NCBI GenBank assembly: GCA_002441085.1
Contig: DJVF01000011.1
Coordinates: 4,514 to 65,767 of the forward strand
Length of the DNA stretch: 61,254 nt
Origin: Patescibacteria group bacterium UBA6263
GTDB lineage: Bacteria; Patescibacteriota; Gracilibacteria; Absconditabacterales; Absconditicoccaceae
Direction of reading: 5' to 3'
Shown here: positions 1 through 61,254 of the stretch, one piece after another
Position numbering within the stretch: position 1 is the stretch's first letter
How the letters are laid out: each line of letters begins with the position of its first letter
The notes under the pieces: generated by a model
What the model saw: only the letters and a program-made list of their open reading frames with translations
Database searches by the model: none
Told to the model about the DNA's origin: nothing
Position numbers and translations under genes: made by a program

Positions 1-1385
1 ATATTTTGTCTTATTTTGTAGTCTATGTCTCCAGCAGAGTATATAACTATCACTTCATCTTTTTGTCAGGATTGAATAATTTTTTGAATTTCTTCAAAGT
101 CTGAGATATATTTTCATCCACATTCTTTTGCAAAATTTTCTCATAAATCTTGGATGGATTTGATATGAAATTTGGTGAATGTATCCAAGTTTTCTCTAGC
201 TGCATAAATATCATAAATAAAAACTTGATCATAGTTCTTGAATGCTTTGATAAAATCGTTTCGTCAGGTTTCAATTCTATTTATCTGATGTGGTTGGAAA
301 ATAACTGTAATCTTTTCTTTCTTAAATTTTAATCTAAGTGCATCGTAAGATAATTTGATAGGTGAAGCCATATGTCAGTAATCTGAAAATATCTTTGTTC
401 AATTGGAATTTGTTCATAGATATTCTAATCTTCTTCGTAGTCATTTGAAATTTTCTATTGTTTCTTTTATTCTTTTTGAATCCAATTTTGGTGATATTTT
501 TTTAGTCAAAGCTTTTACAAAAGATCAGTTTCGTTGATTGTAGTCTCATAGTATGTATTTGAATCAGAATTTAGATTTTGGGATTTTGACTATTTTGTCT
601 TTTTCTTTTGTGATTTTTAGAATATTATTATATATGTTTTCTGGTACTATAACTTTTTTTTTGGTTTTGGATATTAGTTGGGTGAATGCGCTTTGGTAGT
701 CTTTGATATCTTTGTAATAATCTGTGTGATCAAGTTCAATATTTGTGATGATAGAGTAATCTAGATCGAGGTTTAGGAAGTGTCTTTTATATTCACAAGC
801 TTCTACTATAAAAAAATATTTTTTTATATTATCGTAGTTTAGTCTTTTGCCAATTATGATATAATCGAAAATACTTTTTAAATCAGACATAACTGACGTC
901 AGTCAGGCTTTATTTTTATTATTTATTAGATAACTATTGTTATCAAATTGTGCTACCATAGCTCATAATATTCATAGTCAGAATTTGGAATTTAATTTAT
1001 TTATTGTATATATGGCCATAGATGTAGTGGATGATTTGCCGTTTGTTCATGCTATTCATATAGTTTGGAAATACTTGGAAACTTCTCATAGAAATTGGAA
1101 ATAATTTCGCATTACAAGTATTTTGTCTTTTGATTGGAAAAGCTTCTTGGCTTCTTGGATCTCTATACAATCATGTACAGCTTCGGAATATATTATGATA
1201 TCATCTAAATTGATTGTATATTTGCCATGTCATATTATTGTCCTAATTCATTTGGATTTGAGTTTGTCTGTGAGTTGACTTTGGAATCAATCTATACAAA
1301 TCAGATTGGAAAATCACAAGTCAAAAAGCATTCATGCTAGTCATGACATTCATGTTCATCAAGCTCAGATAAGTACTATATTCAT
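1..1385 (-). CDS. murC: UDP-N-acetylmuramate--L-alanine ligase MurC (C-terminal few codons lie beyond the left edge)
   Basis: Minus strand with TGA=Gly gives the N-terminus MNIVLIGAGGTGMSGLAGML and the P-loop GIAGTNGKSSTT (about 1021-1060). It also gives EACEYKRHFLNLDLDYSIITNIELDHTDYY and the C-terminal FQPHQ..YDIYAAREN..SAGDI. ATG is at 1385-1383 and the frame is open to base 1. Confidence 0.9.
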
Positions 1386-1454
1386 AGAAATGTAAAAACG
1401 TATAAATGTAGAAACCTGACGGCCGTCAGGCAGGCGTAGAAATGTAAAAACGTA
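1385..1454. repeat. 18-nt perfect direct repeat TAGAAATGTAAAAACGTA (1385-1402, 1437-1454) flanking the GC-rich perfect palindrome CCTGACGGCCGTCAGG (1415-1430)
   Basis: Read directly from the sequence. The core AAACCTGACGGCCGTCAGGCAGG (1412-1434) recurs with 2 mismatches at 46160-46182. Confidence 0.75.
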
Positions 1455-1562
1455 GAAGAAGAATATTTAATAAATTTTTGAAAGCAAGTATTATTTAAAT
1501 AAAAAGATTTAATTGAATTTTCAATATCAATATTTATAAAAATTAAAACAAAAAAATATTTT

Positions 1563-1790
1563 ATGTATCAAATATCATTATTAGTCAAAAATCTTGCTCT
1601 TCATGAAGGTCAAGAAAAAGCAATTGCTTTTGGCGACGCTCTTTCAGAAAAGTCTCTTTCTTTAGGCATCATGGAAGGATTTACGACAAAAGAAATTATT
1701 TACGCAGTTCTCCCCAACTTTCTTTCAGATCCATGTATAGATTGTATGTTTAATTTTATTACGACATGGAAATACAATTATTTACTGTAA
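1563..1790 (+). CDS. hypothetical small protein (75 aa)
   Basis: Intact ORF with ATG and a TAA stop. It is followed immediately by a stem-loop plus T-run. No recognisable motif. Confidence 0.5.
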   Translation: MYQISLLVKNLALHEGQEKAIAFGDALSEKSLSLGIMEGFTTKEIIYAVLPNFLSDPCIDCMFNFITTWKYNYLL

Positions 1791-1826
1791 AATCTCTATT
1801 GTTATTTTCTTTAGAGATTTTTTTTA
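1790..1826 (+). terminator. intrinsic terminator
   Basis: Stem AAATCTCT / AGAGATTT followed by a T-run. Confidence 0.6.
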
Positions 1827-1980
1827 TTAGAAAATTATTATATAAATAATGAATATTAAGATTATTTTTGTAACTAATATTTTAAACTTTTTTACATATT
1901 TTTGAGCTTGTATTGCTATTTAATAAGGTTAGTCTGTTTGTATAAACCTTGCGTAAAATTTAGTAATTATCAAAATATAA

Positions 1981-2436
1981 ATGAAAAAAATATTATTAAT
2001 TCTTGTATTGAGTATGATGTTTATTTTAGTTGGATGTCAAAATTCTTTGGAAACTTCTTGAAAGGTTGATAATGAGACTACAAGTATTGCTAACCCTGCT
2101 TCTGAAAATTGTCTAATAAAGGGTTGAAAATTGGAGATTAGAAAAAATAAAAATGGAGAGTACGGAGTCTGTCTTTTTGAAGATAATAGGCAGTGTGAAG
2201 AATGGGCACTTTTGCGTGGCGATTGTCCAGAAGGTTGAATAAAGATTACTGGCTATGACAATGATGCAGAAATTTTTTGTGCTATATGTTGAGGCGAAGT
2301 TTATGGTGTTGGTACTCAGACTCCAATGTGTAAAAGAATCGATGGAACATTTTGTAATGCACAATCTAATTTTGATGGTGAATGTCCAGACCCAAATGAT
2401 CCTAATCCAAATGCCGGCAATGTCGAAGCAAAATAA
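1981..2436 (+). CDS. DUF333-family lipoprotein
   Basis: Signal peptide with lipobox (MKKILLILVLSMMFILVGC). Then NPASENCLIKGGKLEIRKNKNGEYGVCLFEDNRQCEEWALLRGDCP, which is typical of DUF333. Four in-frame TGA=Gly codons. Confidence 0.75.
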
Positions 2437-2454
2437 TGATATAATTTATGATAA

Positions 2455-2487
2455 TAAAAAAATCTGCAGTTAATTGCAGTTTTTTGT
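2455..2487 (+). terminator. intrinsic terminator
   Basis: Stem CTGCA / TGCAG with an A-run before and a T-run after. Confidence 0.45.
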
Positions 2488-2600
2488 TTTTAATTTATCT
2501 CGTTTTATATTATATAGACGATGTTATAATAATATTATGATACAGATTTTTCTCAAAAAAATATTTTTTCTCCGAAAAACAGAGAATCAATTTATTTATT

Positions 2601-2906
2601 CTATCTTTTTATTTTCCTAAATCTCAACAATATAGCGAAAACAAAAGAAGCGATGGAGAGTAAAAGACATCCTATATAAGCACTGTAGCCTTCCTTCCAT
2701 TCTTTAGCAGGAGTAAAAATGTGGAAATTAAGATAATATTGGCTTATTGACAGTAGTAATAGTACTATACCCATACCTAGAAAAAGCCAGATAACTTTTT
2801 TTTGGGGAAGGGTGGTTTTTTTGTTGACATCTTTGGTGAGCCCATATATGATGCCTACAAGCGCTAAAATCAATACCACATTGATAGTAATAAGTAGTTC
2901 TTTCAT
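2601..2906 (-). CDS. hypothetical membrane protein (101 aa, about 3 TM)
   Basis: Intact ORF with a TAG stop and three hydrophobic segments. Confidence 0.55.
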   Translation of the reverse strand: MKELLITINVVLILALVGIIYGLTKDVNKKTTLPQKKVIWLFLGMGIVLLLLSISQYYLNFHIFTPAKEWKEGYSAYIGCLLLSIASFVFAILLRFRKIKR

Positions 2907-3037
2907 AATAATTTTTTTTTGTTATATATCTTAATTTATATATATTTTTGGTATAAAGTCAATTATAAAGTTTGTAGATTCTAATTAATCAAAAAATCAC
3001 AACTTTTTGTTGTGATATCTTATGGAATTAAGTAAGT

Positions 3038-3121
3038 TACCCAGAGGGGGACTTGAACCCCCACGACCTTACGGTCACCAGATTTTGAGTCTAGCATGTC
3101 TGCCAATTCCATCATCTGGGC
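3038..3121 (-). tRNA. tRNA-Leu(CAA), class II, no encoded CCA
   Basis: The reverse complement folds as a cloverleaf: acceptor GCCCAGA/TCTGGGT (G1-U72), anticodon stem CTAGA/TCTGG, loop CTCAAAA. It has a long variable arm GACC-GTAA-GGTC and a T-arm GGGGG-TTCAAGT-CCCCC. Confidence 0.9.
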
Positions 3122-3140
3122 ATATACTGTGTTAGTTTTT

Positions 3141-3207
3141 ATGTCTGCCAATCATGCCTGCATACCTCCGGTATGTAAACCGGCAGGCAGGTCTATCATC
3201 TGGGCAT
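3141..3207 (-). repeat. partial duplicate of the tRNA-Leu 5' half, interrupted by a 42-nt GC-rich hairpin
   Basis: ATGTCTGCCAAT (3141-3152) and ATCATCTGGGCAT (3195-3207) repeat tRNA bases 3096-3107 and 3111-3123. In between, the tRNA's TCC is replaced by CATGCCTGCATACCTCCGGTATGTAAACCGGCAGGCAGGTCT. Confidence 0.75.
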
Positions 3208-3384
3208 GTTTTTTAAGTTTAGAATTAAGAATGCAAAATCAAGAATTATTTTTATAACAAAAAATATGACTTAGTTTGTATAATAAAAGTCAGATTAAAA
3301 TCAATTGATTTTTGTAAAAGTTTTATTATTACTCATGGGATGAGTGTTTTATATTCATCGTTTTTATACGTTATATTTATCAAG

Positions 3385-3789
3385 ATGGATTTGAATAAGG
3401 TAATGCTTATTGGTAGAGCTACCAACAATTTACAGGTCAAAAGTATTGAAAGTACAGGTACTCCAGTTGCAAACTTTACTGTTGCAACAAACAGAAAATT
3501 TAAAAATAGAGATGGTAATCTATTGGAAGATGCAGAGTATCACAGATGTGTAGCCTATGGTAAGTGAGCAGAAGTACTATGAAAGTATTTGACTAAGTGA
3601 AAAAGAGTTTATATCGAATGAAGACTTAGAACTAGAAAGTGGCAAGACAGTGAATGAAGTGAAAGATTTTCTACTGAAGTAATAGTAGACAATTTTATCT
3701 TCTTGGATAGCAAATGACAAGGTGATGATCTTTGAGATAACACTGAAACTGTTGGTCAAGCTATTGATGATGAAGATGTTCCATTTTAG
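3385..3789 (+). CDS. ssb: single-stranded DNA-binding protein
   Basis: MDLNKVMLIGRATNN.. and [37 protein letters not shown], where the Gly residues are TGA codons. Acidic tail ends in DDEDVPF. Confidence 0.9.
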
Positions 3790-3892
3790 TAATTAGTGAT
3801 TGTATAATTTCAAAAAATTTGTTTAACAGATTTTGATTTGTTATTATTTGTCTTTGTGTGAAAAATTTATTTATATTAGATATTTTTGATAG

Positions 3893-4477
3893 ATGAGATT
3901 GAGTAAGTGAAGATTTAAAAATTTTCTAGCGGATGCATTTGATTTGTTATCTTTTTTGGTGTTTGTATGAGGTATAGTTTTGTTTGTAAGATTTTTTGTA
4001 GCCAATCCTTATACTGTAGTATGATCTAGCATGTCTCCGACTTTTGAAGAAAATGATTTTATCGTAGTAGACAAGATTACTCCTAGATTTGGACAATTGG
4101 AGAGAGGAGATATAATAGTTTTTGTACCTCCCGGTAAAAGTGTGCCTTATATCAAAAGAATTGTTTGATTGCCATGAGAAACAGTCAAAGTAAAAGATGG
4201 TTGAGTATATATTTGTGATAGCAATAATTTAGTTGATTGTAAAAAATTAGATGAAGATTATATACCAGATTATGTAAATACAGAAGCAAGATGTGGTAAA
4301 ACAGAATTTAAAATTGAAAGCTGATTCTTTGTCCTATGAGACAATAGATGATTCTCTACAGATTCTTTGTGCTGTTTTGGTTTGTGATGTTTTGAGTGAT
4401 CAAATTATACTGTTCCCTCTAACTATATGATTTGAAGAGTTTATATAAGAATCATTCCTAGTTTGCAAGTGTTTTAA
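3893..4477 (+). CDS. lepB: signal peptidase I
   Basis: TM segment, then the motifs GSSMSPTF, GDIIVF, YIKRIVGLPGETV and GDNRGFSTDS. Confidence 0.85.
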
Positions 4478-4491
4478 AATAATACATACAT

Positions 4492-5058
4492 ATGAAAATT
4501 TTTCATAGTTTTGATACTTCTTTAAGGAAAAAAAAATTTAAGGAACATCAGAACAAATGGGGTATTGAGAATGTCTTGTGTTTTGGTAAGAGTAGATTAT
4601 ATCGAATTGTTAAAGTTATTATACCTTTACTTTTTTTGATTGTTGTATCATTTATTTTAGTGAATTTATTTGATGCTTGGGTAGGAGAAACATATCTTAT
4701 ATATTTTATATTTATTGTAATTATTGCAGATTTTTTTTTAATCATGCCAATATTATGAAAATATATAGAATATAAGATGGATTTTGTTATAATTATACCT
4801 GATGCTATTATCAAGTATGATCAGAAATGATTATTTAAAAAAAATGTAATTACGATAAATTCACAAGGTATTAAAACAATAAGTGTTCAAAGAAGTAATC
4901 TTTTATATAGTATTTTTAATAATTGAGATTTGATTTTTTTATCTGAATCTATAGGTCAGCATGAAGAAGAAAGTCATGGAGAAGTTACTTTACATCGAAT
5001 TGCCAAACCAGAAAAGAAAAAAGATAAAATAATAAAAATACTTAAAATTAACTATTAA
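4492..5058 (+). CDS. membrane protein with a bacterial PH-like (YdbT/bPH_2-like) domain
   Basis: Two TM segments, then DFVIIIPDAIIKYDQKGLF..ISVQRSNLLYSIFNNGDLIFLSE. It is a paralog of the next gene. Confidence 0.55.
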
Positions 5059-5062
5059 AAAC

Positions 5063-5626
5063 ATGAGAATCTTTTCAAATTTTGATACAAAACTTAGACA
5101 AAGTAAATTACAAGAATATCAGGATATTTATGGTCATGATAATGTTTTGATTTTACAAAAGAGCAGGTTTTTTTTGATTATCAAGACTTTGCCCAAAATA
5201 ATATCATTTTTAATTGTTATTATTATTATTTTTTTTGTTAGTAAATGGATTTTTGCTCAATTAGATGTGGATTATACAATATATATTGTTATATGAACTT
5301 TGCTTATATTACTAAGTTTTTCTTGGCCTGTTATAAAACATTTGATAGATTATTACATGGATTTTGCTATAGTCACACCCAAGGCGCTAGTAATGTTTAA
5401 TCAAACATGACTATTCAAAAGAGATATGGCTACTGTAGATGTAGATAAAATCAAAACTATTCTAGTCAAAAAAAGATGAATTTTGTTTAGTGTTTTCAAT
5501 AATTGAGATTTGATTTTTTTGTCTGAATGAGATAGTGAAAGATATGGAGAAATAAAACTTTATTTTATATACCAGCCTGAAAAGAAAAAAGAAATAGTTT
5601 CCAAAATTATCTGATATGAAATTTAA
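5063..5626 (+). CDS. membrane protein with a bacterial PH-like domain (tandem paralog)
   Basis: Same architecture and colinear motifs: FDTKLR.., DFAIVTPKALVMFNQTGLF.., ILFSVFNNGDLIFLSEG. Confidence 0.55.
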
Positions 5627-5643
5627 ATTATTATAATATATGG

Positions 5644-6000
5644 ATGCAGAAACCTGAAAAAAAATCTCCCAAAATTCCCTATGATATTTATGAATCTCCA
5701 CAAGAGATTGTGATTTTGATGCCACTAGGATGAGTAGAAAAAAATAGTATAAAACTTGATATAAAGGACTATAGGCTTGTAATTACATGAAAAAGATCAA
5801 AATCACAAGTAAAAGACAATCTGATACCTATCAAAGAAGAATGTTATCGATGAGATATTGATCAGGTGATAGATTTGCCTCCTCAGGTTTATTTTGACAA
5901 AATTCATAGCAAACTCACATCCAACAATACATTGGAAATTATAGTACCCAAAGCATTGGTACCAGAAAAAATAGAATTGGAAGTGGAGTATGATAAATAA
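5644..6000 (+). CDS. Hsp20/alpha-crystallin small heat-shock protein
   Basis: PYDIYESPQEIVILMPLGGVEKNSIKLDIKDYRLVITGKR...IDLPPQVYFDKIHSKLTSNNTLEIIVPK. Confidence 0.8.
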
Positions 6001-6017
6001 ATTAGAAATTTGAAATT

Positions 6018-6043
6018 AAAGCTAGCTGTAAAGCTAGTTTTTT
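6018..6043. terminator. intrinsic terminator between convergent genes
   Basis: Stem CTAGCT-GTAA-AGCTAG followed by a T-run. Confidence 0.5.
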
Positions 6044-7688
6044 ATTTTCAAACATTATAATATTCATAAGTCTGTCAATTTTTTGTTTTTAATATCAATT
6101 TATCTCATTTAAAATTTATATCTACTCTCTGAACAGCTTTGGGATCATCACTTCAGTAATGTCATTCTCAATCTTTGTATGTATACGGCATTGTAACGGT
6201 GTTTCACATTTTCTGTCAGTTTACCAATGCTCATGCTATCATATTAGAGTCTGTAAATTCCATAAATCAATGAGTGTTTCAATCAATAATTTCCCATTTT
6301 GTTCATGCTAATGATTTTGTTATATTTTCTTCTTCATTGTTATCTATTTCTTCTTCTGTGTTGTTATTTTCTATTGTAGAATTAGTTTTTGTCCATTCTC
6401 GTTTTTGTTTATAGATATTTGTTGTATATAGAGTATTGTTTTTTAATTCAAATGTTATGTATGAAGGAGTATTCGGTTCTCATCGGTACCCTTTACCATC
6501 TTCATATTTATATTTCATTGTTATCGTATTTCCTAATTTTTCTCAATTAGATGTTGCTGATAGACTTAATTCATTTTCTGTAAATGTATAAGTTGATGTT
6601 ATATTTCATTGTGTATGTGTTCGTTGTCCAATGATTGATTCTTCATTTTTATCTTTTTTTTCTTCTATTTTTTTTGTTTCTACTACTTCTTCTTTTTGTG
6701 TTATTGTTTGTTCTTGTTCTTGGATTGTTTTTGCTAATTGTGAAATTTCTTCCATTATTTTATTTTTATCCGTTGTTGTCAGGATATTATTGTCTTGAGT
6801 CCGAGTATCTATTTCTGATGTATCGAGAATAGTCATTTCAGATTTTTTTTTGTCTAATTTGATTCACATCACTTTTCATTCTTGTATTATATCATTTGTA
6901 GCTTCAAAAGTATAAGTAAATGCATTGATCATATTGATTGCACTATCTCATGCATTATACAATCATGCGAATCATACTATAGCAGCACCTGGTTCTGTGA
7001 TTTTTCTAATATCTCACAAGACTGTAGCTACTTGATTATTATATCCAAGTGCGATATTACTTACATCTTCTCCGATTTGAAGAACGAGATCTGCTCAATT
7101 GATTAACATCCCCACTTTATCTAGTGTGCTTGCTGCTCATGCTATCTGTCATCATCATATCATGAGTCAGACTTTGCATCAATCTTTGATCATTTTAGCT
7201 GTATTTTCTAGTTTTTCAAATGTATCTCCTGCTTGATTTCGTGCTTCGGCAGTTAATTGTTCTTGAGACATTTTTAGAAGTTTGAATGCTTTTTCTGCGC
7301 TGATATTTAGTTCTTTTGCTAGTGTCTTGATTTTTTTTCATGGAGGAGCTTTGTCTATTATACTAGTTATCTCTTGTGCATCATATGCAGTTACCTGTCC
7401 TCGGGAGACGTTTACTAGTTTATCTGCTTGTGTTTCAAGTTCTTTTGTTAGTTTATAGACAGTTTCTCGTTGTTCTGTTAGCTTATTGATGTAGATGATT
7501 CATTCTTCATAATCACTATTTGCTTGCTGTGACAATGCATCTGTTTTGAGTAAGCTGTCTGAATAAAGTATAGAGCTTTTTACAATTAAGTTATTCATCT
7601 CTTCTGTACTAAGTTTTTTTGTTGGAAAAAAAATAAGTATAAGAAATAGTATTACAACTATAGCTATACCGATTAGTCGTTTTTTCAT
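6042..7688 (-). CDS. hypothetical membrane-anchored protein (548 aa) with a charged low-complexity middle region
   Basis: Single frame is open from ATG 7688 to TAA 6044-6042 once TGA=Gly. It has an N-terminal TM (LIGIAIVVILFLILIFF) and an E/K/Q-rich stretch at about 6606-6836. Confidence 0.6.
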
Positions 7689-7946
7689 ATTAATTTTTAT
7701 GAAAAAATAAAAAATATTTTATTTAATTTATTTTTTTAAATAGTTTTTTCAACTAAAGTATTAGTTGGTTTTATGCTTGTTTATAAGTAATATAATTTTA
7801 TTGCTTATTAGTATCATATCTAATATTATATTATTGTTTAATGTTTTTATTTAAAATATATTTCTATGCAAGAAAATATATTTTTCTTTTGCTTTAAAAA
7901 TCTTTTTTTGTAGTATTACGAATAATTTTTAATTTACGATTAGTTA

Positions 7947-10094
7947 ATGTTAAATAATAAATTTAGATATGTGGGAATAGATTTTGAAACTACAGGATTG
8001 GATATCAATAGGGATGAGCCAATTCAGATATGAATTATAGAGATTGATGAAAATGGGAAAATTATAGATCAATTTGATTCTCTTATTAAACCAAGCAAAG
8101 ATGCTACTCAGCTCAAAAGTATAGTTTGATTTATTACGGGACTTAGTCTACAAGATTTGGAAAGTTCGCCTAGCGTGCAAGATATTTTGCCTCAAATCCA
8201 AAAGTTTTTCTGAGAAAATACGATCGTTATATGACATAATGTGGCTTTTGATATATCTTTTTTGAATAAATTTTTTCCTGATTTGAAATATCATAGCACA
8301 ATAGATACTGTAGCTTTGATGCAAAATTTTGTACATTATGCTCCTAGTTATGCATTGGATGTATTGACCAAACATATCCAAGAAAACAAGGTATTTAATC
8401 AATTAGACTTGGATTGGAAATTTTTATCAGAATGAGAAGAATCTTTTCATGATGCACTTTGTGATACTCAGAATTCATTAGGATTTTTTGTATATGTGGT
8501 CAAATATATCAATTTGATAAAATCTAAATATGCTATTATTGAGTATTTTATTTCTAGACATTCTGTCTGGGGACAAATTATATTGGATATAGGCAATACT
8601 GCTTTGGATAATATACAGCTTCCTAGTTTGGAAAGGATTAGTCCTTCCAATACTTCATTCAAAACCAATGACAAACTTATCAATGTATTGGATTTGCAGA
8701 GTCTGGAGAGATACTATATTTGAAATATTTGATTAAAAGAAATATTACAATGACTATTGTCCAACAAAAATTTGATTATTTCTTTCTCTAGCAAACCCAA
8801 GATGGATATTGTCAAAAATATTTTCAATGATATGTGAATCAAAAATGTTTGATTTGCTAGAGAGGAGCAGACCATCAATTATGACAATTTTAATAAATTT
8901 ATAAACAAAACAAATTTTGAAGACGGAGAGATTATGTTTATACTAAAATATATTTCTCATTTGTATCAATGATATGGAGTATTGGATCTGAATAGCAAAT
9001 TTGATTATCAGATTTATTATTTCCTCAAAGATACTAGAGATATAGTCAGATATCCAATAGTTTTGACTACTCATGGAGGTTTGTTTGCTTTGCTAGAAGA
9101 TCAAAAAAAATCTTATTATGATTATGATATTTGTTTTTTTGATATGGAATGGTGGTACAAAAATTACAATTATTATCTATCTAGGACTTGCGATCTATAT
9201 TATATACTCAATTTGATAGAGATGTTTATTTATAAATATAAGCTCAATTATCAACTTTGATTGTGTGATGACAAGGCTATGATTCAGCTGCAAAATTTTT
9301 GTAATTTTTTTCAAATATTTATAGGTGAAATATTTATAGAAACCAAAAAATTTTTTACCAATACATCAAATACAAAAATCCAAATAAATCCTATTGTAGA
9401 TAGTATAGATTTTGTAAAGACCAATGCTTTGTTATCTCAATTTGAATATTACAAAAATGCTTTTGAATCTCTATTGTGAGATGATTTTGATCGTTTTTGG
9501 TCTGGATTTGCTCATATGATAAATGTTTTGTGAGGTATAATGTATGTATCCAAAAATATGTACAATCAATGAGATTTTTATTTTGTATATTGAGAATCAG
9601 CCAAATTTACAAATTGGTCAGAATTTACAGATATATTTAGTGATTTTCATACAATATTTTTATCTCACTATGATCAAACTTATAAAAAAATCAAAGAATT
9701 AGAATTTATTCCAAATATTTCTGCAGTTAGATTGGATACTATTTCAAAGATTTCTGATTTTTTTGATGTTGATGAACATAAAGATTTGAATTCTGTATTT
9801 ATTTTGTCTACTCAAAAAGAAGAATCTAAAGCTATTTTTGATATGTTTTTGTCAAAATGACTGGATAAAAACCATTTGATATTGATAGAAAATATTACTT
9901 GATGATTTGGTAAAAATATATTTAAGGCAAAATATAAACAAAAGAAAATAATCGTTGGATGATATAACTTCCTAATGTCTTGCTATGCAAGCAAAATTAA
10001 ATTTGACAAATTAATTGTTTTTAATATAAAATGATCACAAGAAAAAAATATTTTAAATGATGTTAGATGGTATGCCTATCAAAATTATTCCTAA
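7947..10094 (+). CDS. DnaQ-type DEDDh 3'-5' exonuclease fused to a degenerate DinG/Rad3-like body (715 aa)
   Basis: Exo motifs are VGIDFETTGL, GHNVAFDISFL and HDALCDT. The C-terminal body ends like DinG (IIVGGYNF..LIVFNIKG). No intact Walker A or DEAH motif is visible (FSSKPKMD, FFDMEWW). Confidence 0.7.
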
Positions 10095-10995
10095 AATTGG
10101 TTTGATAGATTTGGTTAAACTAATTTGTGCTGTAATAATAATATACTTATGATTAGCTCTAAAAGTCAGTGATGTATGAGAGAATGTTTTGGATTTGTTT
10201 CAACAAGATTATTTGATAGATGATGAGCATTCAGCTTATTATGACTATGATTTGGAATCTCATAATATAGGTGATAGTTCAAAGTTATCAGATTTTGATT
10301 CTTTTTGTGATGATAATAAAAAAATATGTAATAAACTTGATTTCAAAGCAAGCTATACTCAAGTCAAAAAATCTGAATATTTATCTGGGTCTATACATGC
10401 TATATGATGAATAAATAATTATAGTATTTTGTGAAAAAGTATTTTTGATTCATTTAATTTATTGGTTTTGCAAATTGAAAAAGCTACCAAGAGAGCTTGG
10501 ACTAGATGAAATAGTGTCTTTGTAAATACCAATAATATAATATATGATTGAGAATTTGTACAGCTTTTGGTTCATGAATTTGGACATATAGTAGATCTTT
10601 ATTCTATAAACTGAGCTAGCAAAAAAAAGGATAAAAATTTTACCGAGTTTAATAGAATTATTTTTGCTATAGATGATCCATCTATATGGTTTTATAAGCT
10701 TTCTTGGAATTGAGAAAAAATAAGAAAAGCCAATGCAAATTCTAAAGATTTTTGTTCTGGATATGGTATGTACAATCCTTTTGAAGATTTTGCTGAATGT
10801 CACAATCTGTATCTCAATCATAATGCTGTATTTAGATTGTTTGCAAGATCCAATACTGTATTGAAGCAAAAATATAATTTTATGGCTAGTTTATATAAAG
10901 GCAAATATTTCAACAAGTGAGCTAAACTTTTTTATGTATCCAAAGAAAAATGAATAGATTGGAGGCCCTGGGATACTACAAGATCTTATAACTAA
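10072..10995 (+). CDS. membrane-anchored HExxH (zinc metallopeptidase-like) protein
   Basis: ATG at 10072 overlaps the upstream stop by 23 nt. It has a signal-anchor LIDLVKLICAVIIIYLGLAL and the motif LLVHEFGHIVD. Confidence 0.55.
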
Positions 10996-11128
10996 CAATA
11001 ATTGTCTCAAAAGTCAACTATTCCTAATTGTAAAGTTGTACTTTTTTTGTTTTTATTGAGCTTTTTGGGTATAATATTGATATATTGATAGCTTTATATT
11101 TCAATTGTTTAAGATATCCAACAATATT

Positions 11129-12685
11129 ATGAAAAAAAACAAAATTTATTTTATTATATTTGCTTTTCAATTTGTGTCGATGTTTGTATCTTTTGCTATT
11201 GCTCAAGAAGAGTCAGTAGCTTTGGATTGTTGAGATTCTCCGGCTATTTGTTCAATAGCTCCTAGAGAATTCTTGAACTATGTGAATTTTACAAGAGAGA
11301 TGCTTTTGGCTCTAAAAGATGCAAAGAAGCCCTATAAACAGGTATTGGAATTTTCTAGCATAGGGGGATTGTTTTCTAATCAGATTTTGGAAATCCCTTG
11401 AGAGAACAAAAATTTATTAGAAAAAATGGTGAGTGGTGTGGCAGAGTGAATAAGTAGGAGAATATCTAGAGCTTGGTGAGTCGCTGATATATTATCTACT
11501 TTGACTTATACATCTTACAAAGATGTGATATGACTATCTATATTGTTTCAATCCAAACCTATAGTGAGAGATTGGAAGACATTATTGGATCTAGAAACAG
11601 AAATCAATCAATCGATTTATGAAATGTCTTTGACTGGTTTGTTTGATGAGATTATATCAGACCAAACAAAAATTAATAATATTATCAATAAATACATCCA
11701 AGAAAATCCTTTTCTTGCTACTGGTAGCTCTATATCTCCAGAAACTAAATATAAAGATGTTTTGCATATTTTGATTAGAATAAATTGAGCTATGAAAACT
11801 TTTTTACCTTATAGTAAAATATCTCAATTTGATGAGTTTAGTAGATGAAAACAATGAGAAATATATTTGAAATTCAATCCTGAGGTTATGAGTGATATGA
11901 AAGATGCTTATGCTTGTGGTAGATTTTTTAAATGTAGTAGCCCTGGAAAAGATTTTGTATCTAATTTAAAGAAAGTTTTATGATCGTTTATGGATTGATG
12001 ATCCAGATCGTGGACTGTTATAAAAGATGCAAATATTAGATTATCAGAATCTATTAAATGAATATCACAGGCAAAATTGACCAAAAAGTCTGCATGAGAA
12101 GAATATCTCACTGATACAGAAATAGAATTGCTGAGGAGTGTGTATGGTATAGATACGAGCAAATTGACTAAACAACAATGAATATCATTGAGGGATGTAT
12201 TGAGCGTATCTCTTAAAAAAAAATCTACTAAAGATTTTGTATGACCACCTACACAACAAGAGCGAGAAGCTGCTCAATCCAAAGCTGAAGAAAAAGAAGC
12301 TAGAAAAAAAGCTGCTGAACAAAAAAAAGCAGATAGAGAAAAATTAAAAGCAAATGCTGATCTATTGGAAGCTTCTATAAATCAATGAGACGCAGATAAA
12401 TATATAAAACTCAATTTAACTTTGATCGATAGTATTGAAGATACTATAAAAATTGTTGATTCACAGCAGCAAAAAAATTTACTAATGTTATCATCTAATG
12501 ATACTGCAGGATATTTACATCTATATACTCTAATTGGTAATAATATACGTAAGGTGATAGATATAATATGAACAAAGGATAAAAATATAGTCAAAAATCT
12601 AGGTAATGTATGTGAGATCCAATGTTCAAATAAATGAGTAGATGGATGTTTTGCTCCATTGGGGAGCAATGAAATAAATCAATAG
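11129..12685 (+). CDS. secreted hypothetical protein (518 aa)
   Basis: Signal peptide MKKNKIYFIIFAFQFVSMFVSFAIAQE. The frame is continuous with TGA=Gly. It has a K/E coiled-coil segment (about 12290-12360) and several Cys residues. Confidence 0.6.
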
Positions 12686-12733
12686 CTAAATATTATATTG
12701 TAAAAAATGTTTATTAATTATTGTTTAATATAA

Positions 12734-13921
12734 ATGAAAAAACTATTATCAAAAATTATATTCTGAATTATAAATCTGATTATGTGGATATCTTTTTGAT
12801 ATAGTTTGGATAATTTACCTTTTGATCCTTCAATTTATTCTGAAGAAATAGCTGTCTCTTTGCCAGAAAAACCATCTCAAACAATGAAATGAGTAATATA
12901 TGATTATTGTAAAAGTGTATTAAATAATTCTGTAGCTTGATTGACTATTGCTGCTGAAAATTCTTACTATTCAGCAAAAGATTCTGCTTTTGTTTACTTG
13001 ATTTGTCATAATATTAGCTCTGATTTTGATTTTATTTTTGAATCTGAATCTAATGCTAAATTTACTTGATGATCTGATTGATATTTTTTGAAGACATCTT
13101 TTAAAGATTTGTGAATAATCAATTATAGTAATGATAATGATATTGATTATTGTGATCCAAATTCTAGTTTGGGTTCTAGTTTGAGATATTGTGATCTGAC
13201 TTATCATATTCCTAGAGTATTTGATGCTTTATTGAATGATATTTTTTCTATTCAACAGGCTAGAATATATGGACTGACAGATCCAAGTTTTGAAAAAATA
13301 ATCGAAACTCAAATAGATCAATATGCATTAGATAAATTTGCAATAAAATTTTGTGATCCTACTGAATGAAAATATCCAAAACTTTGCAAGACTATGAAAA
13401 ACTATGTCATGTGATCTGCCAAGCTTTTGAAATGATTGGAAATCATGAATTATAATAATTTAAATACAACAGGCGATGATTGTAAAGAATCTTATAAGAA
13501 ATATGGATATGATGTCTTGCGCTGTGGTTTATTTGAACCGTGATTTGAATTGAAACGTAGTTATATCAATCTGGTTTATAATGAATTTTTGTATTATGCT
13601 TTGTTTGTGAGATATTATAATAATGCTATACGACAAAATAATGGTTTAGCTCCTTTGGAATATCATAAAAATTCTGAGTTGGCTAGTAGCTATCTAATCA
13701 ATCAAGCTTATGAGTTCAATAGAGCGGTCAATGCTAGTCAAAAGGCAATATCTTTGTCTATGAAAATGTTGAATGAATTGAATTTTACATTTCCTTTACA
13801 TGTGGGATTTATGATGTATCAAGAGGATTTGTTGAATTTGAGAGATAAAAGTTTGTATAAAATAGTGACTCCGCTTTATACTTTATATTGAAAACTTAGA
13901 AATGTACAGACAGATAAATAA
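12734..13921 (+). CDS. secreted/membrane-anchored hypothetical protein (395 aa)
   Basis: N-terminal hydrophobic segment, continuous frame, multiple Cys residues. Confidence 0.6.
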
Positions 13922-15884
13922 TTTTATAAAGTTTATTTATATTATATGAGTTTGGTGACTTGGTGTTTTTGTTGTACAATGATGATATATATGAGACTTT
14001 TTGGCTGAGGTTAATGCTAAATTGACAGATGAAAATTATATCAGTAATATATGATGAAAAGCAATTGTGAGTGATTTGTATTACAAATCTTTGAATGTAT
14101 CTAGAACAAATGAAGTATCTGCAATGGATAATGCAATCAATATGAGTTTGTCTCATATGAAAAAGGAAAAAGCTTCTTGTGAGTTGACCAAAAGCGATAT
14201 GTTGAATATTTTGTATTTTTCTAATAACAGTTTCAAAAGATCTTTTAAACAAAATATTAGCAATCATTATACTATCAAACCTGAATATCCCAATGATGCA
14301 GATTATTTGAAATCTTGTCATGTGTTTATGTCATGTCTTTATGATATTTATGACTATAAGGATAGTCCATATATCACCAAAACTTGTTCCAATAAAGCTA
14401 ATGAACTATATTTAAATATGTATACAAACTTCAATAGTATAAATACTTTTGATCAAATCAATCTTGGCGATGATTTGTTTTGGAATGGTAAAATAGATGA
14501 TGCTGACTATGATTTATTATATGATATCAATATTGTAGGTAAAATTTTGTTTGAAGTTGTCAAAGATCCTCCAGAAGTGCTGTATTATCAGATGCCTACT
14601 GTAGATAGTTTGCCTAATTATCAAGTTTACACTCCTTATAATCTTGAAATAGATTGGTACTCTCCATATAATCCTTGAGATTTTGAAAGTGGTACTTCTT
14701 GAGCAACAAGTTGAACTAATACGAATTGATGATCAGTGATTGATCCTGAATATATTTTGAATGATGATACTAATATTGTCTTTGATGAATGAATATTTGA
14801 TGAAGAATTGGAAAACTTTTTGTGAAAGACAGCTTCAAGTTCATACTCCAAAAATTTGGAAGATCAAAGTAACTTTTTGAATTGAAATATATGTGTTATT
14901 GAAAACCAACCTGAATCATCACAACAAGAAATATCTACTTGATTGGAAGTCCAAGAGTATCTAGAACAAATATTGGAAGAAATAAGTATAAATACACAAT
15001 GAGCAACTACATCTATAACAACATGAAACTATAGTTTTGTTGGATGAGAATCAGTAGAATTGACCTGAGATAAAAATGAAGTATTGCAAGATATATATGA
15101 ACAAGTAGAGAGTTTGGCAAATATAGATGAGCCTGATTCTCAGAAGGCTATACAATCGTGTATAGATAAGTGTGCTGGATTGTCTATAGCTGACAAAGCT
15201 ATATGTATAGTCAAATGTACTTGTACTGAGTTTGCTAGTCCTGCATTTGCACATACTTCTTATGGTGATATAGTCAAAGCATGAGCATTCAAAGTCAAGT
15301 TTTGTATGGTCCCTGTCCAAAATCGTGGATTTTCTAAAAATGGCAAAACAGCTTACAGTATAGAGGAAATATATAATGAAATTCTTTCTATATTAGTTGG
15401 TCTTAGAAATTCTGGAGAATTACTTGTAAGCAAAAAAACTAAAGAGTTTCTAGAGAGTTCTACAACAAAAAATAAATTTTCTAAAATATTTTCTTTTAGT
15501 ATAAGCTCATCTTTGAAATCATTGTTTGATAATGAACCACTAGAGATTCAAAAAAGAACAGAAGAAATATTTGTAGATAATCTACAAAAAAGTGTGTTGT
15601 GCTATTGAGATAGTTTGGATTCTGCTGGAGAATCAAATAAATATATATCTATGACTGATCCTGCCAAAGAAATTGCTAAAGATGAAATAATTGATCAAAA
15701 TGCTTTAGCTTTTGCTATATGTCAGTATACCAATCCAGTTGCTGAACTACAAGCAGATAGATTAATTAATTTTAGTTATTTGATTCATAATTTTTTGAGA
15801 ATACATGTTTCATTTTGGGAAGATGTGATAGTTTTGATGCAAAATTTTAATCAGACTTCTCAAGTACTTAGCAAAAAAGGTTAG
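13902..15884 (+). CDS. membrane-anchored hypothetical protein (660 aa), Cys-containing
   Basis: ATG at 13902 overlaps the upstream gene by 20 nt. It has the anchor FIKFIYIIGVWGLGVFVV and a Cys cluster CIDKCAGLSIADKAICIVKCTCTEF. TAG stop at 15882-15884. Confidence 0.6.
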
Positions 15885-16031
15885 TCTGGTATTGTTTGAT
15901 TTTTCTTATGGTAAGGAAAATTATTTTGGAACAAGATTAAAAGTAGAATCAAACTCATCCAACTGGAGATATGGTACATGTCGAATGGTTGTTTATAAAA
16001 AGCATGATTGTTAAACTTACTAATTTACAAT

Positions 16032-16063
16032 AAAGCTCCTGTTATTTTGACAGGAGTTTTTTT
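16032..16063. terminator. intrinsic terminator between convergent genes
   Basis: Stem CTCCTG / CAGGAG followed by a T-run. Confidence 0.6.
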
Positions 16064-16078
16064 ATAAAAAAATAATTA

Positions 16079-16921
16079 TTATTCTGTGGTTATTGTTATA
16101 TTTTGGTATGGTATAGAGATTCAGTATTCTTTGAAAATTTTATGTAATTTTATCCTAAGAGATGATGCCATTACAAATTTTGTTCTTCATCACTGGGGAT
16201 CATAAAAGAAAAATCATTTAAATTGTATTCAACGATAGTCTCGTCATTGGACAAATACATTTGTATATTCTTTGTATAATATCTTATCTTCTCAGTTTAT
16301 GGTTTTGGTAAGTAGGTCTTTGATTTGATTGATATCTATATGACGAGGTAAGATAAATTCAATTTCTCATCTTATGAGTGGTTCAGATTTTAATGTTTTG
16401 ATAGGTGTAGCTGCTAATTTCATATTAGGGACAACGACTCTTCTTTTATCTATAGTTTTGACTACTGTATATCTAATATTGATTTCATCTATAGTCCCTA
16501 CTATTTTTAGCGATCAGGTCATCTCTACGAAATCTCATAATTTTACTTTTTTGTTGGTTAGTATCATAACTCCAGAAACCATATTGCCAATAGTTGTTTC
16601 CATGGCAAATCATATACCAAGTGATAATCATCACATGAGTATAGCTACATCAAATCACATTATTCCAAATATAATCAATACGTTGAATATCATTAATCAT
16701 ATAAATATCATATTTCATATGAGATTGGATATTTTTTTGGTATATTTTTCGTCTGATTGAGTGGAGTTCCTTTCTATTCTAGCTTTGATTCTTTGGGTTA
16801 TCCATTTGATTAATATCCGTATCAATAAAAATGTTATTAAAGTAAGAAAAATTTTTCAGCTTATATATAGCCAATTTTCAGAGATATAATTCAACATTGT
16901 CTGTAATAGTTGCTTTATCAT
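16079..16921 (-). CDS. MscS-family mechanosensitive channel (280 aa)
   Basis: GGLSLGIGFAMETTIGNMVSGVMIL, LGDFVEM..GTIDEINIRYTVVKTIDKRRVVVPN. Confidence 0.85.
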
Positions 16922-17823
16922 TGTTGTGTATTTAGATTATTGAAAGTTGTTGTTTTGTCTTTTTGATTCTCAAATGTGAGAGTAACCATATTGTATGGTA
17001 TTTGTATTCCGTTTTGTTTGAAAGCATTATTTATTTTTTCATTGATAGCTCATATCGCATAGTCTGTCAATAATCCACATTTGGGATCAAAACAGAATAA
17101 TCATTTGAGATCGATTGAACTAGCTCCAAAGTTTGTCACAAAAACTTTTGTATTTTCTTTTTCTTTTACAAATTCAAAACTATTTATTGCATCTATTATT
17201 ACTTGTATGGCTTGTGATACATCTGAATCATAATGTATTCATATTATAAAATTGAGTTTTACCAGGTCTTCTGAACTAAAAGTTTTGATAGGGACAGATA
17301 TTAGTGTCATGTTTGGTATAATAACTTCTCTTAGATCCAAAGTTCTTATGATTGTATATCTGATTGTAATTTCTTCTATTCTACCAAAATATACTTGATC
17401 AGCATTGATTTCTACTATATCTCAAAGTTTGAATTCTTTGGTATAAAGTACCATGATTCATGCTATCATGTTTCATAATATTTCTTTGAATGCCAATCAG
17501 ACACCAAATGATACTCATCACAATATCAATCATACATTAAATCACATTATCTCAAATCCTATAAATAATGAAAAAATTACCATTACATAAAAGACTATAT
17601 TTCATATCAATGATGCTATTTTATCTATATGTTTGCTATCTGTTATAGAATCATTTTTTAATATATTTCTTTTGACTATTCATGCTACTATCTTGGATAT
17701 CAATAGCATTATAACTATTGCTATCACTCATCAAAAGATTTTTATAATGTAAAATCGTATTTGATCTCATTGTATTCAAAATATATTTATTGATGATTCG
17801 AGATTGTTTGTTTCTCAGTTCAT
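16915..17823 (-). CDS. MscS-family mechanosensitive channel (302 aa, tandem paralog)
   Basis: GGVSFGVGLAFKEILGNMIAGIMVL, LGDIVEI..GRIEEITIRYTIIRTLDLREVIIPN. Its stop overlaps the downstream start by 7 nt. Confidence 0.85.
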
Positions 17824-18012
17824 TGGGATAGGATATTGATTAAAATCTAACTTTATTATAGTCTAAAACCGTTTAAAATCCAAAAATTTGTTTTATTTGC
17901 ACTATCAGTTATTGACATTGTTTGTTTTTATTTGTGTAGTATGTGTTTTACCGTTGTTTTTAATAGTTTTTTGTTTATTTTTAGATGCTATTTTATATTT
18001 TAATTTTGTTAA

Positions 18013-19473
18013 ATGGAACAGAAGATGGATTATTTTACCAAGAAAATGAATGAGACAGTATACAAACCAAAAAAGTCTTTAAATCCAAAAAAGAAATGAG
18101 TCTCTTATTCAACTTTTTTTATAATACTTGTGACCGTTGTTGTATTGATGTTTATACTATTTCAAAAGTATGATAATATAAAAAACATATTTAGTACAAA
18201 TACTTGAAGTTTGGTGGAAGTGCTGGATTCTCAATATACGATATGACAGTCTGTCAATTTTTCTTGAAAAATGTTTTCTGATTGAGATTTGATTTCTTAT
18301 ACACATACGATCAATACTCTTGAATGAGAAGTCTTTGGTTTGAAAAGTAGAACTATTGATTTGGGATCTTACAATGGCGATATTGAGATATATTGAAAAA
18401 TAGAAAAGATTGTTTGAGATATTTTTATAATAGAGGTAGATAATATAAGTGGAAGTGTTGTATCAAAAATAGAAAATATTGTTTCTACATGACAATATAT
18501 ACCTCAGGCCTGAATATTTTTTGATAAAGAATTTTTTGTCAGTTATTCTATAGATAGTATATCCAACTCCAATATAGTTGTTAGGAGCTTAGACAATAAT
18601 CAGCTTATAGATATATCTTATTTTAAATGCAATACAGCTAATCCTGATCAAAATTGTCGTATATTAAATGATACATTTTCAAAATCTGCAGATAAAGATT
18701 TTACAACTTCCAAGTCTGTAAGTTTTTATAAATTACAATCTATAAATTCTTGGTATTTTGCAAATGATATTGTGTTTTGATATTTTATAAATGATGTACC
18801 AGAATCTGAATTGATTAAACTTTCAGATTACATTATACTGATTAATAGATCTTATGTAAATAATTATGTAATATCTAATATTTGAAATATTTGTGCAAAA
18901 TGAGATATCAAATTGGAGAATCCATCTTATGAAATAAAAGCAGAAGGCAATAATTTGATGTTGTATGTTAAATGAACTTATATTTCGTGAAATGTTTTTT
19001 GCGATTTATTTTTGGATCCCTTGTCTATATGAAATGTAGTCTTGAAAGAATTTAGATTACAAGAATCCAAAGAATCTCCTGTTGCTCAATGAACCATTTT
19101 GGATCGAGATCCAAATGTTAAACAATTTCCTATAAATCTGGAAAACCCTTTAGAATTTAATTCTAGTACGAGATGATATAAAATACTTTTCCCTTCAATG
19201 AATATTTCATTTGCTGCAACTAATGTAGAAAATGATTTTTGACAGTTGTGAGTAAATTGTTTTACTCAAATGAACGTAGTTAGTTATCCAAATAAAGAAA
19301 ATATAAATATAAATCCTGCTATAAAAATATATGAATGTAATATAAAAGACCTATTTGAAGAGTCAGATAAAATGATTTTGAGAACTATAGATGATAGAAG
19401 TTTTGTTATAGAGATTGTAGATCCTGCATGGATAGAGTTTTCAAACAATATTGATATACAATTAACTCCTTAA
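18013..19473 (+). CDS. membrane-anchored hypothetical protein (486 aa)
   Basis: N-terminal TM (FFIILVTVVVLMFILF). Continuous frame with TGA=Gly and a TAA stop. Confidence 0.55.
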
Positions 19474-19494
19474 ATTTTATATATTTATGTTTTT

Positions 19495-20196
19495 ATGCAG
19501 TTATTTATCTGTGATTTTGAGTTAAAAAAAAATAATATTGTGATAGAGGATGAGTCTATTTTATATCAACTTAGAAATGTCCTTAGATCTAAGATATGAT
19601 ATAGTTTTTTTGTACAAAAAAAATTGGATCCAAAATGTAGATATGAAGTAAAAATCTTAGATTGGGATAATAAAAAACTTATATGATCTGTTGTCAGTAT
19701 TATAGATAGAGTTTTTTTTGATGGGTTTAGGGGAATGATTGTAGCTATGCCAAATAAACGAGATAAAATAGAAATAATAGTTCAAAAGCTTAGCGAGCTT
19801 TCTATTTCTGAAATAATATTTTGGCCATCAGATAGATCTGTAATCAAAAATTTTAATACCAAAAAATATGATAGATTAAATAAAATATCTAAAGAAGCAG
19901 TAGAACAATCTTGGTGATGGATATTGCCAGAAATAAGGTTTGTAGATCAGTTGAAAAGCATTCTTTGAAATAAGAAATTTATTATTTTTGATAAAAAAGA
20001 AAATACAATTAAACAATTAAGCAAAGCTGATTTGGTATCAATTTATTGATTAGTATGACCAGAATGATGATTGACGGATAAAGATTATCAAAGTTTTGGT
20101 AATAATTTTGAAATTAGACATCTTGGAAACACTATTTTGAGAACTGAAACTGCTGCAATAGTTTGAGCTTGGAATATTGTAAATGATAAATTATAA
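19495..20196 (+). CDS. rsmE: 16S rRNA (uracil1498-N3)-methyltransferase
   Basis: IVQKLSELSISEIIFW, KISKEAVEQSWG, YGLVGPEGGLT, LGNTILRTETAAI. Confidence 0.85.
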
Positions 20197-20252
20197 ATTG
20201 AAAAACACTTTTTTATTATTAGTATGTTTTTGTTTAAAAATTAAGACAATTT

Positions 20253-21590
20253 ATGAAAGAATTTATTAAAAATATAATATCTTATGATAAGATATACAGC
20301 GTTGTAAAGACTAGTTTTTTGTATCAAGCATGGAAAAGATTTATATGACATATGGCAAATTTTATCTATTGATATCCATCAAAAGATTTTTTTATTATTT
20401 GAGTGACGTGAACCAATTGAAAAACAACTACAGTTAATATTATACACAAAATGTTGAATGATACTGTATGACCAACAGTTATGATTAGTACAGCTGTCAT
20501 AAAAATTGCTAATCAAGAAATTGTAAATGAAAAAAAAATGACGTCTCTTGATGTTTTTGATTTGCAATCGATATTGGCAACAGCTAAATCTAAATGATGC
20601 AAAATAGCTGTTTTGGAAGTTTCTTCTCATGGTATAGATCAATATAGATTTGAATGAATTGATTTTGATTTTGCTATGATAACCAATTTGACTCATGATC
20701 ATTTGGACTATCACTGAAATTTTAATAATTATATAAATGCAAAAAAGAAGCTATTTAAGTCTGTTTTGAAAAATAAAAAAACAGATAAATATGCAGTTTT
20801 TTCTGCAGATGATAAAATATCTAGACAACGATCTGAGTCTATGTCTTTTGATAAAAAAATTACTTTTGGAATAAATAATTCTGCTGTATTGAAAGCTGAA
20901 AATATAATAGAATCTATGGATGGTACAGAGTTTGATGTGATATATCTATGAAAACCTTATCATGTATCTACACATCTTCCTGGTGCTTATAATGTCTATA
21001 ATATTCTTTGAGCAATTAGTGTCGCTGTACACATATGATTGGATATAGATCAAGCAATTTTGTCTATTGAGTCTTTTGGTTGAGTATCTGGTAGAATGGA
21101 GTCTGTAGAAAAAGACTGAATAAATTATTTTGTTGATTTTGCACATACTCCTGATGCTTTGGAAAAAACTCTGACATTTTTGAAAAATATAAAAGGAGAT
21201 TGAAGATTGATTGTAGTTTGGTGAGCTCCTGGCAATAGAGATAAATTGAAAAGACCAGAAATGTGAAGTATAGTTTATAATTATTGTGATGTTATGATAG
21301 CTACAGATGATGATCCCGATACTGAGAATAGAATACAAATTATTGATCAATTGACTGAAAAGATAAGAGATTTTGATAACAAATCAAAAGAATTATATAT
21401 AATACCAGAAAGATATTTTGCTATAAAATTTGCTACTGAAGTTGCAAAAAAGTGAGATTTGGTAATGTTTGCTGGTAAGTGACATGAAACTGTACAGCTT
21501 ACAAATTTTTGAAAAAAGAAATGGAATGACAAAGATATCTTATTAGAAATATTAGGCTCTAATAAAGATAATAAGAATTTAAATTCATAA
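20253..21590 (+). CDS. murE: UDP-N-acetylmuramoyl-L-alanyl-D-glutamate ligase MurE (short N-terminal domain)
   Basis: GVTGTNGKTTT, LEVSSHG, TNLTHDHLDYH, DFAHTPDAL, GAPGNRDKLKRPEMG, ATDDDPDTEN, GKGHE. Confidence 0.9.
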
Positions 21591-21791
21591 ATTTCAAATT
21601 ATTTGTATGTTTATATTATAGTTACTTATATTTTTTATTTAAGTAAGTTTTTTGTGTGTTTTGCTTTGTTTAAGATAAATTTAGGCATAAATGATTTAAT
21701 AAATATTTGATTATTGAAACTTTTAAAGATCAAAAACTATATATCTTTTGTTATAAAACGTAAGACCTATTTGGATTTATGATTGGTTTTT

Positions 21792-21820
21792 TTGACAAAA
21801 TGTTGTTTTTAGCTTATAAT
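21792..21820 (+). promoter_or_regulatory. sigma70-type promoter candidate (TTGACA-N17-TATAAT)
   Basis: Both hexamers match the consensus exactly with 17-nt spacing, 29 nt upstream of the ATG at 21849. AT-rich DNA produces such matches by chance fairly often. Confidence 0.4.
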
Positions 21821-21848
21821 TGAATGTGTTTTATTATTTTGAGGATTT

Positions 21849-24800
21849 ATGACAATATCTCTTGAGCAGTGTCAAAATATGCTTGCTAATCAACTTGTGC
21901 AAGATTTTTCGCAACAACAAAATATATCTAAACTAACTACATCTGCTTGGTGAAAAAATAAAGCAGATTGTATTTCTGTAATGTGATGACTAGGTAAAAT
22001 ACAATCTTCGATTGCTCAAATACAACAGGATCATAAAAGTGGAACTTTGGTCCTAGAAGAAACTAATAATTCATATTTTGAAACTACAGAAACTGTATCT
22101 AAAAATAATATAGAAAGTGATATTTGATTGTTTGGGGTTTCTTTCAACCAGATTGGTAATTCTATTTTCATTTGAATATTATCTTTGATTTTTGTGTACT
22201 TGATATGGAATGTTGTAAGATATGGATTGAGATATATTTATTCGTTTGTGAATGAAAACAGATTTGTGTATTTAAAGGTTATTTTACCAAAATGAGATGA
22301 TAAATTGTGACGTGAACAATCCAAAGAACTAGCTAAAGATATGAAAGAAAAAATATGACGTATGTCACAAGTTTATATGCATTTCCATAAAGTGAAGGAA
22401 TTAAGTACACGAGACACTATGATGTATACTCTTTTTTCTAAACAAAAGATAATTATGATGTATCATTATGAATGATGAACTTTAAATTTTATAGTATGAA
22501 CATTCCCAGAATATATGAAAGTAGTAGAATGAGCTATATCTTCACAATTTTCAGATTGTTCAATAGAGAGTGTAAAAAAACCAAATTTTTTCTCCAAAAA
22601 ATATAGCGATATAACAGTGCTAGAGCCAAAAAAAGATCCAATATATACAATAAAGATGTTTAAGTTGATGCCAGATGATCCTATAAATAATATTATAGAT
22701 GCTATAGCTAAGGTACAAACTACCGATACAGTTACTATTTTGATGCCGATAAAACCTGTATGATCAAAGTTTAATGAGAAAATGAAAAAATTTGCTGATA
22801 GACTTTATAAAAATCTTGATATTAAAGATACTCCTTGGTGGCATTATATTTTTATGCCATGGAAAATATTTGGATTTCTCTTTTTTTGACCATCAAAAAA
22901 ACTTTTAGCTTGATCGTCTGGTGATGCTGATAATGTTACAATGGTACGTATGGTAAAATCAAAAGAAGATGCTATGAACGCTATATGAGAAGAAGCATGA
23001 TTGCCAGTTTTTAGATCGTGATTGATGTTGATTACATCATCTGATTCTAAATTAAACGTAGATTCTAATATAGATAATCTTGTCAGTGCCTATAATATTT
23101 ATTGAGATGAATATTCCAATCAACTTGATGAAGCACTTACCAAACATGATATGTTTTGATTTATTTTTAGGCCACTTTGGGCTATAGCTGCAAGATTTTA
23201 TTTGACATGATTTTTTTTCAAATATGCTTATTTTTCTGTAAATCAGTTAACATCCTTATTCCATTTCCCTGATTGACTATACAATCGTTCTACTATAATT
23301 GAATGGATGCAATATAAAGTATTGGCGGCTCCTTCTGATTTGCCAAATATGTCTTTAGATCTTGAAAATGGTTATGTGATGTGATGATTGTTGGCAGAAA
23401 AATATAAGGATTGAAAACTTTCAAAAATTTTGGAATCTGATTATAGAGATCATCGAGCTATTGGTAATTGAAATTCAAAAGAAGAAGTATTGAAGCCTAT
23501 AGAAGAATATAAATGAGAATCTATTGAGTGAAAAGAAATAATAGAAAAAAACTGAAAAAAGTTTGTTAAAACATATAAGGAGATATCTTATACTTGATAT
23601 AAACTTTATAAAAATTGAGTTTTGTTGTGAGTAAATATATATAGAAACTCTCTAACTCCAGTATATATGAAAAGAGATGATAGGACAAGGCATTATTATT
23701 GTATATGAAAATCGGGTACATGAAAATCTGTATTTTTACAAACTTTAGCTAGGCAAGATATTTGGAATGGTGATTGAATATGTTTGATTGATCCTCATGG
23801 AGATTTGGCCGAAGATGTATTGGCATATATACCAAAAGAAAGAGCTAAAGATGTCGTATATTTTGATGCTTGAGATGAAGATAGGCCTATGTGATTGAAC
23901 TTATATGAGATAAATAACCTTGATGAAGCAGACAGGGTAGTAAATGATGCTACAGAAATATTTATCAAAATGTTTGGTCCTGAAATATTTGGTCCTAGAA
24001 TACAAGAATATTTTAAATATGGAAGTCTGACTTTGTTGGAAGATTTTGATGATAGACCAACTCTTTTGGATGTTGTAAGATTGTTTACGGATGAATGATA
24101 TAGAGAATATAAAGTCAAAAAAGTGACAAATCCTGTAGTCAGAAATTGGCGAGAAAAAACATTTAATGCTATGTGAGATAGAGAAAAACAAGAAATTATA
24201 CCATATTTTTCTGCTAAATTTGTATCTTTTAATACCAATAGACTTATTAGAAATATTATATGACAGACAAAATCAGCATTTAAGTTTGATGATGTGATGG
24301 ATAATAGAAAGATATTGATTATAAATCTCAGTAAGGGTAAAATATGAGAAATGAATGCTCAATTGCTGGGTATGATTATTGTGTCCAAGATATATACTGC
24401 TGCTATGTGAAGAGCTAGAATGGATGAAAAGGATAGAAAAGATTTTTATTTGTACGTGGATGAATTCCAAAATTTTGTATCTTGAACTTTTGCAGATATC
24501 CTTTCTGAGGCTAGAAAGTATAGATTGTGTCTGATAATGGCTCATCAATATATTGCTCAATTGGATCCTCCTAAGTGACTTGGAGATTCTGGATGATGAA
24601 AAAATGATGTTAAAGCTGCTGTCTTTGGTAACGTCTGAACTATGCAATCATTTAAAGTCTGAGCGCCAGATGCTGAATTTCTTGAAAAAGAATATGCTCC
24701 TGTACTTTGATGACAGGATATTGTTGGTATAGCTAATTACAAAGCTTATATAAAACTAAATATAAACAATTCTACAACTCGTGTTTTTAGTATGAATATG

Positions 24801-24980
24801 ATATATTCAAAAGACTATCAAAATAAAAAGATAGTACCAATTCTAAAAGAATATTCTGCAAAAAGATATTGAAGAAAAAGAGAATTTGTCGATGCTGAAA
24901 TGCAGGCAAGACTCTGACTTGGGGTAGATGAAACTAATCTCCCAGCTAATGATAATTCGAAGGATGAATTACAGATATAA
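21849..24980 (+). CDS. VirD4/TraD-like (type IV secretion coupling-protein-type) P-loop ATPase, 1043 aa
   Basis: One TM in the N-terminal region. Walker A is HYYCIGKSGTGKS, followed by [12 protein letters not shown]. Walker B is [11 protein letters not shown], followed by [20 protein letters not shown]. Confidence 0.8.
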
Positions 24981-25089
24981 CTCCTATAGTTGTGGATACA
25001 AATTCTATTGAAATGTTTATATATTTAGATATATTTTGGTTATGCTGTTTATAATTTTTGTACTTATATTTATTTTATAATAAATAAAA

Positions 25090-25653
25090 ATGCTATTTGA
25101 TTTTCAAGCATTTGTTTCAGAACTTAGAGAGAAAGAGGATAAGAAACAGATAATAGAGAAATATGAAAAATTGTTTGGAGAAATTAGATGATGAATAAAG
25201 GATCAAGATTGGTATAAAGAATATCTTTCTTTGTTCCCTGGTTTAGACTATATCAATCCAGAAGAGTTGAAAGATGATTTTGATTGGGATTTGTTGCAAA
25301 AACTTGTTATTTGATCTTTTTCTAGTGATTATGAAATCAAAAAAGATAATGATAAATGATGAAAAGAACTTTATATTGCAGTAAAAAGTGGAGATCAAAG
25401 TGTCGTAAAAACTGTTTCAGAATTGTGGTCTTTTCAAGTATTGAGATTGTATGAAATATATGTAGAAGAACAAATGAATTTACATGCTCTAAAAGCTGAA
25501 GATGAAAATGAAAAGAATGCTATTGATCAGGAAAGATCAATGAGAATAACTAGATGGAAAGCTGTTTTGGATACTGTAGATAGAGAAGAATTGTCACAAG
25601 AAGCCAAAAAAGAACAAGAAAGTAAACTTTGAGATTTGATGTGAAAACTTTAA
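25090..25653 (+). CDS. hypothetical protein (187 aa)
   Basis: Continuous frame with TGA=Gly, acidic and coiled-coil-like. No recognisable motif. Confidence 0.5.
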
Positions 25654-25683
25654 ACGTAAAAATATAAAGAAGTATTAAATAGA

Positions 25684-25714
25684 AAATCTTCTCTTTATTG
25701 AGGAGATTTTTTTT
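25684..25714. terminator. intrinsic terminator between convergent transcription units
   Basis: Stem AATCTTCTC / GAGGAGATT (one mismatch) followed by a T-run. Confidence 0.4.
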
Positions 25715-26639
25715 ATAATCAAAGGTATGTGTGTGATAAGAAATCTGGAATTGGCTGTTTGAGAAATGACTCTAATGATATAGTTTTGGTCCAGTATTTT
25801 CATATACCTTTTATATAAAATGTACTTGTTGGTAGATATTCGTTGATTCAAAGTGTTGGTTGTATATCTACACAAAAATTGATTGAGGTTTGAAATTCTT
25901 TGGTGTTTCATAATATAATGAAGCTTTTTAACAATGATGAATGTTTTTTATATTCATTAGATAGGTTGCTTAATCATATTGGTATATTGGATCAATAAAC
26001 TTCAAATGAATTTTTAAAATCGTTGATTATATTTGGATTGTTTGTAGATCAAGTTTTTATAAATATTCAATCTTGTAATATATCTGATCATGACATTATG
26101 ATTATTCATATTGTTATTTCTTTGTTTGGAGAAGGTGTTTTTAATTTTATGTTTGGTAATTTATCTGCCATATTTTTATAAGTTGGGCTGTTGATCAATT
26201 TATCATAGTTTGTGCCTAAATTTATTTGTCTAAATAAAGGTAATATAAATGATTGTCATGTATTTAATGATATAGGATTGTTGCATCAAGTATCAGTCCG
26301 TGTATTTAGAGAAAAAGAATTAGAATTTCAAGATATGCTTGTATAAAGATTACAATTTTTACATAAAAAATTTGATTGCACAATATCGTCTCATGTATTT
26401 ATAGTATTTTCAAATCAGACTCAGTTGTTTTGTATCTGGGTTAAAGATATTTCCAATCAGGCTTTGGATAAATAATATGATTTGTAATATCCATGTATTA
26501 TATTGTTGTATTCCATCAATTCTCTAATATAATTGGTGCTTAATATTCAAATCAATGAAGATGCTATCAATATAAAAAGAACCAAAATACTTATATTTCA
26601 TTTATTATTAATCTTTTTTGACTCATGATTGTTAGTCAT
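25713..26639 (-). CDS. PilX-like minor pilin / pilus-associated protein (308 aa)
   Basis: It has the hydrophobic N-terminus GNISILVLFILIASSLIGILS but no G|FTLIE motif. Its start overlaps the upstream pilin stop. It is the last gene of the pil operon. Confidence 0.5.
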
Positions 26640-27273
26640 TGTTATCTATTGAATTAAAAAATTGTTGTATAGGGATATTTATTCTATTGTATCGATGCTG
26701 ATTGTATGTGATAGAATAGGCTTTGGATATAATAAAAAATCATGGCTTGTGTATGCATCCTATATAGTTTGTACAGGTTGATATTCAATTAATATAATTT
26801 TGAGGGGAATCATATGGTACTATTTTGAATATAACTTGAGATAAATATGTAGTTTTGGGATTGCTTATATCGACTATTTGTCAATTATTATTTACCTGTA
26901 AATGACATTGATATCATCATGTTAAAAAATCTATACTTATTCATGGATCTAAGCAAGTTCATGTACTATATATTTCAATATTTCAATCTTGTCAGCTTAG
27001 ATATAGTATCTTGGTAAGTCATTTTTTGATTGATAGAAATCATGTTCATAGCTTGGTATGATATTTGTCATAATCTATGCTATTTCTGTCAGAAAAATTT
27101 TGTATTATTTGAGATATAAATAAGATTTCTTGTGTAACTTTTTTTTCTTGTTCTATCCTAAATGATATTTGAGAAATAAAAGTATATGTTTTCATCAAAA
27201 CAATAGATAAAATTCATATTATCACAAGTACTATAATTGTTTCGACTAGTGTAAATCATTTGGCTTTGTTCAT
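26632..27273 (-). CDS. type IV pilin-like protein (prepilin N-terminal methylation motif)
   Basis: MNKAKGFTLVETIIVLVIIGILS. The cleavage-site Gly is a TGA codon. Confidence 0.8.
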
Positions 27274-27277
27274 TTGG

Positions 27278-27880
27278 CTAATATTCTCCTATAAAACTTT
27301 CTAAAACAATTTCTCATGTCTTGGATCATTTGCTAAACATTACATGAGATTCTAATTTAATTATTTTATCAGTTGGTAATATTTGTCACAATTCTATTAT
27401 TCAAGTAAGTACTATATATCTCGAAAATATAGTTGTTTGTCAATCGGTATTGTTGTGATTGTACCAAAAAATTGTATTTCAATTTATATTTCATGAATGG
27501 TAGTATAGTCTATTATCTTGGAAATTATTGGAGTTTGTCCATTTAAATTTGGGATATTTGTCTGGTTCTAGTCATATTTGTAAATATTTTCATAAAGTCC
27601 CAGAAGCGAATGTTCAATCGCAAAATTGAGTGAGAGGAGTTATATTTTGAGGATCTGTAAATATACAGTTTCGATTTAGTTCTTTGGCAAGGTTAGCATC
27701 TCTAGCATTGAATACTAGTTCAATTCATTCTTTGGCTAAAAAGGTTGCTATATTTTTGGTTTTTGTATCATCTAATTTTTGTAAATTATTTGTAATTAAA
27801 TAAAAAACTGCCATTATTCATATTGAAAAAACAGCTATTATTATAATTATTTCTATTAAGGTGAATCACTTATTTTTCAT
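27278..27880 (-). CDS. type IV pilin-like protein
   Basis: MKNKGFTLIEIIIIIAVFSIGIMAV. The cleavage-site Gly is a TGA codon. Confidence 0.8.
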
Positions 27881-27988
27881 GATTTATATTATCTATAAAC
27901 TTTATTTTTCATTGCATGAAACAATAGTTCAAAGGTAATATAAGGTTTGTATTTTTATATTCAAGATTAAGTCATTTTGTTTTTGATT

Positions 27989-28540
27989 TTAATTTGAACA
28001 AATTTCCTGTATGATTTTACAATTTTGTGAAAGTATATACATACAATATTTTGTGTTTTGATTTATAGTGATTTGAAAATCTAATTTTGTTCATGTATTA
28101 TTGTTTTGGTCTTTTATAGTGCATCATAATTTGTATGGAGATATTTCTATTGTAGCCTTATTTTGATTTGAAGCTCAGTCGACCTTTATATTGTTGGTTT
28201 GAATAATATCTATTTCTTTTTTGCCAGTATAAATATAATTATCTCAAATATATGAATAAAAAATTGAATTATTTCATGAAAATATTTCTAAATTCAATGT
28301 ATTGAAACGATTTTGTTTTATATAGTTGGATTCTAATGAGCTGCTATAAAATCAATTAAATGCTGATGTAAATTCTTCTTTAGCTGTTTTGTATTTTAGT
28401 TTAAATATATTTTCTGATCCAAAATAAATTGTCATTCACAAAATTAAGCTTATTACAACCAATATTATAATTATTTCTATCAGAGTAAATCATGATTTGA
28501 TGTTATATTTGCCTATTTTTTTATGCTTTATTATACTCAT
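27989..28540 (-). CDS. type IV pilin-like protein
   Basis: MSIIKHKKIGKYNIKSGFTLIEIIIILVVISLIL. Its start overlaps the pilC stop by 10 nt. Confidence 0.8.
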
Positions 28541-29655
28541 ACTCATTCCATTATTTGTAATATAAGTCAAAACACTCCCAGAGCTATAATAACTATAACA
28601 ACTCATATAAAAACCAATATAACCGGTTCTATAACTTTTGCAAGACGATTGATATTGTTGTCTAATTCTTCTTCATACATTCTAAGAACATTGTCTAATG
28701 AACTTTGTAGATTAGCAGTCTCTTCTCATACTTTTATAAGAGCTGAAACATTACTTGGTATCAAATATGTTTGATCTTTAATAGTTTCGTATATTGTTTC
28801 TCATTTTTGAAGTCATATTAGAGTATTTTCTATCATATTTTGATATATTGGTATATTTAATATGTCTTTGAGTATTTGAAAAGTTTCTATATAATTCATT
28901 CATGATTCCAACATAATCCTGGTATATCTACATCGTTTTATTAAATAGTAATATTTTGTTAATTTACCAAATAATGGGATTTTTAATAAAGTTGAAAATC
29001 GCTTTTTTTTGCCAGTATCTGTAGATGAAAAAATTAATAAAATAGTTATAGTCGATACTATGATTCGCATTATTCATTTTCGATTTTCTTTTGTTCAATC
29101 TGCTATATTTTTTAATATAACGGTAACCCTTGGTAATTTAACATTTTCAAAGCTATTTGCTATTTCAAAAATTCATGGCAAAACAAATGCAAATAAAGAT
29201 ATCATAGCTACTATGGTTATTACTATTAGTATAGTAGGATAAGTCAAAGCCATCATATATTTATTTTTGATTTCATTCATATAAGTGTATTCATCTGCAA
29301 GGGACTTTAGTATTTGTACTATATTTCATGATCTTTCTCAAGCTTTGACTATACTATAATCTTTCTCATCAAAATAATCTGGTAGTCTATTGAAAGCATA
29401 TGATAGTTCCTTTCATTGTATCAGATAATGATTTACATTTTTGGATATTTCTTTTACAGAATAGTTATCAGAACTGCTTTCTATTATTTTCATAGCTTCA
29501 GATAATGCTACTCATCAATTTATTAAATATGATAATTGTCTAAAAAATATAACTTTTTCTTTGCTTCAAAAAGTTCATTTATCCATTTCACGTAAAAATG
29601 AAAGTATAGCTTTGTCTATCAGATTTGTATTGTATTTTTTATTTGATTTTTCCAT
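28531..29655 (-). CDS. pilC: type IV pilus platform protein PilC (GspF family)
   Basis: FFRQLSYLINGGVALSEAM, VKAGERSGNIVQILKSLADEY, LIKVGEETANLQSSLDNVLRMYEEE, VIEPVILVFIGVVIVIIALGVFGL. Confidence 0.9.
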
Positions 29656-29670
29656 TTTATATTACTGATT

Positions 29671-30432
29671 TTATTTATAATAAAATGCTTTTAAATATAT
29701 ATCTACATTCTGTTCTTTTTCATAAGACATAAGATCATAAGATATTTCATCAATCTTGTACAATATACGCAAATCTGTTTGTGGGTTTATTTTTCTTTCT
29801 ATATTGTGTATAAATGATAGTAGAGTATCTTTATTTTCAAAAGTTATATTCAAATATACATTTACGTAATATAGATTATTTTTGAACTCTGTAGGATCTC
29901 AGATTCCAATATTATTTATTTCTCAATTCTTTGCTGATCCTGTAAAATTTTCTTTTGTCAAATATTCATTTATATTTTTAAGAATCAACTTTTCATCTAC
30001 AGTCATTTTTTCACTAGTTAGACTGTTTGCTTGTAGATATGAAACAGCTTCTGAAAAATTTTTCTTGATTTCAGGATCTATTTGTTCACATCATTGCTGA
30101 TTATTTATGCACTCTAATATTGCGTTTTCTCAATTTTCTATCTTCAAAGAAAGATCTATATCTGCTTGTAATTTTTGCTGTTTATTTCAAAAATCTTTCA
30201 CTTCTGTTTTTATCGATTCTAGGTTTTGTTTGGAACTTTGAAAAACCTCTTGTTTGGGAAGTGCATAATTGAATATTCATATTAGTATCAATATGGTCAT
30301 TATTATTGAGTATATTCTATATCTTATAGACACTATCCTGATTTGTCCCATTTCAACTTTTTCTTCATCTTCTACTTGTAGATAAGATTTGGACTTTTTT
30401 AGAATGTTTTCTATTATATTATTATTTTTCAT
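29671..30432 (-). CDS. PilO-like pilus assembly protein
   Basis: One TM, then a coiled coil. The C-terminal part YYVNVYLNITFENKDTLLSFIHNIERK resembles the PilO fold signature. Its position is between the pilN-like gene and pilC. Confidence 0.55.
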
Positions 30433-30967
30433 TGGACTTTATTTTAGCATTTAAAACAAACTCAAAATATCTTTCTCACGTTTTATCATAAGTTTTTATT
30501 TCCATATTTTCTATAAAATCTAAATCTTCAAATCTATCTATAAGTGATTTAAAACTCCCAGATGGAGAATTGTAATATAGTAATCTTAAATTTGATACTT
30601 TTCATTTTAAACTAATTTCATTTAAATTTACTTTGAAATCTGATAAAATAATAGATTCACTTCATGAATTTATTGACTTTAGATCTTCTAATATTGATAT
30701 TATTTTGGGTATGTGTTCTGACCATGGCATAGATTGTGATGAATTTTCCAGTTCTCTTATGAGATATAATTTGTTATATCAAGTAGTCTGTTTATATTTT
30801 TCTAGTTCTATATTTTGTTGCTTTAGTATTTCTTGATTGTTTTTGATCCTTTGCTTGGTAATTTGATTTCATAGTTGGAAATATACATAAAAAAATACAG
30901 TTATAATAAATATAGCCGCAAGAAATTTGAATGTACTTTCTCGTCTAGATACAGATTGTGATTCCAT
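30422..30967 (-). CDS. PilN-like pilus assembly protein
   Basis: Short N-terminus, TM (FKFLAAIFIITVFFYVYF), then a coiled coil and ISLKGKVSNLRLLYY..FKSLIDRFEDLDFIENMEI. It overlaps the next gene by 11 nt. Confidence 0.55.
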
Positions 30968-31240
30968 GGATTATTATATAAAATAAAATTTATAATTTTT
31001 GTAGATAGTTATTACACTCAAATTATATACCTTGTTGTGAAATTTGCAAAAGCTTAGTTTAGTTTATTAAATTTTAATTTACATTATCTATATTATGTGA
31101 TATAATATGCTATTGATGAGATTAAATTTGTTTGAGTATTGTGATAATGACTAAAATTCTAAAAAATTGTTTTGTTTATTCTTGAAAGTGATTAATCTTT
31201 TTTTATAAGTGAACGATGTTTTTATTATTTTTTTGAAAAT

Positions 31241-34200
31241 ATGAACCAGAAAGATTTGATAAATAGTATGCTCGAATATCGAAAAAAATATGATATCTTT
31301 AAAAAATCTGTTGATCAAAGATCAGATAAATTACAATCAACAACATATGATTGACCTCCTTTTGCGTCTTGAACTCCACATTTTGGACATGGATTGACTT
31401 CGTCAATGAAAGACACTATTTTTAGATACAAAAGTATGAAGTGATATAGGGTCAATAGAGATTGGTGATGGGATTGTCATGGATTGCCTGTAGAAAAATA
31501 TGTAGAGAAAAAATTGTGAATTGATGGTAAAAGAGATATAGAGGAAAAAATAGGAGTAGAAAAATTTATTGAAGAATGTAGGGCTTCTGTAGGTAATATT
31601 AGTTGAGAATGGAGAACTTTTGTTGATCAGATATGAAGACGAGCCGACATGGATAATGCATATTTTACAATGGATCTGGATTTTATGGAATCGGTAATAC
31701 GAGTTTTTCAGAATATGTATAATCAAAATCTGGTTTATAAATGATTTAAAGTGCAACGATGTTGTCCTAGTTGTGCAACTGCGCTTTCCAATTCTGAAGT
31801 AAATGATTGATACAAAGATAAACAAGATCAGGCTATAACTATAAAATTTAAAATAAATGGTGGCATTAAAAATCGAGAAGGTTCGGAAACGACTTCTGAT
31901 TTATGTGTCCATGTTGTTACATGTGCCATCAAACAAGATAATAAATTTCTTCAATTTTATCACTCAAAGAGCCTAAGATATGAATTTCCTGGTGGGAAAA
32001 TAGAAAAATGATTTACTATCATGGATACCGTAAAAAAAGAAATTAAAGAAGAACTTGGTGTTGAGGTAAACGAAATTATTGAACTTTGAAGTTTCAAAGA
32101 AATCATAAAATGACATCTTTTGAATTTACATTACGTAGATGTGATTATAGAAGGCGAACCGAAAAATATGGAACCAGAAAAACATCCACAAATGATTTGG
32201 GCTGAAGTTATTAAATCTGAAAATAATCTGTGATTTGCAGTGAAGATTGAAAATACTATCATTGATGATGGTTTTGAAATTATGAATCAGTTTCCTGATC
32301 TGTATTACTATCATAAAAATTTTGCTAAAGAAATTACTAAATTGCAACAAAAAGAACCAGCTAATATTAATATTCTTGCATGGACTACTACTCCACGAAC
32401 TTTACCTAGTAATATGTTTTTGGCTGTAGGTAGCGATATTCGTTATTACATGGTTTTTGATAAAAGTAGTAAAGAATATTATGTAATAGCTGAAAGTCTA
32501 ATTAAACAATATTATAAGGATAGTAATGAATATATTCTGATTAATGTTTTGAAATGATCTGATTTGGAATGAATAAAATATGAACCGCTTTTCCCATACA
32601 TAAATCAAAGTAATATTGATCAAAAATATAAAGATCAGTTTTTTCAGATTATTAGCTGAGAATTTGTAAGTACAGAAGATGGTACTTGAATAGTACATAT
32701 TGCGCCAGGATTTGGAATGGAGGATTTTGATGCAGTTACAAAAATTTTACCTAGGGAAGATTCTAAAAATTGGCTTTTTATGCCTGTAAATGACTTTGGA
32801 GAATTTACAGATCAAGTAAATGATTATCAGGGGAAATCTGTTTTTGATGTAAATAAAGAGGTAATTACAAGACTTAAAGAAGAAAAAAAACTTATATGAC
32901 AGAGATCTTATTCCCATTCTTATCCTCATTGTTGGAGATGTGAAACTCCATTGATATCCAAAGCAATTACTTCTTGGTTTATCAAAGAACAAGAACTTAC
33001 AAAAATAACAGTTCCAAATGCTGAAAATATTTGATTTGTACCTGAAACTGTAAAAAATAGATTTCGCGATACTCTCAATTCTGCTCCAGATTGGAATATT
33101 TCTAGAAATAGATATCGATGATCTCCGTTACCTGTCCGAGAAAATGTCAATAATGAAGATGATAAAATGATTGTATGAACATTGGATGAAATATGGAAAA
33201 ATTCTATAAATTGATCTAAAAACCTTACAAAGCTCGTTTTTGTAAGGCATTGAAAATCTGAATATAACGTTCCAGTGCCACATTTAGTCGATAATTATGG
33301 CAAAGCTCATCTTGTAGATGAATGAAAAGAGCAAGCAAAAAAACTTGTTGAAAATTTAAGATTTTTGTCTGAAGATATAGATAATGTTGTATTTGTTATA
33401 TCACCATTGCCTAGAGCTTTTGAAACAATATTGCCATACCTTGAAAAAATATTGTGAAAATCTGAGATGAAAATTGTAGTTAAAGAATATGAAAAGGTTT
33501 TGCAAAATTATCAAAAACTTTATGATGAATGAAAACTATATAATTATATAATTGAATCTTGAGATAAAAATAGATTTGAGATATGAAAAAATATATATAT
33601 TGATTTTAGAGCAATCGAAATGTTTATACCTGAATATCAGGACAAGGAACATGATTGTAAAATTTTGAAACGAGAGGATGTAAAGCAATGAAAATGATGA
33701 GAATCTATGTTTGATATGTACAAAAGATGTGATTGATATTTACTTGATATTACATCAAAATTTAAAACCAAAACTGTTGTTACTGTCTCTCATGCAGAAG
33801 CAACGCTGATGATGTTTAAAAAAATTAGAGATTTTGATTACAATAAAAAGAAAAAAAACTTTATGCTGCGCAATGGAGAGATTAAAATTTATTATCGAGA
33901 TAATGATCATAATAAAGAAGTAGATTTACATAAACCTTATGTAGATAGTTATCGATTTAATATAGATTGAAATGAATATCGTAGGATACCTGAAGTAATG
34001 GATTGTTGGTTTGAATCTTGATCTATGCCATTTGGACAAGCATGATATATTTGAGTCGAAAGCAAAAAGTCCTTAGTTTATCCTGCAGAATTTATTATTG
34101 AGTGATTGGATCAGACTAGAGGGTGGTTTAGAGCAATGCATGTTGTAGGTAATGCAATTATGAAAAAAAATTCTTTTGATAATGTTATTATCAATGGTAT

Positions 34201-35365
34201 GATACTTGCTGAAGATGGTCGTAAAATGTCTAAAAGTTTAAATAATTATCCTGATCCCAAGTACGTTTTTGAAAGATATTGATCTGATGCTTATAGGTTG
34301 TACTTATTATCTTCTCCTGCTGTTAGAGCTGAGCCAATGAGATTTGCAGAGAAGTGAGTAGATCAGATTTATAAGGATTTTACAAGTGCTATTATCAATT
34401 CTTATAATTTTTTTGAGACTTATGCTAATGTAGATAATTTCAAATCTGATTGAACTAATGTTTATTTTGTAGGACATACTGAATCAGATTGAAAAGATGT
34501 TGACTCAGAAACTTCATCAAAATGAATAGAATCTATGAAAGATAAAAAATTGATTGAAGATGTAATTAGAACTAATCCTGATATTATTTATGTTTCTCCC
34601 ACTAAAAGAACAATCCAAACTGCTGAAAAATTTGCAGAAATATTAAAAGAATATACATGAAAAATTGTAGAAATAAAGATTGAAGAATCTTTGGCTTCAG
34701 AGGGAGATAGTATAGAATTTTATAATGATGTCTTGAATATAGATAAATCAAAAACAATTTTGATAGTATCTCATCTTTCAAGCTTCAAAAAATTATGGGC
34801 TAATATTTTTGATGATTCAAAAGATGCTAATATCAATCATCTTGAATTTATCAAATTGCCAAGCTACAAGATTGAAAATGAATTAGACAAGTGGATATTA
34901 GCTGAATTGAATAAGGTCTGAATAGAAATGGAATGATTTATGGATGTTTATGTTCTTGATGGTGCAGCTAAATCTGTTCTTGGATTTGTAGATAAAATGA
35001 ATAATCGATATATAAGGAGATCTAGAAGAAGGTTTTGGTCTTCGGGTATGAATTTGGATAAAATATCTGCTTATAATACATTACTAGAAGTAATGGAAAC
35101 TTATATGAAAATATGTTCTTGTTTTGCGCCATTTATATCAGAATATATATATCTTAAGTTGCAAAATTTTAAAAATATTGATTTTGTAGATTGAGAATCT
35201 GTCCATTTAAAAACATTACCTATTTTTAATAAATTATATGTAGATAAAAGTCTTTTAGATGAGATAGCTACAGTTAGGAGAATAATATCTTTAGGGCTGT
35301 TTATAAGATCTAAAAATGGTATAAAAGTTAAACAGCCTTTGGGTGTAATGCATATAAAATTTTAA
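31241..35365 (+). CDS. ileS: isoleucyl-tRNA synthetase (type 2-like), 1374 aa, with three inserted domains and no C-terminal domain
   Basis: The HIGH motif is PHFGHGL and the KMSKS motif is RKMSKSL. Other IleRS motifs are GWDCHGLP, AWTTTP(CGA)[21 protein letters not shown](CGA)GSPLP and DQTRGWF. The gene ends 10 codons after IKVKQPL. Confidence 0.9.
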
Positions 35366-35463
35366 TTTAAAAACATATTTGGACATTAAATTCTTTTGTA
35401 TTGAATTATTTATAAATTTTATTAGTATTGTGATTGATTGTTTTATTATCTAAATAAATTTTT

Positions 35464-35784
35464 ATGCCAACAAAAAAACCAAGTCCCAAAAAAAAGGTTA
35501 CTACAAAGAAAACAAATTTTGATAAAAAACTACAGGAGGTAAAGAAAACTGTTGAAAGTGAAGCAAAGTTTGTAGAAAAAGAATCCAAAGAGATTGCTAC
35601 TTGAATTAGTAAACGATGGAAAATTTCTTCTTGAGAAGAGAAACTGTATTCTATTTTTTGAATTATTTTATTGGTTATAGGTTTGTATATTTTATTAAAT
35701 AATTGATGGTGGTTGTTTGTAAGTGCTATTTTTATTATACTTTGAATTCTTTTTGTTTCTGGATACTTTCATAAAAGTAAATAA
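35464..35784 (+). CDS. small membrane protein (106 aa), Lys-rich N-terminus
   Basis: MPTKKPSPKKKVTTKK.., then two hydrophobic segments and a TAA stop, followed by a terminator. Confidence 0.5.
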
Positions 35785-35800
35785 TAATGTAATTCTTATC

Positions 35801-35836
35801 AAAATAATCAGGTGTCTTTGGACTCCTGATTTTTTG
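35801..35836 (+). terminator. intrinsic terminator
   Basis: Stem AATCAGGTGTC / GACTCCTGATT (one mismatch) followed by a T-run. Confidence 0.6.
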
Positions 35837-35925
35837 TTGTAAAAAACTATAAAAACTGTAGATTATTTATGTTTAATAAATATAATTTATGTTTGATTTA
35901 TTGTTTTAATATCTTAAATTATCAT

Positions 35926-37641
35926 ATGTCTCAGCTTACTGAAGATATATTGTCCAAAACTGACATTGTAGATATAGTTTCCAAATATATTCCTCTCAAA
36001 AGATCTGGAAGTAATTTTGCTGGTTTGAGTCCTTTTAAACAAGAGAAAACTCCATCTTTTATGGTTTCCCCTCGTAAACAAATATTTAAGGATTTTAGTA
36101 CTGGTATTTGATGAAATGCTATTACTTTTGTTATGGAAATAGAAAAAATTGATTTTTGGGATGCTATAAAAATATTAGCAAAAGAATCTAATGTTGATCT
36201 CAGAGAATATGAACTTAACCCAAAAAAAATGGAAGAATTTTCTGATGAGAGAGAAAAAATAAAGAGAATACATAAGTTGGCACAAAAATATTTTGTACAA
36301 GAGTTGGCAAAAAATGAAGATGCTATAGAATATTTGAAAGTAAAAAGGTGATTAGATGATGATACTATAGATGAATTTGGAGTATGATTCTCTCCTGATA
36401 ATAATTATTGATTGATTCAGTTTTTGAAATCAAAATGATTTACTGATGAAGATATATTACAATCGTCTTTGGCAAAAAAATGACAAAATACTGATTCTTA
36501 TGGGTTTTTTAAAAATAGAATTATGTTTCCTATCTATGATACTATGTCTAATGTAGTATGATTTGGGGCTAGAGTCTTGAATCCTAATGAGAATCCAAAG
36601 TATATAAATAGTGCAGACCATAAAGCATATGATAAATCGAAAATATTGTATTGACTCAATGTAGCTAAGCAAAATATAAAATTACACAATAAACTGATTG
36701 TAGTAGAGTGATATATGGACGTAATAGCGTTGGCTAGATTTGGCTTTAAAATATGAGTAGCTACTTGTTGAACTTCTTTGACAGAAGAACATATGAAAAT
36801 ATTAAAGAGATATACTGAAAATATATATTTTCTTTTTGATAATGATGAAGCGTGAATTTCTGCAACATTTAGAGCGTTAAAGATTGCTTATAATTATAAT
36901 ATTTTCCCCAAAATAATCAGATTGACTTGAGATATAAAAGATATAGATCAATTAGCTGGTCAAGAACATTGAAAAGAAACTTTTGAAAATATTATGAAAA
37001 AGTCTATTGATTGATTTTTGGTTTATTTTAATATGTTTAAATCGCAAATAGATATAAGCTCTCCTATAGAAAAGCAAAAAATAATGACTAAAATGTTTGA
37101 ATTGATTATGGCTGTAGATAATTATGCTATACAAGATCACTATCTCCATTTACTGGCTGAAAATTTATCTTTTTCCTATGAAATATTAAATGCTCAATTC
37201 AAAAAATTTAAAAATACAGATTGATCTTTTGAATTAAAACAGAAAATAAATAGAAATATTCAACCTACCTATAAAATTGATAGAGAAATTATATTTGCAG
37301 CATTATTTTATCAGAAATTTGTTTATAAATATATTCAAGATGATGAAAAATGGAGATGATTTTTGGATTTATCTAAACAGATTTGATCCCTTTATGATGG
37401 AACTTTTATAAATAAAGTATTTTCTTGAAATCTAGATCAAAATGAGCTTAAAGAAATGGATGAGATGACTATACGACGAGAGTCCCAACTTGATAATTTT
37501 ACTGAAGAAAATGATAAATATTTTTTTATAAAAAAAACTGTTTGATCTGTATTGCTTTGATATTTACAAATTTTACTAAAAAACAGTGATATATCTAACG
37601 ATATCAAAAATAATTTATTAAAGCTCAAAAAAATGTTTTAA
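35926..37641 (+). CDS. dnaG: DNA primase DnaG (zinc-ribbon ligands all substituted)
   Basis: [38 protein letters not shown], the Toprim segment LIVVEGYMDVIAL, and YFLFDNDEAG. Confidence 0.85.
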
Positions 37642-37645
37642 TTAT

Positions 37646-37978
37646 TTAGAAAGGTAGATCTTCATCTTGTTTGATTTGATTGTTTTGTCAATTACTTGTT
37701 TCTGTATTGTTGGAAGCTCATTCTATTCTTCGTGCAGAAATACGATTGTATCGTTTTGAATTGTATTCATTTGCTTTGAAGTTTAGAGAGACTTTGATTA
37801 TATCTCAGATTTTATAAGTTTTGATTAATTCTGTTTTTTCTCATAATAAATCTATTGCTATTGAGCTTTTGAATTCTTTATCAGTGTTTTCTTCTAATAT
37901 AAAAGTGATTTTGGGTAAATTGTTTTGTCAAACTGTTTCTTGTTCAGATATGAACATAATTTTTCATTCAAATGTCAT
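37646..37978 (-). CDS. DUF3127-like OB-fold protein with an SSB-type acidic tail
   Basis: MTFEGKIMFISEQETV..KITFILEE..GDIIKVSLNFKANEYNSK(W)YNRISA(W)RIE, where both W residues are CGA codons. The C-terminus is QDEDLPF. Confidence 0.65.
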
Positions 37979-38015
37979 TTTAATATGGTTTGGTAATAAA
38001 AACTATATTGTTTGT

Positions 38016-38477
38016 TTAATTTTTCTTATTGTAATTTCAATTAGAATTGAATGATTTTAATTTTATTTGTTTTCTATTGAATTCATTTATTAGTATCACT
38101 ATAGCTCATATATTCAAAAGTATGTCTGCAATGTTAAATACGGGGAAGTTTCATATTGATATAAAGTCTCTTACTCATCATAGAAATATTCTATCTATTA
38201 GATTACCTAAGGTTCAAGAAATCAAAATACTAAATATAATTCGAGATATATATTTTATATGTAATAATTTTATAAATATTATTATCGCTAGTATACTTAT
38301 GATTATAACTAAATATATGTCTATCTGTATTCCTCGAGTTATTCAATGGTTAAATACAGGATTTATGTAGTTGGATTTATATAAATAATTTTGATTATAA
38401 AAAAAATATTTGGACGTAAGATCTATTGTCATTAATATTGTTGTTAGGATCAATGTTTTTATTAGTTTTTTTTTCAT
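38016..38477 (-). CDS. lspA: lipoprotein signal peptidase II
   Basis: MKKKLIKTLILTTILMTIDLTSK, GTLGNLIDRIFLGGVRDFISIGNFPVFNIADILLNIG. Confidence 0.8.
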
Positions 38478-38478
38478 T

Positions 38479-39993
38479 TTAATATAACATTCATATAACT
38501 TCTATGTGGTGGGTTTGTGGGAACATGTCTACTGCTTGTAATCTATTTATTTTGAATCCATTATCTATTAATATTCATATATCTCTAGCCATGGTTATTG
38601 GATTGCAGGATATATATAATAATTTAAAATCAGTTTCTTTTTTTAATTCTGATAAAAAGTTTATTAAGTTTTTGTGTAGTCATTCTCTTGGTGGATCTAC
38701 TATTACAGCTCATAGGTCTTTTATTTTTTCTTTGAGCTGCGCATTGTCATTGAATACTTTTTCGCTTTGAGCAGCTATAAAAAGACAATTATCTTCTACT
38801 CAATTTATTTTTGCGTTGTGATGAGCATCTATAATTGCATCTTCGACTACTTCTATTCATATTAAATTTGATCAGATACCGCTTTTAAGAATATTTATTC
38901 AAATAGTTCATGTTCAACAATATAGGTCTAATATGGTTCATTTTACGTATCATAGCATTTTTTGAGCTTCTGAAAATAATATTTGTGCTCCAAGCGTATT
39001 AGTCTGAAAAAAAGAAAAAGGAGATATCCTAAAAATAGAAGATATTTCAGTATTATCATCCAAGTTGAACTTTAAATTTTCGTGTATATATCAATCTCAT
39101 CGTAATACTTTAGTTTCTGATTTGTCTGATTTGACAGTATCAGCCAATCAATTATTGTAAGTAATTACAAAAGTTGTTATATTTTCTGTCAAAATCTTAT
39201 CTTTTTGAATTGTCTCTAAAAATTTGTTCCATTTTTCATTATATGTTTTTTTTAGATTATCTTCAAAAACAGATAAATTAACTAAAATTTGATTTGTGTT
39301 GAATCATTCTCTTATAACTAAATGACGGAAAAATCATTGACGTATCTTTTGATCAAAAACTGGTAAGTCTGAATCAAAACATAATTTTTTAATATACTCA
39401 AATATTTTATTGGCTTTGTCAGATACTAATCAACAGGAATCTATATCAACAATTTTGCTAAATTCTCATTGTTTATGGAATCAAAGATTTCGTCTGTTGT
39501 CTATGTTTTCTTTTCAAGATATATATACTCCAAAGCTAAATTCTATTTTATTTCTATATCATTTTTCTAATGGGCATCAAATTATAGGAGAAATCACTAA
39601 ATCTGGTAATGATATTTGTATTTTTTCAAATCAGTCTTTGATAATATCATGTTTTAATTTTAGTTGATTGTGATAGCTGATTATTTGTCGTTTACATCAT
39701 CAACAACCTATTTTATGTGAATTTTGATTTTGTTGACTGGCTCATATAGGTATGAAATAATGTGGACAAAAGACGACTCAGTCGGCTAAATCTTTATCAT
39801 ATTTGTGAGTGGTGATTATATGTCATTGAATATAATCTTTTTTGTTTTTGACTACTTTGATATCTACAGTACTTTTGGGTAAAGCTCATCATTTTACTAA
39901 TATTTTTTTTCAATCAGATAATGACCCAATTCATATTCAACCATATCAAATTTTGTATATATAAACGTTTTTTATTATGCTTCACAATTTCAT
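38479..39993 (-). CDS. RumA/TrmA-family RNA (uracil-C5)-methyltransferase with an N-terminal TRAM domain
   Basis: TRAM-like segment GYGGIGIGSLSDGKKILVKGGALPKSTVDIKVV. Cys cluster FCPHY..CGGCK. Also ISPFSFFQTN, DLYCGTGTIG, VDPPREGL, YISCNPITMARD and DMFPQTHHIE. Confidence 0.85.
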
Positions 39994-40033
39994 GACAAAT
40001 ATTTTATTTAAAATATTTATTTATATTATTTAA

Positions 40034-40588
40034 CTAACTAGCAGTTCAAGTTTCTGTGTTTACTATAATTGTATCTCATTCATTTTTATTTAAAGGGACC
40101 ATAATTTCTAATCATGTCTCTATTATTGCAGGTTTTTTGCCTGCTTGAGCTCTATCTCATTTTACTCATGGGACTGTCGATGAGATTTTGTATGTTACTG
40201 TAGTTGGCAGAATTACTCATATTACATTGGATTCATATATCATCAAATATACATCTAAATTTTCTTTGAGATATGGTATCACGTCATCTATTTCTTCTTT
40301 GGGAATATCATACATTTCTCCGCTATCATTTTCCATAAAAGAATAATTATCTCCAGAATTATATAGAAATATTGCATTTTTGGTATTTACTTCTGCTTTT
40401 TCAAGTGTTGTTCATGCATTGTAAGTAAAAACATTTGTTTTGCCAGAAACTATGTCTTTTACTTTGAAAGAATCTGTTGCTCATCATCTTCACATGTGAG
40501 TATGTGACATATCTGTAACTTTAAAAAGTTTTCAGTCGATTTTTAGGATCGTTCATCTCTTGACTTCAGATGTACTAATTTTTGTCAT
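40034..40588 (-). CDS. efp: elongation factor P
   Basis: [68 protein letters not shown]. Confidence 0.9.
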
Positions 40589-40724
40589 AACATAAAAATA
40601 AACAAATAAAATATTGGTTTGTGTCTTTATAAGGATTTTATTTTGGGGAACAAGTTGAAAATCTATGGGAATTGCTTATTGGTTAATAGATATTATTTAA
40701 ATTTTAATTTTGTAAATTATTTTT

Positions 40725-41435
40725 ATGTTTTTGGCTGTAGATAAACCTACTTGAATATCTAGTTTTGGAGTGATAAAAGTATTGAAAAAATTTTATATTT
40801 GACAAAAAATATGACATAGTTGAACTTTGGATCCTATGGCTACATGACTTATGATTCTAGCTATATGAAAAGACACAAAAAATTTGACTCAATTGATATG
40901 ATTGGATAAAAGTTATATTACTACGATTGATTTTTCTAAAATGTCAGATACTTGGGATATGGAATATTGGGAAGAAATGATAAATTATAAATGTGAAATT
41001 ATAAATTGAAAAAATTGAATTTGGATTGATGAAAAATTTGTAAAATCTCCAGATTTGAATCAAATAAAAGAAAAACTTCAATCTTTAGTCCCTGAATTTA
41101 ACTTGCCAGTACCAGCTTTTAGTGCCAAAAAAAAAGAGTGAAAAAGATCTTATGCTTTGGCTAGAAAAGGCAAACAGGAACTTAGTTATAAGGACATGAA
41201 AATTTATTGATTTGAAATATTGGAATATGATTTTCCTCTTTTAAAAATTAATTTAGATGTCGGTTCTGGGACATATATACGTTCTATTGCTTATTGGCTT
41301 GGAAAACAATTTTGAACTGGATGAATATTGACAAATCTTAGAAGAACAAGTATTGGAGAGTGGGAAATGGAAAATTTTAAAATGCAGGATGTTGAAAATA
41401 GTCAAATTAGATTTTGTGAAATAGATATTAAATAA
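40725..41435 (+). CDS. truB: tRNA pseudouridine(55) synthase
   Basis: [68 protein letters not shown]. Confidence 0.9.
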
Positions 41436-41441
41436 TTTATA

Positions 41442-41471
41442 TTGACATTTATGTTCAAATCTATATATAAT
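41442..41471 (+). promoter_or_regulatory. sigma70-type promoter candidate (TTGACA-N18-TATAAT)
   Basis: The hexamers are at 41442-41447 and 41466-41471, about 26 nt upstream of the ATG at 41497. Confidence 0.3.
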
Positions 41472-41496
41472 ATATATTTATATAATTAATTTACTT

Positions 41497-41712
41497 ATGA
41501 CAAAAATGACTAATATTAATTTAGATTGAACCGATTATTGTTCTGGAAGCTTAATAGAAAAAAATGTTTTAGTTGAAAATGGATTTGATAATAAATGTGA
41601 ATGTGATTCACCGAAATATGTTTGTTTAAGTGATTGATCAAGAGAAATGATATTAGAAGTTTTGTGAGATAAAGAATTTTCCGAAACTTTTAAAATATAT
41701 AGCATTAAATAA
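41497..41712 (+). CDS. small Cys-containing hypothetical protein (71 aa)
   Basis: ORF with three TGA=Gly codons and four Cys (YCSGS..KCECDSPKYVC). No recognisable family. Confidence 0.4.
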
Positions 41713-41717
41713 TTTGT

Positions 41718-42530
41718 ATGTTGAATAACAAGAGATCATATGCTTTTGATTTTGATGGTAATCTGGTATTTACCAAAGATACAATTTTTTTGTTGAAACG
41801 AGATTGAAAATGATGGCATAAGAAAGAAGTTAGTCAAAAAGAATTTGATAATATTCAAATAGATGGCAAAAACTGGAGACGACTAAATGATAGCCCTCAA
41901 GATTCTTTGATAAATTTTTGGAAATCAGGGAATTATAAAAAATCACTTTTGGATGCTTTGAGTAGTAATCAAACTTGACCTGGTCGAAATGTTTATATAC
42001 AGGCAAATAAAAATGCTTCTCCTATAGCAAAAATAACTGCTCGTGGTCAATCTCCTAATGAACTTATGGAAGCTCATAGAGCTGTAATTTATGATATATT
42101 AACTATAGAAGATAGATTGAGTTTGATTGAAAATATGCAAATAAATCTCAATATGAAATTGTCTGAAAATATGGCGATTGAATTGTATCTAAACAATAAT
42201 TTGTATTTGCCAGTACAATCTAGTGAATTTCTCAATATGTATGCCTTGAATCTCGCTATACCAACCAAGATAAGAAAAAATATTTGATTTGAAAGGTTTG
42301 TGTGACATATAGATTTGTTATTCAGAAAATATTATTGAAAATCATTTGTAAATAACCCCAAATTTAGTGTATGATTTAGTGATGATAATTTGCAAAATAT
42401 ACAGTCAATGATGGATTTTATAAAGGCAGATCTAATGATAAAGTATCCATATGTAAAATTTGTGGTTTACAATACCAATGACTCTAAAAATATAAAAGAA
42501 ACAGAACTTATTTGAAAGAATTTTGTTTAA
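41718..42530 (+). CDS. hypothetical protein with a HAD-like DxDG motif (270 aa)
   Basis: N-terminal YAFDFDGNLVFT resembles HAD motif I. The rest is unassigned. Confidence 0.45.
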
Positions 42531-43003
42531 ATAGTGTTTGTTAAAAACTTATTTAGTTTTTGACTAAATTGATTTTTGATTATTTCTTTTGTTTTGAATT
42601 GTATAGTTCATATAGGAGTTTGAGCACATAAATGTGTCATATCTTGGAATGTTGATCTATCTCCACCACTTCACATTGTACAGTAAAATATTATTTTGGA
42701 TGGCAAATTATTTTTGTTTTGACTTATATATGTTCTAATTGCTGTTGCCATAGTAAAATCCCGTACAGGAGTACCTATAATCAATATTTGATAATCTGAT
42801 GGATTGTGTTGAATATTATTTATTTTTGTTAATTTTTTGAGTGATGCATCTCTACCAGCTAATATATATCAAAAAATTCAAGATCTACTTTTGGTATCTA
42901 TAATTTCTTCTATATCGCATTTGGTAACTTTTTCTATATATTGAGCAACTTTACGCGTTATTCATGTCCTGGAATAATATACTAATAGGATTTTTTTATA
43001 CAT
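42527..43003 (-). CDS. flavodoxin-like protein
   Basis: MYKKILLVYYSRTGITRKVAQYI, ILIIGTPV(CGG=W)DF. About 158 aa. Confidence 0.7.
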
Positions 43004-43057
43004 TAAAATATTTTAATAAATAAGATTTATGAATAAAATTATTATTTTGTTTAAATA

Positions 43058-43588
43058 TTATAATATAAATTTTATTTTAAGCGATTTGATAATTTTGTCT
43101 GATATTTCATTTGGTGTTTTGTGTGAAAAAATTTTAATATCTCAATATTTTTTATAAATTCAAAATCTGATTTTAAACTTTTCTTTTTCTTTTTCATATT
43201 TTAAATTAAATCATCTTGATAATTGCCTTTTTACTATTATTTCTGTGCTTTCTTTTAGTGATTTGGATGGTAATAATAATATAGAAGTTCAATTTTCTTT
43301 TATAATTTTTAGGTGTTTTTGTGTTAAATCGTTTGTATATGTCAAAAATCCCGAAGACAAAGCAAAAACATAGTTTGATTTGTATTTATTAACTAGTGAT
43401 AAAAATAAATTAGAATTTTGTTTGTAATATTGTTCATATCATTTATTATTTATATAATCAGTAATATCTCAAATATGATTTATAAATTCTTGATCTAAAT
43501 CTATAAATTGTAGTCATATTTTGTTTGCTAATATTGTTCATGTAGTTGTTTTTCAAACTCATCAAGGACCTATTATAAATATATTCAT
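43058..43588 (-). CDS. shikimate-kinase-family P-loop NTPase
   Basis: MNIFIIGPGGVGKTTTGTILANKIGLQFIDLDQEFI. The later shikimate-kinase motifs are weak. Confidence 0.5.
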
Positions 43589-43676
43589 CAAGTTTATTTT
43601 GTTAAAAATTATTTATCTTGATTTCTAGATATTTCTAAATATTATTCATTTGCTTTATTTTTTCAAATTAATAGTA

Positions 43677-44861
43677 TTGGAGCCAATACCATCATTTCTT
43701 AGACCTGAGACATTGGATGATTTTGTCTGACAAAAACATTTGGTAGGTGATTGAAAAGCTATCAAAATTTTTTTGGAAAATTGAAATGTTCCTTCAATGA
43801 TTTTTCGATGACCTCCATGAGTTGGTAAAACTACCTTGGCACTCATAATATCTAAAAAGATTCATGCTGATTTTTATCAGATGTCATGAGTAACTAGCAA
43901 AAAAGAAGATTTGAAAAAAATTATAGAACAAGCAAAAATAAACTTACAATATGCAAAACAGACTATAGTTTTTTTGGATGAAATACATCGTTGGAATAAA
44001 GCTCAACAAGATACTTTGCTCCCTTATGTAGAAAATGGCAGTATCATACTGATATGAGCAACAACAGAAAATCCAAGTTTTACAATCAATAATGCTTTGT
44101 TGAGCAGATCTAGAGTTTTTGTTTTTGAAAAATTGACTCATGAAGAAATACTTTGATTTCTTAAAAATAACTTAAAAAAAATTCAGAATAAATATACTGA
44201 TATAAAAATATCTGATGAAAATCTTAAACTTATAAGTAAACTTGGTAATTGAGATCTGAGAAATTCATTAAATATATTGGAATCGGCGATGTTGATTAGA
44301 AATAAATGAGATATTAGTGATGATGATATTTTGAAGGCAGGACAAAAGGCTATTTATTTTGATAGAGATGGAGAAGAACATTATAATATAATATCTGCTG
44401 TACATAAGTGTTTGCGTGATAGTGATGGTAATGCTGCTTGTTATCGGATTCAAAGGATGCTTATGTGATGAGAAGATCCGCTTTATATTGTTAGAAGGTT
44501 ATTGCGTTTTGCTTCAGAAGATATATGACCAGCAGATAATAATGCATTGTTATTAGCAAATCAGGTTTATGATGCAGTCGCAAAGATATGAATGCCAGAA
44601 TGCGATGTTTTTATTTTTCAGTTAGCTATGTATCTTGCAAAAGCAAAAAAAGATAATACTGCATATAAGGTTGCTATAGCAACTAAAGCGGATGTCTTGA
44701 AATATTGAAATTTACCAGTACCTATGAATATTAGAAACGCTCCTACAAAGTTGATGAAAGAAAACGGATATGGAAAATGATATAAATATGTACATGATGA
44801 TGCTTCTGCTAAAGATCAACAGCATTTACCTAATGAGCTCAAGTCAAGAAAATATTATTAA
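43677..44861 (+). CDS. rarA: replication-associated recombination protein A (MgsA/RarA AAA+ ATPase)
   Basis: [20 protein letters not shown](CGA=W)[41 protein letters not shown](CGG=W)IQRML. The start is assigned to TTG 43677 because there is no in-frame ATG. Confidence 0.8.
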
Positions 44862-44883
44862 AATTTTAAAATATAAATAAAAA

Positions 44884-46152
44884 ATGGATATTGTTTATTG
44901 GTTAATGAATTTGTCTCCAGAATTTTTGAAAAATTTTGGATATTTGATAGTTTTTGCTCTTGTTGGAGTGGAATGAATACCTCCATTGTGAGTTTTTTCT
45001 CCATGACAATTTGTGATGCTATTTGGTGGTTTTTTAGCTAAAATTTGAACATTTAATATATATCTTTTGATTTTGGTAGGATTTATTTGATCATTTACTG
45101 GTGATGTTGTGTGATATTTTATGTGAAAAAATCTTTGATATCCTTTTCTTGAAAAATATTGAAAATATGTTTTTATAAAAAAAGATAGATTGGATAAGAC
45201 TCAAGATATGTTGAATAAACACTTTTTTAAGGCAGTTTTTTTTAGTAGATTTTATGGTTGGACTAGAGTAATTACTCCATTTGTATCTTGAATATCTAAA
45301 ATATCATTATCAAAATTTATTTTAGGAAGTTTACTTTCCTGTTTGTCTTGGTCAATTTTTTGGCCAGTAGTATGATATATTTTTGGTCAAAGTTATGATA
45401 TGGCTGGTAAGCATATGTGAAAATTTATGTTTTGAGCTATGATTTTTTGAATTTTAATGATATTTGCTTATAGATATGTTAATAAGAAAAAGCATATATT
45501 TAATCGTGAATATTTATACACTCTGGGTACAAATATTTTATCTGTATTTATATTGGCCAAATTAGCTGATGAAGTTTCTGGTAACCAATCTATGGTACAT
45601 ATAGATAGTATGATAAATCTCAAAATAAATCTGATTTCAACTCCCTTATTGGATAAGATTATGTTAATGATAAACAATGTTTGAAATTTTTATGTTTTTG
45701 CTGGTCTTAGTTTATTATTTTTATTTTATTTGATTTGGAAAAAGAAAAAATATTATAGTATTTTATTTTTATTGGGTAGTGTCTGAGGGCTCGTATTGGA
45801 TATATTTATGAAGGTTTTTATAGGTAGATTGAGACCAGATAATGCTTTGATTTTTCTGAAAGATTATAGTTTTCCTTCTGGACATACAACAATGGTTACA
45901 ATATTTTTTTTGACAATATGGTTGATATTTGAAAAAGATATAAAATCCAAATGGGCTCAATTTTGATTTTTTTTATTATGTCTGTTTCCAGTTCTTCTGA
46001 TCTGAGCTAGTAGAATATATTTAAATGTTCATTGGTTTAGTGATGTGTTGGGGTGATTCTTTTTATGAGTTTTTTGGATTACTTTTATGGTGCTATTGAT
46101 TAGATTTATAATGGCAAATAAGTTGAATAAAGATATGATTCCGATACCTTAG
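44884..46152 (+). CDS. DedA-family (VTT domain) / PAP2 phosphatase fusion membrane protein
   Basis: The N-terminal half is DedA-like (FALVGVEGIPPLGVFSPGQ.., FFSRFYGWTRVITPFVSG). The C-terminal half has the PAP2 motifs KVFIGRLRP, PSGHT and SRIYLNVHWFSD. Confidence 0.8.
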
Positions 46153-46196
46153 AAATTATAAACCTGACTGCCGTTAGGCAGGTTTTAAATTATAAA
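46153..46196. repeat. GC-rich hairpin element AAACCTGACTGCCGTTAGGCAGG (46160-46182) flanked by the direct repeat AAATTATAAA (46153-46162, 46187-46196)
   Basis: Read directly from the sequence. It matches the element at 1412-1434 at 21 of 23 positions. It sits between two co-oriented genes and may act as a terminator (stem AAACCTG / CAGGTTT plus T-run). Confidence 0.7.
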
Positions 46197-46206
46197 TTAT
46201 AAATTG

Positions 46207-47409
46207 ATGTGATATAAACCTAGTTATGAATTACTTAAAAAATATGCTGATGTGTTGGTTAAATTTGCTTTGTGGAGTGGAAAATGAGTAAAAAAGAATG
46301 ATGTAGTTTTTGTTCAATTGCCAGAATGTTCAAAAAACTTTTATATACCTTTGCAACAATCTATATTGGAAGCCTGAGCTTATCCTATATTTGAGTATAT
46401 TCCTGATGGAGTAGCGAAACATTTTTTTGAAAACGCAAATGAACAGCAATTGACTTTTTATCCGTCTCATTATTTGCATGGTAAATTGAAGCAAATGACA
46501 CATGTGATTAGTATAATTGCTGAGAATGATAAACACGAACTTAAATGAGTAGATCCCAAAAAGATAAGCGCAAGAATCAAATCTCGTGAAGAATATTTTA
46601 AAAAACGTGTAAAAAAAGAAATTGATGGTAAAATGACTTGGACATTATGACTTTTTGCTACTCCTGCTATGGCAAAAGAAGCTGGAATGAGTCTAGAGGA
46701 ATATCGGAAACAGATTATCAAAGCTTGTTATCTAGATCAAAAAGATCCTATAAAAAAATGGAAAGAAACTGTAAATCAAATAGATAAAGTAAAGAAAAAA
46801 CTTGATGATCTAAAAATCCAATGGGTAAATATCAAATGAAAAGACGTAGATTTGGATATAAAAATATGAAGCGATAGAAAATGGCTCGGATGATGATGAA
46901 GAAATATACCTTCTTTTGAAATATTCACATCTCCTGATCGAAGGTGAACCAATGGTTGGATCAGATTTAATCAACCTTTGTATTATTTTAGTCAAAAAAT
47001 CAGCTGAATACAATTGCGATTTGAAAAATGAAAAATAATAAAATTTAATGCAAAAGAAAACAAAGAATTGTTGTCTGAGCTTATCAAGATACCAAATGCA
47101 GACAAGCTTTGAGAATTTAGTATGACTGATGCTAGATTTTCTCATATTACAAAATTTATGGCGGAAACTTTATATGATGAAAATATCTGATGAAAGTATG
47201 GCAATACTCATATAGCTATATGACGTAGTTATGAAGAGACTTATGTATGAGATGTTTGTAAATTGACTCAAAAACAAAAAGAGAAATTGTGATTTAATTT
47301 TAGTCCTGAGCACAGAGATTTGATAAGTACTACAAATAGAGTAGTAACTGCTACTTTAGTCAGTTGAAAAAAAAGAGTTATTTATAAAGATGGAAAGTTT
47401 ACTTTGTAA
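46207..47409 (+). CDS. M29-family aminopeptidase (AmpS/PepS-like)
   Basis: YELLKKYADVLVKFAL, NIPSFEIFTSPD, GEFSMTDARFS, LYDENIGGKYGNTHIAIG. Confidence 0.8.
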
Positions 47410-47423
47410 ATGTGAAATGTGGA

Positions 47424-48533
47424 ATGTGAAATGATAAATTATATGATGTAATTATAGTTTGATGAGGAGCGGCTGGATTGTTCTGTAGTATTTTTGCTGA
47501 TAAAAAATTAGACAAACTTATGCTTGAAAATAGTAAGAGAGTTTGAACTAAAATATTATTATCATGATGATGAAGGTGTAATGTAACCAATATTAATTTA
47601 AATCCTGAGACTGATTATGTATGAGAAAATATAAAAGCCTTGCCTAGCATATTTCATAAATTAAATAATCATGATGTAATAAATTGGTTTTCAGAAAGGT
47701 GATTGGCCATGCATGAAGAAAAATATGGTAAAATGTATCTTGATTGTGAGAAATCTAGTAAATTAGTAGAATTACTTGTTAAGCAATCTTGAGAAAATAA
47801 TTGTCAGATTGTATTTGAACAGTGAGTAACTGATATAGATATAAAAGATGATATCTTTTTGATAAAAACAAAAGACAATAATTATTTTTGTAAAAAATTG
47901 GTTATTGCTAGTGGATGAGTCAATTTTCCCCAAATATGAGCTACTTGAATAGCTTGGGATATAGCTAAAAAATTTGGAATAGAATATATAGATCCTTATC
48001 CTTGTCTATCATGAGTGGAGATTATTCAAGATGTTTCTAGTTTGACTTGAAATGCTGTAGAAGTAGAAGTGATTGTGAAATATTGAAAAAAAATATTATT
48101 TGAAAATAGATGACCAATGCTATTTACTCATCGATGACTTAGTTGACCTGCAGTATTTGATATTGGACTGTTTATATGAAGGGAATTAACTAAATACAAA
48201 TTAAAAGATTTCGAATTAATTATTAGATTTGATTTGGAAAAACTGAATGAAAAAACTATTAATTTTTTTGATTTATCGGAAAAAGATTTTGAAAGAAAAT
48301 TTGAAATAACATGATTTAGACCTTGGGAACTTGCAAAAGCTACCTGATGATGAATTAAGCTATCTGAACTTAGTTCTAGTTTGGAAGCAAAAAAAGTTCC
48401 ATGACTTTATTTTATTGGAGAAGCTTGTGATGTGACAGGTAGAACCTGATGATTTAATTTGCAATGGGCATGGAGTAGTGGGTATATAGTAGGGAAGTCA
48501 CTTGTCATCTCGAGCCCTGCTTTTGTAGGATAA
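47424..48533 (+). CDS. BaiN/HI0933-family FAD-dependent oxidoreductase
   Basis: YDVIIVGGGAAGLF, KILLSGGGRCNVTN, MLFTH(CGA=W)GLSGPAV, GLYFIGEACDVTGRTGGFNLQWAWSSG. Confidence 0.8.
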
Positions 48534-48823
48534 ACTTTGTCGAGAGATCCCTTTAAAATAATTTAAGAGATTTTTTCACTCATTTTATTCGGTCCCGAAT
48601 GGATCGGGATGCTAACGCTATCGAAATGATAGTAAATGAAAATTTGATAACCTATAGTTTTCAAAAGATTGATAAAATAACTATTTGTAAATAGATATGT
48701 GATATTATAATAAATATACAAATAGATCTGGATAATAAATTCAGGTTTTTTTTAAATTTTTAGATAAATGGAATATAATTAGATGTACAAATAAATTATT
48801 TTTATTTTTTATCCAAAAGCACC

Positions 48824-49240
48824 ATGGAAAATTTAAATGCAAAATTATCATCAAATTCTTTATGAAAGGTTAATAAATTGATCGATAATATTAATCAAAC
48901 TTGTGATATGCTGGTTTGAGTACTTGATTTGAATTCTGAATCTGTATGAGTCTATTGAATTAGTCTGACAGAGAAAATGGATACAGACTTGGTAGATATT
49001 ATGCTTCGTAAGATTGCTGAAATGAAAAATCATTTGATTGATCTAAAAAGAGAAGTAAATAAAGAATTTGCTGGAAATAAAAAAGATGTAGAAAAAATTA
49101 TATCATCACTTAGAGAAGTGGGGGATAATCTGGATAATTTGCTTTTGGGAAATGGATTTTATAGAAATAATTTTGAAATGCCTATAAGAGAAGTACAGAC
49201 TATGATAGAAAGAATATATGAAGAAGTACATGTAAAATAA
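48824..49240 (+). CDS. hypothetical protein (138 aa)
   Basis: Continuous frame with four TGA=Gly codons and a TAA stop. Helical and charged. Confidence 0.45.
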
Positions 49241-49314
49241 TTATAAATGTGAAATTAAAAATTATAAATTTTAATTAGCTGTGAATTTTCTCAAATATTA
49301 ATTCTGATTTGCAG

Positions 49315-49351
49315 AAAAAAGACCGTTGTGTGTGGTGCTCGACGGTTTTTT
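49315..49351. terminator. bidirectional intrinsic terminator
   Basis: A-run, then stem ACCGTTG / CGACGGT (one G-U pair) with an 11-nt loop, then a T-run. It lies between convergent genes. Confidence 0.5.
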
Positions 49352-49360
49352 ATAAAAAAA

Positions 49361-50644
49361 TTATTTTTCGTATGTGACTTTGATTCTTTGAATCTTATTT
49401 CTTTTGGTTTCCAATACTTCAAATTTTAGATCTCATAGATTTATTATCTGTCATTTTTGTGCAAAAGTTTTGAGTATTTCGAGTATTATATAGGATATCA
49501 TGTCTTCTTCAGAAATATCTTCTTCATATTTTTTGGGTATATCAAAATGTTCTATATTGAAGTAGTCTATTATTTCTCTAAGTAAAACATCTCATTTTAC
49601 TATCATCTCTTGCTGATTTATTTTGATTATTCAAGATTCTTCTCATATATCAAATTCATCTTTGATTTCTCATAGCATATCTTCTAGTATGTCTTCTAAA
49701 GTCACAATTCATTCTGTTCATCAAAACTCGTCTATAACAATAGCAAAATGTTGTCATCATTTTTTCATTTTCAAAAATATATCAAAAATATTTGCTGTTA
49801 TGGGAACTTTATATATATCTCTGATTATGAAGTCTTTGATTTTTTTGTTTATATTGTCTTTATTTTGAAGAAACTTTAGTAAATCTTTTATGGTTAATAG
49901 TCAGATTATATTATCTTTATCTTTTTTGAATACTGGAACCCTAGAATAAGGGCTTTGAGCTATTTGATCTAAAGCTTCTTTTAATGTTGTTTCGTCTGAA
50001 ATTGCAAACATTTCTGTCCTATGTTTGAGTATAGATTCTACTCATCTTTCGTCAAAATATAAAAAGTTTTTGATTATACGACTCTCTATTTCTGTAAATA
50101 TTCAATCTTTTTGACCTTGTTGTATAAATATCTCTACATCATTTTTGGAAACTCATTGATCTTTGTTGTTTAAAAATGAAGTGATGATTTTTATTATAAA
50201 TTCGAAAAATATTAATATAGGTCGTAATATATATCATAGTATCTGAATAGGTTTGGCTATCATTAATGATATTTGCAAAGATAGTCTGCTAGAAAATATT
50301 TTGGGAATAATTTCTCCAAACAATAAGATAATAAATGTTGTAATAAATGATATAATGAGCAGTCAACTGGCTGTAGAAACTGCCATATTTTGTGTTATAT
50401 TATCTCATATTTTGGTAGCAAATATAGCTATAAATACATTTACTAGAGTGTTTCATATAAGTATAGTGATTAGTGTTTTCTCTATATTGAATTTTAGTTT
50501 CAACAATACTGCCGCTGATTTTTTCTTTTTTGAATGTAGTAATTGTTTGATTTTATAAATTGGAGTAGAGCTGATAGCTATTTCAGCTCCAGAGAAAAAT
50601 CAAGAAAAAAATAATAATATAAAAACTAAAATAAGATTATTCAT
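49361..50644 (-). CDS. CNNM/DUF21-CBS-CorC_HlyC family transporter (TlyC/CorC-like)
   Basis: FFSGAEIAISS, LFGEIIPK, the CBS pair (ESILKHRTEMFAI.., SRVPVFKKDKDNIIGLLTIKDLL) and IVIDEFGGTEGIVTLEDILE. Confidence 0.85.
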
Positions 50645-50666
50645 TTTTTTGTTATGTTATAAAAAT

Positions 50667-53630
50667 TTATTTTTGGCTTCGAACAACTTTTTCTTCTCAA
50701 TTGATTTCTTTAAATTCTTTGGCTTTTACTTTGATTTTATCTCATATATTGTAATATTTTTTCCATTCGACTCAAGCTGGAGCAACGATGAAATTTTTGT
50801 GTAGCAATCATTCAACTCATTTGACAGTTACAAACATTCAGTAATTATAACTTAATTTGATGTATCCGTCGTATTCTTGTCAAATTTTGATGTTTTTGAT
50901 GGTAAATGTTTCATTGCCTGCCTGTCCGTTAGATAGGTTTCATTGTTTTAATGTTTTAGTGTTAGAGGGCTTAGGGGCTAAGGGGTTTGTTGTTCAGGTA
51001 GTTCCTGTATTTGTAGTCTTGCTTGCTTCTGTAGATGTTGGTTTAACTTCTTCTTTTGGCATAGCAGCTTGTATTTTACTTATATTTGGACAAAATTTTA
51101 GAAGCTCATTTTGAGCTGGATCAAGTCATGCATTTTTGATAATTTCTTCCAATTGTTTGGAGCAGTCTGTTTTGTTTCATATCCAAATCACCAATGGTCA
51201 ATTTTTCTCTATTTTAATTGTTTGATGCTCGTATATATCCAAATGAGTTTGTATAGATCAGATTTTTTGTCATTTTTTATATTTTATATTCGCTTGATCA
51301 TCTAATCATTTTGGTTTTGTATACCATATTGCTTTGTGGGAATTGTTGTCTGTATCAAATATAATTGCGTCTGGCTCTACTCAATCTATATTAAATTCTC
51401 TGAAGAGATAATCATGATCCAATACAAATTGATCTTCTAGATTTTTGACTTCTTTATCATTTAGTCATAGTCATTCAAGTTTAGCCTTTTCTGCTATTTT
51501 TTCTTGGATAGAAAATGTCTTTGCATTCCAAGCGTTCATCAATCTTTCTAATTGATCTTTTGGGGTTGCGTATCTTTGCCTTGATTGCTTACGTATCTTA
51601 TCGATAAGCTCCAATGATCAATCAGGTGTAGATATAGGTAGTGTTTTCATATTGAATGGGTCTGATGATATTCAGTCTACCATTAGCCTAGTGTAAGCTG
51701 TGAATTTTGGCAGTGATATAAGATCGTTTATGGATACCATTTCTTTGAATTGTGCAGAAATATCTACAGCATCATCACGTCATAGAGTAAAAGATATTAT
51801 ACTACCTACGTTTCCAAAGATAGCATCTTTGATTTCTGGTATCAACTGTGATGTATATTGATTTGCTACTATTAGTGATAATTTATATTTTCTAGCTTCT
51901 GACAATATAGTGACAAATGATTCTGTAGCAAAATTTTGAAACTCATCTATATAAAGATAAAAATCTCTTCTTAAATGTGCTGGTATATCTGCTCTAGACA
52001 TTGCATCTATTTGAAACTTTGTGACTAGTAATGATCAAATCATATTCGCATTATCTTCTCATATTCTTCATTTACTGAGATTGACAAGAATAATTTTTCA
52101 TTCATCCATAGCTTTTCTTAGGCTTAATTTGGTCCTAGGTTGACCGAATATATTTCTCACCAATTTGGACGATAAAAATTGTCAGACTTTGTTGGTAATA
52201 GGTCATACTGCTTCTTCTCTTTGTTTGTCATTTCGTTTGTTAAATTCTGTTTGTCGAAATTTTAATACAACTCAATCTTTGATATTGCTGATGACTTCTT
52301 CCCTAAAATTTTTATCTGTTAATATTCTTAATATATGCATAAGTGTTGCATTGGGATATTCTACAAGAGACAATACAACATTTCTAAGTATATATTCTAA
52401 TCTTGGTCATCGAGAATTACCGAAGAGTCTTTTGAAGGTTGATACTACTCCAGAAGCTACTAGATTTTTTCATTCTTCTGTATCTGACTGAAATAGATTA
52501 AATCATAATGGAAAGTCTGAATCTGCGACATCAAAAAGTATTACATCATTTATTCTATTTGTGGGTATGTGCTCTAGTATAATATCTACAAGCTCTCCGT
52601 GTGGATCTAATAATGCTAATCAGTTTCATGTCATCATGTCACTTTTGAGCATATTGGCTATAAATGTTGATTTACCAGTTCATGTTTTACCTACTATATA
52701 CATATGTCTAAATTTGTCATCTTTTTTGATTCCAAATCTGATTTTTTCTCCCCTATAATCAGTATCTCAAAGTACAGTCAAATCTTTTTCATTTGTATTG
52801 TCTAGTATCGGAATGTTCGTAGGGTATGGTAACTTTCTGTATAAGGTATATTCAAGTCATTTTATAAAATTTTCTTTTGTAGGAAGATGAAAAAAATTGA
52901 TAGCTTGATCAAAAGCTAATCGTTTGTATTTTTGAGTTTTTTTTATTTTTATTTTTCAATCTGAAACAAATGGAGAAAATACTGATATTATATTTTTTTC
53001 TGTGCTTTCTTTGATATAAATATCTTTTGTCCTAAGTATATAAGATATCGATGTCAAAATATCTTCTTTGGGTAAATTATCATCTTTTTTTTCTTCTGCT
53101 TTTTTGGTTGCTCACCATGCTCGTTTGATAAATGATCATATCTGTTGTAATGTATTTTTGCTTTTTTTGAATTTAAAGTCAAAATAAATGTTCAATTTGG
53201 AATCTTTGTCTATATTGTTGTATAAAGACAATATGTCTTTGATAGGATCCATATATTTTCAATCTTTGGTGAATGTAGATTGTGAATTTAAAACTCAATC
53301 TTCAGAAAAACGTATAAAATTTCTATTATTAGGCAATACAAATGCTTGTTCTTCTTGCAAATCAGAAGTAGGATAATTGGAATAGAATGTGTTTTGAAAA
53401 TAATTTTTGAATGATTTGGGAATTACTACAAAAAATTTGATACTGTGAGAATTTCAGCTCATTAAAAATGTTATGGTATTTGATTTTAAACTGATTAGAT
53501 TGCTAATGACAGCATTCCAGTGATTTATGCCAAATTCATTATCTTTGAATGGCTTAATCTGTAGAAATACTTTGTCTGATTTTAATTCTTTTTTTGTGGT
53601 AGTTGAATGAATTTTTGTTTGTTTTGTCAT
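50667..53630 (-). CDS. VirD4/TraD-like P-loop ATPase with a C-terminal S1 domain, 987 aa
   Basis: Walker A is HMYIVGKTGTGKS, followed by LLDPHGELVDI. Walker B is FYLYIDEFQNF, followed by SEARKYKLSLIVANQYTSQL. After a T/P/N linker comes the S1-like QEYDGYIKLSYNYGMFVTVKGVEGLLHKNF..YNIGDKIKVKAKEF. Confidence 0.8.
50908..50945. repeat. copy of the GC-rich element inside a CDS, flanked by the 9-nt direct repeat GTTTCATTG
   Basis: The reverse complement of 50917-50940 is AAACCTATCTAACGGACAGGCAGG, with the same AAACCT..AGGCAGG frame as 1412-1434 and 46160-46182. The direct repeats are at 50908-50916 and 50937-50945. Confidence 0.5.
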
Positions 53631-53873
53631 TGATATATGATTGTTTAATTAAAGTTTCAAAGGAAATACAGTTGAAACTGCTTAATGATTCGTGATATAT
53701 TATATATATTTTATAATAAAAAGCAATAAAAAGTGATAATATTTGTATTTATTATTTTTACTTGAATAGTTATTTTTGTTTGATAATATGTGTTTTTGAT
53801 CTTTAAATATTTATAAATAGATTTGTATATATTTTCTTTTAATAGATATGCTTGATTTGATCGTGTTTTTGAT

Positions 53874-54596
53874 TTGAAAATATCAGATAATATTTTTTGA
53901 AAATATAAAAGAGTATTGAAACGTGGAAATTTGTTTAGATATCAGGATGATTTTTTTGTGTGTTTATGACCCAAAATATCTTTTTTTGAGCAGTATAAAT
54001 ATGGTTATGAAATAAAAGAAGACTCTTTGAGTATGGTGTTTAAATCGTTTTTGACTGATCAAACATTGGATATGGTTGATTGGATGGTTTATAATCGATA
54101 TTCTAATTATAAATCAGTTTTGAAATATTTTATATCTTTTGATATTGAAAAGTTATTAGAAGGCTGAAAATGAAAAATAGAAACTAAAAATAAAAAAATA
54201 GAAAATAATGAAATATTGATTAAAGATTGAAAATTGACGATATCAGATAATGTATTTATATGACAACAATTGATTATTTTCCCTGATTTGTGGTCATTAT
54301 TTAATATTTTGGATGAAAATATATTATCTTTATCGGGTAATGTCTTTTTAAGTTCTCAAGATACGCAAAACCAAAAAGATAAAAAGTGGCGAATGGTAAA
54401 AAAATGATTAGCTAAAAATATATTTTGTACACACTGAGAGATATTTCAAAGTCGATTGGATTTGCAAAAAATAATTTTGTTTGACTGATATAAACGATAT
54501 TATGAAAATCAGCAAGACCCTAGATATAATGTGAATTGTGTTGTCGAAAAAATGCAAGAAATATACTCAGCTAAATTGATTTATAGCGATATCTAA
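53874..54596 (+). CDS. PriA (primosomal protein N')-like remnant, about 240 aa; start uncertain
   Basis: GQQLIIFPDLWSLFNIL, QKDKKW(W)MVKKG, IILFDGYK(W)YYENQQDPRYNVNCVV, which parallels PriA ..IIvDEEHdxsYKqxexPrYhaRdvA. There is no in-frame ATG in the first part, so TTG 53874 is taken as the start. Confidence 0.45.
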
Positions 54597-54687
54597 ATAT
54601 TATTTTTATAAAAAAATTATTCAGAATAAATTTGATTAGCTTGTAATTTTTATCAAAAATGATATAGTAGGTTTTGATTTTTTATAA

Positions 54688-55707
54688 ATGGATTGAACAT
54701 TTATGTATAACTTATACCAATCTAAATTGCGAATAGATATTAATCAAAAAATATATAAAAAGCCATCTTTTTTTATTGATATTTTTTGAAAGAAATATTT
54801 TGGATTGATAAAAACAAAAAAAATTGGACCTTTAAAGTTTCAACGATATCAGATAATGTGAATAGAGTTGCCTGATGACAAGGAATATGTAAAAAGTGAA
54901 ATACAAAAATTGAAGACAAAATATTCAAAAAATAAGTCTAATATACTTTTTCAATTGTGATTTATAAATGAGATTATACGTTTTGAAAATGTCGGTCGTA
55001 GGTCTGATGATTTTAATAATGATATTGCTTGTATAAGATTAAATATACGTGATTTTATATGTTCAGAATTTGATTTAAAATTATCTTTTAGGGAAAATAT
55101 GCCTCAGAGTAATATTATTTATCATATATGAAACAAGACAGATCAAGAAATTTTGGATCAAATGAATTCTGGTTGTAAGAATCGTGTAAAAAGAGCTATG
55201 AAAGAATGAATATATTTTGGTATAGCTAGTCCAGATCGGTATGATCTGTTTTATGAAAAGTGGCTTGAAACTGTATGAAATAAATGAGTCAATATAATTC
55301 CCAAAGAAACTTATTATCGTTTGTTGAGGTATCTTACTCAAAATAATCGTTGAAATCTTTTTATATCTCAAATTAATTGAGAAATTGTTTCTGGTAGTAT
55401 AGGACTTTATGATGAACATCGTATAATATATTTATATGGTTTTGCTAGTAGAAAATTTGGTAATATAGGATGACATCATTATCTAAAATTCAAACTTTTT
55501 GGTCGAGCAAGAGAAAATGGATTTACGTATTGTGATATGTTGTGAGGAGCTCCTACATGATTTCCAGAACATCCATTGGCAAGTGTAAGTGCATTCAAAG
55601 AATCTCTTGGTGGTATGAAAATAGAACAATATGGTAGTTATGATATAATATTAAACTGATTTTTATATAAATTATTTAGATTTTACACTAACTTAAGAAA
55701 TAAATAA
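54688..55707 (+). CDS. FemAB-family peptidoglycan aminoacyl/peptidyl transferase
   Basis: KNRVKRAMKEGIYF, IVSGSIGLYDEHRIIYLYGFAS, HHYLKFKLFG(CGA=W)ARENGFTYCDMLG, SAFKESLGG. Confidence 0.7.
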
Positions 55708-55825
55708 TTATCTATTTTTTTTTATGTCAAGTTATGATGCTAATTTGTTTGACTTTTTTTGACTTTTTTTTGTTTTTGGATAGAATTTGTATGTGTTTAG
55801 TTGTTATTTATTATTTATACATAAT

Positions 55826-57211
55826 ATGTCTGAAGAAAACAAAAAAGATATAGATCAAAACTTATGATCTTTTAATTTGGATGATTTACAAATTTCAGAT
55901 GAGGTGAATATAAAAGATAATTCATCAGAATTTAGTGAAATTGATCAAAACAAATCTGAAAGTCCAAATCAATCTTATTTAAATTTGGATCTAATAAATA
56001 AAGATGTATCAAATTTTGAATCTAATGATGGTAATATAGTATTGGGAGATGATTGAATGAGGCCAGATATGTCTAAAGTTATTATAAATCGTTCTTATCG
56101 AAAATTATTTATACTATCTTTCTTTGGTATGATAATATTTTCATTATCAACAGTTGGTTTGTTTATATATAATAGTTATTTGGAAGATTTGAAAGAATCT
56201 GTCACAGAATCAAGATATGATAAATATATAAATGAATATGTCTGATTTAGAGATAAAATATTTAAGTATTTATTTAATAAATCAAGCGAGAATATATCTA
56301 ATCTAAAACTAGCAGATATTAATTGAACTAAAACACTGGAATCATTTTTGAAAAATCCAGCTTTTGATTATATAAAAAAAAGAGATATTTTGCAAAATAG
56401 TTTATGATCTCTTATAAATTCTACAAATACTGTTTATAAAGATGTAAATGAAAAAAAAGACTATATTACACAGTATGGTTTCTTTACACAAGAACTTAAA
56501 GAACTTCTGAAAGACCAAGAAAATATTTCTAATATAAAGAGATCTTTGTTGTCTTTGGAAAATATAAAATTTAGTAGTGCAATACATGTTTTTTATAATA
56601 TGGATACTTTTATAGATTGATTTTCTAAATCTTCGAATATCCCAAAGGATGAGATAGACGAATGAATGAAGGAAATAATTGATAAGGGAGAAAAGAATAT
56701 AATGACATATTTGGAGACTTGCTATTTGAATCCTTTTGAAATAGATTATAATTGTAATACTATATGAGATTTTGATATGTATTATAAGATAAATGATCAA
56801 AATAAATTTGATACTGAATTTCTCAAAAAATTGATTTATTACATAGATCTCAAACTTGAACAAACAGAAATTCCTAGTTTTAGTATAATTTTTAATTGAT
56901 TTAATGCCAATAGCAATCAAATATCTTTTTCTATAAATGTTGATACCTTTAGGCAAGATGAGCTATCTTTGATAAAAAAATGAATCTCTAATCCACATAT
57001 ATTTATAGTTAATAATTTAATTAACTTTTTGAAACAAAGTAAATTTATTTTGTGAAAAGATATATCTACAAAGAATATAAGAGTATTGCCTAGAATAATA
57101 ACAATCTGATCAAATGAATTTAATGTAAATCATTCAGCTATGAATTTTTCTCTACCTATACAAAAGGAAATGGAAAGGGAGATATTTGATTTTGTTGAGA
57201 TTAAAAAATAA
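55826..57211 (+). CDS. membrane-anchored hypothetical protein (461 aa)
   Basis: Acidic N-terminus, one TM (LFILSFFGMIIFSLSTVGLFIY), then a long extracytoplasmic part. The frame is continuous with TGA=Gly. Confidence 0.55.
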
Positions 57212-57235
57212 ATTTTAATTATATATTTAGTTATA

Positions 57236-58789
57236 ATGGAAAATAATAAAAATGGGAAGGTAAAAAAGACTTATTCTGCTAATGATATAGCTAAGGCTGA
57301 GTTTAAAAAATCTATCAATAACTTTTTGTCTTCTGTAAATAGATTTTGGAAGAATATTTATGATGTAATATTGAATAATGAAAAAGATTTTTGGGTAGTG
57401 TTTTTTCTTGCTTTGTGAACATTGTTTTTGACTATATATTTGTCTATAAGAGTATATAACAATAATGTCTATATAAACCAAAGATATATGGATCTTGAGA
57501 AACTTGAAAAATACTCTTATAATAATGATGATATTTTATTTAAAAATAAAGAAGATAATAAATGATTTGATAATATAAACTATATAATAGATTATTATAA
57601 TGAATTATCACAAGATAATGCTAATTATGATCAGTACATAAAAGAATTGTCGACATCTTATGAATATTTGTTGCAATATATTTATTTACCTAGATTGAAT
57701 ATATGGAAAGATCTATATATAAATAAAATACATACCGATATGATTGGAATAAAATTTATTGAGAATAATCCATATACTGATTCTGCTTTGATAAATAAAT
57801 GGACTAGTTTTTTCCAGGATGTTTGAGAAAATAACGAAGCAAACAAAGTTTTGGATATTTCAATAGGAGATTTTGTAGAAGATGATAAATGATTTTTTAG
57901 AATTCCGATTACATTATCCTTTGAATCTGATTCTAAACGTTCTTTTTTGTTGCTTCTAGATAAGTTACTTATAACTTCTGATCAAGAGAATGTATGACTT
58001 ATAAATGAATTTATGTATTATTTGATACAAAATATCAAATCTGATAAATCTGATGAAATAAATGCTTTGGTTGATAATGTAAATTCTGAGTTTTCATGAA
58101 ATTATTTTGTTGATGATAAATGAACAAACAATGAAAATAAAATTATATGATATACTTTATATAATCGATTATATTTGGATTGAAATATTGATATAATTGA
58201 TGAATCTATAATAAATAAAACAATAAGAGATGTGGCTTCTTGTCAGGATAATATGGATATAAATATGTGTTATTATAGATTTAGAGATAAATATAGAAAT
58301 ATACCTGAGATGGCTTATAATATATGAAGAATGATTATAAATGTAGATAGAGTGGCTTTGTTAAAAAACTTTCTAAAAAATATTCCACCCGTAATATCTA
58401 TAAAAGATTTGACTTTTAATAAAGTTAGATTTGATAACTTGATGTGAACAAGTTCTATGAAATATAAAGGTAAAATAATTATAGATGTTTTTGGTAAATG
58501 AATATCTGAATCTGAAGTCAATGAAATATCTAAAGCTCTTTGAGAAAAATGTTTTTCTGATGATTTATCTTTGAATGCGCCAATAGCTATCAAAAAAATA
58601 GATGATTATATGAATAAAATATCTTGAGTAAATAGTCTGGATTTTAGTAAATCTAGAAGCGTATGGGAATTGAGCGATATTATTAAAAGTATCGAAGATG
58701 AATATTGATCTTTGACTAATTATAATAAAATTATAAAACTTTTTGAGATTTATAGAATGCTTGATTCAGCCAATTTGTGTGAAAATTAA
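57236..58789 (+). CDS. membrane-anchored hypothetical protein (517 aa), weak PilO-like segment
   Basis: One TM (FWVVFFLALGTLFLTIYL). The segment FFRIPITLSFESDSKRSFLLLLDKLLITS weakly resembles a PilO-type fold signature. Confidence 0.55.
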
Positions 58790-58808
58790 TATGTTGATTT
58801 AATATCTT

Positions 58809-59561
58809 TTATTCTTTTAAGTTGGAATAAGCTTGTTCTATATCTTCATCTTGCTCCAATCCATTTATTAGATTTAATAGATTCTGTTTTTCTATATCTG
58901 GTATATTTACTTCGTTATTGGGAATATATTGGATATCTGCATTGATTATATTGTAGCCCATATCTTCTATTTGTTTTTTGGTTTGAGCAAAATCTTGTTT
59001 GGCTGTATATGCAATTGCTATTGATTGATCTATAGAAAAATCATTTGCTGAAGTTTCTAGTATGTCATTTTCAAATTCTAGCTCATTTAAAGGAGCTACG
59101 TTTTCAATTTCTTTTCATTTAATGTTTTGTATCTGTTTTTTTCAATTGATTATAATTATTCACTTTTCTGTAAATTGTCGAGAAACAGATCCTGGTTGTC
59201 ATAAATTTCATCAATATTTATTCATCAGTAATTTGATGTTTTGAGATGTCCTATTGGTGTTTTGTGTGAGTGCTTTGATGATTATGGCTATTCATCATGG
59301 TCAATATCATTCGTATAGAATTTCTTGTAAGTCTTCTCATTCTGATTGTCATGATCATTTGAGTATAGCTCTATCTATAATATCTCTAGGAACTCAATGA
59401 TATCTTGCTTTTTGTAATGCTAGATCTAATGAAGGATTCATTTTGGGATCTGCTCATTTTTTGGCTGCAATTTGGATGGTTTTGGAAATGATACTATATA
59501 TTTTGGATTTTGCATCATCTCAAGATGCTTTTCTAGCTGCTATACTGTGTCGACGTCACAT
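58809..59561 (-). CDS. yebC: YebC/PmpR-family transcriptional regulator
   Basis: [72 protein letters not shown](CGA=W)QF. Confidence 0.9.
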
Positions 59562-59590
59562 TTTTTAGATTGAGAATTAATAATTTAAAA

Positions 59591-60034
59591 TTAAGAATTA
59601 TTTTGGTGAATGACTGTTTTGATATCATCTAATTTGTATCATTTTTTGATCAGTTTTTGTATTATTTCAAATCCTTCTATTGATTTTTTCTTGTAGATTT
59701 GAATTTCTTTGTTTATTTTTTTGTGTATTCATTGTAATATATCTTGGGAATTTTGATCTAATATATCTTGCACTATATCTGGATCTATTCATTTTTGGAT
59801 CAATTTTTGTTTGATTATTATTGGTGGTTTTCATTTATTTATCAACTCACTATTGATATAACTTTGGGTAAATTTTTGATCATCAACGTATCATAGATCT
59901 TTGAGTTTGGATATTGTGTTGTTTACTTCATCGGAACTAAATCATTTCTGAAAAAGTTTGATAGTCAATTCTTTTTGAGTTTTGGGGTAACGTGAAATGT
60001 ATTTGATAGCAAATTGGAAGCAAGTATTGGTCAT
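59591..60034 (-). CDS. recX: RecX-like regulatory protein
   Basis: AIKYISRYPKTQKELTIKLFQKGFSSDEVNNTISKLKDLGYVDDQKFTQSYI..KQKLIQKGID shows the three-repeat helical pattern. Confidence 0.7.
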
Positions 60035-60061
60035 AAATTGAATTTTATAAATTTTAAAGTC

Positions 60062-60685
60062 TTATTTTTTGAGAGCAAAATTGATTGTAGACTCTTCGTT
60101 TGTAAAAAGAGCAAAAATATTTCAATCTGGTTTTTTGTTTTCTTTGGTAATGGTGTTTAATAATGCTTCTCATTTTAGAAAATCTACAAACTCTTGTATA
60201 ATTTCGCTCAAAGTATTGTCATCTGTTTGATAGATCATATCTACTTTGGAGTCTACACTATAATCAGCGTCTTTTCTCATTTGATTTATAAATCTAGATA
60301 TTTCACGAGCTATTCATTCTTTTTGTAATTGAGGAGATATTTCCAAGTCTAATTTGGCTATAATATTTCAATCTACGGCTATATCATTTCAGTCTATTCA
60401 TTGATAAGCTATTTCATAATCTTCTTTTGATAATATTCGTTCATTTTTTTGATCGTCAAAAACCTTTATTTTTGAATCTTGTAGTTCTACAATATTTCAT
60501 TGTTTGGAAAATTGTATGATTTTGCCTGTGTCTTTGGTAAATTTTGATGAGATTTGAGATCATATAGGTTTGTATATTTTGCTAATGTTTAGAGAATCTG
60601 GAAGTATATCTATTTTTTTGACATTTACCTCTTCTTGTATGATATCTCAATATTTATTTAATAGATTTTGTAACTCTTGAGTCAT
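60062..60685 (-). CDS. stand-alone IleRS C-terminal domain protein (207 aa)
   Basis: YGDIIQEEVNVKKIDIL, KPIGSQISSKFTKDTGKI and LDLEISPQLQKEGIAREISRFINQMRKDADYSVDSKVDMIY. These match the segment that follows ..VRQPL.. in type 2 IleRS. Confidence 0.7.
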
Positions 60686-60857
60686 GCTAGGATTTTAAAA
60701 TTTAAAGTGATGTAAATATAAAAAAAGAGGAATAGAATTCAATTTGAAATATTTTGGAATTTTTTGTGATTATGTTAAATTCTATTTTATTTACTCTTGA
60801 TAATAATTATTTTATTATTATTTTTTGAATAATAGTTTTATATTGTGTTTTATCGAT

Positions 60858-61055
60858 ATGATTTTAAAAAAATTTCTAAAAAATTTGCATAAACTTAGTA
60901 TCTGGGATTGGGGTATTTTTAAATTGTGTTTGGTTGCATTTACTTTGATGTTGGCAGTTTTGATACCCTCATTGACGAGAGTAGATCGATGGATTTATGC
61001 TATAATTTGGATTGTTACTTATATTTATGTGCTAAAGAAAATAGGTGCCAAATAA
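60858..61055 (+). CDS. small membrane protein (65 aa)
   Basis: An ATG lies inside the 60825 track ORF. Two hydrophobic helices and a TAA stop. Confidence 0.4.
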   Translation: MILKKFLKNLHKLSIWDWGIFKLCLVAFTLMLAVLIPSLTRVDRWIYAIIWIVTYIYVLKKIGAK

Positions 61056-61101
61056 GTAGCATTAAATAAATATTTGTTTAATTTATATTATAATTACTAT
61101 A

Positions 61102-61254
61102 ATGGAAGTATTTTTGAATTATGTGATAGTGGGTAATACTGTGTATGATTATTTGATTATGTTGGGTATAGCTTTGGTATTGTATGTGTTGCTTATGTTA
61201 TTTAGAGGATATCTCTTGAAAAAAGCTATACTTTTGGCAGAAAAAACTCAATAT
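61102..61254 (+). CDS. N-terminus of a further MscS-like channel (partial, runs off the right edge)
   Basis: MEVFLNYVIVGNTVYDYLIMLGIALVLYVLLMLFRGYLLKKAILLAEKTQY is typical of an MscS N-terminal TM region. Only 51 codons are visible. Confidence 0.45.
   Translation, partial: MEVFLNYVIVGNTVYDYLIMLGIALVLYVLLMLFRGYLLKKAILLAEKTQY

Follow-up and report, generated by a model that had tools for sequence, protein, structure and literature searches.

The question raised by this locus is whether CGA and CGG are read as tryptophan instead of arginine in Patescibacteria group bacterium UBA6263. The window is the whole stretch of 61,254 nucleotides that was analysed. All 11 codons that were listed in the original prediction as tryptophan positions were confirmed in place, in frame and in their peptide context.

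The window belongs to the genome of an uncultivated bacterium of Absconditabacterales, i.e., candidate division SR1. The best 40 IleRS loci matching its IleRS were all of the SR1/Absconditabacterales type; they have the same architecture of ~1370 aa and are 43-68% identical to it in the best segment, whereas the first five non-SR1 loci, from other candidate-phyla bacteria, showed only 33-34% identity over a comparable span. The species is absent from the GTDB species representatives, among which its IleRS reaches 68% identity at most. An exact-sequence look-up with one TGA-free ORF of the window retrieved a 3.3-kb JGI contig, which gave nothing new beyond the window.

With TGA treated as a sense codon, 54 genes with 18,624 codons were predicted, including 809 in-frame TGA; the GC content is ~27%. 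These genes contain CGA 79, CGG 7 and TGG 125 times, i.e., 42, 3.8 and 67 per 10,000 codons. The arginine-type codons are CGT (53), CGC (3), AGA (351) and AGG (65). As had been expected from the original prediction, plain table 25 would mistranslate all 86 CGA/CGG codons, which are spread over 40 of the 54 genes. For about 50 of the 86, the protein or region concerned has no homologue that could be used. The gene for IleRS was identified by solved-structure matches (E = 1e-175) and the Pfam domains tRNA-synt_1 and Anticodon_1. It was aligned with an outgroup of 37 standard-code IleRS, which gave 804 alignable residues, 21 tryptophan-conserved columns and 21 arginine-conserved columns. The gene and its CGA sites are as follows, with the outgroup residue and the codons of SR1 orthologues.

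31241-35365, plus strand: ileS (IleRS, 1374 aa with TGA as glycine), 12 CGA, 0 CGG, 15 TGG
31280-31282, plus strand: CGA, aa 14; outgroup Trp 32/32; SR1 TGG 26, CGA 6, CGG 2
31640-31642, plus strand: CGA, aa 134; outgroup Trp 34/35; SR1 CGA 17, TGG 16, CGG 1
31700-31702, plus strand: CGA, aa 154 (ESVI[CGA]VF); outgroup Trp 26/35; SR1 TGG 16, CGA 8
31757-31759, plus strand: CGA, aa 173 (VQ[CGA]CCPSC); outgroup of the same IleRS type Pro/Leu/Met, no Trp; SR1 CGA 15, TGG 14, glycine codons 7, arginine codons 0
32396-32398, plus strand: CGA, aa 386 (WTTTP[CGA]TLPSN); outgroup Trp 34/35; SR1 TGG 31, CGA 4
33116-33118, plus strand: CGA, aa 626 (NRY[CGA]GSPLP); outgroup Trp 34/35; SR1 CGA 34, TGG 4
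33137-33139, plus strand: CGA, aa 633 (PLPV[CGA]E); outgroup Trp 35/35; SR1 TGG 34, CGA 2, CGG 2
33896-33898, plus strand: CGA, aa 886, adjoining an SR1-specific insert; outgroup hydrophobic (Leu, Val, Ile, Phe); SR1 CGA 26, TGG 8, CGG 1, Phe/Tyr codons 4
33953-33955, plus strand: CGA, aa 905; outgroup variable; SR1 solely CGA 24, TGG 15, CGG 1
35006-35008, plus strand: CGA, aa 1256 (NN[CGA]YIRRSRRR); outgroup Trp 36/36; SR1 TGG 22, CGA 16, CGG 1

The tryptophan-conserved columns are occupied in the window by TGG (10) and CGA (7), and the arginine-conserved columns by AGA (11), AGG (6) and no CGN codon. TGG is still used for tryptophan, as had been claimed. Seven of the ten alignable CGA fall on tryptophan-conserved columns and none on arginine-conserved ones (binomial P = 9e-10); at these seven columns, tryptophan is found in 26-36 of 32-37 standard-code IleRS. 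Five near-universal tryptophan sites had been named for ileS. Four of them hold, i.e., 31700, 32396, 33116 and 35006, the first with Tyr, His, Phe or Leu in the remaining outgroup members and Trp in yeast IleRS. The fifth, 31757, is not a tryptophan site in the outgroup. Three further sites, 31280, 31640 and 33137, had been overlooked.

The codons were then compared in other proteins of the window, using solved homologues, Pfam scores with Trp or Arg at the site, and SR1 orthologues.

43806-43808, plus strand: CGA just before Walker A of RarA/MgsA (MIF[CGA]GPPGVGKT); Trp in E. coli MgsA 3pvs, Tyr in 8g28; Pfam AAA favours Trp over Arg by 2.8 bits
44445-44447, plus strand: CGG in the RarA C-terminal domain (CY[CGG]IQRML); Trp in 3pvs, Tyr in 8g28; MgsA_C favours Trp by 7.3 bits
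42761-42763, minus strand: CGG in a flavodoxin-like protein (GTPV[CGG]DF); the two solved homologues (2mwm, 3klb) each have Trp
37730-37732 (ISA[CGA]RIE) and 37751-37753, minus strand: two CGA in a DUF3127 protein; Pfam DUF3127 63.4 bits with Trp, 51.1 with Arg (+12.3)
59178-59180, minus strand: CGA in YebC (GSVS[CGA]QF); Tyr in 1lfp, 1kon and 4f3q; Pfam +4.2 and +5.7 bits with Trp over Arg
55504-55506, plus strand: CGA in a FemAB-like protein (G[CGA]ARENG); Tyr in 6snr, Arg in 9wqw; Pfam FemAB 33.2 bits with Trp, 36.9 with Arg
28933-29082, minus strand: four CGA in PilC (T2SSF), codons at 28933, 28999, 29065 and 29080; orthologues in SR1 loci L001, L018 and L026 have TGG/CGA/CGG at each of the four, plus one TGA and one TAT, and no arginine codon
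35614-35616, plus strand: CGA in a small membrane protein directly downstream of ileS; 17 SR1 orthologues have CGA 10, TGG 6, CGG 1
37474-37479, plus strand: adjacent CGA-CGA in a 609-aa ORF (35812-37638); SR1 orthologues have TGG/CGA at both, and L006 has TGG-TGG
261-1109, minus strand: three of four MurC CGA codons, at 261, 435 and 1107; the SR1 orthologue of L015 has TGG at all three
24150-24152, plus strand: CGA in a 1043-aa P-loop ATPase; SR1 homologues have TGG 7, CGA 1
41280-41282, plus strand: control CGT in TruB (GTYI[CGT]S), read as Arg; replacement by Trp drops TruB_C_2 from 23.4 to 21.4 bits

The expected tryptophan was borne out at both RarA sites, in the DUF3127 protein and in the flavodoxin-like protein, where Flavodoxin_4 favours Trp by 6.2 bits and Flavodoxin_5 and Flavodoxin_3 slightly favour Arg (by 3.1 and 2.5 bits). 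For YebC, the preference of Pfam for Trp over Arg stands, but the site is tyrosine in three solved homologues and is therefore an aromatic site with no invariant tryptophan. The claim for the FemAB-like protein is not supported, since its solved homologues have Tyr or Arg and Pfam favours Arg by 3.7 bits. In solved MurC, the positions of the MurC sites are occupied by Leu, Ile or Phe or are variable, and never have a conserved Arg. A CGG in the gene at 25716-26639 is paired with CGA or TGG in orthologues. Pfam scores were also higher with Trp in IleRS (+14.3 and +4.9 bits), T2SSF, the tRNA (uracil-5-)-methyltransferase family (PF05958) and M29.

A codon-to-column check, proposed genome-wide with the original prediction, was carried out on 41 SR1 IleRS genes, i.e., the window and 40 other SR1 genomes, and gave the expected result. 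On conserved-tryptophan columns, 204 of 317 alignable CGA and 15 of 22 CGG were found; none of the 22 CGG was on a conserved-arginine column. By comparison, 567 of 975 AGA were on conserved-arginine columns, and 270 TGA were on conserved-glycine columns. Outside ileS, the comparison was limited to 26 CGA/CGG sites with an aligned SR1 orthologue, because SR1 species retain little common gene order around ileS; the gene after ileS is common to only 16 of 40. At 17 of the 26 sites TGG was found in at least one orthologue, and an arginine codon at none. The CGA/CGG share of IleRS tryptophan codons varies from 8% to 75% over the 41 genomes, and in some lineages CGA is now ahead of UGG as the main tryptophan codon, at 60-75%. 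A shift from UGG to CGA/CGG as an escape from UGG misreading by abundant tRNA-Gly(UCA) was considered and is not supported; the CGA/CGG share of tryptophan codons is not correlated with the TGA share of glycine codons (41 SR1 IleRS; Spearman rho 0.00).

The tRNA genes of the window were searched by ARAGORN. It has one tRNA gene, and tRNA(UCG), tRNA(CCG) and tRNA-Trp were all absent from it.

3036-3122, minus strand: tRNA-Leu(CAA)

In the 40 SR1 IleRS loci, one tmRNA and 36 tRNA genes were detected, among which the anticodons UCG, CCG and CCA do not occur. A tRNA with anticodon CCG and tryptophan features, for which a search had been proposed, was found in contigs of Absconditabacterales relatives, with the sequence AAGGTCGTAGCTCATCGGTAGAGCAGTGGTCTCCGAAGCCATGTG(C/T)AGTAGGTTCAATTCCTACCGACCTTG. 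It has A1:U72, G73, A9, U20 or C20 (no A20) and the anticodon loop CU-CCG-AA. The gene is placed immediately upstream of ung in at least seven loci (L081, L099, L131, L199, L200, L201 and L204). In these contigs TGA is on conserved ung glycines, and the invariant ung tryptophan is written CGG or CGA. BLAST of the ORFs of the ung contigs against the assembled SR1 set gave no match, and the contigs were placed in Absconditabacterales because the closest named homologues of their ung are from 'Candidatus Absconditabacterales bacterium'. One of them, L201, comes from the metagenome-assembled genome that also contains IleRS locus L031.

The canonical tRNA-Trp(CCA) is 0.6-0.7 kb from tRNA(CCG) in L201 and L204, and the two have in common A1, G3, G4, U8, A9, U72, G73 and the anticodon-loop context. 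It is possible, and we propose it tentatively, that tRNA(CCG) may have come from a local duplication of tRNA-Trp(CCA) followed by one anticodon substitution, A36 to G, and not from a recharged arginine tRNA. If so, tryptophan would have taken CGG first through a second tryptophan tRNA, and CGA later through a UCG derivative.

No tRNA(UCG) was detected in the window, the 40 SR1 IleRS loci or six ung loci. When metagenomes were scanned for the pattern of a tRNA(YCG) with U20, there was no SR1 tRNA(UCG) among the matches listed, which were mostly mitochondrial tRNA-Arg(UCG) on contigs with nad, cox and cob. Two candidates for a tryptophan-like tRNA with A1:U72, L122 and L129, were rejected as organelle-type contigs. 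Of the 86 reassigned codons 79 are CGA, which tRNA(CCG) is unable to read by standard pairing.

The outgroup columns, the codon exchange within SR1, the Pfam scores and the tRNA(CCG) of relatives agree and, as evidence from sequence, support CGA and CGG as tryptophan here, together with TGA as glycine. The best explanation, with a probability of about 93%, is that UGA is read as glycine and CGA and CGG as tryptophan via dedicated tRNAs, with CGU, CGC, AGA and AGG as arginine. These tRNAs (anticodons CCG and UCG) would bear G73 and A1:U72, recognition features of tryptophanyl-tRNA synthetase, and would have no A20, the main recognition feature of arginyl-tRNA synthetase. From this combination, as proposed, they would put tryptophan at CGG and CGA. 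It is reasonable to consider that the window's own genome has the same tRNAs as its Absconditabacterales relatives, that a tRNA(UCG) exists and decodes CGA, and that both tRNAs are charged with tryptophan in the cell. U34 of tRNA(UCG) would presumably be modified, so that CGU and CGC are not read.

There is a small chance that decoding is mixed, i.e., that CGA and CGG are partly tryptophan and partly arginine or another residue. Arginyl-tRNA synthetase is known to recognise C35 and G36 of the anticodon, and a mixture could arise if this enzyme still sees them or if tRNA(UCG) also reads CGU and CGC; low-level mischarging is compatible with the sequence data. A possible ambiguity was also raised by the authors of the published prediction themselves (PMC8629427). 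However, CGA and CGG are common, at 41% of the tryptophan codons of the window, and stand at invariant positions of the IleRS catalytic core, which argues for accurate decoding. CGT, moreover, is at arginine positions and never in CGA/CGG or TGG columns, so the CGN box is cleanly split. In SR1 IleRS, AGA/AGG are found in the columns of CGT/CGC (40%), and TGG and CGA/CGG are not. One CGT on an outgroup-tyrosine column is an SR1-wide Tyr-to-Arg substitution (AGA 28, CGT 10, AGG 3), which fits CGT as arginine. The claim that CGT still encodes arginine thus stands on these shared columns and on the 2 bits that TruB_C_2 loses with Trp.

That CGA and CGG are still arginine, and that the lineage swapped many conserved tryptophans for arginine, is extremely improbable. 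This is the assumption of table 25; it has in its favour the higher score of the FemAB site with Arg, and NCBI records give Arg at an invariant tryptophan in five of five Absconditabacterales uracil-DNA glycosylases (the ung product). But it needs arginine at 7 of the 21 invariant tryptophan positions of one essential enzyme, none of the 317 CGA is on a conserved-arginine column, and the tRNA(CCG) has tryptophan-type features without A20. The codon-exchange pattern effectively refutes it: TGG is at the same positions in other SR1 species, and exchange is never with AGA, AGG, CGT or CGC. The column partners of CGA/CGG in SR1 IleRS are 42% CGA/CGG, 39% TGG, 0.2% AGA/AGG and 0% CGT/CGC; among those of AGA/AGG, CGA/CGG are 0.0%. 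Another aromatic or hydrophobic residue (Tyr, Phe or Leu), which the Tyr in homologues at the YebC, RarA (8g28) and FemX sites and the residues of solved MurC might suggest, or editing of the mRNA from CGA to UGG before translation, is just as improbable, since the outgroup profile of CGA (Trp 0.60, Tyr 0.07) matches that of TGG (Trp 0.77, Tyr 0.06) and not TAT or TTT, the synonymous partner in SR1 is TGG and not TAT or TTT, and editing requires two changes per codon and is unnecessary because a tRNA with anticodon CCG exists.

The reassignment to tryptophan is already known. CGA/CGG to Trp was predicted by Shulgina and Eddy (eLife 2021) for all ten Absconditabacterales genomes analysed (PMC8629427), and 2026 papers treat this code as known. 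The original prediction had named a single lineage, but the published one covers the whole Absconditabacteria clade. Codetta assigned CGA to Trp in 10 of 10 genomes, and CGG to Trp in four, undecided in five and Arg in one (PMC8629427, Figure 4 source data), and tRNA(UCG) is reported in nine of the ten. The published code has the same codons, amino acid and order as the window, and nothing substantive differs (PMC8629427). There, GC is 0.29-0.38, low as in the window, and CGA is likewise far commoner than CGG. The codon usage of the window falls at the high end of the published values, in which CGA is at most 37 per 10,000, counted in Pfam-aligned columns only. The published tRNA(CCG) also has G73 and no A20. 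The placement of tRNA(CCG) upstream of ung and 0.6-0.7 kb from tRNA-Trp(CCA), and the 8-75% range in IleRS, were not seen in the consulted parts of PMC8629427.

NCBI table 25 (candidate division SR1 and Gracilibacteria) has TGA as glycine, as in the window, but keeps CGA/CGG as arginine, which is wrong for the window. Anaerococcus and Candidatus Onthovivens are similar to the group of the window, being low-GC bacteria in which an arginine CGN codon is taken for tryptophan by a tRNA(CCG) without arginine recognition features (PMC8629427; PMC13092985). In these two, however, only CGG is reassigned; CGA stays arginine via tRNA(ICG), and tRNA(UCG) is absent. In the window, CGA is the main reassigned codon, 79 versus 7 CGG, and it falls on tryptophan columns. 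Unlike them, Absconditabacterales use tRNA(GCG) for CGU and CGC.

Because the reassignment is already published, the window serves as confirmation only. It supplies well-resolved test peptides, IleRS above all, for proteomic proof of tryptophan at CGA/CGG, of which none was found in the literature searched here. The error made by table 25 in the window concerns ~0.46% of residues, often at invariant enzyme-core positions. It is already in public NCBI records and distorts homology searches, structure prediction and selection estimates. Gene catalogues of Absconditabacterales made with table 25 have arginine where the cell most likely puts tryptophan.

The GC content of the window was approximately 27%, and in-frame TGA was found across its entire length. 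When only TAA and TAG were taken as stops, 54 long genes made up 91% of the window. Two of them encode paralogous large P-loop ATPases, approximately 30% identical, with the motifs GKTGTGKS/GKSGTGKS and DEFQNF, and both lie near type IV pilus genes:
21849-24977 (+), P-loop ATPase, 1043 aa
26635-27880, pilin-like genes
28534-29655, PilC (T2SSF)
50670-53630 (-), P-loop ATPase, 987 aa

TGA was the dominant glycine codon (809, i.e., 69%, vs. 371 GGN). The other relevant codons were counted as CGA 79, CGG 7, TGG 125, CGT 53, CGC 3, AGA 351 and AGG 65. The original prediction, that CGA and CGG are read as Trp, had listed eleven codons, and all eleven were confirmed in coordinates, frame and peptide context.

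The gene with the most of these sites, ileS, is organized as follows:
31241-35365, ileS (IleRS), 1374 aa
aa ~210-376, insertion 1, NUDIX domain
aa ~666-893, insertion 2, histidine-phosphatase domain (His_Phos_1, RHG motif)
aa ~1060-1198, insertion 3, second histidine phosphatase-like stretch

With this IleRS as query, 77 related loci were found in the GTDB species representatives. The best 40 were all SR1 (Absconditabacterales), with in-frame TGA and the same architecture of ~1370 aa. The closest match was only 68% identical, so the species of the window is absent from the representatives. The remaining 37 loci, from standard-code bacteria and archaea without in-frame TGA, served as the outgroup. 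The length of ~1370 aa is due to the three insertions, which are lacking in solved IleRS structures and in the outgroup sequences (800-1040 aa). Because this length is common to all full-length SR1 IleRS loci, the domain fusion appears to be order-wide.

The 41 SR1 and 37 outgroup proteins were aligned with CGA and CGG masked as X. Among 804 alignable residues of the window IleRS, 21 columns were Trp-conserved and 21 Arg-conserved. The window used TGG at 10 and CGA at 7 of the Trp columns, whereas the Arg columns held AGA (11), AGG (6) and no CGN. The seven CGA codons (31280, 31640, 31700, 32396, 33116, 33137 and 35006), of twelve in the gene, stand where 26-36 of 32-37 outgroup sequences have Trp, and solved yeast IleRS has the same Trp residues. 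The placement of CGA and CGG on Trp positions is a real observation, far beyond chance (binomial P = 9e-10 for at least 7 of 10 alignable CGA on Trp columns of the window IleRS). At three further codons (31757, 33896 and 33953), the SR1 orthologues had nearly all CGA, CGG or TGG and no Arg codons; 7 Gly codons were additionally found at 31757 and 4 Phe/Tyr codons at 33896. The remaining two of the twelve CGA codons lie within variable SR1-specific inserts. Four of the five ileS positions first proposed (31700, 32396, 33116 and 35006) are therefore on Trp columns. The fifth, VQ[CGA]CC at 31757, had been assigned to a 'vhWCxxC' motif, which was not confirmed, as the column is Pro/Leu/Met in the outgroup's IleRS type, but CGA and TGG alternate there in SR1 orthologues.

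Codons at conserved columns in 41 SR1 IleRS genes
CGA: 317 alignable; 204 in conserved-Trp columns; 0 in conserved-Arg columns
CGG: 22 alignable; 15 in conserved-Trp columns; 0 in conserved-Arg columns
AGA: 975 alignable; 0 in conserved-Trp columns within the five most frequent classes listed; 567 in conserved-Arg columns

Within SR1, the codons sharing a column with CGA/CGG were CGA/CGG (42%), TGG (39%), AGA/AGG (0.2%) and CGT/CGC (0%), and CGT/CGC shared columns with AGA/AGG instead. Codon usage varied in IleRS: CGA/CGG provided 8% to 75% of Trp codons across SR1 genes and TGA 2% to 82% of Gly codons across SR1 genomes.

Outside ileS, 26 window CGA/CGG sites could be compared with an SR1 orthologue of at least 35% identity. 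TGG was present in at least one orthologue at 17 sites and CGA/CGG alone at 3, and an Arg codon at none of the 26. Ten window proteins were also rescored against Pfam with Trp or Arg placed at the CGA/CGG sites.

Pfam score with Trp minus score with Arg (bits)
IleRS tRNA-synt_1: +14.3
IleRS Anticodon_1: +4.9
MgsA_C: +7.3
YebC domains: +4.2 and +5.7
Flavodoxin_4: +6.2
DUF3127: +12.3
T2SSF, tRNA (uracil-5-)-methyltransferase family (PF05958) and M29: +1.6 to +2.6
FemAB: -3.7
Acetyltransf_6: -2.4

The sites proposed in these proteins fared unequally. The flavodoxin CGG aligns with Trp in both solved homologues, and the DUF3127 protein gains in Pfam score with Trp. At both RarA sites, E. coli MgsA has Trp but another solved homologue has Tyr. 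Three solved YebC homologues carry Tyr at the proposed site, although both Pfam domains gain with Trp. The FemAB site, which is Tyr or Arg in homologues and for which the Pfam model favours Arg, gave no support. In solved MurC structures, the positions of the four CGA codons are occupied by Leu, Ile or Phe or are variable, and three of these codons aligned to TGG in the sole SR1 orthologue available. In some SR1 orthologues, a Gly codon (TGA or GGN) replaces TGG/CGA at 30941-30943, 29065-29067 and the 31757 IleRS column, which is consistent with TGG (Trp) and TGA (Gly) being one base change apart, a step that this code permits.

The reading of CGA and CGG as Trp is correct, and the IleRS columns and the SR1 codon exchange agree on it. 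It is also already known. Exactly this change was predicted with Codetta by Shulgina & Eddy (eLife 2021, PMC8629427), whose calls for Absconditabacterales were Trp for CGA in 10 of 10 genomes and, for CGG, Trp in 4, undecided in 5 and Arg in 1. The restriction of this prediction to one lineage, as first stated, was too narrow. Three 2026 papers (PMC13092985, bioRxiv 10.64898/2026.04.02.715157 and bioRxiv 10.64898/2026.05.03.722492) take the change as established, and a 2026 preprint on translation-table choice still calls prokaryotic sense-codon changes of this sort computationally predicted. No proteomic confirmation was found by literature search.

The sole tRNA gene in the window is tRNA-Leu(CAA), and the 40 SR1 IleRS loci yielded no tRNA gene with a UCG, CCG or CCA anticodon. 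A metagenome collection was scanned for tRNAs that combine anticodon YCG with U20 instead of A20, and mitochondrial tRNA-Arg formed the majority of matches listed. Three low-GC contigs (L081, L099 and L131) differed from these, with tRNA(CCG) directly upstream of the uracil-DNA glycosylase gene (ung). These ung genes carry TGA at conserved Gly residues and encode the invariant Trp in L..WA.QGV by CGG in L081 and L099 and by CGA in L131. The nearest named homologues of the linked ung are from 'Candidatus Absconditabacterales bacterium'. The arrangement was found in four further copies (L199, L200, L201 and L204), and L201 shares its genome with IleRS locus L031.

The tRNA(CCG) combines A1:U72 and G73 with A9, U20 (C20 in L201), a 5-bp anticodon stem and the loop CU-CCG-AA. 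Bacterial tryptophanyl-tRNA synthetase recognizes G73 and A1:U72, whereas A20, the main feature recognized by arginyl-tRNA synthetase, is absent; the same criteria are used in the tRNA analysis of PMC8629427. In L201 and L204, tRNA(CCG) and the canonical tRNA-Trp(CCA) are 0.6-0.7 kb apart, and in L202 and L203 tRNA-Trp(CCA) is found upstream of ung, within 2.3-3.4 kb. The L199-type tRNA(CCG) is 74% identical to tRNA-Trp(CCA), vs. 53-70% for 13 other SR1 tRNAs. This proximity and identity suggest that tRNA(CCG) arose by local duplication of tRNA-Trp, which is not proven. In L203 (7610-10001; GCA_035446765.1, the L026 genome), an rve-family transposase gene and two small ORFs are placed between tRNA-Trp(CCA) and ung. 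Unlike in L201 and L204, no tRNA(CCG) was detectable between them, and it may have been moved or lost in this genome.

The tRNA(UCG), which would be needed to read the majority codon CGA, was found neither in the window nor in the 40 SR1 IleRS loci, and no SR1 one was among the metagenome matches listed. Its presence was taken from PMC8629427, whose tRNA survey reports it in 9 of 10 Absconditabacterales genomes. In that survey, the majority of the ten genomes had tRNA(UCG), tRNA(CCG) and tRNA(GCG), and all lacked tRNA(ACG).

A CCG anticodon on a tRNA-Trp-like body was also seen at 2576-2649 (-) of L112, metagenome contig Ga0137410_10050995 (GC 0.66), with the acceptor stem AGGGGCG...CGCCCCT, A1:U72, G73, U20 and the loop CU-CCG-AA. 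As Arg is normally often encoded by CGG at such high GC, this tRNA was not to be expected, and it may represent an atypical tRNA-Arg or a further reassignment of CGG.

It had been expected that plain table 25 would mistranslate such positions. Five deposited Absconditabacterales uracil-DNA glycosylases at NCBI (P0001, P0007, P0008, P0010 and P0110) have Arg at the invariant Trp of L..WA.QGV, whereas 46 others in the same match list have Trp, so public table-25 annotation is demonstrably mistranslated. To the known reassignment, three modest additions are made, i.e., the linkage of the tRNA(CCG), tRNA-Trp(CCA) and ung genes, the range of the CGA/CGG share of Trp codons among SR1 IleRS genes, and the Arg at an invariant Trp in deposited Absconditabacterales proteins.

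Follow-up and report, generated by a model that had tools for sequence, protein, structure and literature searches.

The analysis supports an IleRS in which a Nudix fold (insert 1) and two histidine-phosphatase folds (insert 2, HP-A; insert 3, HP-B) are nested in one polypeptide, with three clean break points relative to a solved IleRS. The three hydrolase modules are autonomous and lodged in surface loops, and the composite enzyme is genuine and vertically inherited. The arrangement appears to be undescribed: an aaRS with nested Nudix or histidine-phosphatase domains was not found in the searchable literature, in agreement with the earlier sequence-only reading, which knew of none, and the words Nudix, phosphatase, Patescibacteria and DUF5915 are absent from a 2026 survey of IleRS architecture (10.64898/2026.02.03.703510). 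The trait is wider than the window, being clade-wide in SR1 and partly common to other CPR bacteria. The window, i.e. the whole stretch of DNA analysed, comprises 61,254 nt of Patescibacteria group bacterium UBA6263 (GCA_002441085.1, contig DJVF01000011.1, positions 4,514-65,767 of the forward strand; GTDB lineage Bacteria; Patescibacteriota; Gracilibacteria; Absconditabacterales; Absconditicoccaceae).

With TAA and TAG as the sole stops, the ORF scan resulted in a single long ORF at the ileS locus, 31196..35365. Read from the first ATG (31241) to the terminal TAA, it encodes 1374 aa and contains 46 TGA and 12 CGA codons in frame. The public record of this gene is mistranslated, with TGA as Trp, CGA as Arg and the start at Met10. 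The recoded product matched the Pfam families tRNA-synt_1 (1e-117) and Anticodon_1 (1.4e-23). The scores with solved IleRSs were 619-620 bits for 9wqs, 7d5c and 8wnd, 559 bits for 8c8v (P. megaterium IleRS2), 518 bits for 1ile, and 247 bits for S. aureus 1ffy. Judged by these similarities, the window enzyme is nearer to IleRS2 and the eukaryotic enzymes than to IleRS1. Residue conservation was counted over 112 orthologous sequences. The HIGH signature occurs as HFGH (31379..31390, aa 47-50) and KMSKS is located at 34223..34237 (aa 995-999); H47 and H50 of the former and K995, M996 and K998 of the latter were invariant in 112/112 orthologues. The TTTP, H486 and D495 of CP1 editing were equally invariant (112/112), the Thr-rich motif of the window being WTTTPWTLP. 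The HIGH, KMSKS and CP1 editing motifs were present in the window and invariant among the orthologues, and the host IleRS is complete and predicted to be editing-competent, apart from a separately encoded C-terminal domain. The coordinates of the features are presented in Table 1.

Table 1. Features of the composite IleRS and of the separate DUF5915 gene in the window. The aaRS domain nomenclature follows the preprint 10.64898/2026.02.03.703510.
Feature	Coordinates	Strand	Remarks
ileS coding sequence	31241..35365	+	TGA=Gly, CGA=Trp; type 2 (eukaryote-like) IleRS body, ending after the first anticodon-recognition domain
Catalytic (HUP/Rossmann) domain, N-terminal half	31241..31864	+	Block 10-208 aligned to 9wqs_A 17-214
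Insert 1, predicted Nudix domain	31865..32368	+	aa 209-376; catalytic/CP1 junction; Pfam NUDIX, profile and fold matches
Nudix box (24 aa)	31991..32062	+	aa 251-274; E267, E270, E271 kept; first Glu replaced by Phe, Arg by Lys
CP1 editing domain and next catalytic-core segment	32369..33226	+	Block 377-665 aligned to 9wqs_A 218-500
Insert 2, HP-A, predicted full-size branch 1 histidine phosphatase	33227..33919	+	aa 663-893; extra helical stretch; RHG, SPLPR, FRAIE, GES, SH
Catalytic domain, second half	33920..34432	+	DCWFESGS and KMSKS; block 894-1059 aligned to 9wqs_A 498-666
Insert 3, HP-B, predicted minimal SixA-sized histidine-phosphatase fold	34433..34876	+	aa ~1065-1212; linker ahead of the anticodon-binding domain
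Anticodon-binding domain (Anticodon_1 of Pfam, named ARD1 more recently)	34877..35362	+	Anticodon_1 aa 1216-1369; aligned block 1198-1370
Stand-alone DUF5915 protein, 207 aa	60062..60685	-	C-terminal domain pair (ARD2-ARD3) of type 2 IleRS; ~25 kb from ileS, opposite strand

The insertion points were defined by alignment to the solved eukaryote-type IleRS 9wqs_A, which gave four aligned blocks. Opposite query residues 209-376, ~663-893 and ~1060-1197, the reference has 3, 0 and ~8 residues, respectively. Site 1 is the entry to the editing domain, site 2 is the loop ahead of DxWFESG, which bears a CxxC motif in other CPR IleRSs, and site 3 is the linker ahead of the anticodon-binding domain. 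The sequence-only reading had proposed three extra modules at points where other IleRSs are contiguous, which is borne out by the four-block alignment, and its coordinates for the Nudix box, the RHG of HP-A and the GHT of HP-B were correct. When the product was translated with TGA=Gly and CGA=Trp and every module was scanned singly, all Pfam matches exceeded the cut-offs (21.1 bits for NUDIX, 21.7 bits for His_Phos_1). The check by structure prediction was positive as well: in orthologues, the Nudix and HP-B modules were modelled as ordered, confident folds.

Insert 1 alone matched NUDIX (PF00293) with 31.8 bits (E 1.7e-7). The profile of its orthologues matched PDB MutT 4v14 with E 4e-12 and the Ap4A hydrolase 3i7u only with E 1.9e-5. 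The AF2 model of the Nudix segment of orthologue P0004, 47% identical to the window segment, reached a pLDDT of 91.7 and a pTM of 0.86, and Foldseek with this model retrieved BdRppH, MutT and NUDT15 (prob 1.0). Insert 1 is accordingly modelled as a MutT/RppH-like Nudix alpha/beta/alpha fold. The best NCBIfam equivalog scores of the Nudix modules were 31-61 bits, all below the cut-offs of 98-245, and pointed to no substrate-defined subfamily. Compared with the canonical GX5EX7REUXEEXGU, the Nudix box of the window, G-x5-F-x7-K-E-I-x-E-E-x-G-V, has the two departures that had been read from it, Phe for the first Glu and Lys for Arg, and retains the three metal-binding glutamates of REUxEE. E267, E270 and E271 were found in 112/112 SR1 sequences. 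Position 266 was R in 77 and K in 35 of the 112 sequences (R or K in 112/112), and position 258 was E in 74, D in 27 and F in 2 (E/D in 101/112). The orthologue consensus of the box is fully canonical, and the box of the window is less canonical than that of the clade. The Nudix module also has a C-terminal extension with the strongly conserved motif SDNxLGFAxKIxxTIIDD.

Insert 2, scanned singly, matched His_Phos_1 (PF00300) with 62.6 bits (E 5e-17), and the HP-A profile matched iPSP (PDB 4ij5) with E 1e-15 over both halves. The RHG lies at 33245..33253 and H851 of the SH motif at 33791..33793. R669, H670, R725, D/E793 and H851 were present in 112/112 SR1 sequences, residue 793 being E in the window. 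With SPLPR also present, sequence homology predicts for HP-A the histidine-phosphatase fold expected at the second site, of the PhoE/iPSP/CobC-like type. The conservation of the catalytic residues suggests that both the Nudix and the HP-A modules are active enzymes.

The score of insert 3 with His_Phos_1 was 28.6 bits (E 1.3e-6). HP-B and HP-A matched each other in hhalign (96.5%, E 9e-10) and are, on this profile evidence, homologous. The AF2 model of the HP-B segment of orthologue P0016 had a pLDDT of 85.4 and retrieved alr0221 and SixA in Foldseek (prob 1.0). In the window, GHT (34472..34480) stands in place of RHG, followed by SPTKR and SH; the earlier proposal of a second histidine-phosphatase-like fold with this replacement therefore holds. 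The core of the window module, G1078-H1079-R1123-H1178, has lost the first Arg. The R-H-R-H set was intact in 94/112 orthologues overall, and only in 4/13 of the window's subclade; in orthologue P0004 all four core residues are gone. Catalytic residues of HP-B were lost in several SR1 lineages, that of the window included. HP-B thus appears to be losing catalysis in the window's subclade, where it is probably kept as a structural element.

The chain of the ileS product ends after Anticodon_1, and the type 2 C-terminal organisation ARD1-ARD2-ARD3 was not found in one chain. DUF5915 was not detected within the window's ileS ORF or downstream of it; the separate DUF5915 protein matched PF19302 with 83.3 bits (E 2e-23) over profile positions 2-176 of 195. 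At least 120 DUF5915 clusters were found in SR1, all of them stand-alone proteins of ~200-250 aa. The domain was fused in 0/120 SR1 IleRSs, whereas it is fused in non-SR1 carriers. The gene content indicates that the SR1 IleRS is split, with its parts divided between two genes. The detached part includes ARD3, which in other type 2 IleRSs reads anticodon base 34. Naturally split aaRSs include the alpha/beta LeuRS of Aquifex aeolicus and the split AlaRS of Nanoarchaeum equitans; for a split IleRS, no earlier report was found in the literature. As in those enzymes, two genes would make up one synthetase, here one for the IleRS body and one for DUF5915. In contrast to them, the SR1 split point lies after ARD1, with ARD2-ARD3 detached.

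In many other CPR/Patescibacteria IleRSs, site 2 is likewise occupied by a histidine phosphatase whose catalytic residues are intact; some IleRSs have a phosphatase at site 3, and a few have a Nudix module at site 1. Most CPR carriers possess the phosphatase without the Nudix module. In a set of 48 site 2 modules from outside SR1, obtained by clustering at 50% identity, the catalytic residues equivalent to those of HP-A were present in 44-47 members, and the Pfam scores of non-SR1 modules reached 112-276 bits. The core-HP junction was present in at least 31 GTDB species-representative genomes. In the core-only tree, the carriers were limited to the CPR half and phylogenetically clustered, and site 2 carriage required 22 gains or losses. 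Carriage is patchy and many CPR IleRSs have no modules, therefore the modules are dispensable for IleRS function as such. The discrete modules are confined to three fixed sites of IleRS, and the histidine-phosphatase fold occupies two different sites in different lineages; a non-random association of the modules with IleRS was counted in favour of a functional link. The Rosetta-stone test gave a weak result: a nearby free-standing His_Phos gene was found at only 1/4 insert-free CPR ileS loci, and its product resembled the solved iPSP at least as much as it did the embedded modules.

The closest precedent for the pair of folds is mycobacterial MutT1, where an N-terminal Nudix domain and a C-terminal RHG histidine-phosphatase domain are likewise joined in one polypeptide (PMC11784022). 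MutT1 converts 8-oxo-(d)GTP to 8-oxo-(d)GDP and also acts on diadenosine polyphosphates and the phosphohistidine protein NDK~P; in the NDK assay its histidine-phosphatase domain supports the catalysis and does not perform it (PMC11784022). In contrast to MutT1, which is free-standing with two tandem domains, the SR1 domains are ~290 IleRS residues apart and nested in a synthetase. The NCBIfam model of MutT1, NF052459, was matched weakly, in its N-terminal half by the Nudix modules and in its C-terminal half by a CPR HP module; the scores were 20-30 bits, the cut-off being 475, so that the modules are not MutT1 orthologues and resemble it in the pairing of domains only.

That the composite gene is an artefact or a selfish element, be it a chimeric assembly, a recoded genome translated incorrectly, or an intein or mobile insertion excised from the mature product, has next to no probability, even though the mistranslated public record demonstrates that annotation errors in this lineage are real. 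The frame is open over all junctions with the TGA and CGA recoding alone, and conserved glycines within the inserts, among them that of RHG, are encoded by TGA. The inserts do not differ from the core in GC content or in the density of TGA=Gly and CGA=Trp codons, and outside the catalytic residues they are less conserved than the core. The survey of related CPR genomes suggested by the sequence-only reading returned more than 110 independent full-length SR1/Absconditabacteria orthologues with the same architecture, down to 48% identity, in assemblies from NCBI, JGI, ENA and Logan, and the architecture is partly shared more widely. Synteny is common to the window and a 717-kb contig of another genome. 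Due to this recurrence, the synteny and the shared recoded codon usage, misassembly is excluded, and with it the assembly chimera that the same reading had raised as a concern. Inteins and mobile insertions were considered and rejected: Pfam detected no Hint/intein or homing-endonuclease domain in the ileS product, intein-type residues (C/S/T ... HN-C/S/T) are absent from the insert junctions, and no boundary or terminal repeats were found at the inserts. For practical purposes, an artefactual or selfish origin is refuted.

As to function, the best explanation, which has about an even chance of being correct, is a composite IleRS with active Nudix and HP-A modules, which would work in the manner of MutT1 as a pair tethered to their host enzyme. 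A nucleotide phosphoanhydride would be cleaved by the Nudix module, the candidates being damaged or surplus NTP and dinucleoside polyphosphates, e.g. Ap4A, a product of synthetases; the Ap4A role, already raised in the sequence-only reading, is speculation. The histidine phosphatase would dephosphorylate either the product or a partner protein, at a phosphomonoester or a phosphohistidine, and nucleotide-pool chemistry would be physically linked to tRNA-Ile charging. The patchy carriage, the residue loss in HP-B, the departures in the window's Nudix box, the weak Rosetta-stone result and the failure to reach any NCBIfam equivalog cut-off were counted against the tethered pair. A broader proposal is put forward tentatively: CPR bacteria may have wired nucleotide-pool or phosphohistidine chemistry into tRNA-Ile charging as a synthetase-coupled hydrolase system, with SR1 having in addition a two-gene split IleRS with ARD2-ARD3 in trans. 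If so, an ancient IleRS-nested histidine phosphatase was later joined, in SR1 and in a small number of further lineages, by the Nudix module and a second phosphatase. The system could then turn over Ap4A or other adenylylated by-products, sanitise the ATP pool, or control a partner bearing phosphohistidine, e.g. Ndk.

The modules could instead be active but unrelated housekeeping enzymes, a MutT-like sanitiser and broad phosphatases, that have settled in permissive loops of a gene which is both essential and constitutively expressed, in strongly streamlined genomes, IleRS serving as scaffold and expression vehicle; we regard this as possible but doubtful. Such a fusion agrees with the resemblance of the modules to generic MutT/NudG and PhoE/iPSP/CobC-type enzymes, which show no IleRS-specific signature, with the function of IleRS without modules in close CPR relatives, and with the occurrence, in a CPR genome whose IleRS has no insert, of a free-standing homologue from the same subfamily. 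The 61-kb window, a small part of the genome, contains no other Nudix or His_Phos gene, which fits the modules as working copies of the cell. However, over deep divergence the same two folds recur in one host at three fixed sites, with the phosphatase at two sites in different lineages, whereas other folds and hosts would also be expected if the lodging were random, an argument drawn from IleRS as the one essential protein considered. Internal insertion is also much harder than terminal fusion, yet it is the sole route seen here. A regulatory or structural role is unlikely: the modules would then be ligand sensors or tRNA- or partner-binding surfaces at the hinges of the synthetase (editing-domain hinge, loop near the KMSKS half, anticodon-domain linker), with the 'catalytic' residues binding a phospho-ligand and charging tuned to the nucleotide or alarmone state. 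The complete Nudix and HP-A catalytic sets, to which general acid/base and metal-binding residues belong, are invariant in 112/112 SR1 sequences and kept in ~46/48 outside SR1, which exceeds the usual need of ligand binding, and alarmone sensing by these folds in aaRSs was not found in literature searches. On the other side, each of the three sites is a loop or a junction between domains, the Nudix extension is conserved and non-catalytic, and the phosphatase domain of MutT1 has a supporting role in the NDK assay. HP-B remains full-length and is predicted to be well folded even without catalytic residues (P0004, P0008-P0010), and this persistence means that a non-catalytic role is possible for the fold in this host.

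Domain-in-domain insertion is an established growth route of class Ia aaRSs. Similarly to synthetases with nested CP1, INS in ARD2 of IleRS2/IleRS-A, or ZBD of IleRS1, the SR1 host is normal, with HUP, CP/editing and ARD1. The insertions known from these synthetases function in aminoacylation, editing or tRNA binding, and none of them is a Nudix or histidine-phosphatase enzyme, whereas those of SR1 are Nudix and histidine-phosphatase modules. A Nudix domain is also found in NadM-Nudix, where an NMN adenylyltransferase is fused to a Nudix domain degrading a related nucleotide (PMC7824862). Both systems combine Nudix with a nucleotidyltransferase domain of the HIGH superfamily, to which the catalytic domains of class I aaRSs belong; NadM, in contrast, is a terminal fusion with a host in NAD metabolism, and SR1 has an insertion in a synthetase. 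The matches of a CPR Nudix module to NCBIfam NF003785-NF003788 were weak and far below the cut-offs. The bifunctional RNase H/acid phosphatase (NF005567; Rv2228c type) likewise joins a CobC/PhoE-like histidine phosphatase to a nucleic-acid enzyme, but as a tandem fusion with RNase H and not as a nested module. To our knowledge, the link between its two activities is not understood. In this model (cut-off 326), the phosphatase half was matched by the non-SR1 embedded HP modules with 82-95 bits. HP-B aligned over its full length with TIGR00249 (SixA) at 29.7-41.4 bits, below the cut-off of 74.5. It is similar to SixA in size and fold, with 2rfl among the top fold matches, and lacks the cap region of HP-A; unlike SixA, it is nested in IleRS and, in the window, has Gly for the Arg of RHG.

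The whole ileS product was matched in Pfam by tRNA-synt_1 (1e-117), Anticodon_1, His_Phos_1 and NUDIX. The sequence-only reading had claimed that a Nudix module (insert 1) and two histidine-phosphatase modules (inserts 2 and 3, HP-A and HP-B) are nested in this isoleucyl-tRNA synthetase (IleRS), and in the HMM check each insert, searched alone, scored above the curated Pfam cut-off. The coordinates and motif strings reported earlier for the inserts were exact on recheck. In the alignment with solved IleRS structures the product was divided into four blocks by three clean insertions. Since the best solved relatives were eukaryote-type and type 2 enzymes, the host was assigned to type 2 (IleRS2). 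The features are presented in the table.

Features of the window related to the IleRS, and other genes mentioned in the text (residue numbers of the inserts and segments refer to the recoded ileS product; replaced residues are relative to solved IleRS)
Feature	Window position	Strand	Residues	Details
ileS	31241..35365	+	1374 aa	first ATG 31241; 46 in-frame TGA, 12 CGA; TAA end
Insert 1, Nudix			aa 209-376	NUDIX 31.8 bits (cut-off 21.1); 3 reference residues replaced
Insert 2, HP-A			aa ~663-893	His_Phos_1 62.6 bits (cut-off 21.7); 0 reference residues replaced
Insert 3, HP-B			aa ~1060-1197	His_Phos_1 28.6 bits (cut-off 21.7); about 8 reference residues replaced
C-terminal extension of Nudix insert	~32200..32290		aa ~322-350	SDNxLGFAxKIxxTIIDD
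Segment with lost CxxC cysteines			aa 633-662	[21 protein letters not shown]
CGA codons at universally conserved Trp positions	31280, 32396, 34007 and others		W14, W386, W923
DUF5915, stand-alone	60062..60685	-	207 aa	83.3 bits, E 2e-23; ~25 kb from ileS, other strand
Type IV pilus / type II secretion cluster	25713..30967	-		N_methyl pilins, T2SSF
HerA/TraG/VirD4-like ATPase	21849..24980	+	about 1000 aa
HerA/TraG/VirD4-like ATPase	50667..53630	-	about 1000 aa	C-terminal S1 RNA-binding domain

The orthologue profile of insert 1 retrieved MutT, BdRppH and NudG from the solved structures (best E 4e-12), with Ap4A hydrolase much weaker. The structure prediction proposed earlier supported autonomous folds for the Nudix and HP-B modules; the sequences modelled were not the window's own but orthologues sharing 47-48% identity with its modules. 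The AlphaFold model of insert 1 of the SR1 orthologue P0004 had a mean pLDDT of 91.7 and a pTM of 0.86, and its best fold matches were BdRppH, MutT and NUDT15. The HP-B orthologue model (pLDDT 85.4) was matched by alr0221 and SixA. With the HP-A profile, the best hit was the metal-independent phosphoserine phosphatase 4ij5 (E 1e-15, both halves), followed by PhoE, CobC and dPGM, and a histidine-phosphatase fold is predicted for HP-A on this basis. HP-B was homologous to HP-A (hhalign 96.5%, E 9e-10) and lacked about 80 central residues.

Under the standard bacterial code the ORF listing resolved the ileS region into dozens of short ORFs. With TAA and TAG as the only stops, one frame was obtained from 31196 to 35365. 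The proposed reading of TGA as Gly agreed with the conserved glycines encoded by TGA, e.g. the G of GTG in [12 protein letters not shown] and the G of RHG. The reading of CGA as Trp was likewise upheld, as CGA was found at conserved Trp positions (W386 belongs to WTTTPWTLP and W923 to DCWFESG). At W14, W386 and W923, Trp is present in the more distant orthologues and Arg in the mistranslated database copies; the former provide independent support for CGA=Trp in the window's subclade, besides TGA=Gly. The public copy of the protein, P0001, is identical to the recoded product except for the use of code 4 (all 46 TGA codons as Trp), the 12 CGA codons read as Arg, and the start at Met10, resulting in 58 wrong and 9 missing residues. 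Many SR1 orthologues in the databases are similarly mistranslated (W content ~5%, G ~2%). The automated NCBI name of the SR1 IleRS proteins is only 'class I tRNA ligase family protein'. Due to the generic naming and the wrong public translation, surveys of marker genes or metabolism that include these lineages may mishandle ileS.

An artefactual origin of the inserts was given practically no credence. In the orthologue survey proposed by the sequence-only reading, the indexed protein search gave at least 120 clusters, 1190-1420 aa long and with identities as low as 48%; PF00300 was found in all of these and PF00293 in most. The clusters originated from NCBI, JGI, ENA and Logan assemblies, and among the matches listed every named one belonged to Absconditabacteria/SR1. 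The gene order pilins, T2SSF, ileS, dnaG, DUF3127, tRNA methyltransferase, EF-P, TruB was common to the window and a 717-kb contig of another genome. The inserts contain 18 TGA=Gly and 3 CGA=Trp codons, and their codon densities and GC content are similar to those of the core. No repeats were found at the insert boundaries, and no intein-type domain was detected by Pfam in the ileS product. An intein, a mobile element or a chimera was ruled out by the Pfam results, the absent boundary repeats and the core-like recoded codons and GC content.

The conservation was determined from 112 aligned sequences, the window protein and 111 full-length orthologues. The mean top-residue frequency was lower in the inserts, 0.57-0.61, than in the core, 0.71-0.79. 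The claimed retention of the IleRS catalytic and editing motifs held in this alignment, with HIGH, KMSKS and the editing residues invariant. Nudix residues E267, E270 and E271 were present in 112/112 sequences, position 266 was R or K in 112/112, and position 258 was E or D in 101/112. The consensus of the SR1 clade at insert 1 is a textbook Nudix box; the departures noticed earlier in the window's box, Phe for the first Glu and Lys for the Arg, were confirmed and place it among the less canonical copies in the clade. R669, H670, R725, D/E793 and H851 of HP-A were also conserved in 112/112 sequences. The catalytic residues of the nested phosphohydrolases are under strong purifying selection. 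The catalytic core of HP-B was intact in 94/112 sequences, including only 4 of the 13 that are at least 62% identical to the window's. The first Arg of HP-B is G in the window and all four catalytic residues are lost in P0004, a pattern which suggests that HP-B is decaying. The C-terminal extension of the Nudix insert contains a motif without catalytic residues, SDNxLGFAxKIxxTIIDD, whose conservation is very strong and which also occurs in the non-SR1 protein P0128; this element could contact the editing domain or bind substrate.

To cover IleRS beyond SR1, 1.84 billion cluster representatives were searched exhaustively with the first 1200 residues of P0004. IleRS of 1140-1470 aa were returned, the aligned stretches spanning the core into HP-A. 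By module HMMs, 67 of 152 sequences were carriers, the set comprising the query, three SR1 orthologues and the 148 representatives that this search had added. The distances between conserved IleRS anchors were bimodal at all three sites, which indicates discrete modules at fixed positions. At site 1, the 10 carriers had 120-200 aa, and the non-carriers comprised 113 with a gap of < 40 aa and one at 40-80 aa. At site 2, there were 54 carriers (>=190 aa) and 93 non-carriers (40-80 aa), and 15 genuine carriers were found at site 3. With the curated Pfam models the non-SR1 modules scored 112-276 bits for His_Phos_1 and 52-80 bits for NUDIX, except P0128, which was marginal at 22 bits. The catalytic residues were kept in 44-47 of 48 non-SR1 site 2 modules. 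A full-size canonical phosphatase was located at site 3 only in several lineages (P0130, P0185, P0220, P0239), while P0134 has one at each of these two sites, 2 and 3. By depositor name, the carriers were Peregrinibacteria, Magasanikbacteria, Parcubacteria group, Dojkabacteria and 'Patescibacteria group'; close relatives without an insert include Borrelia and another Peregrinibacteria lineage.

In GTDB, scanned with a junction profile of the IleRS core and the N-terminal half of the phosphatase, matches spanning both parts were obtained in at least 31 species-representative genomes. Patescibacteria (CPR) labels predominate: Peribacteria, Paceibacteria, Yanofsky-/Wolfe-/Nomura-/Spechtbacteria, Minisyncoccia and 'Saccharibacteria'. 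The other genomes among the matches listed aligned over ~35-60 residues of the core only, with the exception of contig L036, matched by the phosphatase half only. IleRS with a site 2 phosphatase was also found on contigs L007 and L017, labelled Gammaproteobacteria, and L020, labelled Spirochaetia. One explanation is an error in labelling or binning, the other an occurrence of the trait beyond CPR; the first is suspected because the three enzymes are close to the carrier clade (45-48% identical to its representatives). When a neighbour-joining tree was built from the core columns alone, the carriers all fell in one half and carriage was clustered but patchy, site 2 requiring 22 changes versus an average of 43 in shuffles. 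Several CPR IleRS have 415-673 aa at site 2, namely P0123 (1740 aa), P0131 (1468 aa), P0219 (1859 aa) and an ORF of contig L006 (1491 aa, Peribacteraceae). As two or more histidine-phosphatase-like matches were found there in P0123, P0131 and L006, the module looks tandemly duplicated. The site 2 phosphatase of most non-SR1 carriers is preceded by a CxxC motif and an IGSxxEL segment, the loop that forms a zinc knuckle in many type 2 IleRS; the CxxC cysteines are lost in the SR1 enzymes.

No module reached an NCBIfam equivalog cut-off, therefore no substrate could be named. The nearest families, all below cut-off, were MutT, NudG and YtkD for the Nudix module, SixA for HP-B, and CobC, PspA and the RNase H/acid-phosphatase fusion for the site 2 and site 3 phosphatases. 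The closest precedent for the pair is the free-standing mycobacterial MutT1, in which a Nudix domain is followed by an RHG histidine-phosphatase domain, the same two folds as in the IleRS inserts. The substrates of MutT1 include 8-oxo-(d)GTP, which it cleaves to the diphosphate, diadenosine polyphosphates, and NDK, from whose phosphohistidine it removes the phosphate (PMC11784022). E. coli SixA reportedly dephosphorylates Ndk (PMC12934123). In the working model, a MutT1-like hydrolase pair would be tethered to IleRS; this is suggested by the fixed catalytic residues of Nudix and HP-A, the recurrence of the same folds at fixed sites in one host and the phosphatase at two different sites, depending on the lineage. 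We consider the chances even that the modules are active and functionally linked to IleRS.

A necessary link to charging is opposed by the patchy carriage, by the HP-B decay and by the weak Rosetta-stone test, in which free-standing His_Phos or Nudix genes beside ileS were sought at four insert-free CPR loci and only one of them had such a gene close by, a His_Phos member of a generic subfamily. That gene (L004:3574-4134, Logan SRR19053153), flanked by argS and ileS and co-directional with them, encodes a 186-aa His_Phos_1 protein with 33-37% identity over the full length to the site 2 modules embedded in IleRS. Although it could be a Rosetta-stone neighbour of ileS, the evidence is weak since the protein is about as close to the solved iPSP 4ij5 (87 bits) as to the embedded modules (~100 bits). 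That the modules are active but unrelated passengers is a tenable though somewhat unlikely explanation, and a mainly regulatory or structural role is improbable. If the modules of the working model are coupled to charging, translation and nucleotide metabolism would be connected in a novel way in these bacteria, whose genomes are minimal and whose physiology is obscure; without such coupling, the modules are a striking example of essential genes hosting other enzymes.

Aminoacyl-tRNA synthetases (aaRS) are among the best-studied enzymes, and the roles usually assigned to their accessory domains are tRNA binding, editing and, for the eukaryotic enzymes, signalling. In the open-access literature and bioRxiv, no paper was found that describes a Nudix or histidine-phosphatase insertion in an aaRS or that deals with the IleRS of Patescibacteria. 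The latest specialist survey of IleRS architecture (10.64898/2026.02.03.703510) covers no domains beyond HUP, CP, the editing domain, ARD1-3, INS and ZBD. The SR1 IleRS belongs among the synthetases with nested accessory domains. The novelty lies in recognition and description, the sequences being already public with precomputed Pfam matches. Two unrelated phosphohydrolase classes are nested in an essential bacterial synthetase throughout a whole candidate division, and the phosphatase in many CPR lineages.

The window ileS product ends after Anticodon_1, and no remnant of DUF5915, the ARD2-ARD3 part of type 2 IleRS, was found downstream of ileS in the window. In non-SR1 type 2 IleRS, both insert-free and insert-bearing, DUF5915 is fused. 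A fusion was found in 0/120 SR1 IleRS among the orthologues listed, and a separate ~206-aa DUF5915 protein was present in at least 120 SR1 clusters, including the contigs carrying P0001 and P0004; the SR1 IleRS therefore looks like a split, two-gene enzyme. The C-terminal ARD3 of IleRS2 reads the anticodon base G34, and mutants with abolished anticodon recognition did not complement (preprint 10.64898/2026.02.03.703510), from which we infer that the detached DUF5915 protein probably acts in trans. The split C-terminal domain offers a natural experiment on anticodon reading by IleRS2, a currently studied question.

Among the other genes of the window, the pilus and secretion cluster directly upstream of ileS contains several ORFs without a Pfam match and is syntenic with the P0004 genome. 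Of the two large HerA/TraG/VirD4-like ATPases, the one on the minus strand has an unusual combination with the S1 domain.

What the first reader, a model, noticed from the sequence alone, without database searches (positions are those of the whole stretch)
50667..53630. Second VirD4/TraD-like ATPase fused to a C-terminal S1 nucleic-acid-binding domain
The core ATPase matches the first copy in motif order (GKTGTGKS, LLDPHGEL, LYIDEFQNF, SEARKY..ANQY) but is otherwise highly diverged. After a T/P/N-rich linker (about 50950-51010) the last 75 aa or so read as an S1/OB domain (QEYDGYIKLSYNYGMFVTVKGVEGLLHKNF...YNIGDKIKVKAKEFKEINGEEKVVWSQK). An OB-fold that binds single-stranded nucleic acid, tethered to a hexameric translocase-type ATPase, suggests direct ssDNA or RNA handling. 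I am not aware of this architecture being characterised.
Basis: partly seen in the sequence, partly recalled or inferred. Interest (0 to 1): 0.65.

Follow-up and report, generated by a model that had tools for sequence, protein, structure and literature searches.

The report
Soluble TrwB-like ATPase with S1 tail
This is a real, intact gene in a bacterium that reads UGA as glycine; it joins a motor protein of the kind that feeds DNA into bacterial conjugation machines to an S1 nucleic-acid-binding domain, the fusion is conserved across a whole lineage of tiny symbiotic bacteria, and nobody has studied it.

Summary
Window 50667-53630 (minus strand) is one uninterrupted 987-codon gene, but only under genetic code 25 (UGA=Gly). 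All 42 in-frame "stops" are TGA.

The protein has five parts:
- a DUF8128-like N-domain
- a TrwB/VirD4-type P-loop ATPase with its all-alpha insert
- a family-specific middle domain
- a hypervariable 29-61 aa linker
- a C-terminal S1 domain

The S1 call passes the Pfam cut-off, and a pLDDT ~90 model matches only S1 domains in the PDB.

The fusion is present in 114 of the 120 closest homologues. Across orthologues from Gracilibacteria, Absconditabacteria (SR1) and Peribacteria, S1 is as conserved as the catalytic core (76% against 79%). Standard-code Patescibacteria also have DUF8128-ATPase-S1 proteins. Other relatives carry a treble-clef zinc finger instead.

The protein has no membrane anchor and no T4SS, relaxase, phage or defence neighbours, so it is not a canonical coupling protein.

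Best reading: a ring ATPase whose tethered S1 domains capture single-stranded nucleic acid for translocation. Whether it feeds an envelope machine or works in cytoplasmic RNA/DNA metabolism is unresolved. No paper describes it. I rate it a new variant of a known kind, of moderate interest.

The parts
50667..53630 (-). Complete CDS (g47), 987 aa plus TAA stop, readable only with genetic code 25 (42 in-frame TGA = Gly)
   Evidence: full-length orthologues at 55-90% identity
52791..53579 (-). N-terminal alpha/beta domain (res ~18-280), a divergent DUF8128-type domain; it takes the place of the transmembrane anchor of canonical coupling proteins
   Evidence: hhalign probability 97.6%, E 4e-12 over 258 columns against the N-domains of the P0287 group, in which P0287 is annotated PF26449. 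AF2 pLDDT ~70-90. No TM segment: maximum 19-residue Kyte-Doolittle average 1.13.
51531..52790 (-). TrwB/VirD4-type P-loop ATPase core (res 281-700)
   Evidence: Pfam DUF87 38.1 bits, TraG-D_C 21.6, TrwB_AAD_bind 19.5. All three hit 42/42 orthologues. Foldseek to TrwB, Cag-beta and DotL. 79% mean pairwise identity among orthologues.
52668..52691 (-). Walker A, GKTGTGKS (res 314-321); the fourth codon is TGA
   Evidence: residues invariant in A2
52095..52481 (-). All-alpha insertion between Walker A and Walker B (res ~384-512), equivalent to the all-alpha domain of TrwB
   Evidence: Helices 384-508 in the AF2 model. Long-span TrwB_AAD_bind matches in relatives, e.g. P0191 327-649.
51930..51962 (-). 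Walker B region, FYLYIDEFQNF (res 557-567); followed by SEARKY (51885-51902) and ANQY (51855-51866)
   Evidence: invariant columns; nearly invariant across 146 diverse representatives
51033..51530 (-). Helical connector plus compact alpha/beta middle domain (res ~701-866); family-specific and absent from some orthologues
   Evidence: pLDDT above 90 in the C-terminal model. No Pfam or NCBIfam hit. Found only in fragments of this family. Missing in L019, L020 and others. 46% mean identity.
50919..51032 (-). Low-complexity T/K/N/G/P/S-rich flexible linker (res ~867-904)
   Evidence: pLDDT below 50. 17% mean identity and length 29-61 aa among orthologues. Composition.
50670..50918 (-). C-terminal S1 (OB-fold) domain (res ~905-987; Pfam match 915-973)
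   Evidence: Pfam S1 23.3/28.7 bits against cut-off 22. Profile against PDB hits bS1 at E 1e-6. AF2 pLDDT ~90 with five strands plus a helix. Foldseek hits only S1 domains, e.g. 2k52 with TM 0.78 and rmsd 2.7 A. 76% mean identity.
21849..24980 (+). Paralogue g21 (the 'first copy'): T4CP-like ATPase with a ~590 aa N-terminal region and a strong TM segment at res 101-127, no S1; also conserved across the clade

Best explanation
The gene encodes a TrwB/VirD4-type ring ATPase that has lost the membrane anchor. It carries a DUF8128-like N-domain and, on a floppy 30-60-residue tether, a C-terminal S1 domain.

**Proposed mechanism.**
1. The protein assembles as a hexamer, as its solved relatives do.
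2. The six tethered S1 domains capture single-stranded nucleic acid.
3. They hand it to the ring, whose ATP hydrolysis moves or threads it.

The S1 domain would play the part that the tethered gamma domain plays for FtsK, or the OB-fold primary site plays for Rho.

**Favoured physiological role.** I favour a relaxase-independent substrate receptor/motor. It would deliver ssDNA or RNA to an envelope machine, for instance the relaxase-less Patescibacterial T4SS, possibly docking on the membrane-anchored paralogue g21.

**Shown.** Intact gene; domain identities; catalytic motifs invariant; S1 as constrained as the ATPase; linker unconstrained; the fusion is conserved across one clade and present in other branches.

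**Inferred.** Hexamer formation, nucleic-acid binding, translocation, and the envelope destination.

The shared biochemical core (a ring ATPase acting on single-stranded nucleic acid through S1) has about 0.65 probability. The envelope-delivery role specifically has about 0.35.
For: - **Fold and motifs.** TrwB, Cag-beta and DotL are the best structural matches. Walker A, Walker B, SEARKY and ANQ are invariant.
- **S1.** It is confirmed by Pfam, by a PDB profile search and by AF2 plus Foldseek. The YNYGMFVTVK..VE.LLHK core is more than 90% conserved.
- **Selection.** S1 is 76% identical among orthologues, the ATPase 79%, and the linker 17% with length 29-61 aa.
- **Conservation.** S1 is present in 114 of the 120 closest homologues; the other six are truncated.
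- **Recurrence.** S1 is also attached to this ATPase family in standard-code Patescibacteria, including members with a TM segment ahead of the ATPase: P0200, P0234, P0287 and P0307, with S1 scores of 32-79 bits. Other branches carry a treble-clef zinc finger in the same C-terminal position. This variable tail parallels the variable substrate-recognition tails of coupling proteins such as TraD and DotL (review PMC12857230).
- **Published context.** Patescibacteria have a near-universal chromosomal T4SS, almost no relaxases, and about two VirD4-type genes per genome encoded away from virB4 (PMC12102498). The Southlakia T4SS cluster has no recognisable coupling protein or relaxase (PMC10633639).
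- **Two paralogues.** Both the soluble S1 form and the membrane form are conserved in the clade, for example in SR1 RAAC1.
Against: - The protein has no TM segment, and no T4SS, pilus, ComEC or relaxase gene is a conserved neighbour. The 17 loci compared show only local synteny with housekeeping genes.
- In Southlakia the t4cp homologue was not essential although the T4SS was (PMC12102498).
- S1 domains are overwhelmingly found in cytoplasmic RNA-metabolism proteins, and every Foldseek hit was of that kind.
- No nucleic-acid binding, oligomer state or partner has been measured.
- The full-length AF2 model is only moderate (pLDDT 69, pTM 0.46).
Confidence: 0.35

Rival explanations
1. The biochemistry is the same (S1-loaded ring ATPase on single-stranded nucleic acid), but the job is purely cytoplasmic and housekeeping. 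It would be an RNA translocase or remodeller (RNA decay, quality control, Rho-like termination), or an ssDNA motor in repair or recombination, evolved from a coupling protein.
For: - The protein is soluble.
- Its neighbours are always housekeeping genes: YidC and GroES/EL, ribosomal proteins and PheRS, a sigma factor with MurA and MreB, and L27.
- It behaves as a vertically inherited, strongly conserved gene.
- S1's closest relatives are bS1, Tex, RNase R, DHX8 and YabR, all RNA-binding proteins.
- The T4CP homologue is dispensable for the essential T4SS function in Southlakia, and the authors themselves raise exaptation.
Against: - To my knowledge no FtsK/HerA/VirD4-family ATPase is known to act on RNA.
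- No nuclease, RNase or polymerase partner is conserved nearby.
- Relatives with TM segments ahead of the ATPase also carry S1, which fits a membrane-proximal role better.
Confidence: 0.3
2. The S1 domain does not bind the motor's substrate. It is a docking or regulatory module, for example tethering the ATPase to ribosomes, RNA polymerase or an RNA scaffold, or auto-inhibiting the ring. The ATPase would move protein or dsDNA, as other family members do.
For: S1 domains can serve as interaction or localisation modules: bS1 works on the ribosome, and the integrative PDB models 9a74 (YkuJ-NusA) and 9a5a (YabR-IF3) appear among the hits. Many T4CPs transport proteins, not DNA (PMC12857230). The long flexible linker suits a tether as well as it suits a loader.
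Against: The positions aligning with the conserved aromatic and histidine residues of the Pfam S1 consensus are invariant. S1 attachment recurs across the family, and the alternative tail module is a zinc finger, which suggests selection for nucleic-acid contact.
Confidence: 0.1
3. It belongs to a mobile element (conjugative element or prophage) or to an anti-phage defence system that uses a HerA/VirD4-like ATPase.
For: PADLOC mad8 matches at 60.6 bits (E 4e-17) over res 285-646, with several HerA models hitting the P-loop. Characterised members of the family come from conjugative elements.
Against: - The PADLOC hits cover only the generic ATPase core, and no other defence gene lies nearby.
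- No integrase, relaxase or VirB4 was found among the window proteins scanned.
- GC content is flat across the window.
- Gene order is syntenic with a related genome.
- Only one distant core-only relative turned up among 2.9 million viral contigs.
- Orthologues are present across the clade and look vertically inherited.
Confidence: 0.04
4. The fusion is an assembly or annotation artefact, or a decaying pseudogene.
For: Under the standard code the frame has 42 stops.
Against: All 42 are TGA, and they align with Gly in standard-code homologues. The same continuous architecture is found in more than 100 independent assemblies, including a closed SR1 genome. S1 is under strong constraint.
Confidence: 0.01

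Closest known systems
TrwB / VirD4 / TraD / TraG type IV coupling proteins (T4CPs)
   Same: P-loop nucleotide-binding domain with an all-alpha insertion. Pfam TrwB_AAD_bind and TraG-D_C match. This is the best structural match (TrwB TM-score ~0.55, rmsd ~5 A; also Cag-beta and DotL). The C-terminal tail is variable, as are the substrate-recognition tails of T4CPs.
   Different: It has no N-terminal transmembrane anchor (a DUF8128-like soluble domain sits there instead). It is not encoded with VirB4, a relaxase or any T4SS gene. It carries an S1 domain, which I found described for no characterised T4CP.
Orphan VirD4-type T4CP homologues of Patescibacteria (Quinonero-Coronel et al. 2025, PMC12102498)
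   Same: This gene and g21 fit that description: about two per genome, chromosomal, far from virB4, with possible exaptation suggested by the authors.
   Different: In the passages I retrieved, that study does not describe domain architectures. The S1 fusion, the DUF8128-like N-domain, the zinc-finger alternative and the split into soluble and membrane paralogues are not reported there.
FtsK / SpoIIIE
   Same: Same ATPase superfamily. A ring motor with a small nucleic-acid-recognition domain (gamma) on a flexible linker at the C-terminus, which loads the motor on its substrate (from established knowledge).
   Different: FtsK gamma is a winged helix that reads dsDNA (KOPS). Here the module is S1, which binds single strands. 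FtsK lacks the all-alpha insert and is membrane-anchored. The Pfam FtsK_SpoIIIE score is below cut-off (19 against 24).
Rho transcription terminator (functional analogy only)
   Same: A hexameric ring ATPase that uses OB-fold domains as primary sites to capture single-stranded RNA before threading it through the ring (from established knowledge).
   Different: An unrelated ATPase lineage (RecA/F1-like). In Rho the OB fold is N-terminal and rigidly attached. There is no evidence here of any link to transcription.
HerA (DUF87) helicases and CedD
   Same: DUF87 passes its Pfam cut-off. HerA structures are significant Foldseek hits. The best NCBIfam hit is CedD.
   Different: HerA alignments are loose (rmsd ~16 A). 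No NurA-type nuclease partner was seen. The CedD score is 35 bits against a cut-off of 600 and covers only the P-loop region.

Membership tests
VirD4/TrwB-type type IV coupling protein | FtsK/HerA-superfamily P-loop domain with Walker A and Walker B | tested here: met
   GKTGTGKS and YIDEFQNF are invariant. DUF87 scores 38.1 bits against cut-off 23.2. Foldseek matches TrwB at E 8e-10.
VirD4/TrwB-type type IV coupling protein | All-alpha domain inserted in the nucleotide-binding domain | tested here: met
   Helices 384-508 lie between Walker A and B in the model. TrwB_AAD_bind hits 42/42 orthologues. In the target itself the score is 19.5, just under the cut-off of 20.5.
VirD4/TrwB-type type IV coupling protein | N-terminal transmembrane anchor | tested here: not met
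   The maximum 19-residue Kyte-Doolittle average is 1.13, so no segment is predicted; g21 reaches 2.34. The N-terminus is a DUF8128-like soluble domain.
VirD4/TrwB-type type IV coupling protein | Encoded with, or functionally linked to, a T4SS (VirB4) and/or a relaxase | tested here: not met
   None was found among the window proteins scanned or in the related loci examined. Linkage at a distance cannot be excluded.
VirD4/TrwB-type type IV coupling protein | Hexamer with DNA-stimulated ATPase that recruits substrates to a secretion channel | not testable with these tools
   Needs purified protein and genetics.
S1 domain (PF00575, OB fold) | Profile score at or above Pfam's gathering threshold | tested here: met
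   23.3 bits in the whole protein and 28.7 bits alone, against cut-off 22. 25/42 orthologues hit at E<0.01. A family profile hits bS1 in the PDB at E 1.3e-6.
S1 domain (PF00575, OB fold) | Five-stranded antiparallel beta-barrel with a helix between strands 3 and 4 | tested here: met
   AF2 model of orthologue fragment P0122: strands 210-218, 222-227, 230-235, helix 247-250, strands 256-267, 270-277, pLDDT ~90. All significant Foldseek hits are S1 domains.
S1 domain (PF00575, OB fold) | Conserved nucleic-acid-contact residues (aromatic residues on strands 2-3, His after strand 3) | tested here: inconclusive
   YNYGmFvTVK..VE.LLHK is at least 90% conserved and lines up with the Pfam consensus. 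The mapping to contact residues rests on my recollection of S1 structures, not on a superposition done here.
S1 domain (PF00575, OB fold) | Binds single-stranded RNA or DNA | not testable with these tools
   Needs a binding assay.
HerA helicase | Membership of the HerA equivalogs (NCBIfam) and a NurA-type partner | tested here: not met
   helicase_HerA scores 14 bits against 970, and HerA_antiphage 19 against 800. No nuclease neighbour was found.
CedD DNA-translocating ATPase | NCBIfam NF053655 at its cut-off | tested here: not met
   35.3 bits against a cut-off of 600; the match covers only res 287-357.
MADS defence system (mad8) | mad8-like ATPase together with other mad genes | tested here: not met
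   mad8 scores 60.6 bits over the ATPase core only. The two flanking proteins scanned (g45, g48) gave no mad hit, and the neighbours are housekeeping genes.
DUF8128 (PF26449) N-domain proteins | Homology of the N-terminal ~260 aa to the DUF8128-annotated N-domain | tested here: met
   Profile-profile probability 97.6%, E 4e-12, 258 columns, against the P0287 group, in which P0287 is annotated PF26449. P0200 and P0234 carry the same annotation. The local Pfam scan did not report PF26449 directly for the target.

The most novel reading that the evidence does not exclude
A coupling-protein-derived ring ATPase that works on RNA. It would be either a cytoplasmic, Rho- or helicase-like RNA translocase, or a motor that loads RNA (not relaxase-piloted DNA) into the Patescibacterial T4SS for exchange with the host cell. 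To my knowledge this would be the first RNA-handling member of the FtsK/HerA/VirD4 lineage, and it would give the 'orphan' T4CPs of these bacteria a function.
Probability: 0.2. Interest if true: 0.8.

Novelty: new variant of a known kind. Interest (0 to 1): 0.5.

Why it matters
Patescibacteria (CPR) make up a large share of bacterial diversity and live attached to other cells. Published work (PMC12102498) reports three things about them: a near-universal T4SS-like machine, almost no relaxases, and about two 'orphan' VirD4-type ATPases per genome whose role is unknown.

This finding shows that, in the UGA=Gly lineage (Gracilibacteria, Absconditabacteria/SR1 and Peribacteria), one of the two orphans is a soluble protein. 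Its most conserved accessory part is an S1 single-strand-binding domain on a flexible tether. The same layout occurs elsewhere in the phylum.

That turns a vague 'exapted ATPase' into a concrete hypothesis that can be tested at the bench: direct, relaxase-independent handling of ssDNA or RNA by a T4CP-type motor.

There is also a practical point. Of the 97 closest homologues with a readable Walker A, 41 have Trp where Gly belongs (GKTWTGKS), as expected from code-4 translation. That lowers their domain scores and probably helps explain why the S1 fusion is rarely annotated.

Tried and rejected
- **Table 11 and table 4 translations.** Rejected in favour of code 25.
- **Exhaustive representative search.** I used P0001 and then found it is a code-4 mistranslation with 5% Trp. 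The search still worked but is somewhat less sensitive.
- **Full-length AF2 model.** It did not resolve S1 (pLDDT below 50 at res 905-939). I solved this by modelling a natural C-terminal fragment, P0122.
- **C-terminal module alone.** Searching with it found only fragments of this family plus generic S1 proteins, so it has no other host architecture.
- **Middle domain.** No Pfam or NCBIfam hit. None of the Foldseek hits covers it, so its fold is not assigned.
- **Conserved partners.** I looked for conserved neighbours across 17 loci and found none beyond local synteny.
- **Pilus link.** g21's adjacency to the type IV pilus cluster is not conserved in SR1 RAAC1.
- **DNA-uptake motor replacing ComFA.** Not supported: the ComFC/ComFA family is reported as widespread in CPR (PMC6744442).
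- **Defence system.** PADLOC gave only domain-level hits.
- **Phage or mobile origin.** Essentially absent from viral contigs.
- **CedD membership.** Far below cut-off.
- **g48 as a PriA remnant.** Only E ~0.02, inconclusive.
- **Literature.** Searches on DUF8128, S1 with coupling proteins, and cultured Absconditabacteria found nothing on this protein.
- **NJ tree.** It is rough (distance method, midpoint root). I use it only to say that S1-bearing members are not confined to one branch, not to count independent fusion events.
Full report
**1. The observation**

With the bacterial standard code the region has no long ORF. The minus-strand frame from 53630 to 50667 is interrupted 42 times. Every interruption is TGA, and the frame ends with a single TAA.

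Across the window's long ORFs, TGA is 4.3% of codons while all four GGN codons together are 2.0%. Reading TGA as Trp would give an implausible 5% Trp. Reading it as Gly gives a normal 6% Gly.

At the 17 TGA positions inside the ATPase core, 98 standard-code homologues have Gly 65% of the time, and Trp is not among the five commonest residues.

The window therefore uses genetic code 25 (UGA=Gly), the code of Gracilibacteria and Absconditabacteria (SR1).

Under code 25 the gene (g47 in my map) encodes 987 residues, and the quoted motifs are all there. One small error: the protein ends VVRSQK (codon CGA), not VVWSQK.

The 'first copy' is g21 (21849-24980, plus strand, 1043 aa). It is 34% identical over the ATPase core only.

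**2. Anatomy**

*N-terminal domain (res ~18-280).* This is a confidently modelled alpha/beta domain. Profile-profile comparison shows it is homologous to the N-domain of a group of relatives in which P0287 is annotated DUF8128/PF26449 (probability 97.6%, E 4e-12, 258 columns). There is no predicted transmembrane segment anywhere in the protein. The paralogue g21 has a strong one at res 101-127.

*ATPase core (res 281-700).* Pfam gives:
- DUF87, 38.1 bits (cut-off 23.2)
- TraG-D_C, 21.6 bits (cut-off 22)
- TrwB_AAD_bind, 19.5 bits (cut-off 20.5)

All three hit 42 of 42 correctly translated orthologues. The model has an all-helical insertion at res 384-508 between Walker A and Walker B, like the all-alpha domain of TrwB.

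Foldseek against the PDB puts TrwB first among compact matches (TM-score about 0.55 on the target, rmsd about 5 A, about 375 columns). Cag-beta and DotL follow. VirB4 and HerA align more loosely. NCBIfam offers nothing near a cut-off; the best is CedD at 35 bits against 600.

*Connector and middle domain (res ~701-866).* A helical connector leads into a compact alpha/beta domain, modelled at pLDDT above 90. It has no Pfam or NCBIfam match. It is found only in fragments of this family, and some orthologues lack it.

*Linker (res ~867-904).* It is rich in T, K, N, G, P and S, modelled as disordered, only 17% identical among orthologues, and 29-61 residues long.

*S1 domain (res ~905-987).*
- Pfam scores 23.3 bits in context and 28.7 bits alone (cut-off 22).
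- A family profile hits ribosomal protein S1 around residues 165-249 in the PDB at E about 1e-6.
- The full-length model left this part unresolved. I therefore modelled a naturally occurring, correctly translated C-terminal fragment of an orthologue (P0122).
- That model has the S1 region at pLDDT about 90, with three strands, a short helix and two strands.
- Every significant Foldseek hit is an S1 domain: bS1, M. tuberculosis RpsA, Tex, DHX8, YabR, GSP13, RNase R, and MJ1198 at TM 0.78 and rmsd 2.7 A.

**3. Conservation and distribution**

The 120 best of 1943 database hits are full-length proteins of 920-1030 aa, 55-90% identical. Where named, they come from Gracilibacteria, Absconditabacteria/SR1 and Peribacteria. 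Of these, 114 have the S1 tail; the other six are truncated.

Among 42 correctly translated orthologues, S1 is 76% identical on average. That is essentially the same as the ATPase core (79%) and far above the N-domain (52%), the middle domain (46%) and the linker (17%).

A scan of GTDB species representatives found the complete architecture in about 20 species of these lineages. Elsewhere in Patescibacteria only the ATPase core aligned, at 43-50% identity.

The exhaustive representative search shows a very large family: 17,911 representatives at E<=0.001 and 4,573 at E<=1e-30.

Within the best 146 representatives, S1 is found throughout the recoded clade. It is also found in standard-code proteins elsewhere in a rough tree:
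- P0307, a short form, S1 79 bits
- P0287, 56 bits
- P0234, 35 bits
- P0200, 32 bits
- P0208, 26 bits; JGI calls it 'predicted RNA-binding protein with RPS1 domain'

P0200, P0234 and P0287 are DUF8128-ATPase-S1 proteins, the same layout as the target.

Many other relatives are short forms that begin at the ATPase. In their tails, the only other recurrent Pfam domain is a treble-clef zinc finger.

The ATPase family therefore repeatedly carries a small accessory module at its C-terminus. S1 is a nucleic-acid-binding fold. What this zinc finger binds is unknown, though treble-clef fingers commonly contact nucleic acid. Whether S1 was fused once or several times needs a proper phylogeny.

A side result: of the 97 top homologues with a readable Walker A, 41 read GKTWTGKS. 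These were translated with code 4, putting Trp for Gly. This depresses S1 scores and probably helps explain why few entries carry a precomputed PF00575 hit.

**4. Genomic setting**

The window is ordinary chromosome. GC content is flat at 0.23-0.31. Genes identified include:
- SSB and signal peptidases I and II
- DnaG
- a tRNA synthetase and tRNA/rRNA-modification enzymes
- MgsA/RarA
- a type IV pilus cluster

No VirB4, relaxase or integrase was found among the proteins scanned.

The target is followed 22 nt downstream, on the same strand, by a CNNM/CBS/CorC transporter gene. The region is syntenic with Gracilibacteria MAG GCA_021734475.1.

Across 17 loci the only recurrent neighbours are local, including a small divergent upstream gene in 7 loci. 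SR1 genomes place the gene among unrelated housekeeping genes.

The standard-code S1-bearing relatives also sit among housekeeping genes: YidC and GroES/EL, a sigma factor with MurA and MreB, and L27.

The family is essentially absent from 2.9 million viral contigs. PADLOC gives only ATPase-core-level hits: mad8 at 60 bits, plus HerA P-loop matches.

The paralogue g21 is likewise conserved across the clade, including SR1 RAAC1. Its position beside the pilus genes in this window is not conserved.

**5. What it most likely does**

*Shown:*
- an intact, strongly constrained gene
- a TrwB-type ATPase with all catalytic motifs
- a bona fide S1 domain on an unconstrained tether
- no membrane anchor
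- no mobile-element or T4SS neighbourhood
- S1 present on several branches of this ATPase family

*Inferred from the families:* solved relatives (TrwB, DotL, Cag-beta, FtsK, HerA) are hexameric rings that move nucleic acid, or substrates attached to it. S1 domains bind single-stranded nucleic acid.

The most economical mechanism is a ring with six tethered S1 domains. They capture a single strand and deliver it to the motor. This is analogous to FtsK's tethered gamma domain and, more loosely, to Rho's OB-fold primary sites. I give this biochemical core about 0.65.

Where it acts is open.

*In favour of an envelope role.* It would be a relaxase-independent substrate receptor, possibly docking on g21 or the T4SS.
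- Every characterised VirD4-type protein works at a T4SS.
- Patescibacteria have a near-universal chromosomal T4SS, almost no relaxases, and T4CP genes encoded elsewhere (PMC12102498; PMC10633639).
- Members with TM segments ahead of the ATPase also carry S1.

*Against it, and in favour of a cytoplasmic RNA/DNA role.*
- The target is soluble.
- Its neighbours are housekeeping genes.
- S1 is strongly associated with RNA metabolism.
- The t4cp homologue of Southlakia is dispensable although its T4SS is essential.

I put the envelope role at 0.35 and the cytoplasmic role at 0.30.

A DNA-uptake role replacing ComFA gets no support, because the ComFC/ComFA family is reported as widespread in CPR (PMC6744442).

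**6. Comparison with what is known, and novelty**

The protein works like, and folds like, a VirD4/TrwB coupling protein. It fails two defining features of that family: the membrane anchor and linkage to a T4SS or relaxase. I therefore do not file it as a canonical T4CP.

It belongs to the 'orphan T4CP homologues' of Patescibacteria counted in PMC12102498. The retrieved passages of that paper, and my other literature searches, do not mention the S1 fusion.

Databases label the orthologues 'DUF87 domain-containing protein', 'type IV secretion system DNA-binding domain-containing protein' or 'hypothetical protein'.

I rate it a new variant of a known kind. The parts are familiar. The combination, its conservation as a chromosomal gene across a recoded bacterial lineage, and the soluble state are not described.

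Interest is moderate (0.5). A T4SS or CPR specialist would find it a useful and testable lead, not a shock. If the substrate proved to be RNA, it would be considerably more notable.

Noticed in passing
whole window (1-61254): The whole window uses genetic code 25 (UGA=Gly): TGA is 4.3% of codons and aligns with Gly in standard-code homologues. The organism is a Gracilibacteria/Absconditabacterales-type Patescibacterium. The closest named genome is MAG GCA_021734475.1.
   Followed up: yes
public homologues P0001, P0002, P0004 and others: Of the 97 closest database orthologues with a readable Walker A, 41 are translated with code 4, putting Trp for Gly (e.g. GKTWTGKS, 5% Trp). This lowers domain scores and probably helps explain why few entries carry a precomputed S1 hit.
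   Followed up: partly
31241-35365 (+), g30: A 1374-aa class I (Ile-type) tRNA synthetase with a NUDIX domain (res 243-299) and histidine-phosphatase (His_Phos_1) stretches inserted into the catalytic domain. This is an unusual architecture. A free-standing DUF5915 protein, which I recall as an IleRS C-terminal-type domain, is encoded at 60062-60685 (-).
   Followed up: partly
25713-30967 (-), g23-g29: A type IV pilus/pseudopilus cluster. g24-g26 have N-terminal methylation motifs, g23 is pilin-like by eye, g27 is PilC/T2SSF, and g28-g29 are unknown. It sits next to the membrane-anchored T4CP-like paralogue g21. The adjacency is not conserved in SR1 RAAC1.
   Followed up: partly
21849-24980 (+), g21: The 'first copy' is itself uncharacterised. 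It has a ~590-aa N-terminal region with a strong TM segment, then the ATPase, and no C-terminal extension. Full-length orthologues (61-80% identity) occur across the same clade, mostly labelled 'hypothetical protein'.
   Followed up: partly
53817-54596 (+), g48: A small gene divergent from the target, conserved at that position in 7 of 17 related loci. It has no Pfam hit and only weak PriA-like NCBIfam matches (E ~0.02), so it may be a degenerate PriA-like fragment.
   Followed up: partly
relatives P0213, P0215, P0237, P0263 and others: Short-form Patescibacterial T4CP-like ATPases, which start at the ATPase, often carry a treble-clef zinc finger (PF23477) in the C-terminal tail, where the target has S1: 11 of 62 long-tailed representatives.
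   Followed up: partly
7947-10094 (+), g11: A 715-aa protein with an N-terminal RNase_T/DnaQ-type 3'-5' exonuclease domain followed by ~530 aa with no Pfam match.
   Followed up: no
4492-5626 (+), g7 and g8; 11129-15884 (+), g13-g15: g7 and g8 are tandem paralogous ~188-aa membrane proteins; g7 has no Pfam hit and g8 was not scanned. g13-g15 are three large proteins with hydrophobic N-termini and many cysteines, with no Pfam hits. They may be surface proteins of the epibiont.
   Followed up: no
target res 285-646: The PADLOC model mad8 (MADS defence system) matches the ATPase core at 60.6 bits, which suggests mad8 is itself a T4CP-like ATPase. No other mad genes are nearby.
   Followed up: partly

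What the first reader, a model, noticed from the sequence alone, without database searches (positions are those of the whole stretch)
60062..60685. Split IleRS: the C-terminal domain is a separate gene 25 kb away on the opposite strand
The main ileS ORF (31241-35365) stops with TAA ten codons after ..[14 protein letters not shown]. In type 2 IleRS that point is followed by about 200 more residues. The 207-aa ORF at 60062-60685 begins exactly with that continuation (..YGDIIQEEVNVKKIDIL.., KPIGSQISSKFTKDTGKI). It also contains the characteristic LDLEISPQLQKEGIAREISRFINQMRKDADYSVDSKVDMIY block. The domain therefore appears to be supplied in trans. Split aaRSs are rare. Examples I recall are Aquifex LeuRS and Nanoarchaeum AlaRS.
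Basis: partly seen in the sequence, partly recalled or inferred. Interest (0 to 1): 0.75.

Follow-up and report, generated by a model that had tools for sequence, protein, structure and literature searches.

The report
Naturally split isoleucyl-tRNA synthetase in SR1 bacteria
In this recoded SR1 (Absconditabacterales) genome, and throughout that lineage, the enzyme that loads isoleucine onto its tRNA is encoded as two separate genes, so the module that reads the first anticodon base must join the catalytic body as a separate protein.

Summary

- **Genetic code.** The window uses UGA=Gly, and CGA=Trp.
- **Large gene.** ileS (31241-35365, +) encodes 1374 aa and ends with a genuine TAA seven codons after KQPL. 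This point corresponds to residue ~824 of the 1032-aa Priestia megaterium IleRS2.
- **Small gene.** The 207-aa ORF at 60062-60685 (-) matches Pfam DUF5915 (E=7e-23) and aligns to IleRS2 residues 833-1012. It is the ARD2(+INS)+ARD3 anticodon-recognition module. There is no gap or overlap between the two pieces.
- **Key residues.** The small protein keeps the G34-reading Arg and Lys (R137/K138 = Pm R964/K965). The large chain keeps the A35/U36-reading Arg.
- **Not an artefact.** 65 of 80 related metagenome loci stop 6-9 residues after KQPL with TAA or TAG. Hundreds of stand-alone ~206-aa homologues exist (34-96% identity, dN/dS about 0.06), usually just upstream of recX. One divergent relative carries both halves on a single contig.
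- **Sister lineages.** UGA-recoded Gracilibacteria and other relatives have the fused gene, so the fission happened once, at the base of Absconditabacterales.
- **What is inferred.** Assembly of the two proteins in trans was not shown here.
- **Prior reports.** I found no paper describing this split.
- **Classification.** It is a new variant of a known kind, the split aminoacyl-tRNA synthetases.

The parts
31241..35365 (+). ileS large subunit, 1374 aa (UGA=Gly, CGA=Trp). It is a type 2 IleRS catalytic body with HIGH (HFGH, aa 47-50), KMSKS (aa 995-999), the CP1 editing domain ([21 protein letters not shown]) and the anticodon-binding helical domain ARD1. It lacks ARD2 and ARD3.
   Evidence: PDB IleRS2 hits have E of 1e-157 to 1e-173, against about 1e-70 for IleRS1.
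34853..35341 (+). ARD1 (Pfam Anticodon_1). It includes [13 protein letters not shown], whose fourth Arg corresponds to Pm R721, the residue that reads A35/U36.
   Evidence: The role of R721 is taken from bioRxiv 10.64898/2026.02.03.703510.
35342..35365 (+). C-terminal tail GVMHIKF plus the TAA stop. It has an alternating hydrophobic pattern and is equivalent to the short strand (SITIT / SLTLI) that precedes the first ARD2 helix in fused IleRS2. This is the fission point.
60062..60685 (-). ileS small subunit, 207 aa, 23.6 kDa, pI 4.7. It is a stand-alone DUF5915 protein, i.e. ARD2 (with the INS subdomain) plus ARD3 of type 2 IleRS.
60365..60685 (-). ARD2 with the INS insertion (aa 1-107). The N-terminal helix LLNKYGDIIQEEVNVK aligns to the first ARD2 helix of fused enzymes. 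The invariant K39-P40 aligns to Pm K862, a D-loop contact.
60065..60364 (-). ARD3 (aa 108-207).
   Evidence: The domain definition is taken from the paper read.
60272..60286 (-). N134-Q135-M136-R137-K138, the G34-reading pocket. R137 corresponds to Pm R964 and K138 to Pm K965. N134, Q135, R137 and K138 are invariant in 24 stand-alone homologues down to 34% identity.
59591..60034 (-). recX-like gene immediately downstream of the small subunit. This neighbourhood is conserved across the split clade, which marks the small gene's stable separate locus.
58809..59561 (-). yebC/TACO1-family gene, the third member of the locally conserved gene string.
31856..32362 (+). NUDIX-domain insertion (aa ~206-374) at the entry to the editing domain. 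It is found only in the split clade.
33155..33922 (+). Histidine-phosphatase (His_Phos_1) insertion, aa ~639-894. The RHG motif and the second His (VSHAEAT) are retained.
34442..34852 (+). Second His_Phos_1-like insertion, aa ~1068-1204. It is degenerate, with GHTES in place of RHGET.

Best explanation
This organism, an Absconditabacterales (candidate division SR1) bacterium that reads UGA as Gly and CGA as Trp, makes its only recognisable IleRS as two polypeptides.

**The two chains**
- The 159-kDa large chain activates isoleucine, transfers it to tRNA and edits errors. Through ARD1 it reads anticodon bases A35 and U36.
- The 23.6-kDa small chain is the ARD2(+INS)+ARD3 module. It docks non-covalently onto the end of ARD1.
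- I propose that the large chain's C-terminal strand (VMHIKF) completes the ARD2 sheet. By internal ARD2/ARD3 homology, that strand is the missing first strand before the small chain's N-terminal helix.
- Once docked, the small chain closes the anticodon cleft. It reads G34 with R137/K138 and touches the D-loop with INS (K39).
- Anticodon recognition, which in IleRS2 is needed for the aminoacyl-transfer step, is therefore shared between two gene products.

**Origin**
- The fission happened once in the ancestor of Absconditabacterales, at a length-variable surface linker.
- The 3' piece then moved to its own locus next to recX.

**Shown versus inferred**
- Shown: gene structure, homology, conservation, phylogenetic distribution and retention of functional residues.
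- Inferred: heterodimer formation, strand complementation, and the requirement of the small chain for activity.
For: 1. **Clean break.** The large chain ends at Pm IleRS2 residue ~824 and the small chain starts at ~823-833. In fused relatives the two parts are contiguous in one frame, and the linker at this point varies by 0-6 residues.

2. **Real, conserved stops.**
- TAA in the window, TAA in L082, TAG in L083 and TAA in L085.
- 65 of 80 metagenome ARD1 loci end 6-9 residues after KQPL with TAA or TAG. None has a DUF5915 sequence within the fetched flanks (up to 10 kb each side).
- Protein fragments from relatives end within 0-2 aa of each other.

3. **Conserved stand-alone partner.**
- 429 clusters at 90% identity; the best 120 listed are 200-252 aa.
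- The full-length hits among the top ~35 clusters at 50% identity are 198-215 aa stand-alone proteins; the shorter ones are fragments.
- 9 of 9 close GTDB species loci have open frames of only 210-289 codons.
- dN/dS is about 0.06 against the 78%-identical orthologue.

4. **Co-occurrence.** Both halves are present in the window. In the divergent L085 they lie on the same strand, 9.7 kb apart.

5. **Functional residues kept.** N134, Q135, R137 and K138 are invariant. The Pm R964A mutant loses aminoacyl transfer about 1e4-fold, and ARD1 R721 is likewise essential. The R721 equivalent is present in the large chain.

6. **Rosetta-stone logic.** UGA-recoded Gracilibacteria (L014, L015, L017, L021, L034) and other relatives have the fused gene. 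In an NJ tree the stand-alone proteins are monophyletic, with bootstrap 147/200.

7. **Fold.** The AF2 model (pLDDT 77.5) has the IleRS2 C-terminal tRNA-binding region as its best PDB match, E=1.6e-10.

8. **Precedent (own knowledge).** Shiba and Schimmel 1992 showed that E. coli IleRS cleaved at many sites reassembles into active enzyme in vivo.
Against: - There is no direct evidence of a complex and no multimer model.
- There is no expression or proteomic data.
- The two genes are not co-transcribed and not syntenic, and no dedicated interaction extension is visible on either chain.
- I could not scan whole genomes of the clade for a second, complete IleRS.
- The bootstrap support for a single origin is moderate (74-80%).
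- The strand-complementation detail rests on sequence pattern and domain homology, not on coordinates.
Confidence: 0.8

Rival explanations
1. The large chain is a self-sufficient, ARD2/ARD3-less IleRS. The small protein has become an independent, freely diffusing tRNA-Ile-binding factor (a chaperone, a delivery or specificity cofactor, or a sensor) rather than a stably bound subunit.
For: - The genes are unlinked and not co-transcribed.
- The small gene sits in its own conserved recX-yebC neighbourhood.
- In P. megaterium IleRS2 the INS part is dispensable.
- Free-standing tRNA-binding domains derived from synthetases exist, for example Trbp111 and Arc1p (own knowledge).
Against: - The G34-pocket residues that are essential for the transfer step in cis are invariant in the stand-alone family.
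- No copy of ARD3 or of a Zn-binding replacement remains on the large chain.
- The break removes nothing and adds nothing, as expected for a subunit interface.
Confidence: 0.13
2. Another, complete IleRS elsewhere in these genomes does the essential job. The split pair is then a decaying or neofunctionalised paralogue.
For: - Some bacteria, such as P. megaterium, carry both IleRS1 and IleRS2.
- Whole genomes of the clade could not be scanned here.
Against: - Both pieces are strongly conserved across a deep lineage with roughly 1-Mb genomes.
- The catalytic motifs HIGH and KMSKS and the editing motifs are intact.
- None of the loci fetched for the split clade showed a second ileS-like gene. The only extra hit is about 30% identical over short stretches, so it is another class I enzyme.
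Confidence: 0.04
3. Artefact or covalent rejoining. Either the stop is a sequencing or assembly error or a recent pseudogenisation, or the two products are rejoined by a split intein or by RNA trans-splicing.
For: None found.
Against: - The same stop position recurs with TAA or TAG in more than 65 independent assemblies.
- The tail after KQPL is only 6-9 residues long, and the small protein starts directly with sequence homologous to the fused enzymes, so there is no room for intein halves.
- No group II intron or any other Rfam family lies near either gene.
- In L085 ten genes, including dnaG, lie between the two halves.
Confidence: 0.01

Closest known systems
Type 2 isoleucyl-tRNA synthetase (IleRS2), e.g. 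Priestia megaterium IleRS2 (PDB 8c8u/8c8v) and yeast IleRS (8wnd)
   Same: - It has the same catalytic body, editing domain and ARD1-ARD2(INS)-ARD3 anticodon-recognition architecture.
- The same anticodon-reading residues are kept (R721 equivalent; R964/K965 equivalents).
- There is no Zn-binding domain.
   Different: - The ARD2-ARD3 module is a separate gene product encoded 24.7 kb away on the other strand.
- The large chain carries three inserted domains: NUDIX and two His_Phos_1.
Aquifex aeolicus heterodimeric LeuRS (alpha/beta), a naturally split class Ia synthetase (own knowledge)
   Same: - It is a class Ia editing synthetase encoded by two unlinked genes.
- The two products together equal one canonical chain and assemble non-covalently.
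   Different: - LeuRS is split inside the catalytic/CP region, so both halves build the active site.
- Here the cut lies between ARD1 and ARD2, separating a tRNA anticodon-recognition module from a complete catalytic and editing body.
- It is a different enzyme in a different phylum, and the trait spans a whole lineage rather than one genus.
Nanoarchaeum equitans split AlaRS and other split genes of reduced genomes (own knowledge)
   Same: It is a fission of an essential translation enzyme in a tiny-genome, host-dependent organism. The fused form in relatives serves as a Rosetta stone.
   Different: This case is bacterial, involves a class I enzyme, and the cut falls at a different type of domain boundary.
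Stand-alone synthetase-derived tRNA-binding or editing modules acting in trans (Trbp111, Arc1p, AlaX, YbaK/ProX, crenarchaeal ThrRS-ed) (own knowledge)
   Same: It is a small free-standing protein homologous to a synthetase appended domain that acts on the same tRNA.
   Different: - In most of those cases the module is an extra paralogue or an accessory function.
- Here the parent enzyme has lost its own copy of a module that carries an essential identity-reading residue.
- The closest analogy is the crenarchaeal ThrRS-cat/ThrRS-ed pair.
Experimentally fragmented E. coli IleRS (Shiba & Schimmel 1992, own knowledge)
   Same: It shows that IleRS pieces can reassemble non-covalently into an active enzyme in vivo.
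   Different: That case was artificial, used a type 1 enzyme, and is not a natural evolutionary state.

Membership tests
Type 2 isoleucyl-tRNA synthetase (IleRS2) | Class I signature motifs HIGH and KMSKS in a Rossmann (HUP) catalytic domain | tested here: met
   HFGH at aa 47-50 and KMSKS at aa 995-999 of the large chain. Pfam tRNA-synt_1 E=2e-113.
Type 2 isoleucyl-tRNA synthetase (IleRS2) | CP1 editing domain with the Thr-rich WTTTPWTLP peptide and the GTGxVHxAP motif | tested here: met
   AWTTTP[CGA=W]TLPSN and [12 protein letters not shown] are present.
Type 2 isoleucyl-tRNA synthetase (IleRS2) | Catalytic body closer to IleRS2 than to IleRS1 | tested here: met
   PDB phmmer gives IleRS2 (yeast, P. 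megaterium, T. thermophilus) E of 1e-141 to 1e-173, against 1e-62 to 1e-72 for IleRS1 (S. aureus, Pm IleRS1).
Type 2 isoleucyl-tRNA synthetase (IleRS2) | Type 2 C-terminal organisation, ARD1-ARD2(+/-INS)-ARD3, with no Zn-binding domain | tested here: met
   All three modules are present and colinear with Pm IleRS2, but distributed over two polypeptides.
Type 2 isoleucyl-tRNA synthetase (IleRS2) | Single polypeptide (monomeric enzyme) | tested here: not met
   There is a genuine TAA after ARD1, and the ARD2-ARD3 module is a separate gene. This is conserved in the clade.
Type 2 isoleucyl-tRNA synthetase (IleRS2) | Anticodon-reading residues (Pm R721 in ARD1; Q961/R964/K965 in ARD3) | tested here: met
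   The R721 equivalent lies in the large chain. R137 and K138 are invariant in the small chain, and N134/Q135 stand in place of Q961.
Type 2 isoleucyl-tRNA synthetase (IleRS2) | Ile-tRNA(Ile) synthesis activity | not testable with these tools
   This needs biochemistry.
Pfam DUF5915 (PF19302) | Score above the curated gathering threshold over most of the model | tested here: met
   81.7 bits against a cut-off of 27. Residues 14-185 match model positions 2-176 of 195.
Naturally split (heteromeric) aminoacyl-tRNA synthetases, Aquifex LeuRS type | Two separate genes whose products together are colinear with one canonical chain, with no loss or duplication | tested here: met
Naturally split (heteromeric) aminoacyl-tRNA synthetases, Aquifex LeuRS type | Both pieces retained together and under purifying selection in the lineage | tested here: met
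Naturally split (heteromeric) aminoacyl-tRNA synthetases, Aquifex LeuRS type | Physical heterodimer, with activity that needs both chains | not testable with these tools
   No multimer prediction or experiment was possible.
Accessory trans-acting synthetase-domain paralogues (Trbp111 / AlaX / YbaK type) | The parent synthetase keeps its own copy of the domain, or never had it, so the free protein is an addition | tested here: not met
   The large chain has no DUF5915 or ARD3 and no Zn-binding substitute. Sister lineages have the module fused.
Split-intein protein trans-splicing | An N-intein (~100 aa) at the end of the first product and a C-intein (~35 aa, ending HN plus a nucleophile) at the start of the second | tested here: not met
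   Only 7 residues follow KQPL. The small protein begins MTQELQNLLNKY, which aligns directly to fused enzymes.

The most novel reading that the evidence does not exclude
The fission is more than a neutral break. It may have turned the G34-reading ARD2-ARD3 module into a dissociable, separately expressed specificity or regulatory subunit, so that the cell can tune or switch tRNA-Ile charging (for example GAU versus lysidine-CAU isoacceptors, or charging rate) by subunit stoichiometry.

The split arose in the same ancestor as the clade-specific NUDIX insertion. Together they could define a re-engineered multi-activity IleRS holoenzyme, for example one coupling aminoacylation with hydrolysis of Ap4A or other nucleotide by-products.
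Probability: 0.1. Interest if true: 0.85.

Novelty: new variant of a known kind. Interest (0 to 1): 0.6.

Why it matters
**What is new.** Split aminoacyl-tRNA synthetases are rare natural experiments on how these modular enzymes are built. To my knowledge, and within the searchable literature, no naturally split IleRS has been described.

**Why this cut is informative.** The break falls exactly between the module that reads A35/U36 and the module that reads G34. Reading of a single anticodon is therefore divided between two gene products. Recent work shows that G34 reading gates the chemical transfer step.

**What it makes testable.**
- Whether anticodon-to-active-site communication can cross a non-covalent interface.
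- Whether C-terminal remodelling of IleRS, now argued to tune aminoacylation rate, extends to outright gene fission.

**Practical consequences.**
- The trait is a clean synapomorphy of Absconditabacterales (SR1), which includes human oral and predatory members.
- Genome annotators should label the 'DUF5915 domain-containing protein' as the IleRS beta subunit, and should not score ileS as truncated.
- IleRS is an antibiotic target, so a lineage-specific subunit interface is a conceivable selective target.

Tried and rejected
- **Table 11 ORF calling**. Both genes appear shattered. The cause is the genetic code, not pseudogenisation.
- **Code-25 translations as tool input**. I worked around this with database orthologues P0001 and P0003.
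- **Two-chain (multimer) prediction.** This was not possible with the tools.
- **A mixed alignment (A6)** meant to model a fused relative. MAFFT laid the small proteins over ARD1, so I dropped the second structure job.
- **Promoter/terminator scan around the small gene**. It is uninformative in 26% GC DNA: 21 hits against 13.8 expected.
- **Cluster look-ups for organism names**. Almost no names were returned.
- **Protein search with the NUDIX-insert region**. It returned only UGA-fragmented pieces, so it could not test 'NUDIX insert implies no DUF5915' at scale.
- **Rfam scan**. Only one tRNA was found. There was no intron, no T-box and no other RNA near either gene, so RNA trans-splicing was rejected.
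- **Split intein.** Rejected on sequence.
- **Link between the split and UGA recoding.** Rejected, because UGA-recoded Gracilibacteria have the fused gene.
- **Weak 'ileS' hits in L003**. They are about 30% identical over short stretches, so they belong to another class I synthetase, not a second IleRS.
- **NCBI organism labels of several MAGs** ('Peribacteria', 'uncultured bacterium'). They do not track the recoding or the split and were not relied on.

Full report
**1. The observation**

With the standard bacterial table neither gene is an ORF, because both are interrupted by TGA. The TGA codons fall on conserved glycines, for example [15 protein letters not shown]. Reading TGA as Gly gives one ORF of 1374 aa at 31241-35365 (+) and one of 207 aa at 60062-60685 (-). 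GC content is about 27%.

Twelve CGA codons in ileS are also informative. At least seven of them sit on universally conserved tryptophans, such as WTTTP[W]TLP, RNRY[W]G and NN[W]YIRRSR. This matches the CGA/CGG-to-Trp reassignment predicted for Absconditabacteria by Shulgina and Eddy (PMC8629427).

The ileS stop is TAA at 35363-35365, directly after ...[14 protein letters not shown]. Nothing DUF5915-like follows in any frame. The small ORF starts at ATG 60685 and ends at TAA 60062.

**2. What the two ORFs are**

*The large ORF.*
- It is a type 2 IleRS. Pfam gives tRNA-synt_1 at E=2e-113 and Anticodon_1 at residues 1216-1369.
- PDB matches to IleRS2 have E of 1e-141 to 1e-173, against about 1e-70 for IleRS1.
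- HIGH, KMSKS and the editing motifs are intact.
- Its last 167 residues align to P. megaterium IleRS2 (1032 aa) residues 672-819. The chain therefore ends at about residue 824.

*The small ORF.*
- It matches Pfam DUF5915 at 81.7 bits (cut-off 27).
- It aligns to Pm IleRS2 residues 833-1012 starting from its own residue 11.
- The two products abut without gap or overlap.
- An AF2 model of the 78%-identical orthologue (pLDDT 77.5) has the IleRS2 structures as its best PDB matches, at E=1.6e-10 and probability 1.0.

*Domain assignment.* I use the nomenclature of a 2026 preprint on IleRS C-termini (bioRxiv 10.64898/2026.02.03.703510). In those terms the small protein is ARD2, with its ~80-residue INS insertion, plus ARD3.
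- That paper shows that ARD3 R964 reads G34, with Q961 and K965 contributing. It shows that ARD1 R721 reads A35/U36.
- R964A or R721A lowers aminoacyl transfer about 1e4-fold and abolishes complementation.
- Here R721 maps to the large chain ([13 protein letters not shown]).
- R964 and K965 map to R137 and K138 of the small chain.
- N134, Q135, R137 and K138 are invariant in 24 stand-alone homologues down to 34% identity.

**3. Is the split real and conserved?**

*Stand-alone partner.*
- A search of 5.8 billion proteins found 429 clusters. The 120 best are 200-252 aa DUF5915-only proteins at 55-96% identity.
- They are named, where named at all, as Absconditicoccaceae, SR1 or Absconditabacterales.
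- An exhaustive HMMER search of 1.84 billion 50%-identity representatives was also run. Among its best ~35 clusters, every full-length hit is a 198-215 aa stand-alone protein and the shorter ones are fragments.
- Proteins with the module at the C-terminus of a 900-1400 aa IleRS appear only below that level.

*Truncated large chain.*
- Fragments of the large chain from relatives at 47-65% identity all end within 0-2 residues of the window's end. More distant ones, at 36%, run on into DUF5915.
- At the DNA level the stops are genuine. L082 ends in TAA (ORF ≈1350 aa) and L083 in TAG (≈1390 aa). L085 ends in TAA (1375 aa).
- In a metagenome scan, 65 of 80 ARD1 loci end 6-9 residues after KQPL with TAA or TAG, and none has a DUF5915 sequence within the fetched flanks (up to 10 kb each side).
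- Thirteen more distant loci are fused, and two are uninformative.

*Species-level genomes.*
- Among GTDB species genomes, the nine closest loci (L002-L010) have open frames of 210-289 codons around the match.
- UGA-recoded Gracilibacteria (L014, L015, L017, L018, L021, and L034 = CP042461) and other relatives have one ORF of 1037-1258 codons, apart from L018, which is cut by the contig end. That ORF contains ARD1 directly followed by the module.

*Co-occurrence and selection.*
- The two halves occur together in the window.
- They also occur together in L085, a divergent member whose small protein is only about 38% identical. There they lie on the same strand, 9.7 kb apart, with ten genes between them, including dnaG.
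- The small gene has its own stable locus. recX follows it in L001-L008, L010 and L084, and yebC follows as well in L001-L003.
- dN/dS against L001 is about 0.06, although dS is near saturation.
- In an NJ tree of C-terminal modules the 29 stand-alone proteins form one clade, with bootstrap 147/200, or 159/200 without the most divergent member.

*Conclusion.* There was a single ancient fission at the base of Absconditabacterales. It is not linked to the UGA recoding, because recoded Gracilibacteria are fused.

**4. How it most likely works**

*Shown.*
- The cut lies in a linker whose length varies by 0-6 residues among fused enzymes. The linker sits between a short hydrophobic-alternating strand after KQPL (SITIT, SLTLI; here VMHIKF) and the first ARD2 helix.
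- No residues are lost.
- The residues that read all three anticodon bases are retained, but on two chains.

*Inferred.*
- The small chain binds the end of ARD1 non-covalently.
- In the AF2 model, ARD3 begins with a strand (residues 108-116) followed by a helix (118-139). ARD2 begins directly with the helix (residues 3-19).
- ARD3 is described as a structural duplicate of ARD2. The missing first strand of ARD2 is therefore plausibly the large chain's tail, which would give strand complementation.
- The assembled enzyme would then read A35/U36 with ARD1, read G34 with R137/K138, and contact the D-loop with INS (K39, which aligns to Pm K862).

Fused orthologues in sister clades support a physical interaction by the Rosetta-stone argument. 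So does the reassembly of artificially cleaved E. coli IleRS (Shiba and Schimmel 1992). Both points are from my own knowledge.

**5. Rivals**

- **A self-sufficient large chain plus an independent tRNA-binding factor.** This cannot be excluded without biochemistry. It is disfavoured by the invariance of the transfer-gating Arg and by the absence of any substitute on the large chain.
- **A second, complete IleRS elsewhere.** This is unlikely for ~1-Mb genomes in which both pieces are this well conserved, but it was not tested genome-wide.
- **Artefact, pseudogene, intein or RNA trans-splicing.** All are refuted.

**6. Comparison and novelty**

Functionally this resembles the heterodimeric LeuRS of Aquifex and the split AlaRS of Nanoarchaeum. 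It also resembles the crenarchaeal ThrRS-cat/ThrRS-ed pair in separating a whole module.

It differs in three ways:
- It is a different enzyme.
- The cut site is different: it separates an anticodon-recognition module from a complete catalytic and editing body, and so divides reading of one anticodon between two proteins.
- It is a trait of a whole lineage.

Public annotation calls the small protein 'DUF5915 domain-containing protein' or 'isoleucyl-tRNA synthetase'. I found no paper that mentions DUF5915 or a split IleRS. The recent IleRS C-terminus study does not mention it either.

Verdict: a new variant of a known kind. Interest 0.6.

**7. Seen in passing**

The large chain is about 550 aa longer than an ARD1-truncated IleRS2, because of three inserted domains that each pass Pfam thresholds.

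- **A NUDIX domain at the entry to the editing domain.** It is present only in the split clade: the window, L082, L083 and L085. The Nudix box is canonical in L082 and L083. In the window it carries E-to-F and R-to-K changes.
- **A His_Phos_1 domain after the RNRYWG motif.** It retains the catalytic RHG and the second His. It is shared with some fused relatives (L011-L013, P0240, P0311).
- **A second His_Phos_1 domain before ARD1.** It is canonical in fused relatives (L021, P0280, P0281, P0311) but degenerate in the split clade.

I found no literature on these inserts.

Noticed in passing
window 31856-32362, 33155-33922, 34442-34852 (inside ileS): The IleRS large chain carries three inserted enzyme-like domains.
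- A NUDIX domain lies at the entry to the editing domain. It is specific to the split clade. The Nudix box is canonical in L082 and L083, but in the window it has E-to-F and R-to-K changes.
- A histidine-phosphatase domain has intact RHG and second-His motifs.
- A second histidine-phosphatase-like domain is degenerate.
Fused relatives carry one or both His_Phos inserts in a mosaic pattern. No literature was found.
   Followed up: partly
window-wide; e.g. ileS codons 14, 134, 154, 386, 626, 633, 886, 1256 and small-ORF codon 83: CGA codons sit on universally conserved Trp positions (WTTTP[W]TLP, RNRY[W]G, NN[W]YIRRSR). The organism therefore reads CGA as Trp in addition to UGA as Gly. This matches the Absconditabacteria reassignment predicted by Codetta (PMC8629427). 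Table 25 translations carry wrong Arg residues at these sites.
   Followed up: yes
L085 1-260 and 10001-10645: In a deeply divergent member of the clade the two IleRS halves lie on the same strand only 9.7 kb apart, with dnaG between them. In the window dnaG also follows ileS. This hints that the ancestral fission left the 3' piece downstream on the same strand, and that it was later relocated next to recX.
   Followed up: partly
L002, L003, L009, L021 (record titles): Several UGA-recoded MAGs are labelled 'uncultured Candidatus Peribacteria bacterium' in their record titles. Some of them carry the Absconditabacterales-type split IleRS, so the deposited labels look unreliable.
   Followed up: no
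window 35464-35784 (+): A small 106-aa ORF lies between ileS and dnaG. It has a Lys-rich N-terminus and a hydrophobic C-terminal half. It has no homology to IleRS and was not examined further.
   Followed up: no
window 4492-5058 and 5063-5626 (+): Two adjacent paralogous ORFs of 187-188 aa have similar N-termini (MKIFHSFDTSLRKKKFKEHQ... and MRIFSNFDTKLRQSKLQEYQ...). This is a tandem duplication of unknown function.
   Followed up: no
window 25713-27880 (-): A run of ORFs has pilin-like N-termini (GFTLVETII..., GFTLIEIII...). This is a type IV pilus or pseudopilin cluster of the kind common in CPR bacteria.
   Followed up: no
L084 (GOS marine contig, GC 52%): A GC-rich marine relative also has the stand-alone DUF5915 gene followed by recX. 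The split is therefore not confined to the low-GC members of the lineage.
   Followed up: partly
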